From positions 1,860,001 through 1,924,000 of the forward strand of contig CM030332.1 of NCBI GenBank assembly GCA_017654855.1: DNA of 64,000 bases, given 5' to 3'. Within the stretch, counting starts at the first letter, position 1, and every line of letters begins with the position of its first letter. A program made the position numbers and the translations under genes. Positions 1-64,000 of this stretch are shown here, piece by piece. Below the pieces are notes generated by a model. That model was not told the origin of the DNA and did not search any database. It was given only the letters and a program-made list of their open reading frames with translations. The DNA is from Podospora anserina (lineage: Eukaryota).

Positions 1-2063
<2,063 letters not shown>

Positions 2064-2427
2064 GTAGCGGGTAGTTTTCAATCTCAAATACTTGGATATG
2101 TTTTGGAAAGAGATGACATTACACTTTGTCCCTCAAAAGCGCTCAGAGAACACCAAAAGGTATTAGGGCAAATCGTTGAACATCGAACTCGACAGTTTGG
2201 TAGACCTACTGGCCTTTGAACCAAAAGCGTTTTCCAGTTCAAACAGCCGACTTACTAATATGATATCCCACACAACCACGGCCCGTGCTTCCAGGAGGTT
2301 CCTCTCCCACAGCTCAACAACCCCGCAGTGAGTGCAAGCGGGGGACTCGGGATGGACCATGTCCACCACCCTTCTCATCAAGCTTCCGGCAAGAAGATCC
2401 CAACTCAGCCGTGCTGCCAGTGTCATC

Positions 2428-3667
2428 ATGCCCCCAACAGTCCAGTTCAACCCCTCCGCCACCTCATGGCGCTCTTCACCCCCCACAGACCTGGGCAGCA
2501 CCACCTCCCAAACGATCCAAACCTTTCACTCCCTCCTCCCCTCCTACAGCCCCACACCCCTCCAGCCCCTTCCCTCCATCGCCCAAGACCTAGGTATCAA
2601 AGCCGTCTACCTCAAAAGCGAAGCCTCCCGGCTCGGGCTCCCTTCGTTCAAAATACTAGGTGCCTCATGGGCTGTTTACCGCGCCGTACTTGACTTCCTT
2701 GCCGTTGGGCTGGTTCCCAACCAGGCACTCCCCTCTCTGGATGACATTAAGAAAGTGATCCACGACAAGGGTTTGGAAGAGTTAAAGGTAATCACCGCCA
2801 CAGCAGGCAACTGGGGACGGGCGGTGGCCAAGACGGCGGGGTATCTCGGTTTGAAGACCGTGGTTTTCGGGAGTGATCATATGCATCCTACCACAAGAGA
2901 ACTGATACGCAACGAGGGGCTAGGGGCCGAGGTTAGGGTGGTGAAAGGGGGGTATGTTGATGCTGCGAACGAGGCGAGGGAGTATGGGATGGAAGAGGGG
3001 AGGGAAAAAGAGAGGTTGTTGGTTATGGATATGGGTTTTGAGGGAGGGGAGAAAGTTCCTGGGGTGAGTTCGCAAGTCTGATGACAATGACATTTGAGTT
3101 GTTATGCTGACAGTGGAATAGTGGGTTGTGGAGGGATACAGCACTATGCTTACGGAGTACGAGACTCAGATTCGGGAACAAACTGATGGTCAACGGGGTG
3201 CGACACATGCTTTTGTTCCTTGCGGTTGTGGATCTATCGCGAGTGCTGTCACGCAGTTTTTTAGGGACGCCAAAAGGGAGGATGATGTGAAAGTTGTGGT
3301 TGTCGAGCCGGATTCTGCGGCTTGTTTGTTGGCTTCACTTGAAAGGGGAGAGGATAGTACGGTTGAGACGGGGGATGAGACGATTATGTGTGGGATGAAC
3401 TGTGGGACACTGTCAGGGAGCGCTTGGGAGGTTTTGGGGAAAGGTGTGGAAGCGGGTGTAGCTGTGACTGATAAAGAGGCTCATCGGGCTGTGGTGGATC
3501 TTGAGAATGAGGGGGTTGAAGCTGGGCCTTGCGGTGCGGCTACGTTGGCCGGGTTGAGGAGAGTCTGCGCGGATGTTTCGGCGAGGGAGAAGTTGGGGTT
3601 GGGTGCGGAGGCGGTGGTAGTGTTGTTCTGTACGGAGGGGAAGAGGGAATATGAGGTGCCAGTGTAA
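2428..3667 (+). CDS. PLP-dependent fold-II enzyme, diaminopropionate ammonia-lyase-like
   Basis: YSPTPL, LKSEASRLGLPSFKILGASWA (PLP Lys), ATAGNWGRAVA, VEGYSTM, PCGCGS, TIMCGMNCGT, GPCGAA. Intron 3064-3121 (GTGAGT..GCTGAC..TAG). Start ATG 2428 chosen; ATG 2359 is also in frame. Confidence 0.85.
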
Positions 3668-5386
3668 CAAGGGTTGGATGGACGGAACCTACCGAGATTT
3701 TGTTGACCCATCATCTGGTCAGGGCGGCCGATGTTCACGGTCCATGGGATGAAATGCTCGTGGGTCTTACACAGGAAGGCTGTGTGGAGCATAGACTCGC
3801 ACGACTCAGGCCAACAACAACAAAGTAGAGCCAATGATTTGGAATACGGTGGTTGGATGATAGAATACAACTCAACTGCGCGAGGATGCGGTGAGTGTGG
3901 TATCAGCTGTTGGCACATGCAGACATAATGATCCGATTGCTGCTATCTGCATTTCTATACCCGTTCATTTCCGTTGGTCCTTGTTGTGTCAGAAAATGCA
4001 TCTGCCTCACTGGATGGCGTTTGCCTCATTGAAATCTCATCAACAAACCGCAAGGGGATGCTACCTTGGCTGTCGTTCTGCTAGATCTTGGTCCATGGCC
4101 ACTCTTCTTGGCTGACGGGAGAGGCACTTAGTTGGCCATCGTGATCATAGTCGCAGAATTATCGCTGTTTCCCAAGTCAAAGACAGCCATGTACACGATA
4201 ACCATTCGCATCGCTCCACCTCAACATTGGCAAACCCACATTATATGGCCTGAGGCAATTCAGTCACATGAAGTGAGACAGTAGTAAAATGGCTGATTGA
4301 TTCACCGCAGTTCGGTTTGCCCGAGATCCAACCGAGAAACATGGGGCAAAGGGCTTTGAGGAAGGTGACACGAACAGTGTTTTGGTGCAAAGCGGGCCAA
4401 GTGACGTTATCATTATCCACATGCAAGTCCACCCCAAAGGCAAGACGGCGTGGTATCACGTCTCGGAAACTGGGACTTTATGCAGATCCCCCAGCCAATT
4501 GACCCTCCGAAAAAAATCCATCTCGGTAAAGGTTTGAGCTGTTTGTCTGGAGAAAACTGCACTACTGGATTTCTGGGGATGCGGGTTCAGGGACCCTGTG
4601 AAGTTTGACAGGTTGGTTCCCGCAAAAATATTCAAGCGACACAGAATGTTGATGAACGGAAACCAGACTTCTATGAAACACTGGATGGCCTATCAACTCT
4701 CTAGAACTGACCGGAGTTTCGTCCGGTCCACCGTGAACTCCGTTTGGCGGATTTCCCATTGCCCAGAAGTGAACAACTGCCGCTCAAGCTTCCCCAAGCT
4801 CCCGGCCCGAACACCAAGAAATCTTCATCTGAACTATGATCTCATCGCACCCCGCACCAATGCGACCCCTAAAACCCTTCACTTGCGAACCGGACCTTGG
4901 CCGAAGTCACGGATAACTCCTAACTGCAGGTTTCATATCAAGAGTTTTTTTTCTGACCGTATCCGCGTTGGGATAGCCATGGGAATATCCCTTCAAACTT
5001 TTCATCCGAGGTTGCACCATGCAGAAACGATGATCACAATCCAACCTCTTACACCCACAACTACCCACACAAAACCCACCAGATCTGGGAATATGGGCGG
5101 AACAAGATCGTCCCCCACCCCGCTGGGATGCCCTTAGCCCGCCAATGCGATTCACAGGCTCGACAGGACCGCACGTAGAGGGTTACCGAGTGACAGCATC
5201 CTGCAACACGCTCCACGATGCTCGACAGCGGCTGGCAACGGTTCACTCGACCAACACGCTATCCTACACAGTCCCACCCTTCTCGCCGCTCACTGGTTGC
5301 GTAGCAGCCGGGAGAAGGGACCGTTCCCGGAAACCGTTACCTTTCAGGTCGGAGCCGGGCAACCCTTCCAGCATGCGGTGCTATGG

Positions 5387-5393
5387 TATATAA
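5387..5393 (+). promoter_or_regulatory. Putative TATA box of the sugar transporter
   Basis: TATATAA about 85 nt upstream of ATG 5478. Confidence 0.5.
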
Positions 5394-5477
5394 GATGGGC
5401 GCCTGTCCCGGGTCTGACCGTCCAGCAAGTTTATCAGTCATTCCTTCTTCACTGGCAACGGCCGAATCGTTACGACC

Positions 5478-7267
5478 ATGGCGCCACCAAAGTTCATGGG
5501 CCTCTCTGGGAGGCCGTTATCCATGATGGTATCAGCTGTTGCGACGACGGGGTTCCTCCTCTTCGGTTACGACCAAGGTGTGATGAGTGGTATCATCACG
5601 GCCCCAGCTTTCAACAAAATGTTTCCAGAAACAAAAGACAACTCGACAATGCAAGGATTTGTGACGGCCATCTACGAGATCGGATGTCTGGCGGGCGCCA
5701 TGTTTATGCTTTGGGCTGGTGATCTGCTCGGCAGACGACGAGGCATCATTACGGGCGCCAGCATCATGTTGATTGGCGTTATCATTCAGGTTGCGACGGT
5801 CAAGGATAAGAACCCGCTGGCTCAGCTCATCGTTGGTCGCGTTGTCATGGGCGTTGGAAACGGCATGAACACCTCGACAATTCCCACTTACCAGGGTGAG
5901 TGACACAACATTGTCATCACACAGGAAACAGGCAACTGACAATGACCACAGCTGAATGCAGTAAGACGTCCAATCGAGGACTTTTGATCTGTATCGAAGG
6001 TGGTGTCATCGCTTTCGGTACACTGATCGCCTACTGGCTCGACTACGGTGCTTCCTACGGGCCCGATGACCTTGTCTGGCGTTTCCCTATTGCCTTCCAG
6101 GTCATCTTCGCCGTGCTCATCATCTTCCCCATGATGTTCCTTCCCGAGTCGCCGAGATGGCTTCTGAGCCACCAGCGCGAGGCGGAAGCTGACCGCGTCA
6201 TCGCCGCCATCCGTGGTTACGAAGAGGGAAGCCCCGAGGCTGTGCTCGAGCGCAACCTCATTGTCGATTCTCTCCGTGCCTCTGGTGGTTATGGCCAGAA
6301 GAGCACTCCCGTCAAGGCTCTCTTCACGCACGGTAAAACGCAGCACTTCCGCCGCATGCTGCTCGGTTCCTCGGCCCAGTTCTTCCAGCAGGTCGGCGGC
6401 TGTAACGCAGTCATTTACTATTTCCCCATCCTGTTCGAGGAGTCCATCGGCACCGATCACAACATGTCACTCCTCCTGGGCGGTGTCAACATGATCGTTT
6501 ATTCCATCTTCGCCACCACTTCCTGGTTCATCGTCGAGCGCGTCGGCCGGAGAAAGATGTTCCTCATCGGCAGTTTGGGACAGTCCCTTTCCATGGTCAT
6601 CACGTTCGCCTGCCTCATTGACGGCAAGGAAATGACTGCTCGCGGCGCTGCTGTGGGCTTGTTTACCTACATTGCCTTCTTCGGCGCCACCTGGCTCCCC
6701 TTGCCCTGGCTCTACCCTGCCGAAGTCAACCCCATCAAGACCAGAGCCAAAGCCAACGCTGTCTCCACCTGTGTCAACTGGCTGTTCAACTTTGTCATTG
6801 TCATGGTTACGCCTATCATGATCTCCAACATTGGCTGGGGAACCTACCTCTTCTTTGCGGCAACAAACGCTTGCTTCATCCCGGTCATTTACTTCTTCTA
6901 CCCTGAGACAGCAAAGAGATCTCTCGAAGAGATCGACATCATCTTTGCCAAGGGCCACGCAGAGAAGATGAGCTATGTCCGGGCTGCGAAGGAGCTGCCG
7001 CATTTACAGCCAGAGGAGATTGAAGGGTACGCGAGAAAGTATGGTCTTGTTGGGCACGGCGAGAGCGATAGCTCGACTGAGGTTGGAACTATTGGTGATG
7101 AGAGGAGGGATGTGGAGAAGAATTTCAGTGGGCAGAGCGGGAATATGACGAATAGCAGTGATGAGGGGTTGCCTGGCAGAGGGCCGGGTCCGTCGGTTGT
7201 TGATGAGGGGGGTGTGGAAAGTGGTTTTGGGGATGGAGTTAACGCGAGTAGGAAGGCTGATAATTAG
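5478..7267 (+). CDS. MFS sugar porter (STL1-like hexose/polyol transporter)
   Basis: FLLFGYDQGVMSG, GDLLGRR, PESPRWL, QQVGGCNAVIYY, VERVGRR, PETAKRSLEEID. Intron 5896-5951 (GTGAGT..CTGAC..CAG). Confidence 0.95.
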
Positions 7268-7967
7268 GGGGGGTTTATGATGATGACGATTGAGAGAACA
7301 TGAATGGTGGATGATATGGTGGATGATACCAGGCTTCTAAGCATGATGGTTTCTTATTTTTTGAAGAGTTTTTCTTTTTTTTTTATTCACTCATGATTTA
7401 TAGACATAGACGGCTATGGTCGTCTAGGAGAGAATACCCTTTTGGCTTTTGTAGATATGGCTTTGTTTATGGTCATCTAGGATAGATGATAGTTGATGAA
7501 AGATTTTGTTTTTGAATATTTTGCGCTTGTGTTGGTTCTTGGTGTGTGTTGAATGATGGATGATGTGCAAGGGTCACATGCACTGTCAACACGGCCTGTG
7601 AGGTCGGCTCCCCGGTTATGGAGTTCCACGATTGCCACGAGGTGGCAATGTCAGGTCTTTCGTCGAATTAACATTTGTGTGTACCTGGAATAAATGGGGT
7701 GGGGTGGTGAATGCTGAGGACTCGCAGCAGTTAGGAACATCAATCCCTTCCCCCTGTCGATCCACGATAATATTGACTTATTAAAGTATAGTACAAGTCA
7801 AGATCTTTTGAACTTGGGTCGCCTACAGAGTCTCGAGGTTCTTGGTATTCGGCGACTGATACTTGGGCATGCAGTATACAATTTGCTTATCCTCACAATT
7901 CCAAGCTGTCAACTCCAACACTACATCTGCAGAAACACCACCTCGTAAGGACAACACAATAACGCAA

Positions 7968-8367
7968 TTATTCAGCTACAGCCTCTGCCGTGGCATCCAC
8001 CTCAGCTTCATCGGGCTTGTCTCCCGCTGCCGTTTTGCAGCCAAAGTTACCGCACCCATACACCCACTGGCAATCACACAAGTAGTAGCACTCGGGAGTC
8101 CTGGTCAAGGGCGTAGATCCCTGGCAACTGGTAGTTGCGTTGCATCTGTTCCAATTCTCCGCGGTGTGGCACTCGAGTGCCCAGTAGCCCTGACGCCTGT
8201 AATGGGTTGGGGTTGGGCGAGGTGTCGGCTGCTCCGATGGGCGCTGCTATAGCGAAAGTAATGTTGAGCCCCAAAAAGAGAATTTGGATAGTGGAGGGTA
8301 TCTAAATGGTGGATTTACTACTAGAGGGCTGTTGAAAGAGGGGTTCGTGTGGTCTCTCTACCTTCAT
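7968..8367 (-). pseudogene. Small secreted cysteine-rich protein (8 Cys) with a single frameshift (pseudogene or sequence error)
   Basis: ATG AAG at 8367, intron 8361-8302 (GTAGAG..TAG), then signal-peptide-like IPSTIQILFLGLNITFAIAAP. After a +1 shift near 8200 it reads RRQGYWALECHTAENWNRCNATTSCQGSTPLTRTPECYYLCDCQWVYGCGNFGCKTAAGDKPDEAEVDATAEAVAE-stop (TAA 7970-7968). A TATA-like run lies at 8511-8517. Confidence 0.7.
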
Positions 8368-9678
8368 GGTTGGATGGTGGGATTGGAAGAGTATATCGGC
8401 TATACAGGGTCGGTGGTAAGTAGTCTTTGATGCCTGAAGGATGTACGATGCGATGGTGGAAAGATTGTTAGATGATTGAGCCGTCTCAGGAGGGGGAGGA
8501 AGCGGTTTACATATATACAGAAATTGGCTTGCTGCGACTTTGAGGTGGCCTCCCTCTCAGCTTGACGCCTAACAACAATGCTTTGCCTCTATCATGTCTT
8601 CAGTATCTAGCAAGGACTTGCTTTTTGTTGTTCGCTGACGGGCAGCAGATATGCTGGTCATGAGGATACTTGAAAGGAAGTTATTTCAAGTGTCGGTGGG
8701 AGATTGCTGTCTTTCTTTGCAGCATACCGCCGCTCGAAGGAGTAACAATATGCACACACAGACACACACAAGCGAGGCCGTGTAGATAAACCTAGCACTT
8801 AATAGTGTGTTCCAAAAAGACATCCTTGTCTAGGCACGAATCGATTGGCAGGTGGTACACTGTCGGAGACATTGCGACTCACAGATTCACCACATGTGGC
8901 ACAACTAGGTATTTAGACCGTTGAGGCTCTTTGCATGAAGTCATATTTACTCCCTGGTCAAGTGCAGGGTCCCCTGTGTCATGAGCCATGATCATACACG
9001 TTGTGGTTTCCCCAGCATTGTTACCAACAGTCAGTCGTAACATAGACGCTCCTATGCCACTTTCCCGTTTCATGATGAATGACAGGACCAACGTAACCTC
9101 CTGCCTGTCAAGAGATATCAGCGGGTTGATCATTCCCTCCGTCACGGTGAAAGGCAAGACGGGTTCACCGGAAGCAGCGGGCCTTCTAATTTAAATTCTG
9201 TTGTTGGTCTACATGTTGGCGGCTCAACCAAGGTATTGGGTCGAGTTAGCAAATCACAATCATACTCTGTAAATTAACAAGTACCTCACCGAACGGCTCT
9301 GGGAGTATACTCATTCTTCCGTCATCAGGCCAGAACTAGTCGACGTCAAGAGTCTTTCGAATTTGGGCACAGAATCTCTCTTCATCACAACACGAACCGC
9401 TGGCAGCCGACCAGGCCACCACAAGGAACAATGCAGACCGCATTGCATTATACTCGGACCGAATACTCTCTCTTATCACTGTGCCAGAACCCATTCATCA
9501 ACAAATGCTCCTCCACCAGAAAGCTGGTTGCGACAAATCGAGACGGTCTATCATTCACCAGTTCCCACAGCGACACACACAAATCATATCCATTCCAACC
9601 GTATACCTAATCCTTGTCAAAGTTTTCATCAAATCCTCAACTCACTGCCCCGACCCAACCGTTTCCCAAACCAATACC

Positions 9679-10022
9679 ATGGACCCTAACAACGCCCAAC
9701 ACCAATCCCTCATCCCTCACCCACCCCTCGAGCCCGCCCTGCAGTCATGGACAACAGACGGGTGCCCCATAGTCGACGGCAAATACCTCGATCTCACCAC
9801 CGGCGAGGTCAAGACACACGACGGCCTCGTGACCGGCGGGCCACCCTCGCTAAGGTTGGTGACCTACTCAAGACAGGTGTTTGCACTGTGGATTCGATGA
9901 CCGCGACGAAGTACTCGGTCAACTTGGTTATCATTACTCCGCTCACGAACGGCGAGTTCAGGGAGGCGCTTGGGAGGCATGGGTTGCTGCATGTTGGGGC
10001 GAGTTTGGGGGTTGGATCTTGA
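9679..10022 (+). pseudogene. Unknown protein family, copy 1 (internal deletion with frameshift)
   Basis: MDPNN..DGKYLDLTTGEVKTHDGLVTGGPP, then a frame change at about 9846 to LAKVGDLLKTGVCTVDSM..PLTNGEFREALGR. Both halves align to the ORF at 10436-10816. Confidence 0.6.
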
Positions 10023-10339
10023 CGAGGTGGCCTGTCATGTGAGAGGCGATGATGCTCCAATATCTGCTCAGATCCTATCCAGCAAAGAGCCAAAACGCAA
10101 TCATTGTGACCACCGCAAAGAGTCATCGACCGTCAGTCACCCTATGTATATTAGCCAGGCCTCAGCCCCCAAGTCAGCCAAGTTGAGAGCCACCCATCTT
10201 GATTCGGCCTCGCTTCCAAATGTGCTGGCCGCCACTCAGAACCTCTCACGAACCACCTAACCCAGCCATTGCCCTTGTAAGCCCTTGCCTCAACCCAAGC
10301 AATTGAAGCGGAAGTCTGACAACACCGACTATCAGCCAC

Positions 10340-10816
10340 AACCGCCCCGCAACCAACCACCCCCAGGGCTCGCAGTCGCCATAGCACAATCAAGGAACTC
10401 AAACTGGGTCAACATATAGGACGGTAAATTGGTCCATGTACCCACCGGTCGAGGTCAGATCACGCGACGGCCATGTGATCGGTGGACCGCCGGCACAGGT
10501 TGCCTGGAGCAACATGGATCTAAGGCGCGATCCCAAGGACCGAAAACCATCAGATCCGGTAACTTGCTCCCTTGAGATCATAATGACGGAATACCTGGCC
10601 AAAGTTGGGGACTTTCTCAAAACAGGAGTTATTCGTACCGCAGATACAATCAGTATGCCAAACAGGTATGCCATCTACTTGCGTGTCAGTACTCTGCTTT
10701 CGAATGACGAGTTTAGAAAGGTTCTTGTGCGTGCAGCGTGGGTTGCTGCAGGTTGGGGAGAGTTTAAAGGCCGAGTCAACGTTTTATTTAGAAACAAAAT
10801 GAACGTTTCAGGTTGA
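10340..10816 (+). pseudogene. Unknown protein family, copy 2 (5' stop and frameshift; 126-codon ORF remains from ATG 10436)
   Basis: TAG 10417-10419 precedes DGKLVHVPTG. An extra C at 10450 is followed by EVRSRDGHVIGGPP..LAKVGDFLKTGV..LLSNDEFRKVLVR, homologous to copy 1. Confidence 0.55.
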
Positions 10817-12173
10817 AACTCCAACTTTCGGCCGAGTCAAGCAGCAAGCTTGCTTTGTGGCTGACTTCAATGATAGCTGGCCGCCAGAACGCCGTGTCGG
10901 ATACCGCAGAGCTTCTTCTCTGGTGGGTCGGAGATCTGTTGTTGGGCTGCACTAGGTGCTTTCGGATAATACTTATAGGGTATGCGTATCGGTATAGGAG
11001 GACGCCGAGGGCGGGTAAACGGGCATCGGAGCTGTGTGGTGGCCATTGTAGACTTCAAGTCCTGAAGGGTCGTGTGGCGACAGCGGCGAGATGGGATTCT
11101 GTTTCAAAAGTCAGCATGAACGCGGTGTAACATATCTCTGATGATAATCCGTACCTTTCGCGAGTGGTCTCCGGGCATTGTGAGTAACCACGCGGTCGGT
11201 GATAAAGGAAGGAATGGGGAAATGGTGGGGGAAGGCTAATAGGTCTGGATGCGGGCTCTGGAAGGATTTGAGGAACTGACCCAACCCCATGGATCAGGTT
11301 CAGGGAAGGGCCGCGCCATGCCTCTGCTACCATGCCACCGGCCACCGACCACCAACGTCCATAACATAAAAGCCAAAAAGCCCATCACAAGTCGAGAATC
11401 GACTAACCAAGGCCAAGAAATGGTCGACATTGCCCTCAATCCAATCAGGAGGCGGCCAAGTGTTACACATGGTGCCGATCTGTAGCAAACCCCTTTTCAA
11501 GGAGCGAAGGGCTGCTTGCGCCATCCCGCAACAACAACAAAGGGACCATAGAGACACAAATCTTTCTTTCTCATGTGAAATAAATCAATGTGATCTGTCA
11601 TTCCTCCTCCAGAAGGCCATTATTCCCACCCAGCTCTCCCAAAATCAAGGCTAGCCCATCGTGCAATACATCGACACGGCGATGGCGCAAAGGACTTGGT
11701 GAGCATGATGACGGACTTGGTGTTGGCTGCGACTGTTGCGCTGGTTCGTTCTGGTTGTGTTGATGCCAGTTGTGGCAGATAGTTCACAGGAGTGGCTGTG
11801 GTATATAATATGGGCAGGCACTGGCCATCCTCATTCAGGTCACAGTAGAGCAACTTCCACCATGCGTGGCGGTGTGGGTGGGAGATAACAAAGCTCTGCT
11901 TTGGTAAGAGCCCGCCCGCTGCTTTGCTGTTAGCCGGCCACAGGTAGCCTTCCCTAGAAAGCCTATTCCGCTATTTCAGGTTACTCTCCTAGGCCGCAGT
12001 CTCGCGCGGTTTAAGGTTACATGACTGCCTACATCATCGCTACTATCCCGACTATAGGCATTCACCAATGGGACTCCGATATTGTTGGTATCCAACGAAA
12101 GAAAGTCAATTTGTATCATCGATCGCTACAGTCTATCCAAAACTACAGCTATCCCGTCGGTCTTCCTCGCAGT

Positions 12174-15100
12174 CTACTCAGTCACCAAACAAGGCAACAC
12201 CAGCGTCCTCCTCCCCTCTCCCCAACCCTCTTCAAAATAGCCCGCAATCACATCCCCCAACCCCCTAACCCTCGCCTCCTCAAGCCACCTGTCCATCGTC
12301 CAAACCTCAATCTTCCTTCCTGTCCGCCGGGCCAAGTACCCCGCCAACCCCTCGGCCGTGCCCTCGATCTTCTCCTCGTCATCCCCTCCCACATGATGAA
12401 CATACGACACCTTGCTCTTCCCAGCTTGATCCACCGCCAAAGCCGCAGCAACAACATCACCAGCTACCCTCCCCACCTCAGCCATGTCCACGTTCCCTTC
12501 CACCTCCAGCCCGGGTATGTGGGGTACAGCACCCATCTTGGAGCTGAACCGCAATAGGGTTCCCACAACATCTGGTGCGACCTTCACAGCCTCCCCCTTT
12601 CCATCCTCTGCCGTGTATAGTGACACTGGCCTGTGTATCACGACTGTGACTCCCTTTCCAGCCAAGCGTTCAAGCATGACCTCTCCAATCCACTTTGATG
12701 CCGCGTAACCTTCTTTGACTGCTGCATCGGACTCGCATGGCGGGAAACGCGCAAGTGAGCCAGGGGAAAGAGAGTTTCCGCCGTGTTGCTTCTGCGCAAA
12801 GGCAGCAACAGAGGCAGTGGAGATGAAGTGCAGTGGCACCTTCTTTCCTCCCTGGAGTTGACCGGTAAGCACCGCGAATCGTGCGAGCGTTCTTGTGGAC
12901 AGAACATTGGCCGGCTTGAGTGAGTCGTACGTCTTGAGGAAGCTAGTGTCTGCGCCATTGTGTATCATGACGTCTACTCTTGATGCCAATGTCTGGAACA
13001 GGTGTATGGAAAGGCCTAGCAAGGGCGAGGTGAGGTCGCCAGGATATTCTCTGACTTTGGGGTGACGATGGATCCGGCCCGAAGAGCTGTTGGTACCGGA
13101 CCGGACCGCGACGCAGTGCACGGTCTTGACCTGATCGGAAGAGATAAGGTGTTCGAGCAGGTGTTGCCCAAGGAACCCCGTTGCACCTGTGAGGATGACT
13201 TCCAGACCATGCCCTTCAGGAACGCGCTCTTCCGCAGCAGCTGTCTCCAAGGGCAGGTCCTCCTCCAAGAAGCCTTCCATAAGAAGTGATATCTCCTTGT
13301 CCCAATCAACAACAGTCACTACATCTCGCGCTGGATCCTTCAGACCGGTAGTAGCCGTCTGGACAAGCGATGCCATGGCCCCAAGTGAACTTGCCCTAAA
13401 GAGGCTCGGCAACAAGGTGGTATTCTCCAGACCAAACTTCCTCTTCAGCGATGCCTGCAGTTGGATGAGAAGCAGCGAATTGCCCCCCACCCTAAAGAAG
13501 TCGGCTTCCTTCCCCGTGACTGGCGCATGAGCCGTTGGCAGCACCTCCAACCAGATCTCCCGAATTCGCGATTCTGTCTCGGTTAGAGACTCCGCCACAC
13601 CGGTTTCGCCGTCGTCACCGATTTCTGGAAGTGGCAGCGTGTCCAAGGCGCGACGATCCAGCTTCCCGTTCGGCGTCAAAGGCAGCTTCTCAATCGACAC
13701 CGCAAAAGAGGGGCACATGTACGGCGGCAAAGGAAGTCGAGCGATCATGTCCTGCAGGTCAAAGTCCTTGTCGTGTTTGTTGAGAACAACAAAGGCAACC
13801 AACAGATCCCCTTCTCGCAAGGACACAGCAGCTTGGCTCACATTCTCTGCCCCAGCCGTCTTGACAATCACAGCTGCCACCTCGTCCAGTTCAACCCTGA
13901 CACCCCTGATCTGGACCTGCGCATCGCCCTCAATACGACCAAGGCATTGAAGTGATCCATCGGGCAAGAACCGACCCAGGTCTCCCGTGCGGTAGAATCT
14001 TGTGTCCCTCATGCTAAATTCCAAGGCAAACGGAGGGTCGATGATGAATCTAGTCACTGGTTCATTCGGCCTGGTGACATATCCGCCTGCTGCAACACCA
14101 GCTCCTCCAATGCATATCTCGCCTGGGAATCCCTCTGGAACTGGCTCCAGTTTGTCATTGACGATGACGACGGTATAGTTCGGCATAGCAGTCCCAACAT
14201 CGGGGTCTTCATCCCGATCCTTGCGGCGATAGTCGACAAACGTCCTGGTGCACGAAACGGTCCCCTCTGCCGGTCCATATGCATTTACCAATCTCAGATC
14301 TGTCAGTCCCAAAAAGGCAAACGCGTCCAGGTGATTCCGCGTCAGCTTTTCCCCACCACTCACGGCCAACTTCCAGGTCGTGCACTTTCTCAAACCCTCC
14401 CCGCCAAAGCGGATCAGGGCAGCATATTCGGACGGAACGCCAACGGTGTAGGTGACACCTTCGTGGGCCATGATCTTTGCAATAGAAGCTGGGTCTCCTC
14501 GGACACTGTCTGGTACCATGACCACCGTTCCTCCATGTGCCAGTCCACCAAAGATCTGCTCCAGGGAGCAGTCGAACCCAAGTGAGCTTTGCTGCAGAAC
14601 CGTCTCCCTTTTGATGTCATGCAATGACTTTACAGCAAGGACTTGGTTGAGAATATTTGTGTGTGACATGATCACGCCTTTCGGACGGCCGGTGGAGCCG
14701 CTGGTGAAGATGATGCAGGCCGGGCTGTCACTTGCAATGTTGAGAGGGAGTTCATGCTGGTCGTGGTTGTGATTGTTGGCTTTGACTGAGTCGATATCAA
14801 CGATTGGAACGCTTGACCCAATAAAGCCCTGAAGAGTAGCTAGGTCCTCTTCCCCCTTGCACAGCAAAATATGAGGCTCGCAATCCTCGAGCATCAGCGC
14901 CAGCCGCTCGAGAGAGTTACGCCGTTCAAGGGGCACATAAACGCAACCCGCCGCCATGATTGCCAGCATTGCGCACAGGATGTCCCCCAGACCGGTGGCG
15001 TAAACTGCGACAGTCCTTCCTTTCCCGACAACCTGCTGCGCCAGTGCGGTTCTGATCACACCGACCCTCACCATTAACTGCTGATATGTGATAGATGCCG

Positions 15101-18100
15101 TTTTATCCTTGATGGCGATACTCTCAGGGTATTTCGCCGCCATCCGGAACACTCGATGAATGACGGTAACATCCTCGTTGATCGCCATGTCAGGTCCAGT
15201 CCCAACCATAACACCCCGCCTGGCACACTCCTCGTCAGCAAGGCGAAGCTCCTGCAACGCAGGGCTTACTGCGCCATCCATTCGATAAACCAACCCCTCC
15301 AACAATGTCACAAACGACCGCCCCAGCACCTCAGCATCAAACTCCGAGTACAAGTACTTCTGTACTCCAAACCCAATCCGCACCCCCCCATCCCCAATAT
15401 CTGTCACGTCCAGGTGCAAGTCGAACGGATTCCTCGCCACAACCATGTCAGTCCACTCAACCTCACAGCCCCCTCCCCAGTTGGACTTTGACGACCCATG
15501 ACCAAGACGGTAGTTGATCGCTACCTGGAACAGCGGGTGATGGTCACCACTTCTCGGAATGTACAACTTTGTGACAAGAGCGTCAAACGGAAGAGTAGAG
15601 TGCTCCAGAGCAGAAAGCATCGCCTCCTTGGTCGACGACAGCAAATCATCGAACGAGGCATTTGGAGAAAGCGAGAAACGCAGGGCGAGCGAGTTGAGAA
15701 AGTACCCAATCGTATGCTGGAACTCATCACCCTCTGGACGATTAGAATCCATCACTCCAATAACCAAGTCTGACACGTCAAGCCATCTGGACAGAAAAGC
15801 TGCCAATGCTGCAAGACAAAAGTGGAACTTGGTAACTCGTGCTTGGGTGCACTTTGCCTTGATAGCTTTGGCGAATTTGGAGTCGAGTTTCACCTCGAAC
15901 GTGTGAGATCCAAAGGGCGGGTCTTGAGGGCCGCCAAGCTGCTTGCGGTGTCTTGACTTGGCGAAGGGGAAGAGAGGGAGCACTGAAGGTGTGATCTGGT
16001 AGATCCCTTGCCAATATTTCAAGTCGCGCTCAAACTTGTCAGGGTCGGCACATAGTTGAAGTTGGCGTTCAGAAAGATCAATCGCCTGGACTGGCGATGG
16101 CAGGAGTGTCAGGGCTTGTGGGTCCGAATACCCTAGTTGGAGCTCATACAAGAACTGAACAAGGCTTACGCCGTCCATAATGAGGTGATGGTAGGCGACA
16201 ATGATCCAAGCTTCCGTCATCGTGTGTCGGACCACAATGGTACGCATAACCTCGCCATGCCCAACATCAAACTGATGGTTCTTGACGGCTGTGAGCTGTG
16301 TATTAAAGTCGTCTTGGCTCCCTTCCAAGACTTCCACAGAAAGTCTGCTTGCACCATGAACGGCCTGCCGCCCGCTTGCTGAGTCAAAGAAGAACGAGCT
16401 TCGAAGAGCTTCATGTCTTGCAGTAACTGCCTTGATAGTTCTCTCCAGCCTCGCGAGGTCCAAACTACCAGTGAACTTGCCCGCAATGACACAGTTATGG
16501 GTGGACTTGTCTTGCAGAAAGTTATCAAGGAAGAGCAGGCGATCTTGACCATGAGATGTAGAGCCAACACGAAAAATACCATGCTCAGAGACATTGTCAT
16601 CGCCATGGTTCGTACTCTCAGCTGGTGTGGCTGTTCCAGTGTTGCTCACTTCAGTTGAAGGAGCAAATGTTGGCTCAACCGGGGATGAGCCAATGTTCAT
16701 GTGCCGTAATATCTCGGCACCCAGCTCTCGAACGGACGGGCTGTCCAGAATCTTGAGTGCAGGCAGATTGACACCAAGTTCTTTGGAGATCCATGTGCGA
16801 AGTTGAATAGCCACCAATGAGTCCAGTCCAAGTGACAAGAGCGGTGCGAGTGGATCGACCTTTTGCTCAAGTGGAATCTGAAGCGTGTGTTGCAACTTTC
16901 TTCCCATCGCTGATTCCAGCACAGCCAACGCAGTGCCAGAAGGGGCAGACGTAATACTTTCCATCAAGCTGACCTGCTCAACCGATGAATCCGCGTCAGT
17001 CCCTGCTTGCCCCTTTTGTGAAGCGACACTGCCTTCAACAAGAAAGTGCGACATGCGAGGAAGGTTGAACCAGCTTGGCCGGCGCGACTGATCTGGATCC
17101 GACAAATCCCAAAGCCCAAGGCCAGTAAGGAGATCAGCCTCCCTATCAAAGTTCCTGCCGCCCGCAAAGATTGCCTCGGCAAACATGACGTGCAAGTCAG
17201 CCTCAGACAAAGGCTGGGTGTTGTGTTTGCTGGCCAGCTCAACGGCCTCAAAGGCGTTGGATGACTTTGTCAGATACCCCACGTCAGACAAGACACCAAT
17301 GTCAATGACACTGGCCGGAACACCGCGTTTTCTTCTTTGCTGCGCGAGGCCTGTCATAAACAGGTTTGCTGCGTTGTAGTTGGCCAACCCGGGAACACCA
17401 ACCACACTGGATGCCGATGACAGGAAAACGAAGAAATCCAAGTTGTCTGAGGAGCCAAAGGCAGCTTCGAGGTTGATTGAGCCCTGCACCTTGGGCCGGA
17501 GAACCGCGTTCAGATCTTCCAGCGTCAGGTTTTCGAACGCTCGGTCGCGAAGAATCATGGCACCATTGACCACGCCTCCAACCGGTGGCATTTCAGGCTC
17601 CATGTCGGATACTCCCGCAACGGCGTTCAAGACGCTGTTGCGGTTTGACAGATCCAGTGGTAATACCTGCAATTTGGCGCCCTTGTGAGCCAGCTTTTCA
17701 ACTTCGGTGCATTCAACCGATGGGTTGCGGCTGGCTAAGATGAAGTACCGTGCCCCATGATCAGCCATCCAGTTGCAGAGTGAAAGACCAACCGATCCCG
17801 TGAGGCCAGCCAGGAAGTAGGTTTTATCGGAAGAGAGCAGGTATGAACCTTGGAGAGGGCGGACGAGCGATTGAACAGCTGTTTCACTGGAGGAATGGAT
17901 ATTGGTCCAGTCGACAATGGTGGTTGGGTTGGCGGTGTGGGAACCAGCTGCCAATAGCTCGGCAGGTACCAGCCGCGATCCGAGTCTCGTTGACTCATCG
18001 TCCTCTGTACTTCTCCTCAACTTGAGCTTTGCAATAGCATCACCGAACGACCCCATAGAAAAGGCAAGATCCACAACCCAGCCATTTTCTTGACGTGCAG

Positions 18101-21100
18101 GTATCTTAAATATCCTGGCAGACTTGTCGATCGCACTCCGGATCTGTTTTGAGATTGCACTGTTTTGATCTCCAAAGTTGACATAAACAGAAACGCCGTT
18201 CGTCGGCGTCACACGTTGCAGCCTTCGCCTTGTGGACTGGGAATGGATGAAGGTGTATCCATATGCATCCTCCAATTCTGGATTTGTAGTGCTGCAAAAC
18301 AGGTCAACCTGTTGCCTTCTTGCCTCTTCCCAGATTTGTGAAACAAAATCCTCAGTTGCCTCGTGAACCCAGACGCAGTGTCCCGCAGTCGAGTGAGAGA
18401 GTATAGCCTTGATAAGAAGTTGCCTCACTACATCTGTTAGCAGGCCTGCTGCGTGACATGCCATATCATCGTCGAGAATTGTGGGGACAGCCATGTGCGA
18501 GTTGTCCACTTTGATGACAGAATTATTGAACCGTGACAATGCAAAAAACCATTGTCCACTGCTTTTTCCACGGCCAAGACAAATGTAGACTGGCTCCGGC
18601 GACTCTTGAGTTCGAAATGCGCAGAGTGTAGAGTACTCCACAGTAAGCAACACCTTTTTCTCTCGAATCTGGCCAGACAAAAGCTCAGGTCGTTGATGCA
18701 GCGCAAATGATCCGCTGTCATCGAGTGCGGGCACCAGTGACAATGGCACAGTCGGCGAGGACTGGTTCGTTTCAATCCCAATGGCCCTCCTTTCTGAGTT
18801 GAGCCGATCATTCCTCTCCTGACTCAGCTTGATCCTCGGCAGCATTTCCATCCCATCTTGACCAACCCGAAACTCCGTCTCCTTACTCCACAGTACATCC
18901 TTTTGTTGACCCTCCCCGCCCCCAAGAAACACCATTCGCATAAAAGCCGAAGCAACCCACTGTGAAAATGCCACCGAGTTGCTCCCAGCTTCCCACCCCG
19001 AATCAACAAACTGCAACGGCCGATCCGGAAACTCCAACATCACCGACCTCGCAATCCCCAGCACCATCTGTGCATGAGGTTGCCGCCCATCATACGCGCC
19101 ACTCGTCACCCACAATACATGCGTCGCCTTGCAGAGAACATTCTGCAGGCCCAAGAAGATCTCGTTGCTGATTTCGCTCTTCGCAAACACAGGTTCCACC
19201 AGCTCCGTTAGGCAAATGACCGCTGTATCCTTTGGAAACCCGTCGCTGAAACTTTCCAACCCCTCTGAACATACAGCAACAGTCTTCGCAGCTCCCGCAG
19301 TCAAAAGCGCTCTCCGAAGATGGTTCGCAACTTTTGTAACGGCCAAGTCGGCCCCGTTGCCCAGGATGAGGACCTCTTTCAGGGAACCCCTGAGCGTTGC
19401 CCCGCCAACGTCTGACCAAAGCGGCTCCCTCAAAAACAACACCCTTTCATCAACCGCTTGACTGACCATCACCGAATAGGTGTAATACTTGGGATCATCT
19501 TCCAAATCTCTCGCAACAACATCAACACCAGAGAACCCACTCTGTAGCAGGACATCATGCCATCTCGCCTCACTGATCAACGGCGAAAAAGGCCGTGCAT
19601 CATCAGCGCCAAGCCACCAGCCTGAGAGGGTGCCAAAAATGAATTCGGTGTGTAACGCGTCACCGGCTGCGGTGTTCTCCAACAGGAGCAGGTAGCCCCC
19701 GGGACGGAGAAGCGTGCGGCAGTTCTTGAGTGTTTCGGTCAGCTTCGGTGTAGCGTGCAAAACGTTGGAAGCAACGATGACGTCGTAGGCACCCTCCTCG
19801 AAGCCTTGCTCCTTGACTGGATCGCGGCCAATATCCAGAGTGCGGAAAATCATGTTTCTTGAAGGATGACCTTCAACAAAACGCTCGTGGGCTTGTTCGA
19901 AGAAGCCGGAGGAGATGTCGGTGAAAGTATACGACGAAAACTTGTCTGAGATGCTCGATAGGATGGCATTGGTGGCGCTCCCTGTCCCGGCACCGATTTC
20001 GAGGAAGCGAAGGTGGGGATAGCGGTGGACGATTTGGGCGGCTGCTTTGGCGATTCGTCTGTTGGATTGCTTCAAGCCCAGACTACGCTGGTAATAATCT
20101 GTCAAGAGATTCTCTTGGAGAAGGAGCTGTAGGGAGTGCACGCGACCAGCAAGTATGTCGGGAAGTGCCTCACCAAGACGGATAATCGTGGTCAGATCCA
20201 CTAGGCTTGGGTACTTCTCGGACCACTCTGTCATCATCCGCGGGTTGTCTTCAGCCCAGTCTTTCGACACTCGTGGATGGTAACTAGCTTCGACACGAGC
20301 CAAGACGTGGTTGACTGCCCAATTCCAGTAATCAATCAGATGCGGGTGTGCTTGAGACACAGACTCTAAGGGCACACCCTCTCGGAGTTGGCGAAGATAA
20401 AAGTACGCCGCACGGTTGACTATGTCTGTTGTAGTCTTGTATAACTCCATGTCATCTTCGACGGCATCACTGTCAATCCCCGCCATGATATCTCGCATCC
20501 ATGTGGTCTCTGAGAAGATGTTCCGGTCATCCTGGGCGTTGAACGAGCCGAATGGTGCACAGCAGAGACCTTCCATCTGAATCTCCGGATAATTATCCTC
20601 GGAGCCGAACACCTCCACGTCGCAGGAGATTTCATTCGAGGACACCTTCCGGATGAAGCAGTCCGCAGATAGATAATCCTTGCTGGACTTTTTCTCCAAC
20701 AAACGAGCTAGATCAACACGGACGAGATCAATGGACCGCGGGAGGTAGGTCTTTGGCAACATTCCGTTCTGGGCCGAAAGAGCAGCCAGGAGACCATGAG
20801 AAGCGACATCCAGAATTGCAGGGTGCAAAAGCATCTGATCCTCACACTCGACAGGTCGACCAAGCTTGACACAGGAATACCCTTTTGTTCGCTGGACCTC
20901 CTGGGCTAGGAAGTCGCCAGAGTATTGAAGTCCGGTCGAACGCAAGGATTTGTAAAAGAGATCTATGTCGACGGCATCCAGGTCGGTCAGTTGAAGCTCT
21001 CTCCGAGGCAATACAGCCTTTTCTGGGCCATGCTCGGATCTTGAGCGATCAATCGTGAGAACAACTCGGCAGGCGAAATTCCGGCGGGAGTCGTCAATGC

Positions 21101-24100
21101 CAACCTCGGCTTGGGCATTGGCAAGTGCGCTACTGCACGAGAACTCAGCCAAGATTTGGGCTTGTTGATTGCCAGTGTCATGAATATCTCCATCGACTCG
21201 CAACGTTGAGAAGACCTCAGTAGCCGTAGAATCGTGATCTTCCAGAGTGATAGCACGGTGGATGCTGAGGTCCTCCAACTCCACCAGTACGATTGACTTT
21301 TTGTCACCAACCAACGTGATTCCGGCATCCAACGCCATGGACACATAGCCTTGAGCAGGGAGAAGTACCTGACCTTGAAACTTGTGGCCACTGAGCCACT
21401 CAAGCTCGTCAAGCTTCAGTATGTTACGCCAGCGTCTCTCTTTCGGGTCACTGTCTTCGAGACGGGACCCCAAGAGAGGATGAGGACGCGTATTTCGGGT
21501 GCGGAAACTCTTCGACGCTCTGGATTCTCTCCAAAGGGGCTTGTCATGGTCCCAAGAATAATGGGGCAAATTCTTGCACACCTGGTAATTCTGTTTAGAC
21601 CACTTCTCTGGTCCTAGACAAGCCTTGGTGAACCCCTCAAAGTCAACCACAGGCCTGGCGCTTTGAATTCCTTGGGGAGAACTTGAGCTGAATTGTGTCC
21701 AGATAGATCCCAGCGTCTCCTGTATTGCTTCCAAATCGTCCAAACCCCTCTTTAGTGTCCCGCCATGAGTCAATTGGACACCCATGCTGGTGATTGTGTC
21801 TTGAGTCGGTCGCTTCAGGGCAGGATGTGGTCCAACTTCGACAGCCATAATCCTGTCAGACGCCATTCCCTCGGTGGCCTTCTCCAGGGCTTGGGAGAAC
21901 AGCACCGGGTTCACCATATTGTCGATCCAATATTGGGAGGACAGGGAACTGACGTCCACGGGAGACTCTGGATAAACGCTCGAATACCAGATTGTGCTGC
22001 TCGTTTTCGCTGTCGGCTTGATATCGCAACTGACCAAGAATCTCCGGTAATCAGGAACAAACTGCTTCATATGATGAGAATGATACGCAGTGTCGACGCG
22101 AAGACCTCTCGCAAAGACCCCCTGTTCATTCGACAGCATGTTCAGCGCCTCATCAATAGCATCAAGGTCACCAGACAGGGTGACACTGGTTGGTGAGTTA
22201 CAGGCAGCAACACAAAGTCTGCCAGCGAATTGCGGGCGACCACAAAACATCTTGGCATCGTCAACAGTCATGTCGGCAGCCAACATGCCACCTTTCTTTG
22301 CCTTCTCGTTGATCCGGGAACAAGCCAGGCCGCGGTAATAGGCGATGCGAATGGCTTCGGTAGCGGTCAGATAACCCGCAGCGTAGGCAGCAGCGATTTC
22401 TCCAGATGAATGACCGGCAACCCGTTCAAAAGTAATACCTGCACTTTGAAGGAGGTTGACAAGACCAATCTGTACTGCTGTGCAGAGTGGTTGAGAGATC
22501 GAGGCCTCTTGCAACCGACTCTTGTCTGATGCCGCCCTCAACTCGACTTCCAGCGACCATGAAGGAGGATTCTCTGGCACAGTGCCTAAAGCATGCTCCA
22601 ACTTCTGTATAGTTTCTCGAAACAAGTGGCTCGATTCAAGCAAACCGGTTGACATGGTCGCCCACTGTGCTCCCTGTCCCGTGAAAACTCCTAGAATTGG
22701 GAGAGACTGGCCAGTGACGACAATAGATTTGCTCCGTGGAAGGTCGAGAGATTTGGAACCCTTCGTGGACTGCAGCCAGGCACCCACTTGTTGCATCAGG
22801 GTGACTTGCGTTCGGCCGGAGAAGGCCAGCTTGAAAGGCAGTTCTGACCGTCTATTCTGCAGGGTCCATAATAGGTGGCCGAGGTCACCGTGGTGTTGTC
22901 CAAGGCCATCTTTCAGGACTGACAGGAGCCTTGCTGCTGTTTCCATGAGAGACTGAGGTGAGTTCGCGGAGAGAAGCAGAGGACCGCATGCCTCGCCATT
23001 TACATTCTCCTTTTCCCAGCTCTCAACAATAACATGACAATTGGTACCTCCAAAGCCAAAACTATTGATACTGGCACGGCGCGGAACACCCGGTGGAAGA
23101 TCTGGCCATTTTTGCGGTGTGGTGGGTATTTCCAAGTGTTGAAAGAACGGTTCAACTGCAGGAGAAAGACGACTGAAATGGAGGTTTGGTGGAATGATCC
23201 CATGTTGCATGGACAGAGATGCTTTCAGTAACCCGGCAAGCCCAGCTGTGCCTTCGGTATGACCAACAACAGTCTTGATAGAGCCCACAAGCAGTTTACC
23301 AGTGGCTGTCGAGTCATCCGGAAAGAAAGCAGTCTGGACTGCACGAGCTTCAATGGGGTCTCCAGCCGGCGTGCCCGTACCATGGGCTTCAAAGTACTGG
23401 CACCGATCCTGAGGGGAAAGGACATTCAAACCACACGCAGCGTAGGTGGATCGGATAAGATCGGCCTGTGAGGTAGCACTGGGCATAGTAATACCGGTGG
23501 TTCGGCCGTCTTGATTGACACCGGTTTGCCGTATAATGCATTCGATATGATCCCCGTCTCTGAGTGCTGCAGACAGGGGTTTCAACAGGACAGCTGCAAC
23601 CCCATCCCCTCTTGCATATCCGTCGGCATTCGCATCCCACATTGCGCAACGTCCATTGGGAGATAGCATGCCGAGCTAAATATCACCACCATCAGCATCA
23701 TATCCACACCAGGAGGTAGTGTCTGGACTCACATTGGACTCAAAGATGAATTGCTCGGGCCCAAGCAGCAAATTCACGCCTGCCGCAACGGCAATTTTGG
23801 ACTCGCCAACGCGCAACGCTTGAACGGCGAGATGCAATGCAACAAGGCTGGAAGAGCAGGCTGTATCGATGGTGACGGATGGCCCGTTCCAGTCAAAGAA
23901 GTATGAGACACGATTAGACATGATGCTCCTGGCCGTTCCAGTGGCTGTGTACTGAGGAGCACTGTCGACATTGCGGAGAACAACATCGTAGTAGTCGCCG
24001 TTTAGTTGACCAACGTAAACACCAGTCGAAGACCCTTTCAGTTGTGATATTGGATATCCAGCAGCTTCGAGAGATTCGTACACGACCTCGAGTAGGAACC

Positions 24101-24446
24101 GCTGCTGCGGGTCCATGGACTCAGCTTCTTCCCTGCGTATACCGAAGAAGCCATTGTCAAACAGCCGGGAATCTTCTTCGAGAAAATATGCCTTTTGTGT
24201 ATTCGTAGTCTACAGAGCAAGGTTAGAGACCACATAGAGTTTGTATCACATCATAAGACTTACGCCATGATGCCGCGAATCCTGATGATAAAATCCAGAG
24301 AGATTAAACCTTGATTCTGGAATCTGGGCTGAGATGTCACGGGGGTTGGACAAGAGATCCCACAGTCGTGAAGGGGAGGAAGCACCACCAGGGAATCGGC
24401 AACCCGATCCAATAATGGCAATGGGCTCAGGAATTTGTGAAGCCAT
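12174..24446 (-). CDS. Iterative hybrid PKS-NRPS (KS-AT-DH-CMeT-ER0-KR-ACP-C-A-T-R), about 4050 aa
   Basis: [64 protein letters not shown] and HPAILD; CMe[91 protein letters not shown]. Introns 24263-24210 and 23732-23676 restore one frame. Alternative ATG at 24461. Confidence 0.97.
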
Positions 24447-24998
24447 ACTGAACACAGGCATAGGCCACTAGGTGTGCATGTAGGTAGGTCGTTCTGTCCT
24501 GCTCGATAGCCTCGGAAACTTTGATCACTCCGTGGAGTCTGGCTGATGGTGGAAGGCCTAAGAACGCGTGCAACATCATGTTCCTCGTAGATGTATACTG
24601 ATGCTTGCATCTGGAATTCATCAGTCACTCAGTGTGAGTGCCTAGCCACCTAGGCAAAATTCCTATTCGGGAAGGAGATGCCGCCTTTCGTGACATCGTG
24701 TCAGAACCTCAACGGCGAGTTCGCCTCAGTGGTGCAGAAACGAAAGTGATGACAGGCATCTCTGTCATCCATGGTAACTAGGGCTGAGGTGTATGGGTCT
24801 ACTGTATACATCGAGTACCGCTCGATGGCATGCCGCAGTCCCGTCGCTCCTTCGGGACTTTGGTAAGCTAGGCATTTCTGCCGTTGGATCTCGAGCATTT
24901 AAGAGGCGTTGGCTTGGTTGTTGAATGGATTAGAAGCTCCCAAGCTCCCAAACCACACCACCTTTGAGAAAATCACCAATAGCGGAAACCCGTGCATA
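24447..24998. promoter_or_regulatory. Divergent (bidirectional) promoter region between PKS-NRPS and hydrolase
   Basis: 552 bp between head-to-head start codons at 24446 (-) and 24999 (+). Confidence 0.7.
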
Positions 24999-26285
24999 AT
25001 GAAAAGTTTGGCACCCCAATTCACCGAATTCTTCCGCTTTGAGCTACTTCGGATTCTCGGAACGGCACCCTTCCACGGCTGCGACGTAAGCGAGTGGGCA
25101 GAGGCGACGGAGTCAATCAAGCAAGATGACCCGGAAAGCTGGTATGGAGCGTGGACGCAGGCAGCAGAGAGAGTCGAAGTAATGGCGGAGGAAGCCATGA
25201 AGAACGGTGATCATCATGGGGCAAGATGGGCATTCCTGCGGGCGTGCAACTACCGACGAGCCAGCGAGTTCATGTTGCATGTGCAACCCAGCGATCCCCG
25301 ACTCCTCGCATCCTTGGTCAAGGCTTCCGACAATTTTCGACAGGCCAGCAAGTTACTGAATAGCCCTGTTGAAACATTGGAGATTCCTTTCGGCAATGGC
25401 TCGACGCTGCCGGGGTATCTGTTCCTGCCAGCGGGAGGCACAAGGGCGGGTCACCGTCAGGAAAAGATGCCAATCCTGGTGGCAACCGGCGGTTTTGATT
25501 CAATTCAGGAAGAGCTCTTCTTCGGCATGGCTGACGGTGCTCGTGTACGGGGCTATGCTTGCGTCACTTTTGAAGGGCCGGGACAAGGAGTTGTGGCACG
25601 ACGTGGTACTGACCGGCTCCTGCTGCGCCCCGACTGGGAGGTTGTAATCAAAGCCGTTCTCGATCACATCTTCCAAGTAGCCGTTGCCAAGCCGCACCTC
25701 AACCTGGATCTGTCCCGCATCGCGTTGGTTGGCGCGTCGATGGGTGGGTATTTTGCTCTCAGGGGTGCAACCGACCCCCGCGTGTCCGCTGTCGTTTCGG
25801 TGGATGGGTTTTACGACCTCGGGGAGATGATGGCGTCCCGTACTCCTCGTTTCCTATGGCCTGAGAGCCTCGGTGACGGAATCTTCAACTGGCTTCTCGG
25901 GTCAGCACAAAGGTGGCATTTTCAGACACGTTGGGAGTTCCAACATGCCATGCTTGCAACGGGCGCTACTACACCAGCCGAAGTGTACCGGCAGTTGGCT
26001 CGCTATCATCTGCGCGGGCCTGAAGGGGGTCCGAGTGTCCTCGATCGGATCAAGTGCCCGGCCCTGATTACCGGTTCGAGGGACACGCTGTATTGGTCGT
26101 TGGAGGAGAGCACGTACAGGATCGTGCGGGAGCTGACGAGCCTCGAGGAGGGGAAGGACAAGAAGGTGTGGATTCCAACGGGTTGGGGACAGGGCTCGCT
26201 GCAGGCCAAAGTCGGAGCCTTTTCCCACTTTCATCACAACATGTTTTCGTGGTTGGACGACGTGTTCGGGATTGGCGCTGAGTAG
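24999..26285 (+). CDS. Alpha/beta-hydrolase of the type found beside reductive-release PKS-NRPSs (PsoB/Fus2/CcsE-like)
   Basis: FELLRILG..GCDVSE, RACNYRRASEF, LPGYLFLP, GGFDSIQEE, FEGPGQG, RPDWE, nucleophile elbow GASMGG, C-terminal GQGSLQAKVGA. Intronless. Confidence 0.88.
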   Translation: MKSLAPQFTEFFRFELLRILGTAPFHGCDVSEWAEATESIKQDDPESWYGAWTQAAERVEVMAEEAMKNGDHHGARWAFLRACNYRRASEFMLHVQPSDPRLLASLVKASDNFRQASKLLNSPVETLEIPFGNGSTLPGYLFLPAGGTRAGHRQEKMPILVATGGFDSIQEELFFGMADGARVRGYACVTFEGPGQGVVARRGTDRLLLRPDWEVVIKAVLDHIFQVAVAKPHLNLDLSRIALVGASMGGYFALRGATDPRVSAVVSVDGFYDLGEMMASRTPRFLWPESLGDGIFNWLLGSAQRWHFQTRWEFQHAMLATGATTPAEVYRQLARYHLRGPEGGPSVLDRIKCPALITGSRDTLYWSLEESTYRIVRELTSLEEGKDKKVWIPTGWGQGSLQAKVGAFSHFHHNMFSWLDDVFGIGAE

Positions 26286-26904
26286 CAGTCGTCGGAGCCC
26301 GAGGGTATCATGGAAGGATCTGAATGGAGTGGAGTTTGTCTTGGTTTCGTCTTAGAAGCGATGGTTTAACCATCATGGCACCATGGTTGAACAACGAGCG
26401 AGAGCGAAAACGAAGGCGACGGTGACAGCTAGGGTCAGACTCCGGGACAGGAGATGAAGGCACCAAAGAGGAAAGTGACATTGGTAGCTCGTAAGGCTGT
26501 TAGCGTTAGATTCCGCCAAGTGGTGGCGTCCGGGGATGTACGTCGCGCTGTTGCGCTGCCCGTTTGACAGTGCCGCAGCAGGTAATATACTTTTGTGGAC
26601 CTCTCTATGCCGCCCACATGGAAAGCCTTCTTTCTCGTCAGTTGGGCGGTAATTGTTTCAATGATACCTGGAAGTTATCTGATGCTGCCATAGCTGCATC
26701 GATTGGAATATGGCTGGAAATCAGCACAACCAGGGAGTGCAAAGGCTTAGGGGTAGCCGTACTGGACTTTTTCCAGCCTGGTCTTGTCACCAGGCATCCC
26801 ACCTTCGTTCTCTCCTCAAAGGCGCTTTCTCCTGCCAGAGCCGTTGACTTCCAGGTTTGTGCACCTGAACACCTGGGTTCTCTGCTCCACCCATCCTGCC
26901 CGCC

Positions 26905-28797
26905 ATGGACGCCACGACAGAGTGCAAAACGCAAAGTCATGATCCAACTATCGAGCCAGTCCCAACGGACGGGCAAACGGGAGGTCGATATGGCTGGCGC
27001 TTCAGTGTAAGTTTCCATGTTCTCGCGGTTTAGACCTACCTGGTACAGTTTGCTGACTCTCGTTGGCGCACTCAGGCAATTCTCGTCGCCCTATCTCTGA
27101 CTTCGATCCTCGCCGGCCTCGAAATCGGATGCATCGCCACTGCTATGCCCACGATTGTCAAGGCTCTTGGCACTGGAGATGAAAGTGAGACTATCTACGT
27201 CTGGGTTGCCAATGCCTACTTCCTCACCATGACGGCTTTCCAGGTGTGTTTCTTGCCCCTCCATTTTGTGCCAGCCGGCGGGACTGGCAACACGGACGAC
27301 AAAAGAATGACGCTGACTTGCTTTCTCGCATTGATATAGCCTCTCTACGGTCAGGCTGCCAATATCTTTGGCCGGAGAACCATGACAGTGCTAGCCGTTG
27401 TATTCTTCGCCATCGGATCTGCGATCTCTGGCGCTGCTAGCAGCATGCCCATGCTCGTAGCCGGGAGAGCTATTATGGGCGTTGGTGGTGGCGGCATTCT
27501 CGTCATGATCGAGATCATCATCTGCGATCTCTGCCCCCAGCGCGACAGGCCCAAATATCTGGGAATAGTGATGAGCATCTTTGGTCTGGCCATGTGCGTT
27601 GGTCCACTGATCGGCGGTGGTCTGGCAGAGCATGCGAGCTGGAGATGGATCTTCTATCTCAACCTTCCCGTTGCTGCTGTCTCCCTGGTCCCACTGTTGC
27701 TTTTTCTGCGCGTCAAATACAAGAGGGACGCGATTGGAAAGATGCTCGCGCGGGTAGACTGGGGAGGAAATACTCTTTTCGCAGCAGCTGTCACGTCCAT
27801 TCTAGTGGCGCTTACCTGGGGAGGGACAGAACACGCTTGGTCGGCATGGCAGACACTTGTTCCGCTATTCCTCGGAATTGCAGGTCTAGGTCTCTTTCTC
27901 TGGCTTGAGTCAACAACACTCATTGAGCAACCAACAATGCCTCTCCGACTCTTCGCCAACCGCACCTCTTCGGGAGCATTCGGTCTTACCTTTGTCGCTT
28001 CCATCCTGACCTATTGGATGGCGTACTGGCTACCTATCTACTTTCAAGCTGTCAAAGAAGATTCCCCAACACAGTCTGGAATCTCTACGTTACCTGTGTC
28101 GATGATCATGATCCCCTTCTCGATTCTTGCAGGTGGCGGCGTGACAGTACTCGGAAAGTTCCGCCCATTCCAATTCGCAGGCATCTCTTTGATGACCATA
28201 GCCATGGGCCTGTTCTCTCTTCTGGACATCGAATCGTCAAAGGGACATTGGGTCGGCTTCCAGGTTGTTGCTGCTGCCGGCGGCGGCTTGCTGCTAACCT
28301 GCACACTCCCTGCCGTCCAAGCACCACTTCCTGAAGCTGATGTTGCCATTGCCACAGCAACTTGGGGGTTCTTGCGAAGCTTCGGTGGCATCTGGGGCAT
28401 CGCCATCCCAACTGCCATTTTCAATTCGCATGTAAACACCTTGCTCGACCAAGGCCGAGTGAGCGAAGAGGCTGTTGTCAACGCCTTGCGAAATGGCGGC
28501 GCATATGCCTTGGCTTCGGTGGGTTTCATCCAGTCTATTCCACCCGATATCAAACAGCAGGTCAAGACGGTCTACGTAGAAAGCTTGCGGCTCGTGTGGC
28601 AAGTTGCTATCGGATTCGGCATCCTTGGCTTTCTTATCACAATCATTATCAAGGAGGTCAAGCTACGGGAGGATCTTGAGACTGATTTTGGACTCGTCGA
28701 GGGAGCCAATAACAGTTCCAGCTCAGAGGTGGCTGCAGAAAGCGGGAGAGGCGTTGTGGAGAGTAAGGCCGAAAAGTCCGTGACCGGCACAGCATAA
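26905..28797 (+). CDS. MFS drug:H+ antiporter (DHA2, 14-TM) efflux pump
   Basis: QPLYGQAANIFGRR, GRAIMGVGGGG, GPLIGG, WRWIFYLNLP, FLRSFGG. Introns 27007-27075 and 27244-27339 give a continuous frame from ATG 26905. Confidence 0.93.
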
Positions 28798-29251
28798 TAG
28801 ACGGTGGCCTGTGCCGGATGGATCTGGTGAATCGGTTTCCGAAAGGTTACTTGTGTTGGTTCGGTGTTGGAGAGGACTCCGTTCCGTGGGGCCGGATGGA
28901 GGTTTGTATGCGGCGCAGCTTTCACCCGTGTATAATTGTAACGCAACTTTTGCCTTGTTACCTATGCTTTCTTGGATCAGCCAACCTCTATACACACTGA
29001 AAACGACCTGCCTGTTTGGTCTATCCCAGCGGCGGGAATGGCTGACAATTAGGTACACATCGCTCTGGGTACGTTGAAACGCAGCGGCGTGGCACTGAAT
29101 TAGCAGCACCGCAAAGGATGCACGGGCACGGCGCATACGGTCACACTGGTTGGATAAAGCCCCGAGGCGGCAAACGCCAAAGGTCGACTGCTTCGAGTCA
29201 ACTCACCCTCATTCTTGCTGTATCACTTATCCCTCCCGAAAGCTCAACAAC

Positions 29252-29755
29252 ATGGCCGACCAAGCTGCCGCACCGCCTCAGCCGCCTACTCAGCTCATCA
29301 AGTTCAGTGTTTACCTCTACAAGAAAGAGGATATTGACTACGATGAGTTTCTCAACTGGGTGACCAAGGAGTACCCCTCCAAGGCAGCCCCCATCATGAA
29401 AAGACACGGTATTGTGCAATGGACACAGGTCAGCGTCCTTGACAAAGACAAACATCTGAGAATCTCCGGCTTACACCCTACAAAACAGACCGTGACCCCT
29501 CCGCATTTCCGGACCCCCTTCCGCGCTGCTCTTCAGCACATGGGAAGGGACAAGTGGACGGTCCCCGACTACGATGTGGTCATGTCGTATTGGATCCCCA
29601 CCCCCGATACCATGCAGGCTCTGACCCAAGACCCTGAGTGGATCGAACTGGAGACCAAGGAAGCAATGCCGCGGGCTAACATGACAGTTGGTCACTTTGA
29701 GATAGGGCATGAGATCGTCCAGTTCGGTGAAGTACGGTCTCAGGGAACTGCTTAG
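29252..29755 (+). CDS. EthD-like (dimeric alpha+beta barrel) protein, about 147 aa
   Basis: KFSVYLYKKEDIDYDEFLNW..HGIVQWTQ..DYDVVMSYW..ALTQDPEW..IGHE matches the fungal EthD/AurZ/TpcK pattern. Probable in-frame 60-nt intron 29429-29488 (GTCAGC..CAG). Confidence 0.75.
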   Translation: MADQAAAPPQPPTQLIKFSVYLYKKEDIDYDEFLNWVTKEYPSKAAPIMKRHGIVQWTQVSVLDKDKHLRISGLHPTKQTVTPPHFRTPFRAALQHMGRDKWTVPDYDVVMSYWIPTPDTMQALTQDPEWIELETKEAMPRANMTVGHFEIGHEIVQFGEVRSQGTA

Positions 29756-30875
29756 ATCAAATAGATGTATACCTGTAAAATACCAGGGTGTATCTAGCTC
29801 AAGAAGAACTGAATCGAAAATGAGGCCGCTTTCTCCAGTTTGGTATCACGTCATACTCAGACTCTCAGCAGTTACCTACCAACATCTAGAAAGAAATATG
29901 ACTGAAGTGGACCCACAGCAATCCTTCAATGTCACAGTTTGATTCTGGGCAACATTTGCACCCGCACCAATCTCATCCCACATGGCAACAAGTTTTCGAG
30001 TTGTTGACTTTGCTGCCTTGAGCCTTAAAGATGGGGTATTCGTATTTCCCTCGGTCTCAGCTTTCTTCAAGACATCCCGGTCGTTTACACCCCCTTCAGG
30101 TAGGTGTCATTATATATGCGCCTGTGCCATAACGGTGCGTATCTAGCTGACTTCGCCTCACACGGGTGTCTATCGCAAACAGTTACCGCCCGGCTATAGA
30201 CAAGTTCCAAACACTACCACGTTAAATCCGAGTTTCTCGGCAGCTGAACAAAACGGGTGGTTCTCCCGTGTCGGGTTGCGGTGAAATAGATTGCGATGGG
30301 ACCCTTCTGTTATAAGCCGTAGTGTTACTCACACATCCCTACAGGTTGCTTCGCCACGAGTTCTGGGCGTAAGGCACAGCATTTGGTAATTGCTTACTGC
30401 TATTATTCCCCTCTCAGATTCTTGGCCATAATGGCTTGAACGATACTTAGGTACCTCGAAATAGCACACACTTTAATCGGCAGGTTTATGCTTTCCAGAA
30501 GGGAACTTTTCTGCGGCAATGTAGGTGGGTGGTCAAGTAGGCAGTATGAGACTGAGGAAGAGGCACAGCACTCAAGTCACAGAAGTGTGTGAGGCGAGTT
30601 CGAGGGATGGAATGAACTGCAGATTTCGAACCATGATCAGTATCATGGTAGTTGGATTTGTACTGCATACCCAGCCCCCACACAGATCTGTTAATGTATA
30701 ATGTGGCTTGCTTACCCTTGAATTCCTCCGATTGTCTACCGCAACAGCCCTACCTCCCACGTGGATTTCTGGCAGACCTCAACCCTCACTATTCTCCTGG
30801 TCATTGGTACTCTTCCGTTCACTTGCACTGGTCAATCACCCCGTCGCCCACCGGTGACGCTCGTACTCCTTGACC

Positions 30876-32514
30876 ATGCACATCGTCAAAGCGTTCGCGA
30901 CCGGCCTCCTCCTTCTCGCCAACCATGCCGGCGTCCTCGCTCAGGACCCGGGTGCCGGCGCACCCGATAACTCCAATCCCCTAGCCATCTACCCACCATG
31001 TGCTGTGAGTCCCGTCTTCCCCATGCTACTATTCACAAAACTAACTTGCACATCAAGCAAAACTGCATCATCACCGCTTTCACAAACCACACCTTCTGCT
31101 CCTCCCCCCTAGACCAAGAATGCACCTGCACCTCCCCCGACTTCAACGGCTTCATGCACGAGTGCATCTTGGCCACCTGCACCATCCGCGAAGCCCTCTT
31201 CACCCACAACATCTCCTCCACCACCTGCCAAGTCCCCGTCTTTGACCGCTCCCCGGAAATCATCCGTGAGACCGCTGCCATGCTCATCACCATTTGCCTC
31301 CTCGTCGCCGCAAGAATAGGTTACAAGATCTACTACGCCGAAGGGGACAGGTTCATGTTTTCCCGGCCAAAGGCGCATACCACTTCCCAGAACGGGCTCT
31401 GGTGGGACGACTACGCGCTGGTTTTCCTGCTCCTGTGCGGTGGGATACCAGCCATGGTGTTGACCATCTTCTTTTTGGCGCCGAATGGCCTGGGGAAGGA
31501 TATGTGGGCTGTCCCGTTTGAGGACATTGACAAGCTTTTCAAATTCAGCTTTGTTTCCGGGGTGTTGTATCTACCTCAGGTGGCGGCCTTGAAGCTGACG
31601 TTTTTGTTCTTTTACCTGAGGATCTTCCCCTCGCCGGGGACCAGGAGGGTGATTTGGGGGACGATTGTCTTTACCAGCTTGTACGGGTTGACGTTTTTCC
31701 TTTTGGCCATCTTCCAGTGCTCGCCGATTGAGGATTGGTACAAGTGGGATGGCACCGGGACGGGGAAGTGTCTGAACAAGGATGCCATACAGTGGAGCTG
31801 CGCGATTATCAGTATTGTGCTGGATGTGTGGATGATTGGGATTCCGCTTTGGAGCATGAGGATTGTGAAGCTGCATTGGAAGAAGAAGGTCGGGGTGGGG
31901 GCTATGTTTGCTGTTGGTTTATTGTACGTTTTCCTACGTTGCCCATCCCGGCTTCAAACCATAATCAAAGAGTGCCTGACTGACCTTTCAACAGGGTAAC
32001 CATCGTCTGCTGCATCCGACTGCGGTACATCGCCGACATCACCAGCTCGCAAAACCCAACCCAAGATCTCTTCAACATCATCCGGTGGTCCACGATCGAA
32101 GGCTTCACCAGCTCGGTCTGCGCCTGCATGCCCTTCATCAGACAAGTCCTGGTGCGCATCTTCCCCAAGGCGATGCGCACAGGAACAACAAAGAAGTCGA
32201 CCTACGCCTACAATGTGCACAGCTTTGGAAACACCCTCAAGGGCCACGGTGTCTCTGTCAACTCCGACATGACAGTCACTGTTAACGACCCAGGGTTAAA
32301 CGGAAAGGTCTACCACAAAGACTTTCCATATCCCTACAACGTGCCACACTCGGAATCCACAGCCGCGTTGGCTGAGCGTGAAGGGGCAAACAGAGATGGG
32401 CAAGCCCAATATCAGGGGAGCGATGGGACGTCCGTGATCATTGTTCAGGGGAACACTCCGCCGCCATCAGGAGACATTCCTTTGACAAATGTTCACCGGC
32501 CTCAAAGATATTAA
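30876..32514 (+). CDS. CFEM-domain PTH11-like integral membrane receptor
   Basis: Signal peptide; CFEM 8-Cys pattern PPCAQNCI..FCSSPLDQECTC..ECILATC..TTC; TM region LWWDD, GLGKDMW, KLTFLFFYLRIF, FQCSPI, WSTIEGFTSSVCACMP. Introns 31005-31057 and 31924-31994. Confidence 0.92.
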
Positions 32515-33255
32515 TGATTTATGTTAAGTGTATAATTAGTTTCTAACAAAGACCGAAGATGTTTTCTTTTCTTCAGTTCGTTATCTTCAGGACGAGGTAT
32601 GCCTTGTGCTCAGGGGTTCAAGGGCTCAATATTACCATAGTTACTGAAACCTCAAACAATTTGAACCACCAGAAAGTATGAAATTCTTTAGCAGCAAGAT
32701 TTGTTTAGTATTTTTTTCCATCGGGGCGGACAGTAAACTGATCCATGGCATAGTGGCGGGAGGCTGTTTCATAATTCAGGGGCTAGCCCTAACCCTTAGC
32801 TGCATACTATGTGTCAAACCCATATTCTACCAGCCTTTCTCACATTGTATATAGAAAGCTCAACAATGGCTATACTATCTTCACTTCCCCTCCTCAATAC
32901 ATGTCAATTATCTTCACCATCACAACATCAAACCAGCCTTCTTCTCAATGACCTTCTCATCTGTTCAAACATTGGATTCCCCGCACATCTTGGCTGCAGT
33001 TCCATCCTCCCCACATTGCGAGCGGCCGGGGTGGGCGCCTCTGCCCCTGCCGTGGCGAATTACAGCACGAAGCTGAAATCCGAAACAATGGAGCGGCGCA
33101 GTCAACAGAGCTGAATGGGTTCGTTTCTTGTTGCTCTCGTGGAATTCCCGCATTTCGCTTCTTCATGTCTATCTGAAGCAAGTTGCTTGCTGTCTGTGTC
33201 AGCGATCGCCAACCTTCCCCACATCTCCAACTCGCACTAGCTAACACCAATAACG

Positions 33256-34680
33256 ATGCCCAGTAAAGGGGTCCAAGTCTTCACTTACATCGGTGTACCC
33301 GATATCTCCATTGAGCTCTCGGTCCCCAAGCAAACCATCACCCGACGAGACCAAGGCTTCTGGAGTGGCACCCTCGAAGTCGAAGCCCGCAACATCGATA
33401 GTTTCTTCAACAAAAAAGGTCGCTTCACCTTCAAAGTCTTCCACCGCGGCAACCAAATCACAGAACAATGGATCGACGTCAACGCCCTAACCGGCAACGC
33501 CAGCGGCGGCACAATGGAATCCATAGCCGAAACACCCTCCATCTTCCACGACAACTTCATCATCTCCTACGGCCTCTACGAAGCCGGGCCCGGTCATGAA
33601 CCCCTTCCCAACCAACACCAATGCTACGTGACCGTGACCCAAAACTACACCAACTGGATCACCAACCTCGCCCCCCCAGGCTCAGATTTTGAAAAGAAAC
33701 CATTCCACCGCCTCGTCCTCCCCTCCGCTCACGACGTGGGCATGAACAGCATGGAATCCAGCGCCGCCCTCCTCCGCAAAGTAGGCGGCGCCGTCGTCTC
33801 AACAATGCTCACCCGCACCGACGACAAGGTCTGCCGGGTGGTCGACAAGCTCTCGGGGTACCCCATCGAGCTCATAGCCCCCAACATCATCTACAGCCTC
33901 TCCATCACGCAAAAAGACTCGTTGGAATCCATGCTCCGGATCGGAGCGCGGTACTTTGAGTTTCGTCCCGCCAGACTCCACAGCAGCATCCGTGGCCGGG
34001 ACGCGTTGCCGGACAAGCTGTATTTTATGCACAGCGCCATCCCAGGTATGGGGTATGACACCTTCCTGGAAGGCATCGTCAAGTTCCTCCGTGCCAACAA
34101 GAATGAAATAATTGTGGTGCAACTCCGGTGGGATGGCGTCCCGTTTGACTGTGCCCATCCTTCCAGCGAGGAGAAGAAGCAGTATCTTGAGAAAGCGATC
34201 CGTGATCATGCCGGGGGTGAGATCAACGTGGGCAATCTGGATGACATGAAACACAGGACTATTTCTGAGTTGAGGAGGGATAAGAAGAGGTTGCTTATGC
34301 TTGATAGTGTGGATACTTTGTCGACTTATACTGATGATGGAAATGCCACGATCAACGGGCAGAGTATTGTGGATGCTTTCCCGCGGGTGTTGGAGGATAG
34401 GGGGGCGCAGAGGAGGGCTGGGTTTGTGTTGATCCAGTGTCAGGCTACGGCGACTAATATCCAGAAGGCGCTGTTGCATTCGATAAAGGATGCGGGGGTG
34501 ACGACGAGTGTGTTGTTGGCGACGAAGGGGTTGTGCGATCATAAGACGCTGCCGTGGTGTAGGGATAATGTGGTGGATCGGTGTGAGCTGGGGAAGACGG
34601 TGGTGTTGATGAATGATTGGCTTGATGGGGCGACGGTGGATGTGGCGGTTGGGCTGAGTAGGAGGAGGTTGGCAAAATGA
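33256..34680 (+). CDS. PLC-like phosphodiesterase (PI-PLC X-domain TIM-barrel) family protein
   Basis: 474-aa intronless ORF with LVLPSAHDVGMN, ITQKDSL..LRIGARYFEFRP, FMHSAIPG, EIIVVQLRWDG. Confidence 0.8.
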   Translation: MPSKGVQVFTYIGVPDISIELSVPKQTITRRDQGFWSGTLEVEARNIDSFFNKKGRFTFKVFHRGNQITEQWIDVNALTGNASGGTMESIAETPSIFHDNFIISYGLYEAGPGHEPLPNQHQCYVTVTQNYTNWITNLAPPGSDFEKKPFHRLVLPSAHDVGMNSMESSAALLRKVGGAVVSTMLTRTDDKVCRVVDKLSGYPIELIAPNIIYSLSITQKDSLESMLRIGARYFEFRPARLHSSIRGRDALPDKLYFMHSAIPGMGYDTFLEGIVKFLRANKNEIIVVQLRWDGVPFDCAHPSSEEKKQYLEKAIRDHAGGEINVGNLDDMKHRTISELRRDKKRLLMLDSVDTLSTYTDDGNATINGQSIVDAFPRVLEDRGAQRRAGFVLIQCQATATNIQKALLHSIKDAGVTTSVLLATKGLCDHKTLPWCRDNVVDRCELGKTVVLMNDWLDGATVDVAVGLSRRRLAK

Positions 34681-37600
34681 GAGAGGAACGATTTCGAAAG
34701 GTGATGTGAAGAATTTATGAGTAGTTTCTCTAGCGATCTGGGTGGCTGTTTTCTGGGTTTCGATCTGGTAGTCTTTTTTTCAGCGAGCTCCGGTGGTTTT
34801 ATATACCTTATGACGGCTGTGTATGAATCGTCGATTTTGAACCCTCATTGAGAATGGGAGAGCGCAGCTACGAATGATATCCCGGATGCTTGAAGACTTG
34901 CCTTTAGTTGGGCAATTTCGCAACTGACGTCGTCTGGGGCCAGATATTGGACCAGAGTGGAAGACGTGTGTCGGTTTCCAACACTTGCTCCTTCCTCAAC
35001 CTTGGATATGAACCACGGGTCACTCATCCTCTTACCCTCTACGTCACTCGGAGGTTAGCGTTCGCGGCGAGCGAGGACGTCGTTCTCGATGCCACGTTGC
35101 ACTTGTAGTTTTCACCATTATGACCTGAAAATATGGCATACCTTACCTACTGGAAGTATTAACCTGCCAAATCAAATCAGGTATTCCAATCTCAAGTTTG
35201 TTTGCCCTATGTTGATTATTCATCACTCAGCCACTTGCTCGCTCACTCACTCACTCGACTTATCTCATTCGTTCATTTCTCAACCTCACACCATATCATC
35301 TCACACATAAAACCCCAAGTGTACAAATTCTCACAACCTAAACTCACACTATCCTCATCCATGAGTCCCAACCTATCTCATATCTCGATCCCCATCTCGA
35401 TTGGCTACTCACCGACGTCACCGTCACACAACACGCCCCCATCCCCACGGCTCTACCTTCCACAATCTCGATAGCGCCCATCATCCGAAGCTTCTTGTGA
35501 AACATTTCTCGCACCGTTCCCAAAACGGAGCCACGGCAGTGGTAACTTGCATAGGTGACACTGACAGCTGTCACCCGACTTGGCTCAACATACCTACCGA
35601 GTCATCAACATGCAGAACCTTGACCCAACTATCTGGGGCAGTTGACAAAGTCCCCGACCCTCGCGAGGTAACAGTTCACAAAGAACAGTGAACCGCCAGA
35701 GCGGCCGAACAATGCATAATCCGGCGTTTGACTTACAAATAGGCGAATTTTTGAGGGGAGGAGTCGGACCGAGGCTATGATGAGGATGAGACTCGCAAAT
35801 GCCTGGTTCAAGACCTATGTGTCCTCAGCTAATGGAACTTCTTTGATACGTAGCTACTTAGAGACCTATATGGCGCTTCGTAGACATTCTCAGCTGAATG
35901 AGCATGATCATAAGGCTAGGTGTGGGTGTATGGAGCCCGGGGTGAGAAGCACAACATCCCCAAACATTCACACAGCAGCATGGCGGAGGATTGGAACCAC
36001 GTGTTTGTTTTTTATGGACGAGCCTTTTAATTTATGCAGGGCCCTCCTCCATAACACATCAACTAGGTAGTCAAGGTATGCTGTACCTCTGTGTCATAAA
36101 CTGCCGTGCGAGGCAAGAAGAGCAACGAGTGCTTCCGGACCTGCGTTAGTCAGCCTGACCCTGCGTGATGCAGCATGCAAGTTGATGACCTCAGATAAAC
36201 AAATTATTGACAGAGAAACCGCTGGGTATCCTCAACCCCGATGATCTTATGCCGTGCCGATGTGTAGTGAAGATATCGCATGGTACGGGTATCTGACCAA
36301 CAACACCCATGTGTTGTTCAAAACAGGGATCCAACATTACAGAGCTTTGGGTCATCTCATTATTGTTGGGTTGCGGCATGTGAAATACCCGATTCTCGCT
36401 TGCAAAAGTGAATCTCGGGTAAACCCATTACAAAAAACAAAAAGTCAACACAGCCCCGTTAGTAAGGCTTGACATTTCTGACCTAGCCATCTGTCAGGTC
36501 GTTGGCATCGGAGTCTGGGAGGCCAGGTCTCGTCTGGGGTGTCACGGAACAAGCTAATGCTGACGTAGGGGTCAAGTTGGTGGTGACGGGAGGACAACAA
36601 CCTCATGCGGTGTGATGAAGACACAGGAGAGAGGAGACCTCACACAACGAAGTTGAGCTCCCAAGCCTCCGCTGGTAGTATCTGGCGTCATTGGGGAAAC
36701 GCAGGACAAGTGACAAAAGAATTCTGAAACTCAGATTCCGAATATCACAAACACGCATCAGCCAACGAGAGCAGATAAAAAGAAATCCCGGTCTTTGGGT
36801 AGGGACTGTTGTGCTGTTCCACGCAGGGAGGCTATGGGCTTCGGCTCTTGGTGAAACCGCAACCATGTGTGCGCCCGCCCATTGTATATCCACCGAGACC
36901 GTGACGGGGCGGAAAAGGCGGGAAAGCTAGATAATTGCTCGCCAACAAGCACGCGGTCTCAAGCCACGCGCGCCCACCTACCTTACCTACCACTGCCGAT
37001 TCCGATTCCGATTCCGATGTCGATCCATGGGCGGGCGATACAGACGGATACCTTACCGGCGCAAAGGTCAATGACGTCCCCCAGCTTTCCCCCATCGCGT
37101 TTCAGCCTCCTTTGTCACATCAAGACGTCAGAGACTCGGATATCCCGTACCACCCCTCGACCCGAGAGAGAGGAACCGAACCGCTCCAAGACAGAACACC
37201 ACTTCCCCAGTTTCAGAAAAGAAGGAACCCACATTCCATGCAAAGCTGTGGTAACCACCATAGCAACAAACCCCGCCTACACCCGCCCGCGCGTGAGAGT
37301 GCGTGCGTATCTGGGATGTTGTGGGACGTGTCAACAAAGCTTCTGTCTGTCGAGTCCGAGGTGCGGAACGATCCGTTGTGCGACCCTTCTTCGAACCACC
37401 CTCCTTCCCCACAGTAAAGCCGGGAGTCGGGACGCCACATCAAGTTTATCGTGACCGATCCGATCATCTTGTTCCTTAATCCGACTTCGTCTCATGTCCG
37501 ACTCTCTGCTTGCGGAAGGGGTCGGGTAAAGGTCGCCGATCCACCCCCCGTTGTTCCAATAGCCAAGGCATCAAAAACAAGCAACACACAAAGTTCAACA

Positions 37601-37969
37601 AACAAAACACTACAATATATATTGCTGAGCCTATGATTCTAATCGAGAAAACAGAAAATAAAAACAAGTAGTGGTATCCAAACATGATTGATCGTAAACG
37701 TTTTTTTATCCAGACTACCTCGGGCCTCCTCAAGGGCTGAACCAAAGGGAGAAACAAAAGACCTGCCCAAGGACAAGTCATGCCAGATACAATGAACAGA
37801 AGAGTCCGTCCCAGACAGGAGACAGCCACACATACACAAGTAAACAAACAAACACACACACTCCCAATTCCCTATCAGGTGTTTGTGAATTTTTCCATGG
37901 CAATTCACACCGTCGGCCTTGTAGAAAGCGGATCCAAAAAAGATATCCTGGTCGTTCGTTACAAATCCT

Positions 37970-38926
37970 TTACATGCCCTTCTCGAGACCGCAGAGGACC
38001 TCGATGACGGTCGGGCCGGGCTTGATGTTGAGGCCAACGCCATCCTCAGCCTCCATCCCGCGAATGTAGGCGTTCTCGGCAGTTCCGTCGGGGTAGATGG
38101 ACGAATCAACACCGCCCTGGGACATGCGGCAGCCGGGGAAGTCCATGTTGTAAGCCTGGGCAACGAGGGAAGAGCAGTCGGCGCCGGACCACCCCTTGTT
38201 ACTAGTGTTCTCGAAGTCGAACTCGGCCCAGTTGCCGGCGTATTGGCCGTGGCTGGTGGTGGGGACAGAGTTTGGCGCGAAGGCGCAAACACCCTGTGTG
38301 TTGGAATCGGCAACAACAGACTTGGTCTCGCCGGGTTGGAGCTTGAAAACGAGCTGATTCTGACCCTCGACCTTGAAGGAGCCAGTCACACCGCCATCGG
38401 CACCGATCTTGTTGAAGCAAATGACCTCATAAGGGACCTTGCCGACGTTCTTGTAGTTCTGAACGTACTTGTAATGCTTGGAGGCCTTGGTGGAAACGAC
38501 CTGGAGGTTGGAGTTCCATGGGCAGCCGTTAGCAGTGCCGGTGTTACCGGTGTAATGAATCTGCTCCCAGGTGACACGCTTGGCCTTCCTCTTGCTGGAG
38601 CCGCAGAAGGGTTTGTAACCATCTTCCGAGTCAGAGTCGTTGCTGTCCTCGCTCTCCTCCTTAGCAGGGGCGGGAGCAGGAGCGGGCTGGGGCTTGGGCT
38701 TGGGCGAAGGAGAGGGCTCTACAGCTGCGATGGATGCCTTGGGAGGTTCGGGAGTGGGTTCAGGGGCCGTCTCAGTTGGCTCAGGGAGGGGCTTGTGAAC
38801 GGCCTTGAGGAAGGTGATACCGCCTTCGCGCTTCTCATGGATGCTGCGGTGGAGGTGGGCATGGCCGGAAGGGTGGGCAGTGGCGGTGAGCGCACCGGCG
38901 AGGAGCAGAAGGTGGGAAAGTTGCAT
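37970..38926 (-). CDS. Secreted Asp f 4 allergen-like protein
   Basis: Signal peptide plus HPSGHAHLH, Pro/Glu-rich linker, YTGNTG..CPWNSN, CFNKIGADGG, NTQGVCA, GNWAEFDF, WSGADCSSL. Confidence 0.85.
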   Translation of the reverse strand: MQLSHLLLLAGALTATAHPSGHAHLHRSIHEKREGGITFLKAVHKPLPEPTETAPEPTPEPPKASIAAVEPSPSPKPKPQPAPAPAPAKEESEDSNDSDSEDGYKPFCGSSKRKAKRVTWEQIHYTGNTGTANGCPWNSNLQVVSTKASKHYKYVQNYKNVGKVPYEVICFNKIGADGGVTGSFKVEGQNQLVFKLQPGETKSVVADSNTQGVCAFAPNSVPTTSHGQYAGNWAEFDFENTSNKGWSGADCSSLVAQAYNMDFPGCRMSQGGVDSSIYPDGTAENAYIRGMEAEDGVGLNIKPGPTVIEVLCGLEKGM

Positions 38927-40780
38927 CGTGAAAGGATCCGAAGGTCGTCAAAATATATAAACTTGGCCCAAAAATCCCGTCTATGTGAATCGTATATGGT
39001 CGTTGAATCGATGCGCTGCCGTTGATTTGATGCTCTGAGTAACAATGTTTTGCAATTGATGCTTGGTGTCCAAAGAAGGGAGCGTGGTGAAAAAGGTGAA
39101 GATATCGTTGCTATGGGGAGCAGCGGAGAGGCGTTCGTGCTTTTATCAAAAGAATGTCGCGAGATACAAGATCTCTGTAATGAGTGGATGGAAGCGCGAA
39201 AGGCGATGTTCGGCGAACAAAGAGGTTGGAGAGAGGGAAAAACGAAAAAGGAGAGACAAATACTTGAATGGGCGTGCGGCCAACGGGGGAGCAGGGTGTG
39301 CAGGGGTGCCGAAATGAGCCTGGATGTTTCTGCCGCTGGCCAACCCTTGGCTCCAAGACCGACGATCCGCTGGCGTTTTGACGTGAGTGGTCGGACGGAC
39401 CCCGTAATCAAACAAGGTTCACGCAGGTCCCAACTGCTTCCTATTGGTCGAACGAGGCCATGCTTTTCTTCCATCTCGACAGAACTCGCGAAGTGCTCAT
39501 GGAAGCGGACTCTTGAACGTGTCATCTGTGGACCCGTGCCACGCAATGCATCAGCGCATCTGGGATGCAGGTACTGCGGCTTTTCTTGTTTTTTGTCATC
39601 AAACTCTTCCTGCTCTCGAGTCAACACCACGGCATATCGAGTGTCACACCCACAAGCGACAAGCGATCTCCACCGAACACAGGGGGAGCACAGCGGCCAA
39701 GAGATGCAAAGCGGAACTACTGGCCGTGCCCTGCTTCTGGACCTGCTGGTCTGGGCCAACTTGGGTCCAGAATCGAGATGAATTGGCACTGCGTCCAGCG
39801 GAGTCACTAACATAATCCGCAATGCGGACCAGCATGCTGTGTTAAGCGCTCTCTTGGCCTTTAAAGCGTTTGATTGCAGCGTAGCGCGCCCTGGCAGCAC
39901 AAGACGGGCCTACCCCAGGTCATTGTGCTCTGTTTCATCAAAACGCTGAAGGGAACGTTTGCAGAGGACTTCGACACCGTTTTTTTATGTTTCCACTGGC
40001 GCGTGATCCGATATCTTGTGTGACGTTCGATCATGTTTCTTTCTGGCGGTTCGATATGCGGACCTCCTCACCAACCAAGCTGACCTCCCTCTTTTATTCT
40101 TGGACCAAGTGGGTGGCCATCGTCCAGAGCTGTGCCGCCGGGTGGCTTCCATATGCGAGAACCCAATTGAGCAGCCACTTTTCCATGTGTGAAACATCCA
40201 ATCTTTGGTTCGAGAAAGAAGAGATTGTCGTCTGATGAGATTAGCATATCTACCAGCGCAGTTGGCCAAGTTAACGTTTGTGTCCCCAGCACAGCAGACT
40301 TCTGCCATGATAACAAAACATTTCTAATCGTCAAACTGTCAAACGTGATATCGAACATGTCTTGATCCAACCTGTGATGTTGGCTGTCACTGACAGCTCA
40401 CGTGCCCCACAGCGACAGAAGCGCAAAAGTGGTCCAAGCTTTCTGTGCCCCGCGACAGACAGACGACGGCAAAGCTAGCTTGTGGATATTTTCTGATATC
40501 CCAAATTTGGCTTGCCCATCAAAATCGACGACAGCGACAATAGGAGCCCTCCTGTTGAAACTACGATACTCTGTCAAATCGATCATCGTGACCTCGATAT
40601 TCGAACACAACAGGATCACAAATACCAACGGTCCAAAACCCTGATTAAGGCCGTCAAACCCACCCAGCCGACAACCATCCCCCCAAAGGCCATAAGCAAC
40701 TTCGGCGCAGCAGAATATCCCCCCAGTTCGAACAAAAGAGGGGAAACCCCTAAACCGACCCCTCCACAAAACCCCCCATC

Positions 40781-41678
40781 ATGCCGCTCGACACATCAAC
40801 CTACGGCCTCGCCCTCCTTCGCGTCGACGGACGGAGGTGGAACGAGCTCCGTCGCATCCACGGCCAAATCCGCACCCAAGCCGCAGCCGATGGCTCCTCC
40901 TACCTCGAAATGGGCCACACAAAAGTCATGTGCGTCGTCACCGGCCCTAGCGAGCCCGGTCCGCGCCGTGGAGGAGCAGCAGGGGGAGCCAGCGGCGGCG
41001 CTGGATCGGGCGGGCAGTCCAAAGACGCAGAGGTCGTGGTCAACATCGTCATTGCTGGGTTCAGTTCGGTAGATAGGAAAAGAAGGGGGAGGGGTGACAA
41101 GTAAAGCCCTCTGCTATACACCATACCCCTTGGCGGCTCACAGTTATGCTAACAAAAAACATAGGCGCACCCTAGAAATGCAATTCACCCTCTCCAACAC
41201 CCTCGCCGCGACCCTCCACACCCACCTCTTCCCCCACTCCCAAATCAACATCTCCCTCCACGTCCTCTCCCAGGACGGCTCCCTCCTCGCAGCCCTCATC
41301 AACGCCGCCACGTTGGCGTGTGTGGACGCCGGTATCCCCATGACAGACTACGTGACCGCCTGCACGGCCGGTTCAACCTCAACCTACGCCGCCAACGACG
41401 AGGGCGCCGACCCGTTGCTCGATCTTAACCACCAGGAAGAGCAAGAACTACCCGGGCTGACAGTAGCCACCCTTGGTGAAAGCGACAAGGTCGTGGCGTT
41501 GGTGTGCGAGAGCAGAGTGCAGATCAGCCGGTTGGAGGGCATGCTGGCTGTGGGAGTGGACGGGTGTAAGCAAGTGAGAGAGATTCTGGATCAGGTTATC
41601 AAAGCGCAGGGGCGAAAGATGATCTTGGAGGGGACGGTAGACAAGGGGACAGGACTCAATGATATGGATTTGGATTAA
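40781..41678 (+). CDS. RRP41: Exosome core RNase PH-like subunit Rrp41/Ski6
   Basis: LRVDGRRWNELR, ADGSSYLEMGHTKVMCVVTGP, HVLSQDGSLLAALINAATLACVDAGIPM. Intron 41101-41164. Confidence 0.93.
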
Positions 41679-42016
41679 GGCAGCATTGTCCCGTTGTCAT
41701 ATTGTATGTGTATCAGTGTGTTTGGTTGGAATGGCGTTTCGAGATAGGGTTTTATCCATCGGCCGGCGTTTTTGTCAGGAACTTTAACGATAACAGACAT
41801 GGGAGCAAGGCAATGATTCAAAGGTGAGAAGAAGCCGGGTTCGTTTTGCTCTCATCAAAGTTCATTAATTCTCGTGGCCTGGAATTGGCCACCTACTTTT
41901 TGTGTTGCTGTGCTGTGTTGCCTCGGTCAAAGAATGCGCCAAACAAAACTCCCGTTACTGACCACCGGACAACAGAGAGATAGAATACAACAAACTTTTG
42001 GTTTCCCTCCAAAATA

Positions 42017-43653
42017 TCAAAGCTCGTCATGCTCTGCGGCAGGCCTGGCCCCGCACTGCTCGGCAGCACCAGTCTGGCACTCTGGTTCGGGATCCGTGGC
42101 CTCGGTCGCGGAGGACTCGGGTGGAACTCGAGTGGCGTTCTCTTCGGGAGTCAGAGGAGTGGGTTCCTCGCTGGTGGCGGCCTCAGTCGCGTCGGGGGTG
42201 TCCGCAGCAGTCGGGTCCGCCTCGGGCTCCGGAGTAGCCGGTGTGGGCTGCTCCACCGAGATGGCCACAATGCCCTCGGGAAGCTTCTTCTTGGAACCCT
42301 CGCCCATACGAATGGCGTCGATCCAGCTCTCCACCGTGGTGTGCGCAAAGTCGGCACCCTCAAAGTGGCGCCACCAGCCCCTGCGGGCGTTGATGGCGAT
42401 GATCTCCACCTCGTTGGTGAGATCGAGGGCCTTGAGGAGAGGGGCGGCGCCGTTGATGCTGGTGGGTACCTCGTAGAAGGGGAAGAGGTTGCGCTTGCCT
42501 TGGGCGTATTTGAAGGAGAGTTGGGCCAGGCTGTCGAGTGCCTTCTTGGCCAAGTCGCTTTCGCTGTTGGAGACAAAGGCAAGGACGCAAGTGTGAGACT
42601 TTTCGGTCAGGCACTCTTTGATCAGCTTCTCCTGGGAGTTGATGGTGGGAATGGGCAAGGCCTTCTCGATGATGACGGGGGCTTCTTGTGTTGGAACCTC
42701 GGGCTCGGATTCGGCTGTGGATGACGACTCGGATGAATCGGCCTTCTTCTCGGCCTTCTTCTCGGTCTTCTTCTCAGTCTTCTTCTCAGATTTCTTTTCC
42801 TTCTTTGCAGCCTTGGGCTTAGCAGGCGCTGGGTCAGGGTTGGGCGCTCCGGCTTGCGAGAGGAATGTGACCAAAGCCTCCTTCTTGAGCTCTCCGTCGT
42901 AGGTTACCGCCGGGGCATCTCCGCCCGGCAGAAGGATAAGGGTGGGATACTTGGTGATGCCGAACTTCTCCACGGCCTTGGCCTGAGTATTCCGCACCTG
43001 TCCGACTGTGATCACGTCGAGGAAGTCAATGGCAATGCTCTTGAGCAAGGAGGATGTAGTCCCCTTGTCAGTAAAGAGAAGAGCCTTTGGGGCGTCCTTC
43101 TCGTCATCCAAGAACTTATCCAGGGTCTTGTCCTCAACCTTGACAACGTGGTTGTTCATGGCTTGCACCACAGCCTCGACAATACCGCTTGCTGTTCTTT
43201 GGCCATTGTAGTCTTGCACCATCGGCTTGCCACCTCCCTTCTTTGGCCTGACAATCTTGAGCGTTGGGAAGCCCTGCACGCCCATCTGACCGCAGAATTG
43301 CTTGTTGGCATCATCATCGCAGTCCACCGCGGCTACCTTGGCGATCCCAGCCAGGTTCTTGGCAGCCTTTTCGTAGGCTGGCTGAAGGTTCTTGCAGTGG
43401 CCGCACCATGGGGCATAGAATTCGACAATCTTGAGCGGAGGAGGTTAGCTGGAGAAAGCTCCAAGTGTTTGTCTGCCAAGCTACAAGGTTCAATATCACT
43501 TACAGAGGTATGGTTGCTCTTCGCAATCAGTCTGTCATAGCTCTTCGCATCCACCTGCAAGACAGGAGACTTCTTGGAGTAGAGACCAGCCTGAGCTCCT
43601 GGAAGCGCAGACAGCAGGGCAACTGCCACGGCACAGAGTGTGGGGTGATGCAT
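42017..43653 (-). CDS. MPD1: ER protein disulfide isomerase-related protein (Mpd1/PrpA type)
   Basis: Signal peptide, single thioredoxin site [20 protein letters not shown]-terminal HDEL. Intron 43503-43430. Confidence 0.9.
42740..42799. repeat. Coding 12-bp tandem repeat, 5 imperfect copies (EKKx)
   Basis: ggccttcttctc x2, ggtcttcttctc, agtcttcttctc, agatttcttttc; encodes [20 protein letters not shown] in the PDI linker. Confidence 0.85.
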
Positions 43654-44283
43654 GATGCCTGCTCTACCACGGCGGCTTGCTTGTTGCGGGTGTTCTGCTC
43701 GTGTGGATAGCGAGAGTGGAAGATGGATGGGCTAATAGACGTAGTATAAATATAGAAGGTGTGGAGTTTGTTATCAAGTGGACACAAAGGAGAAGCAAGA
43801 GAAGACACTGGGCGGCAAAGAAGAAAAGAGAGCTAGTTCACCAGCCTTGCTCCCTGGGATGTCTTCACTGGGCATATATGATCAGATGATACACAGGACG
43901 AAGGTGAGCTCACTGCCTAAATAAAAGCTGGCATCTTTCCATGTTTAGCAAAAGAACACATTTCCAATGCTGTGACGCCGGTGCCACCTGCGATTGATGG
44001 AGAATCGACCAGAAGCAAGAGCTTGGACCATCTCGTGGCTTTAGCTCCCTGCCCATGTGCCCCTCGGCCTGGACAGCGGAATGTGGGGTAGACTTGGCAG
44101 CCAGGTGCTCCAACATCGAGGAGCAACTGGCGCTGGAGCTGACGACTTCCAACCAGGCAGACAGATCTAGGAGCGACAAACAGGATTAGGGATATTGCTA
44201 GATATTTTCTCATTGCCATACTCTCAGTCAACAACTTCTCTGCCTCACGTTTGCGATAGTGCCTACCTGCCTACCTACCCACG

Positions 44284-45624
44284 ATGGACGCTATCCCCGC
44301 GGCCATCAAACAGGCCGATATCAACCTCTGGAAATGCGCCGCCAAAGCTGTGCAGCTCCAAAATGTGAAGCCCATCATCGCGTACTGGTGTGAATACTGG
44401 GTGGTCAGACAAATTCTGGCGAAACAACTGCATCTTGCCGATGAAGAGACTCTCAACTATACAACCACCTTGATGGACAAGCTGGAAGAGGTGCGTGCCG
44501 ACGTCCTGCCAGCAATCTATAAACCCTGCGCTAACGTTGATGTTTCATGACAGACTAAGCAGGAATATGCCCACGAGGAAGCGATCATGGACGATGCCGC
44601 CAGCCAAGCCTATGTCGAACAATTCGCCCAAGAGACCCTCGACCGTGCCGAGAGAGTGGTCAAGGCCAACAAAGTTACCCAACAAACAGCGACGACGTTT
44701 GACGCAGCTGCTACCTTCTTTCACCTTGTTAATATCTGGGGGACTCCGGATGCAGAAACACAGCAAAAGATCAAATATGCCAAGTGGAACGCCGCGCGGA
44801 TTGTCAAGGCGATCAAGGATGGCAAGGACCCAAATGAGTCCAACCCAAAGCTGGAGGAACTCGAACAACCCGCTCCCCCACCCTTGGACCACAATGATCC
44901 GGAAGTTCAGGGTCTGACGGACACGCCATACGGCGCCGGGCCAAGATCAGTGACAGTGGAGGATGTTCCCGACGTGGATCTGCGTAGAGATGCTGCCGGC
45001 GTATCGTTACCGCAGAGCCCTGTTTCTGCCGGACCACCATCAGCGTGGGGGGATGAGCTCAAGTTACCAGGAGTGCCAACACAGCTCAATGATCCTGCGC
45101 CCAGATCGCCTTCTATTCCGTCACCAATCTCTCCACCGTCGCATAATCCAGCCAACTACCAAGGAGCCCCTGATCTCCCATCACCAGTTACCGGACCGAC
45201 TTGGACGCAGTCGCAGCCTAGTCCATTGGACACGCCTCCTCCCGTATCATGGTCACAACCCCCGACTCAACCACCTCCCACCACCGGGTGGACGCCATCT
45301 CCTGCGGCTCAACAACAGCCCTACGCCCCACCATCAGCGCCTCCAACCTTTGCTATGAACAACCCGTCGACAGCTGCAGTGGCTTCCCCGCCCGTCAGCC
45401 CTCCTACGAATCCTTATTACATGAACATGACACCAACAGCTCATACCACACATCCACCTGCGCCCGCCGCGTACGCACCTGCTCAAAGTGGCCTCGTGGA
45501 CGAAGCTGCCATGGTTGGGGCTCAAAAGCATGCCAAATGGGCTATATCTGCGCTGAACTTTGAGGATGTGCCTACAGCGGTGAAAGAGCTGCGGAGGGCA
45601 TTGGAGCTTCTTGGTGCGACATAG
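44284..45624 (+). CDS. VTA1: Vacuolar protein sorting factor Vta1 (Vps4 activator)
   Basis: N-terminal KPIIAYWCEYW, KIKYAKWNAARI, Pro-rich linker, C-terminal VSL AQKHAKWAISALNFEDV. Intron 44491-44553. Confidence 0.93.
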
Positions 45625-47665
45625 CTGGATTGTGATACCATTGATAATAATGATTATATGCAACTAATGCATCACCCCCGTCAACTACGTCTACATGTGG
45701 ATTTCCTTGGGAGGCCTTGGCGCCCGAGCCGGCGTTCAGCGTTTGTAATATGAACTTGTCTTGCGAGCGGTTCTTCTCGAAACCAGACTGTCGGATCCTG
45801 AGGCAGTGCCTTGCTGCATGTCTCTGACAAGGGCGAAGGCTAGAACCGGAGGGGTGGCCAGCAGTTCGTTGCGAGCCACAGAGGTGTCACAAGCGCCATC
45901 TGGTGTAACGAGTGCAACAGACCGCGAGCGCACAGCAGACGCAGGCAGTGTATGAAGTTGACAAGCTGGCTCCATACGAGCCCCATGACATGACTTTTGA
46001 CAGGGCCTGCTCCGGCAGGCTAGAGCGAGGAGATGCAAAACATCATGTCTGTGGTTCTGCATGTCTATCAGTCGTTTCTGCATTGGACTGACACTTGACA
46101 ACCTTGCGAGAAGGTTGGTGCAGGTCTGGGGTCTCTGAGTGGTTCGGTCCGAATTGCCTTGTTTATTTCAAGCAGGTGGCAGGTTGTAGCTAGGAGATGG
46201 CTCAGTTACTGGGCGTGTGTCTTGCTGGGGAAGACTTTGTTTGCAATGTAGCGAGTTCAGAGGAATTGTATAAATGCATCAACGAATCGCGTGTTTCCCA
46301 TTGCCTGTTTGCCTCGGTGACGCCCAGACAATGACCACACGAGTCAACGAAAACCGACCTCACACCGAAAGCTCAGGCGGGAATTGATTGAAGCTCGCAA
46401 CTGCAGCTCCTTCTCCGTCGTACATACGACTCATTCGTTTATCGTCTTCGCTCTTCTTCTTCGTTTCTGTCATTCTTACAATATCATCTTACTTCCTATT
46501 GTTTCTGCGACTTGCAGTCGAGGTTACAGCTTCACTCACTTCCGCCCCCGAATTACAAGTACAGGTTCGGTGAACAGCTGGCGGTGGTTTGGGGTCGGTA
46601 TCTGGCCTGCCTTGGTCGCGCGGTGTGCCTTGCGTAACTACACACCCTGTAGTAGGTAGAGTGCCTCGCCGCTTGGACGCTTCACTTTTGTACGGCACCC
46701 TGTGATCGACATTGGGCACAACTAGGTGGATGAAGAATCGAGTAGTTTCAGCTGCTGTGATATAAGTCTACCTTGCTACTGCGTTCGTATCTACGACTCA
46801 AAAGCATAACCCACCTGTCATTCTTTCTACGGTACGCCACTATCTGTGCTCGCCTGTACAAAGAGAAGCTAACAATCCGGCTTATATAGATTCACAAAGG
46901 AAGTCGACCGCCAACAATCAAAGATGGATAACGGCGACAGCACCTGCAACAGCAACTACACGTTCAGCAGCAGCAGTGGGTGCTTGTCTTCATCTACAAC
47001 CTCCACCAGCTCTTCAACCGACTGGAGGCCACGGGTTTATACCCCTTTGCCACATGTACATGTGCCAGTGGCAACTATTTCAACCACGAGATGCGCAAGC
47101 CAACGTTGAAACTGATGGACTTGGCCATGGCACTGGGTCTGGGATTTTGAGGAGGTTTTGTTGGATGACCTAGACTTTCAAGATGCTCGTTTGAAAAGTC
47201 AACACATGCCGGTTTTTGAAACCAACAGAAGAATCAGATCAGTCAAATCGATTAGAGAGTAACACCGTACAAGCCTGATATGCAACCGAAACGCTCTTTC
47301 CTTCAGTGACATGCAGCAGGGCCACGCCCCTTCCCTGAGGATTGATGTCATCACGTCTCGGGACTGGTCGTTTGAGGTTTAGGTTCTGCATCCAGGGCAA
47401 GAATTTTACTATCAATGCTACTGTTCTGATTGATTTGCTAAAGTTGCTGTTTCCAGAACTCGCCTCTGACTTTGTGGCACAAGGGTGTCTGGCAAATGGT
47501 GTTTTTGATGTGTTTTCTTCTACCGATTTCTTCGCTCATTTCCAAGATATAAATTCGTTTTCTTTCACGATTTTCAACACGACTCAACATATCATATTTC
47601 CTTTTGGCTTGACGCCCATCACCTATTTCTCATTGATTCTCGATTTTGCTAGATCAACATACATC

Positions 47666-48807
47666 ATGTCGACGGTCAGTTTGACCATTAGCTTGGCCGC
47701 CATGTGCCTTGTATCTGGTATACAAGCGCATGTGGTGATGAACACTCCCGAATCATACGGCCTCCACGAGGGCACCCCACTCCTTCAAGTCAACCCGCTC
47801 GATGGCGTCACCTACAAGCACCCTCGTTCAACTGATAATTTCCATCACAATGGACTCACTGTCATGGAGGCTGGAAATGTCACCAACGTCAATTTTACTG
47901 GCGGCGCTCAACACGGAGGCGGCTCATGCCAGTTCAGCATCACGTACGATACTCCCGACAATGGACAGTTGAACGAGAAGACAAGGTTCAAGACTATATA
48001 CACCATCATCGGGTGCTGTCCGGCGCAGTTTACGAATGAGATGGCAAACCTACCTGCGCCATATCATGATGCTGAGCAACGACTAGACACTGAGCATTGT
48101 GGTAATGACACTGAATTTAATGGCATGAGGAATTTCCTGGTACCTTTGGCCGAAGTTGTATGTATCATGGAATTGATCGCTGAGACTATGGTTTTGACGA
48201 TATTTATAACTTGAAGAATGGTCCCGCGGTGTTTGCCTCATCAGCTACCCTTGTTATCGTCTCTTCAACGGTATTTCCGACTTTTACTCTGGTTTTGTCT
48301 GTCAATGTCACTCACTCCCTCTCTTCTACGGTGACGCTAGGGACTGGAACCACCACTATCGGAGTACCATCCATAACGCCAACAAATACGGTCACAGTCT
48401 CATCTACTGGCGAAGTCTGCGAACCCGATACCTCTACACCAGCAGTCACCAACACAGCCCCTTCAACCCCCGCCACCCCCGGAGGAAACTACACCGCCAG
48501 TAGCCACCACCTCAACCAAAAAGCCCGGAATCACTCCTATATTCCCCATCGAAGACACGACGCTCACAACCTCGACTCTCTCAACCACACCCCTCCCGCT
48601 CGCTACGGCTCCACTGCCAGGATCAATCCAGATGCCCAAGCCAGCGGCCAACGCGGTCCCGTGCACAAAGCAAGAGCGAGGAGGAGGAGGCTTCGTTCCT
48701 TTGGTGAAGTTTTGGGAACGATAAGGGAGTATAAAATCATGATGGGACAGTTGGTAATACGCTTGGACAGTACAATTTTTTTGGAGATTGTAATTATAGC
48801 TGATTAG
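47666..48807 (+). pseudogene. AA11-type lytic polysaccharide monooxygenase pseudogene
   Basis: 21-aa signal peptide, then His1 (HVVMNTP, CAT at 47729) and GGAQHGGGSCQFSITYD. Disrupted by a frameshift near 48149, a dead intron acceptor at 48209 and loss of sequence after LKNGPAVFA (48237). A Ser/Thr-rich tail follows; the 3' end is approximate. Confidence 0.8.
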
Positions 48808-48962
48808 GTCGCAATATCACAGTTTTGTGTTTAAAATTTGCTAGAGGTGTTATCATTATCTTTGGTGAACCGAGCTTCAAATTAAAAGGCAAGTCAGCCT
48901 CCTACCTACTTATCCTTTATGGCTGATTTATGAACTATCATTTGAAGCCTATCGGCAAGATA

Positions 48963-50387
48963 TCATCGAGGAAGACTACGCTCACATGTTGGCGTGGGGT
49001 CATTTCGTTGAGGTCCATGCTCATGCCCTACTTGTGCAGCAACAAGAGCAGCATACTCCGTCATACCCACGCTCCCATCCCTCAACCCAGCCCTAACTCG
49101 GAAAGAATCAGGGTGATATCGTGCAAGATCAGTGTCAAGCTTCACCGCGGGCAGTTCAACCTGCTCAGAGTCCTCCGAATCACCCGACGAGGTCACGGTA
49201 GTTAGACTCACGTGGTGCTCTTTACCCTTGCCCTTACCTTCTTGCTCGGGCACAACAGAGGTAACATACAACCACCTGTTCCCCGTCCAGACCTTTGTCT
49301 GCCTCAACTCCCGCTCATCAGAGGCCACCTCCCTCAACAACCCCAACGCCAACATCAACCCGACACCCTCCCACCAAACCCCCGTAAACGGCACCCAAAA
49401 CTCCTCCCTTGCAACTATCCCCCCCCTCAAATCCCACTCCTTCCCCAACCCTCCATCCTCCCTCATCCGTCGCAAAATCCACAAAATCCCCAACCCGCAC
49501 CGCCTCAACCTCTCCTCCTCCTCCAGCGTTTTATTTCCTTCGCGAAAACACCCCCCCCACCCAGCACACAAATCCTCCAACAACCCCCTCAAACTAACAA
49601 CCCACACCCCCGTCCTCAGTATCCCCTCCCTCCAACCTCTGAACTGTTCCACTCTATTCACCCCAAGCGGGCTCACCCGTCCCAGCCTCTCAAACATCTC
49701 TCGAGTCACAGTCCTGATCTTTACCGCCCTAATCTTCCCCTCTATTCCTACCCCGATCATGCCAGGACAAGAAGGGATCAAGACACAATGCGGACTGGCC
49801 GCCGCCCACGATTTGATAACCGGCACGTCGTCGTCCGTGCAAGAGATGGAGACATGTCGGGGTAGGTAGTTTACGTGGGGGGGGACGTAACCCCATATCG
49901 CCATCGCGGCCGTCCCGGTGACCATGTACCGCGTGTGAGAGAGGATATGATGTAGCATGTCCAGTGTTTTCTTCAGGGTGGGGATGGACATGACCGATTG
50001 GGAAAGTCTAGGGGGGGAGGAGGGGGGTCGTCTTGTTGGTGCTGGAGGGTGGTTTCTCACCTGCTGTTGAGACTCTGAGGCAGTCGCTGTCGCTGTCGTG
50101 CCCCAAGGCGTGGTGGGGAGTGACTTTCTGTTCTGACGACCAGCATCAGTGACATTTGGTCCCCATGTCTTCTTCGACACTCTAGCACGGTTCCGCTTGA
50201 TACGAGATCTCGAGTTTGATGGCTCTGGATCTGGCTCCGCCTGGGACTTCTCCTTGCCCGCAAAATCTCTAACAACTGCTTCTAGTTCCGACGGCGTGTA
50301 GCTGCGATCGTCACTAATGTCACAGTTCCCAGCAAAGCAGAGAAGATGGCACATTATCTTTGTGAGAAAAGTCCGGAAAGGCGCCAT
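48963..50387 (-). CDS. Hypothetical protein (about 474 aa), possible degenerate nucleotidyltransferase-like fold
   Basis: Long ORF with low-complexity N-terminus and globular centre LHHILSHTRYMVTGTAAMAIWGY..PRHVSISC. Start uncertain (ATG 50387 chosen; 50468 also in frame). Confidence 0.7.
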   Translation of the reverse strand: MAPFRTFLTKIMCHLLCFAGNCDISDDRSYTPSELEAVVRDFAGKEKSQAEPDPEPSNSRSRIKRNRARVSKKTWGPNVTDAGRQNRKSLPTTPWGTTATATASESQQQVRNHPPAPTRRPPSSPPRLSQSVMSIPTLKKTLDMLHHILSHTRYMVTGTAAMAIWGYVPPHVNYLPRHVSISCTDDDVPVIKSWAAASPHCVLIPSCPGMIGVGIEGKIRAVKIRTVTREMFERLGRVSPLGVNRVEQFRGWREGILRTGVWVVSLRGLLEDLCAGWGGCFREGNKTLEEEERLRRCGLGILWILRRMREDGGLGKEWDLRGGIVAREEFWVPFTGVWWEGVGLMLALGLLREVASDERELRQTKVWTGNRWLYVTSVVPEQEGKGKGKEHHVSLTTVTSSGDSEDSEQVELPAVKLDTDLARYHPDSFRVRAGLRDGSVGMTEYAALVAAQVGHEHGPQRNDPTPTCERSLPR

Positions 50388-50809
50388 CTTGAAGTCTGAA
50401 AGAAGTATGCCAGCGTACTTCCCATGTCTGGTACCCATTTGTTCAAATACCTCTAATAATCTGCACATATAAGAGGAAAATTACTCCCAACGCACATATT
50501 CTGCCAGCAGCTTCTCAAGACAAGTCCATTGTTCACCGGTCTGGCTTGTTCTGGATAGCCTGCACACAAAGCTCCGACCGTCGAGGCACCACTCGAAAAC
50601 CCACCGTCCAGAGGAACAAAGAAAAAAACACATCGGTGGCTATTGCTGGTTTCGTCTCGTCAATGTACCCGGAGGACCAAATGAATCTCTTTTTACGCTG
50701 CTACCTGTCTAGCGTGATGAGTTGCCCTTGCCCGCCTAACGCCTAATCATACAGCGAACGCCCCGAAAAACTGCCCGCCGAAGGGGTATGTAGAATTAGT
50801 CGTCAATGT

Positions 50810-51974
50810 TCAAAGTTCATCCTCCACATCCATTTCGTCCCCATTCGCTTTGCCATTGGCACCTGGAGTGTCCTTCTTTGGCATCGTCGCCTCCTTGTCG
50901 ATCATCTGCCTTGACACCGCCACGATGTTGTCCTCGATCAGCTGTTGTCCGACATCTTCCAAATGCTTCTTGGGGTCCAGCTTGCCGACATAGCGCGTCT
51001 TAAGCTGCTCCTTGGTGAGCTCTGTCTCCTCCTTGACCCTCTTCTCGTATCCCTCTGCAAGACTGACTAGGCGCTCGAGACGATCCTTTGTTCGTTGACC
51101 CTCGCAATGGAAGTCCTCCATCTGAAGCGCCTCTGTCCACTCTTGCTTGTGTAGGTTCATCAACATATTCTCCTCGAGGGCCGTCTTTCTGTAGTTGATG
51201 CCGATCGAGTAGTAGTGGCGGTTAAGGCCGTGGATAAGCGCTTGAATAGAGGGCTTGTTCAGATGGCCCAAATTGGAAGTGCTTTGCCGGGGTTCCTGTC
51301 CCATGATAAGGGACTGTGGGTTGATCAAACGGAAGGCGTCGATGACGACCTTGCCCTTGACCGACTGGATTGGATCGACGACCACGGCAACAGCACGCGG
51401 GGTCAGCTGCTCAAAACTCTGCTGGGTATTGATATCGACAGACGAGAGCCAGCACCCGAAACCGGGATGCGAATGGTACCAGCCGACAACCGACTCGGGC
51501 CTGTTTGAGGGTGGACTGTTAGTCTTGGTCCGCCGCTTGCATCAGCACCAGTGATTGTCCCTACCTTCCTGTTTGCCGAAGCATGTCCATCATCTTGGTC
51601 TGGAACACCGGGTCGACGGCCTCCACACTAACACCAGTACCGCTCTGAGGCATCGCAAACACATCGACGACACGAACTGTGAAATCGTCGACAAATTCGC
51701 CCAGCATTAGACCCATGACTTCCATAGGGACGCCGGCGCGGCCGTGGCGAAGCATTTTGAGGAGGGCGAGGGACGAGATGTAAACGGTCTCGGAGTTATC
51801 GATGAGATTGGTATTATCCTAAGCACTTGATATTAACATCTCGGTGTTTACACATGTGTGGCCAGCCAGGTATGCTGCAGTGGGTAGCTCTGCGGTTGGT
51901 GGAGGACCTACTGTCCCAGGAGCAGCTCCCATGCCCATGCCAGGGCCAGCGAACATGGTTCTCAATCGGTCCAT
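50810..51974 (-). CDS. RPN11: 26S proteasome lid deubiquitinase Rpn11
   Basis: [35 protein letters not shown] motif [33 protein letters not shown]. Introns 51911-51819 and 51564-51501. Confidence 0.97.
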
Positions 51975-52969
51975 TTCAGCTGCTTTGATGTTTGGGAATT
52001 ACTATTTGAAGTGTGAGAAAGGGAAGACAGGTTGGTGCAACCCCGTAGCGAAACAGCAGAATGGTTGGTGGAGGTCGTGGTCGGAATGGCTGGAAAGTTG
52101 GTGATGTAGTTGGGAGAGAGCTGATGTCCATCAGCCGCCTACAGCTTGCCCACCAAGGCGCGCTGTGGTTGACGAAAGCTCTGGCAGCCTGCGCTAGCTT
52201 ACCTAATGCACTGACCGCTATGAGCCGGGGGTTGCTACTGTTTATCGATAAGATCATTTCACCCGTCGTATCACATGCCCCACACGACCCCTTGTCGCTT
52301 GTACTATTTCAGCCTTGCATATACCTCTGCCACGGTTATTAATGTTAGTGCGACAGGGGTCTTTGGTGGAAGTTGCACTGGCCGCACTAACATTTACTTC
52401 GCCTGCGGAATTGCATGCCACTTCCAGACCTTACCTTATCCAACCATGGCTCACAAAAGAGCTGAGGTAATCTGAGCTAAACATTCGCACCCTTGCACCC
52501 CAGCCACAGCGCCGCCAAGATGGATCCACTAACCTCAGCCTTGTCGAATCTGCGGGAGCCACGGCGGCGGCGTGGAATTGGTGAATTGCCTTCCTCGCTG
52601 GTCGCGGCAGCTCATGGCCTTTCCGCAGAACATCAACTTTTCCCCCACACACAAAACGGCGGCGCTGACTTTGATTCTCCTACCTTTTTGTTGAGCCACG
52701 GCAGCGAAAGAACCTACATCAAATACGAAGACGATACTCGTATCAATCTTCTCAACTGGCCCTCTCACCCTGGCCGCGCGAAGCTTGACTGGGACTCGAG
52801 CCGCGACCCAGATCCCGGCTTCGAACCCATTCCTTTCTGCCCACCGCTGCTGAGCCCGATCCGGTTTTTGCCTTCTTCACGAGAGCACGAGCATCACGAA
52901 CTTGACGAGCTTTGCGAAACGAAGGAAACCCCCCCGCAACACACATTCTCATCCATTCGCTTTGCAACA

Positions 52970-55066
52970 ATGTCGAATTCCAACTCGACCGACCCAGCGG
53001 GTGTCGAGAGGACCAGGCCCCTCTTCGAGGTGGTCAAGAATGACAAGAAAAGGGTTGCTTACTTCTACGACTCCGACATTGGCAACTATGCCTACGTTAC
53101 AGGCCACCCCATGAAACCGCACCGGATACGTTTGGCGCACTCTTTGGTGATGAACTACAACGTCTACAAGTTTCTCGAGATTTACGTAAGTTTTCTCCCT
53201 CATTTGAGCGACAAACCGGAAGTCCCAAGTTGCTCCTGCTTCTCTCGAAAAGATGCTGACAGCCACAGCGTGCGAAACCAGCTGTCACGAGCGAGATGAC
53301 ACAATTCCACACAGACGAGTATATCGAGTTTCTGCAAAAAGTTACTCCCGACAACATGGACTCCTTTATGAGAGAACAAGGCAAATACAATGTCGGGGAC
53401 GATTGCCCAGTATTCGATGGACTCTTTGAGTTTTGCGGCATCAGCGCTGGCGGTTCCATGGAAGGCGCGGCAAGGTTGAACAGAGAAAAGTGCGACATCG
53501 CAATCAACTGGGCGGGTGGCCTGCATCACGCGAAAAAAAGCGAGGCTAGCGGCTTCTGCTATGTCAATGGTGAGTCCATGCAGCTGTCGAGCCTCGCCAA
53601 TGACAGAACCTAACATTGGTTTGCAGATATCGTGCTTGCGATCCTCGAGCTGCTCCGGTTCAAAAAGCGTGTTCTGTACATCGACATCGACGTTCACCAT
53701 GGTGACGGTGTCGAGGAGGCCTTCTACACCACTGACCGTGTCATGACGGTTTCATTCCACAAGTACGGAGAATACTTTCCTGGTACTGGCGAGCTTAGGG
53801 ACATTGGCATTGGCACCGGCAAGCATTACGCCGTTAATTTCCCTCTTCGCGACGGCATCGACGACGTCGCGTATGAAACCATCTTTGAGCCCGTGATCAC
53901 GAACGTGATGCAATATTACCAACCTGAGGCTGTGGTCCTTCAGTGCGGCGGAGACTCTCTCTCTGGTGATCGTCTCGGCTGCTTCAACCTCAGTATGCGC
54001 GGACATGCGAACTGCGTCAACTTTGTTCGCGGCTTCAACTTGCCAACTCTGGTTCTCGGAGGCGGTGGGTACACCATGCGCAACGTCGCCCGCACATGGG
54101 CTTACGAGACGGGCCGCTTGGTCGGCGTTGAGATGGATCGAGTACTGCCATTTAATGAATATTACGAGGTAAGTACACGTACTGAAGTGCTCTTTACTTT
54201 GCCAGCTTCCTAACCCGGTATAGTACTACGGTCCGGATTACGAGCTGGATGTGCGAAATTCCAATATGGAAAACGCAAACAGCTACGAATACCTGGAGAA
54301 GATCAAGATTCAGGTCATCGAGAATCTAAAACGCACAGCCCCTGTCCCTTCCGTCCAGATGCAGGATGTACCGCGCCAGTCAATGGGTGTCTCTGATGAC
54401 CAAGACGACGAGATGGATGACCTGGACGAAGATGAGAACAAGGACGTCCGCATGACCCAGCGGCAGTGGGAGAAGCGTGTTGAGCGCCAAGATGAGTACG
54501 AAGACTCGGACGATGAGGATATGGCAGCTGCCAACGGAGTCTTCAAGCTCAATGGGAGGACCCGACAAGAGACCAACTTCCGCGATACCAAGGAAGACGA
54601 CACCATGGAGGTCGACAGTGGAGTCGCCACACCCGCTGAGCAGCCAGTTGAGATTACCGAAAACGATGATACTATGATCGACGAGGCCCTCGCCGAAATC
54701 GCAGCGGAAGCGGAAGCGGAAGCACAAGTCAAGGAGCCTGCTGCTACTGAGACAGCACCTGAGGCTCCAACAGCAGCGGTTGACGGCGACGGTGACGTGG
54801 ATATGGGAGAGGTTACAGAAAGCAAGGCGGCCGAAACAGTGATCAAGACCGAAGATGTCGAAGAGCCTGTGCCTGCCAAGCAGGACGACAGCCAGTCTAC
54901 GGCTGTGGTATCGCCAAAGAAGACCACGGAGGTGGCAGCTCAGCCATCACGCACATCCAAGTCGCCAGAGCCAGCTGTTGCCGCCGACAAACAAACCGAG
55001 AGCGTGCCAGAGGCCAGCGAGGTGGTGCCACCGACAACCACTCAGGACAATACGACCAATAGTTAG
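52970..55066 (+). CDS. RPD3: Class I histone deacetylase Rpd3
   Basis: [53 protein letters not shown], acidic tail. Introns 53186-53268, 53570-53626, 54169-54223. Confidence 0.97.
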
Positions 55067-55770
55067 GTAACCCGCTGGTTGCATGACCTGTAGTGTAATG
55101 GCTTGTGCCAAGGCGTTCTGGAGCTCATGAATTATTGGTTTTGGATGGGTGGTTTGTTTTCGTCACGGGGAAAGGTGTTTTGAGGTGGCCATTCTATAGT
55201 ACCCCTATCGTGCGTTTTATACCTGGGAGAGAGGCAAAAAGCCGGCGGTACATCTTGATGCATTCACAGAGTTATGGGTTGTTTTTCGCATCAGCGCCAC
55301 GAAGTAGCCTCACGATTGCTATATTTTTTGGAATCTCCCAATTCTAGTCTTCACTCTGGATCGCACATGTTCTGCTATCTTGTCGTGTTTCTTTTTGTTT
55401 CTTGACGTGGTCCTTTGCACATCACTGTCTCAGCTTCACCGCATGTTGTTGTCAGCGGGGTGATGTGTTGCTCAAGATAAGGTCAATTGTCTTGTTCCTT
55501 GGAGAAGATCCCGCTGCCAAGCATTTCCCCAAACTCCCCGGCTTCCTTCCTTGTGGAACACGATCTGCGGGTCGTCATGCAGCCCTGCATGCTGCTCCCA
55601 CAGGGTTCTGACTGACCCTCTGGGGATTCCTGCAGCATGTAGCAGAGGAGGGGCAGTCACTTATCTTTTGGGGAGCATGAGGAGGGCCTTGCCCACCTCT
55701 GATTTCCCATCTTCCCTATCTCTGAATCGCTAGAAGGAATGGAGCGATCAGAGTCTGCTCTTACACGACG

Positions 55771-57767
55771 ATGACGATGGGCGTTAAAGCTTCAGGGGCT
55801 TTCAGGGGCTACCCTTGGAGCACCCACTGGGCCTTATCGGTATCGCGAGCACTACTCCCACGGCATCAACACCTGCGCGGCTTCCTGACGGGTGCCTGCA
55901 TGGCGGGCTTGGTACTGGGGCTTGTTGTGTTGCTACAACTACATGGCTCATTTAATGATTTCTTGTGGCCGTTTTGGAAGAGCAACACCAACGGCAGCGA
56001 TGGAAAGCCTACTGAACCGCCGCCTACTTTCCGCTGGGCTGATATCACACCAAGTCCAACTCTGACTTGGCATCAGTGTTACTCTCCCGACCATGACTGT
56101 GCGCGTCTGGATGTGCCGATGGACTGGCAGTCTCCGTCGGACTCGGCCAGAGTTGTGCTTGCTATCATCAGACTTCGCGCAGTAGCAACGTCCGCGTCAA
56201 AGAATAAGACGGATTATCGAGGGCCGGTGTTCTTCAACCCTGGGGGGCCGGGGGGATCGGGCATTTGGTCAATGCTGGATCATGGCAGAGAGCTGCAAGC
56301 TATACTGGGCAAGGAACAGTACGATCTTGTTTCGTTCGATCCTAGAGGGGTAGGGAACTCTGTCCCCAGGATCGAATGCTGGAGTCAGCAGCAGGATAGA
56401 GGGGTGTGGGATCTGCAGAACAGTGTGCTCGGGACGGTGGATGCTCATCCGGGGGTGGTGTATGATGCGTATGCTCGCGCGCAGGCTTTCAGTCAAGTTT
56501 GTGAGAACAATCCTGACTTGGCAGGGGAGGATGGGATCCTCAGGCATAGCAGCACCGTGTATCATGCCCGGGACATGCTCGAGATACTGGAACAGATGGG
56601 GGAGGAGAAGCTCAAGTACTGGGGGTTTAGCTACGGAACCGTTCTCGGCGGTACCTTTGCCGCCCTGTGGCCTCACAGAATAGAAAGAATGGTCAACGAC
56701 GGTATGCCTCCCTCACACTCTCCTATCACCAGCCCAATGCTGACCTTGTTCAAGGGAACGTCGACTACGTCGAATGGTACCAAGGAGGCTACATCAACTT
56801 TCTCCACGACGCCGACGCAGTAATGGAAGCCTTCTTCACCCACTGCCACCGCGTCGGCCCCCTCCGCTGCCCCTTTTACTCCCCCACCCCCTCCCAAACA
56901 AAATCCCGGCTCTTCTCCCTCCTCACCTCCCTCCGCGAATCCCCCATCCTGGTCACCCCCCCGCCTTCCAACCTCACCTTTTCCCAACAACCCCCAGAGA
57001 TAATAACCTACTCCAGAATCCTCCACCTCCTCTCCACAGCCCTCTACCAACCCCACCTCCGCTTCCCCCTCATCGCCCCCGTCCTCTCCGCCCTCGAGTC
57101 CCGCAACGGCCTCCCCTACCTCGCCTACACCTCCCCAGCCAACAACACCTCCCCCTCCACCCCGTTATGCCTTTCCGAGTCCCTCCCCCCATCCACCCCG
57201 CTCCCCTCCCCAAGCGAAGGAACACCAGACGCCTTCCCAGCAATAATGTGCTCCGACGCCTCCAACCACCCTCTAACCCCTTCCGAATTCGCGGCGTACG
57301 CCCTCATCCTCCAAAACATCTCCTACTCCGCCGGCGCGGTCCAGTCTGAATTCCGGCTTTCCTGCATCGGGAGGACGGTCCGGCCAAAGTGGGAGCTCTC
57401 CCCGGACTTTAGCTGGTCGCAGGGTGTCAAAACGGCGTTTCCGATACTATTTGTCAATAACGATGCTGATAATGTTACGCCTTTGGTCTCGGCGAGGAAT
57501 AACTCGCGGGCTTTCCCCGGGTCGAGGGTGCTGGTTCAAGAGGAGGGGTATGGGCATACTAGTCTTGCGGCGGGGAGTAGGTGTACTGCTGGGTGGGTGA
57601 GGAGGTATTTTCAGCAGGGGGAGATGCCGGACGGAAAGGAGGGGTGTAAGAGTGATAGGAGGCTTTTCGACGAGGAGGAGGAAATGATGGGCCAAGAGGA
57701 TGAGCTAGGAGTGGCGGTGAGGGGGTTGAGAAAGAAGGTCAGGATTAGGCCGTTTTACTGGGGCTGA
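55771..57767 (+). CDS. TAP-like serine peptidase (alpha/beta-hydrolase, S33-like) with N-terminal TM segment
   Basis: CARLDVPMDW, FNPGGPGGSG, FDPRGVG, YWGFSYGT (Ser), DADNVTP (Asp), GYGHTS (His). Intron 56702-56754. Confidence 0.9.
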
Positions 57768-58194
57768 AGGAAAAGAGGAGAATGTCGTTGGGATGGGGTC
57801 TCTTTTTTATGAAGTCACACACGCACATATACCCCCTTGTTTGTTTTATTCCGCGTTATGATAACAATGATGATTTTTTTGTATTTTTCTTCCTCCCACC
57901 CATCTAACACACACATTACGACTATTATATCTACTTATCTCCCTCATGACGGCTCGTCAATGTCAGGTTGTTTGTCTTTATATCATATGCCTCCCAATGT
58001 AAATGCTCAGAAGCCCCCAAAATAAACGCCTTTGCCTTGTCTTCCCTTCTCAATAAACGATACCGAAGATAAAGGCTCCAAACGCCTGTTCATGTCGTAT
58101 ACGAGTCCCAAAATGGTCCCAGAGGAAAAAACAATGCTTTTGACCTGCCCCCAAAACCTACGCATGTCATCCCCCTCCCCTTATCAACACCGCC

Positions 58195-61062
58195 TTAGAA
58201 ACTGAACAATCCACTTCTCCGCTTTCCGAAAGGATAAACCAGCAACGCACTCAAACTCAACCCTACAGAGATGTTGATCGCAACCTGAATAACGCTGAAC
58301 AGCACGTTGAAAGCAGTGCTGTTCAAATCCGCCACCTCTTCCGTTGTCGTAAACGTCCCGTTGACAACAGTCCCGTTCGCCAAAATTGTCTCGTTACGAA
58401 CAATCTGGTTGGCGCTAGCAACGCCGCTCAACAAAGACCCGTTCACGGCCAGGCCTCCGGGCACTTGGACAAAGATGGCAGGCAACATGGCCGCCGCGGC
58501 AAGACCGTACCCAACTTTGCGAGCATGCTTGGTAATACCGGCTGTGATGCCCTCGGTGGAAAAAGTCGGGGGTCCGTTCTCGAGGTCTCGCTCCTTCTCT
58601 CGCTCTGCAGCGGCTTTGGGATCAGACTCATCTGAATCCATGGCTGTCGATGATTGGTAATACGGGGACGGATAAGGTCCTCTCTTGACACGTCTCCGAA
58701 AGCGGCTCCAGCCTGGTTGGATCGTCCTCTCCCAGACATCGAGCATGTAGTTCTCAAAGTATCGTCCAAGGCGAGAGTAAAGGTTGGCGAGGACACCAAT
58801 GGTCAGAGCACCGAGCGAACTGGAAACAACCGAATTGCCTTTGAAGAAGCGGGAAGAGTAATTGTTGACGAGGTAACCGGCGACCGAGATGATCACTTGG
58901 ACTGTTGAAAACAATCGGTATTAGTATTGCGGACTTTGCAGAAGAAAAAGAGGGGAAAACATACCAGGTGTTTGCTTCCACTTCGCTTGATTGATCGCAC
59001 ACAGGCAAAGCGTGAAGGGAATGACAAACAAAACGTAATAATCGGGCGACGGTCGTTGGAGGTACCACTCCTCGCCAACTGAGCAGTGAATGGCGCTCGA
59101 GGCATTCTCGTCCATGTAGCCATAGATAACGGACCCTATGGTTATACCGTAGCCTAGGAAGAGCGTGTAGATGAGCGCGTACACCATTCGAACAGAACCC
59201 GAGATCATCTGGTGGTTTTGGAGCTCCAGACTTGCGCAGAGGATCATGTAACCAGGGAGAATCAGAGCAATCGAGGCCTGGGCAAGGGAGGAGAAGCAGA
59301 AGAGCGTTCCACCTCTGATCGAACCAAAGGCTCGAGCCAAGCACGAAGTCAGAATAGCTGCCGTGATTTCGAAGACATTGGCATAGAGCTCATTGGATGG
59401 CGCCAGGTAGAGCTGGAGGAAACCAACCACGCAGCCGAGGATGAAGCAGATGGGCAAGTCGATGTACCGGCCCTCGAAACCGAAAGGAGCCACTGCTGCT
59501 GACGCTACCCCAGAGAGCAGGATCCGGAACCAGATGGGGAACTTCTCGTTACGCTTGTTCACCTCGTCGAGTCGGGTAGTAGCCTCATCGACTCCGATTC
59601 GATCATGGACAACCTCCTTGTAGATCTCGTGGACATCGCGCAGGCGACCAAAGTCCAAGCCCTGATTAGCCTTGATGATCTTGACCTCGGTAGTGTGCGT
59701 CTGACTGTCGTCGAAAGAAATCAACATGATGCCAGGCAGATACAGAAACTGGCCTTCGATGCCAAGAACGCGAGCAGACATGGCCATGTAAGCCTCGAGA
59801 CGATGGGTTGGCGCGCCATAGATCATCAAGGCGTTGCAGAGCTTGATCAGGTAGCGATGTCGATTGATGATTTCGGCGATGTGGATCTTGATCTTGTATT
59901 CGTCGACCTTCTTCTTCGACTTTGCCGTCTTCTTGTACCGTTCTTTCTCCAACTTGATCTTCTCTGAGACGGCATTTTGGATGTCCTTGTTGGTTCCGGG
60001 GGCGGCAATCATGAAAGAGGACTCCATCAGCCCAGCCAGAGTGCTGGTAGACTGTCTCTTCTTGGATCGGCGCCCCTTGTCGGGATCCGGAGTCGTAGGC
60101 CGAGACGTAGGCGGAGTGCTAGAAGGCGTGCGGTTTGGAGTTCGACTGGGTGTGCTGGGGAGGCTGGGGATTAGGAGGTCGGCGGTCGACGTCGACGCCG
60201 AGGCCGAGCCATTTTTCTCATCTGTGCCGTACAGCTTAAGAAGCGTTCCCAAGATGCCACCCTTGTACTTGTCCGGGCGGGGGATGTACTCAACATCGTG
60301 ATCAACAGGGGTTGCTGTCCCTGACCGTGGAGTGAATGAGTGCATGAGTGGGCTTTTGCGCCGGGTGTGGGTGCGAATAAGCCTGTCCGCCTCTTGATGG
60401 GCGTTTCTTCGATACCTGAGGGAGTCGTCATTGGCAGGCAAAGCGAAGTCATGCGTCTGTGCAGTGTCCGAACTCCCCAATAGGCCCTCACGATCTCGAG
60501 AAGCCTCCTCTTCCAACTCGGTAAGTTCAGCAGAGCTCCTTCCAGACGGCGGGGCTGAACCGGTGCCCACCGAATAAGCAAGCCGATCAGCCCGGTTCTT
60601 GGCTTCGATCTCGGACTGATGCTGTGTAGCGGGTGTTTCGGGAACGGCCAGAAGTGGGGTCGATTTCCGGAGGACCGGGCGGGGCTTGCTCGGGGGTACT
60701 GGACCACTCAGGTGCTCGGGCTTCAAGATCTCAGCCAGGGCGGCAGCGAGCTGCTCCCTGTTAACAGAGTCTCGATTGGCATTGTGGCCATCGGTCGGGC
60801 TTGGACTCGGTGAGGGTGAAAGGGAGAAGTAATCCCGAGCCTCTGTTTCTTGATCGGTAGGGGTAGGGGTTCCGTAATAGTACCCAGAGTGAGATGGACC
60901 AGCCGTGATCTCGCTTATAAATCCCACCTTCTTCTTCTCCTTTCCCTTGTTGGATGATGACTGTGTGTTGTTGGCGGGTTGCTCAGGAGGTGGTGACTGC
61001 GGATTCTCCTGGCTGTCGTCACCCGGCTTCGTAGGATCTTCGGGTGGGCGTGGTGCCGACAT
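58195..61062 (-). CDS. PRM10: Prm10-like / DUF1212 (ThrE family) multi-pass membrane protein
   Basis: Disordered N-terminus, ALMIYGAPTHRLE, ILPGYMILCASLEL..GSVRM, LANLYSR, LPAIFVQVPGGL, terminal KRRSGLFSF. Intron 58964-58902. Confidence 0.88.
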
Positions 61063-63019
61063 GGTGACTATATGGCTTCTTTCAGACTTGCCTTTCAAAG
61101 TCTTGTGGTTGACGGTTAGATGGAAACTGGCTGTCTCGGGCCTGAGATGGTACTATATCAGGGAACGACAGTCTCTCAAACAAAGATGGGGTGAGTTGAA
61201 GTGTTGACAGAGTTGTTGGCAACGGGAGAAAAACGAGTGACGAAGCCCCAACCTAGGTTGAGCTGTTATGTTCCGATTCTAGCCAGAATGACGTGTGTAA
61301 TAGAAACAATCGCGGCAAGGACGAATGTCGAGAGCGCTTGACAGTTTGCGTTTCAGGGGTCACCGGTACAGCTTCCGAAGGAAGGAAACGGGATCTGTAG
61401 GCAGGTATCCGCCTCGCTTCTTGGAAGTGTCGATCGCGGAAGCTTTGTGGTGAGAGAGTCTTCAGGATGAGGTTGGAAAGGAAGACCCAAACTGATTATC
61501 GAAAGCTCGAAACAAAGAGCCGGCAGGAGTTCTGAGATGATCTTCAAAACAAACCTGGGGCGAGAGACGGGGACGGGATGACTTGTCTCTTTGGACCTTC
61601 CAGGCGAATAAATTTGCATCACTCCCCTGCCAGAAACCATGCTGATGCTGTGGAGGCCGTGGCTGCAGTCCTTTACATTACATTACACATTGAAAACCTT
61701 GCAAACTCAAAGAAAGCCGACTTGGCCGAAGGGGAGGAGCTGCCTGAGAGGACAGGAGACACATGTGGTGGAGTCGAGTTACCGTTGCGAAGCTTCTTGG
61801 CTACCAAGGATGCGATTGATCCATTCTTCCAGAGCTCCTGGTAGCTCCACCGGGCCGCTGTCTGGATGTGCTTGGGACCTTGGGATCTTCAGATCCTGAG
61901 AGGGGCTGGTTGGGACGGTGTGGTTCGGACAGCAGGGTCCCCTATAAAGAGGGCGATTCTCAGCGCAAACAGCGATGCTCTGTGCGAGCCCGCGGTATGT
62001 ACAGTGTTAGGCAAGCGTTTCCTCTTTATGCAGCTAACACCACCGGCGCTCGTATCTCGAACAGTGCATTTTTCTCCCGCCACTTCAGTGGGCCGGGCCG
62101 ATGCTACCGACTCTCAGTCCAAGGTCCGATGACGTGTTGGTGGTTACTTTCCGCCGGTGTCTGCTGCTTGGCCGTGGAGCCGAACAATCGCCCGATATTC
62201 GCCTCCGGGAATCCACGGAGAGCCCTACGCGGACATAAAACTGAAATGATGCGCACCGCCCGACAGAAGCAACAAAGCTGGGTTTGAGGGTGAAATTTGC
62301 TTATATCATCGATTTCATCGAGATCCACCAGCACAAGCTGTGACAGTGATGAGAAATTGGCTTTTGCTGCCCAATGGCTTTTGCTCCATGACTCGAACTT
62401 CCATGGCGCCGGTGCCATGGCTTTTGGTGGACGGGACCAGCAAAATGTGGCATGAGGTACCAGGTTAGCTAGGTGATTGAGACGAGCCAGAAGCGATACA
62501 GTTGGGGCGGAATAAAAGCCGTCAATGGCAGCCCAGAACCCACCAATCGAGATTCTAGACAATCATCATGCGGCTCTTTTGCCGTGAACCACTTCGTCGT
62601 GGTTCGAGATGCCTATCTAGTCCCTGCAGAAACAGCGCCACCAGATCAGGTACAGGAGTATCCCTGGATTGGGCACCGCCTTGGCAACGATTGGCCCGGG
62701 CTTGGGGAAGGGTTTCCGTGCCGAGTCAGAAGCCAAACTGGCAGAAATCCATGCTCTGTTTCAGCAAAAGCCATCTCTGACTAGAGCAAGCAGCACGCCA
62801 AGAGACCCCAAGGTCCCAACGGCTTTGCGAGCTGCATTGCAGACAGATCACGACACGAGGAAGAAGACAAAATGCACCTCGATTCTTCTCATCCATTGAT
62901 GGACACTCTGTAAAAATCAGAAAAAAAACAAAGACCGCTTGCTAAACCCTTGGGCAGTACGAAGTGAAAAAGAAACCACCGCCATTTTTTTATTTCCCCC
63001 AGAGCTCCCCGACCATAAA

Positions 63020-64000
63020 TTAATGCGAAGTAATGACGAAATTAGCGTTGTCGTACTTTTCGGCCTGGCAGAGAACCTTTCCTTGCGGGTTCATCAGATG
63101 CACCATGGCCGCTCCATCGATCCCAACATTCTTCCCACGCACTGTCGTCGCCTCGGTATCGAGAAACCACAGGTCCTGGAAGCTGGCAAAGGGAACCTGC
63201 TTGTTCGTTTCGGCCTCGTAGAAGTCCTCCAGAATCCACTCAACATCCCACCGGCACAGCTTGGGCCCGCTGGTCAAATTGAGCGTCATTGAGTAGCCGC
63301 GCTGAGCGTTTGTTACAATTCTTCAGTAGCCACAACCTGGTTAGCACTTTGCTTTTTGTCGGAAAAAGAGCTGCTGCTAGACTTACATCCTGCCGCTGGT
63401 CGCATCATGGGCTGTGATGTTGACGGACATCCAGTCCCCTGGCTTGACTGGGAGGTTGGCGATAGTGTACGCAGCACCTGGATACCACTCCCACCAAGCC
63501 GATGCACTCTGTCCACCGTTGGAGTTGACCTTTCCCCCCCCCCAACCAAATATGTCAGCAACTGATTCTCTTCATGTCAAAGAACCGATGCAACAACTTA
63601 CCACGGTAGTGACTCCAGCTTGCAACAAGGTCTGGTTGCACTTGGCTCCGTCGATACCGATCCAGGCCGCCGCATATTGAGGCGGAGGGATACCAGCTCG
63701 TAGCTTCAAGTCAGGGACAGTGAAATACCCAAACACATTGCGGATGGGGTCCGCATCGTTTGATCGCGAGGAGGCACCACACCAGTTGTCACTATAACTG
63801 ATGTCGTTGTTCCCTCTCTTGGCGGTCACATGCTGGCCTGTGGCGACGGTTGCGTTGCGGTGTCCACGTCTCCGGTGCTTCAACGGGGGAATCTTGACGA
63901 ACTGAAGCTTGGAGGCATCAGCAGCTTTGCCGTTCTCTTCTAGTGACACGGTGAACTCGAGTCCTGTGACGCCTGTTGTGGTGATCAGGGAGATGGCTCC
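63020..64000 (-). CDS. Glutamic peptidase family G1 (eqolisin / Peptidase_A4); start codon lies beyond the window edge
   Basis: SDNWCGA, AAAWIGIDG..CNQTLLQAG (catalytic Gln), AWWEWYP, VEWILEDF (catalytic Glu). Introns 63601-63530 and 63386-63321. The frame is open to position 64000. Confidence 0.9.

What the first reader, a model, noticed from the sequence alone, without database searches (positions are those of the whole stretch)
12174..29755. Minimal PKS-NRPS cluster (hybrid + hydrolase + EthD-like + MFS) with no trans-ER, oxidase or regulator
Seen: an intact hybrid with apparently active KS, AT, DH, CMeT, KR, C, A and R motifs and a degenerate ER region. It sits next to only three genes, and the flanks (pseudogene stretch on the left, PTH11/PLC genes on the right) hold no enoylreductase, P450, FMO, lipocalin-type Diels-Alderase or Zn2Cys6 gene. 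Known: most fungal hybrids need a LovC-type trans-ER; those lacking it (fusarin Fus1, pseurotin PsoA) give unsaturated chains and pair with this hydrolase type. Inference: the product is a methyl-branched polyene joined to an amino-acid-derived pyrrolinone and tailored only by the EthD-like protein. I do not recognise this four-gene combination from a characterised pathway, so it is the best candidate for an undescribed system here.
Basis: partly seen in the sequence, partly recalled or inferred. Interest (0 to 1): 0.75.

Follow-up and report, generated by a model that had tools for sequence, protein, structure and literature searches.

The report
Orphan Podospora PKS-NRPS cluster with EthD
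This is a real, intact and transcribed four-gene cluster of the dung fungus Podospora anserina that should make an unknown polyketide-amino-acid compound, but its gene set is already known from the flavipucine pathway and this very gene was catalogued in 2020, so it is an uncharacterised member of a known kind rather than a new system.

Summary
Window 12174-29755 carries PODANS_1_5210 to 1_5240. These are a 4058-aa KS-AT-DH-CMeT-KR-ACP-C-A-T-R hybrid with every core motif intact and no ER signature, a 428-aa alpha/beta hydrolase, a 575-aa MFS transporter and a 147-aa EthD protein. No ER, P450 or Zn2Cys6 gene, and no ER relic, was found in the 64 kb. Spliced contigs from four runs of four studies remove all five introns, so the genes are transcribed.

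The claim that the combination is unrecognised does not hold. The flavipucine cluster of Aspergillus terreus has hybrid, hydrolase, two EthD proteins and MFS, plus FlvB and two regulators. Minami et al. 2020 list this exact protein (CAP60208) in a predicted, functionally unknown clade II-beta whose key modification enzyme is EthD. Their table does not mark a trans-ER as absent for Podospora; about 8 kb of their flank lies outside the window.

The pairing with EthD recurs in other Sordariales and Xylariales. The EthD model is closest to CTB10, whose native role is unclear.

Most likely mechanism: reductive release, Knoevenagel ring closure to a pyrrolinone, one EthD-dependent step, then export. 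The product is unknown.

Verdict: new member of a known kind; interest 0.35.

The parts
12174..24461 (-). PKS-NRPS hybrid gene PODANS_1_5210 (4058 aa). Exons 24461-24264, 24209-23733 and 23675-12174 (stop included); introns 24263-24210 and 23732-23676.
   Evidence: Translation and tblastn against CAP60208. Both introns are removed in contigs of 4 of 4 runs laid.
21711..24461 (-). KS and AT domains (DTACSS, HGTGT, GHSSG).
   Evidence: Pfam; motifs.
19527..21482 (-). DH and C-methyltransferase domains (LEIGAGTG).
   Evidence: Pfam; motifs.
17823..19526 (-). Spacer between CMeT and KR with no ER signature.
   Evidence: No ADH Pfam hit; no NADPH motif.
16716..17822 (-). KR and ACP domains.
   Evidence: Pfam; motifs GLTGSVG, YNAAN, LGLDSL.
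13341..16556 (-). NRPS module: C (HHLIMD), A and T (GGNSL). The T-domain limits are approximate.
   Evidence: Pfam; motifs; PDB matches.
12516..13193 (-). Terminal reductase domain with TGATGFLG and YAASK intact.
   Evidence: Pfam NAD_binding_4; motifs.
24462..24998 (.). 537-bp divergent intergenic region between the hybrid and the hydrolase; presumed shared promoter.
   Evidence: Gene models. The promoter role is inferred.
24999..26285 (+). Alpha/beta hydrolase (428 aa; by position PODANS_1_5220), putative Knoevenagel cyclase. Nucleophile elbow GASMG.
   Evidence: Pfam FrsA-like and Abhydrolase_6. The serine aligns with the GRSLG elbow of chain 2jbw. Gene model.
26905..28797 (+). MFS transporter (575 aa); introns 27007-27075 and 27244-27339.
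   Evidence: Pfam MFS_1 and TRI12. Both introns are removed in 4 of 4 runs. Gene model.
29252..29755 (+). EthD-domain protein PODANS_1_5240 (147 aa); intron 29429-29488.
   Evidence: Pfam PF07110. Identical to P0003/CAP60211. Intron removed in 4 of 4 runs. AF2 model and CTB10 fold match.

Best explanation
This is a functional, transcribed four-gene secondary-metabolite cluster of the Podospora anserina group (PODANS_1_5210 to 1_5240).

Proposed route:
1. The iterative PKS part (KS-AT-DH-CMeT-KR-ACP, no ER) builds a methyl-branched chain. The chain is unsaturated unless an unlinked ER takes part.
2. The C-A-T module joins the chain to one amino acid.
3. The reductase domain, with its nucleotide motif and Tyr/Lys intact, releases an amino-aldehyde.
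4. The neighbouring alpha/beta hydrolase closes it by Knoevenagel condensation to a 3-acyl-pyrrolin-2-one.
5. The small EthD protein, a dimeric alpha+beta-barrel fold with a pocket, performs one further cofactor-poor step. My guess is oxygenation, dehydration or isomerisation of the pyrrolinone or its side chain.
6. The MFS pump exports the product.

Shown: gene and domain content, motif integrity, splicing and transcription, conservation of the hybrid-EthD pairing, and placement in Minami's clade II-beta.

Inferred: every chemical step, the product class and the role of EthD.
For: - Intactness: 4058 aa without a stop, all core motifs present, and 2 of 4058 residues different from strain S mat+.
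- Transcription: contigs of runs X1, X2, X3 and X6 (four studies) lack all five introns at GT..AG borders. A single spliced contig covers almost the whole hybrid mRNA in 3 of 4 runs.
- Conservation of the hybrid: orthologues of 80, 74, 50 and 50% identity in Cercophora, Apiosordaria, Madurella and Chaetomium. Each has an EthD orthologue on a contig of the same length; the Madurella fahalii tags are _03686 and _03689.
- Wider pairing: 4 of 10 further EthD representatives looked up share contig length with a hybrid hit, for example Hypoxylon texense Hte_008872 and Hte_008874.
- Clade placement: 10 of 10 nearest named hybrids map by accession to Minami's EthD clades II-beta or II-gamma.
- Hydrolase: the nucleophile serine is present, and the nearest solved relatives include two enzymes that act on C-C bonds by my recall (DHPON hydrolase, AntI) and a Yellowish-green 1-like (Ayg1-type) protein.
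- Precedent: flv pathway reports describe reductive release by FlvA and first ring closure by FlvD (PMC13525150).
Against: - No product is known, and no chemistry was tested.
- Minami's Table S4 leaves the trans-ER cell blank for the two Podospora entries. By their usage for Fus1, PsoA and FlaA, a blank means present. About 7.8 kb of their 20-kb flank lies left of the window.
- More distant relatives do carry ER genes (II-gamma rows; P0037 N-terminus).
- The closest solved EthD fold, CTB10, has no defined native reaction.
- The amino acid cannot be assigned.
Confidence: 0.6

Rival explanations
1. The four genes are not the whole pathway. A trans-acting enoyl reductase encoded elsewhere works with the hybrid, so the chain is partly saturated rather than a polyene. 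The ER could be the one implied by Minami's table, within 20 kb but outside this window, or an unlinked one.
For: The trans-ER cell is blank (present, as I read the notation) for CAP60208 and VBB71893 in Table S4 of PMC7421883. II-gamma relatives mostly have a trans-ER. The Diatrype stigma relative P0037 carries ADH_N and ADH_zinc_N at residues 28-242, directly before its KS.
Against: There is no ER gene or relic in 12 kb on the 3' side and 39.5 kb on the 5' side of the hybrid. Any ER left of the window would be separated from the hybrid by beta-galactosidase, PALP-enzyme and sugar-transporter genes and a 4.9-kb gene-poor stretch. The A. terreus FlaA row and three further rows of the 11 readable ones in clade II-C lack a trans-ER.
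Confidence: 0.25
2. The cluster is a flavipucine-type pathway: a short polyketide plus a branched-chain amino acid, with the pyrrolinone rearranged to a 2-pyridone.
For: The accessory set is the same apart from FlvB and the regulators: hydrolase, EthD, MFS, and no P450. Minami's tables place II-beta and II-C in the same major clade II.
Against: The hybrid is listed in II-beta, not in II-C. There is no room for a further intact gene between the four genes, and the unassigned left flank shows no gene-like family hit. FlvB is reported as needed for the C-N cleavage. Only one EthD gene is present, against two in flv. The CMeT motif is intact, although by my recall flavipucine has no C-methyl branch.
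Confidence: 0.08
3. The cluster is a decaying relic that makes nothing.
For: No regulator gene is present. A gene-poor, possibly pseudogenic stretch lies next to it.
Against: A 12-kb frame is open with all motifs intact. The protein is 98% identical between P. anserina-group species and is conserved with its EthD partner down to 50% identity. Correctly spliced transcripts of all the genes appear in four studies.
Confidence: 0.04

Closest known systems
Flavipucine (flv) cluster of Aspergillus terreus NIH2624: FlvA (ATEG_00325), FlvD, FlvF/FlvG, FlvH, FlvB, FlvC/FlvE. Original work: Wei et al. 2021, Org Lett (not held). Read only through PMC13525150.
   Same: A PKS-NRPS with reductive release, an alpha/beta hydrolase for the first ring closure, EthD-domain protein(s) and an MFS transporter. 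No P450 and no trans-ER in the A. terreus cluster.
   Different: This cluster has one EthD gene instead of two, no transcription factor and no recognisable FlvB. Its hybrid sits in clade II-beta, not II-C. Direct sequence comparison was not possible.
Predicted natural-product clades II-beta and II-gamma of Minami, Ugai, Ozaki and Oikawa 2020 (PMC7421883, Table S4).
   Same: CAP60208 itself is listed in II-beta with EthD as the key modification enzyme. 10 of 10 nearest named relatives map to II-beta or II-gamma.
   Different: These are bioinformatic clades with no known product. Most other II-beta rows are marked as lacking the hydrolase, whereas Podospora has it.
Pseurotin synthetase PsoA (PDB 9x29) and the pseurotin and fusarin clusters.
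   Same: ER-less hybrids of the same domain order that pair with a hydrolase. PsoA matches over its whole length at 1917 bits. The pairing with a hydrolase is from Minami's tables and my recall.
   Different: Those clusters carry P450, methyltransferase and other tailoring genes that are absent here (their gene lists are from my recall). Uncharacterised relatives score higher than PsoA (2784 bits).
CTB10, the EthD-domain protein of the cercosporin cluster (PDB 9iku and related entries).
   Same: Best structural match of the EthD model: Foldseek E 6e-10, TM 0.71-0.84, about 25% identity.
   Different: CTB10 belongs to a perylenequinone pathway and acts together with the dioxygenase CTB9. Its own reaction is unclear. 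No dioxygenase gene was found here.

Membership tests
Fungal PKS-NRPS hybrid with terminal reductase | Domain order KS-AT-DH-CMeT-(ER0)-KR-ACP-C-A-T-R in one protein. | tested here: met
   Pfam; motifs; full-length match to PsoA and LovB.
Fungal PKS-NRPS hybrid with terminal reductase | R domain keeps the nucleotide-binding glycine motif and the Tyr/Lys pair, marking a true reductase rather than a Dieckmann cyclase. The criterion is from my recall. | tested here: met
   TGATGFLG and YAASK are present.
Clade II pyrrolinone clusters (Minami 2020) | The hybrid falls in clade II of their phylogeny. | tested here: met
   CAP60208 is listed in Table S4 and equals the window's protein bar 2 residues. 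I built no tree of my own.
Clade II pyrrolinone clusters (Minami 2020) | A putative Knoevenagelase (Fus2-type alpha/beta hydrolase) lies next to the hybrid. | tested here: inconclusive
   An alpha/beta hydrolase with an intact serine elbow lies 537 bp from the hybrid, and Minami's table scores a hydrolase as present. Direct homology to Fus2, PsoB or FlvD was not tested.
Flavipucine (flv) cluster | The hybrid is of the FlvA/II-C type. | tested here: not met
   It is listed in II-beta, not II-C.
Flavipucine (flv) cluster | FlvB, the hypothetical protein for oxidative C-N cleavage. | not testable with these tools
   No FlvB sequence was available. No unassigned intact gene lies inside the cluster, and the left-flank ORFs have no family hit.
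Flavipucine (flv) cluster | Two cluster transcription factors (FlvC, FlvE). | tested here: not met
   No Zn2Cys6 Pfam hit and no Zn2Cys6 motif in six frames.
Flavipucine (flv) cluster | EthD proteins, an alpha/beta hydrolase and an MFS transporter. | tested here: met
   One EthD, one hydrolase and one MFS by family. Orthology to FlvF/G, FlvD and FlvH was not tested.
EthD family (PF07110), dimeric alpha+beta barrel | Match above Pfam's gathering score, and a ferredoxin-like beta-alpha-beta fold. | tested here: met
   37.8 bits against a cutoff of 22. AF2 model with pLDDT 88 and four strands plus helices. Foldseek hits include CTB10, methylmuconolactone isomerase and EthD protein BH0200.
Fusarin or pseurotin cluster | P450, methyltransferase and GST-type tailoring genes. 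The gene lists are from my recall. | tested here: not met
   None was found in the window.

The most novel reading that the evidence does not exclude
EthD-domain proteins are the signature, and here the only, tailoring enzyme of a whole uncharacterised branch of fungal PKS-NRPS clusters (II-beta, II-gamma and the flavipucine clade). In this minimal cluster the 147-aa protein would carry out a cofactor-free transformation of a pyrrolinone, such as oxygenation or ring rearrangement. No such transformation has been assigned to an EthD-family protein in what I could read. The product would be a new scaffold from a model fungus.
Probability: 0.25. Interest if true: 0.6.

Novelty: new member of a known kind. 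Interest (0 to 1): 0.35.

Why it matters
Orphan hybrid clusters are common, so the cluster alone is ordinary. Its value is as a test bed.

- It is the smallest natural setting I saw for the recurrent hybrid-plus-EthD pairing. In what I could read, no reaction is assigned to the EthD proteins of these clusters.
- It sits in a genetically tractable, non-pathogenic model fungus.
- It is transcribed without engineering in the sampled runs.

A knockout of the hybrid gene and of the EthD gene could therefore both reveal the product and assign a reaction to this protein family. That result would carry over to the flavipucine clade and to dozens of clusters in Trichoderma, Fusarium, Xylariales and others.

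Tried and rejected
- Whole genome: none is held, so the 8 kb left of the window could not be read.
- Orthologous loci: two scans of metagenome contigs, with the EthD alignment and with the 50% orthologue P0011, returned nothing. Synteny therefore rests on locus tags and equal contig lengths only.
- RNA runs: no RNA holder is listed for the stretch. The runs are labelled 'RNA? (a guess)'. I use only their spliced joints, not depth, and I rank no genes by depth.
- Papers: Wei et al. 2021 is not held.
- Literature searches: 'EthD'+'PKS-NRPS', a flavipucine/EthD search, flvF/flvG/flvB/flvD, EthD with pyrrolinone, Knoevenagel and related terms, and CTB10 gave no assigned reaction for an EthD protein in a hybrid cluster. 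Gene and accession names of this cluster occur in no main text searched (the three hits are unrelated). Supplements are not covered by that search.
- Earlier findings of this scan: nothing relevant.
- Left-flank ORFs: no Pfam hit even at E up to 1 and no Atlas lead (best score 0.81).
- A-domain pocket: nine motif-anchored positions read DCEVASAVS, the same or with one V-to-I change in 5 of 5 Sordariales orthologues. The positions are from my recall and no substrate can be named.
- I built no tree of my own, because no characterised anchor sequence was available as a protein id.
Full report
**What is there**

The window is fungal. The EthD protein is identical to PODANS_1_5240 (CAP60211). The hybrid differs at 2 of 4058 residues from PODANS_1_5210 (CAP60208) of Podospora anserina S mat+, and at 64 from the P. 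comata protein. The finding therefore covers genes 1_5210 to 1_5240 of the P. anserina group; the hydrolase and the MFS gene are 1_5220 and 1_5230 by position only.

The hybrid lies on the minus strand in three exons: 24461-24264, 24209-23733 and 23675-12174. Pfam gives KS, AT, DH, CMeT, KR, ACP, C, A, T and a terminal NAD_binding_4 reductase. All core motifs I looked for are present (the patterns are from my recall). Between CMeT and KR there are about 580 residues with no ADH-type Pfam hit and no NADPH-type glycine motif.

Divergently transcribed, 537 bp away, is a 428-aa alpha/beta hydrolase (24999-26285). After it come a 575-aa MFS transporter (26905-28797, two introns) and a 147-aa EthD protein (29252-29755, one intron).

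**Flanks**

- Left: beta-galactosidase, a PALP enzyme and a sugar transporter. Then come 4.9 kb (7300-12174) with no family hit, which hold a diverged 759-bp tandem duplication.
- Right: a PTH11-like CFEM receptor, a PLC-like phosphodiesterase, then housekeeping genes.

I scanned 222 of the 341 ORFs of 70 aa or more outside the hybrid. None matched an ER, P450, FMO or Zn2Cys6 family. Six-frame motif searches found no Zn2Cys6 or P450 haem signature. tblastn with the ER-like N-terminus of a relative found no relic.

**Expression**

No run is on record as RNA. Even so, the contigs of four runs from four studies, laid on 11500-30500, skip exactly the two introns of the hybrid, the two of the MFS gene and the one of the EthD gene. 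All have GT..AG borders on the coding strand, in 4 of 4 runs. In 3 of 4 runs one spliced contig spans nearly the whole hybrid mRNA. These contigs must derive from mature mRNA, so the cluster is transcribed in the sampled cultures. I draw nothing from depth.

**Relatives**

The hybrid has orthologues in Cercophora samala (80%), Apiosordaria backusii (74%), Madurella fahalii, Chaetomium fimeti and one JGI record (all 50%). Everything else is at 42% or below. The two 50% orthologues I scanned have the same domain set, also without ER.

Each of the four named species has an EthD orthologue on a contig of the same length as its hybrid. In M. fahalii the locus tags are _03686 and _03689.

The EthD family has 456 representatives at E up to 0.001. 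Of 10 further representatives looked up, 4 share contig length with a hybrid hit. These are Hypoxylon cercidicola, Podospora aff. communis, Hypoxylon sp. FL1857 and H. texense (tags Hte_008872 and Hte_008874). The hybrid-EthD pairing is therefore recurrent and not a local accident.

**Literature**

1. PMC13525150 (passages and sections 10 and 13 read) summarises the flavipucine cluster of A. terreus:
   - PKS-NRPS FlvA, hydrolase FlvD, EthD proteins FlvF and FlvG, and MFS FlvH;
   - two transcription factors;
   - the hypothetical protein FlvB, which cleaves the pyrrolinone C-N bond on the way to the 2-pyridone.
   The original paper (Wei et al. 2021) is not held.
2. Minami et al. 2020 (PMC7421883; passages and supplementary files 1, 4 and 5 read) classify 884 hybrid clusters. 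Their Table S4 lists CAP60208 and the P. comata protein VBB71893 in predicted clade II-beta, with EthD as the key modification enzyme. Next to it are II-gamma (also EthD) and II-C (flavipucine, EthD).

By accession, 10 of 10 of the nearest named hybrids I looked up belong to II-beta or II-gamma.

In these tables I read 'x' as absent. Fus1 and PsoA have x under trans-ER, FlaA has x under trans-ER and P450, and CaaA has x under hydrolase. This agrees with the plus and minus signs of their main-text table. Read so, the Podospora rows say hydrolase present, P450 absent and trans-ER present. The last point conflicts with what the window shows. It can only refer to the roughly 7.8 kb of their 20-kb flank that lies left of the window, or to a loose BLAST call. 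I could not resolve this.

**The accessory proteins**

The hydrolase keeps its nucleophile serine, which aligns with the GRSLG elbow of chain 2jbw. Its nearest solved relatives include 2,6-dihydroxy-pseudo-oxynicotine hydrolase, a Yellowish-green 1-like (Ayg1-type) protein and AntI. By my recall these make or break C-C bonds, which fits a Knoevenagel role.

The EthD model (pLDDT 88) matches CTB10 of the cercosporin pathway best: E 6e-10, TM 0.71-0.84, about 25% identity. Methylmuconolactone isomerases, an EthD protein and olivetolic acid cyclase follow. CTB10 is needed together with the dioxygenase CTB9 for the last ring closure of cercosporin, but its own reaction is called unclear (preprint passages). 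The later structural work uses it only as a scaffold.

Across 37 family members W82 is invariant. K17, Y23, F33, D86, Y87, D88, Y93, P108, W110, E112 and G132 are nearly so.

**Mechanism**

Most likely, the ER-less PKS makes a methyl-branched chain, unsaturated unless an external ER takes part. The NRPS module adds one amino acid; the nine motif-anchored pocket positions are the same, or differ by one V-to-I change, in 5 of 5 orthologues, but no substrate can be assigned. The intact reductase releases an aldehyde, the hydrolase closes a pyrrolinone, the EthD protein adds one step and the MFS pump exports. All chemical steps are inference from family knowledge and from the flv precedent.

Rivals:
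- dependence on an ER outside the window (0.25);
- a true flavipucine-type pathway (0.08);
- a dead relic (0.04), which the open frame, the conservation and the spliced transcripts argue against.

**Verdict**

It is an uncharacterised, already catalogued member of the clade II pyrrolinone clusters, closest in gene content to flavipucine. It is a new member of a known kind, with moderate interest, mainly as a clean system for finding out what EthD proteins do.

Noticed in passing
window 9200-10800: A diverged tandem duplication with a 759-bp period (30-nt seed copies at 9977 and 10736) carries ORFs that share a motif of the type LAKVGD(L/F)LKTGV...NxEFR. There is no Pfam hit and no Atlas lead. 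It may be a lineage-specific gene pair or a pseudogene.
   Followed up: partly
window 12300 and leftward: In run X6 the hybrid's contig runs on for 786 letters that match nothing in the window. A 4152-aa variant (P0138) from a contig of the same length sits in the protein cluster. This is either a strain-specific 3' end or a chimeric contig.
   Followed up: partly
window 12174-12300: The hybrid's contigs in X1, X2 and X3 stop 60-105 nt before the annotated stop codon; in X1 the contig ends in what looks like sequencing-adapter sequence. The spot is a G-rich stretch. It may be an assembly break, and the true 3' end of the mRNA is not settled.
   Followed up: no
window 25892-25949: A weak 56-nt joint with CT..GC ends (GC..AG on the minus strand) lies inside the hydrolase gene in 2 of 4 runs (shorter side 29 letters). 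It would shift the hydrolase frame, so it may belong to an antisense transcript or an upstream-starting transcript of the hybrid.
   Followed up: no
P0037 (Diatrype stigma relative), residues 28-242: ADH_N and ADH_zinc_N domains lie directly before the KS of a 39%-identical hybrid. This is either a fused ER or a neighbouring trans-ER gene merged into the gene model.
   Followed up: partly
window 33256-34677: A 474-aa ORF without any Pfam hit matches Atlas clusters of PLC-like phosphodiesterases at scores 0.95-0.99.
   Followed up: yes
The EthD partner is better conserved than the synthetase: 50-60% identity across many Sordariomycetes, where the hybrids are 37-42% identical.
   Followed up: no
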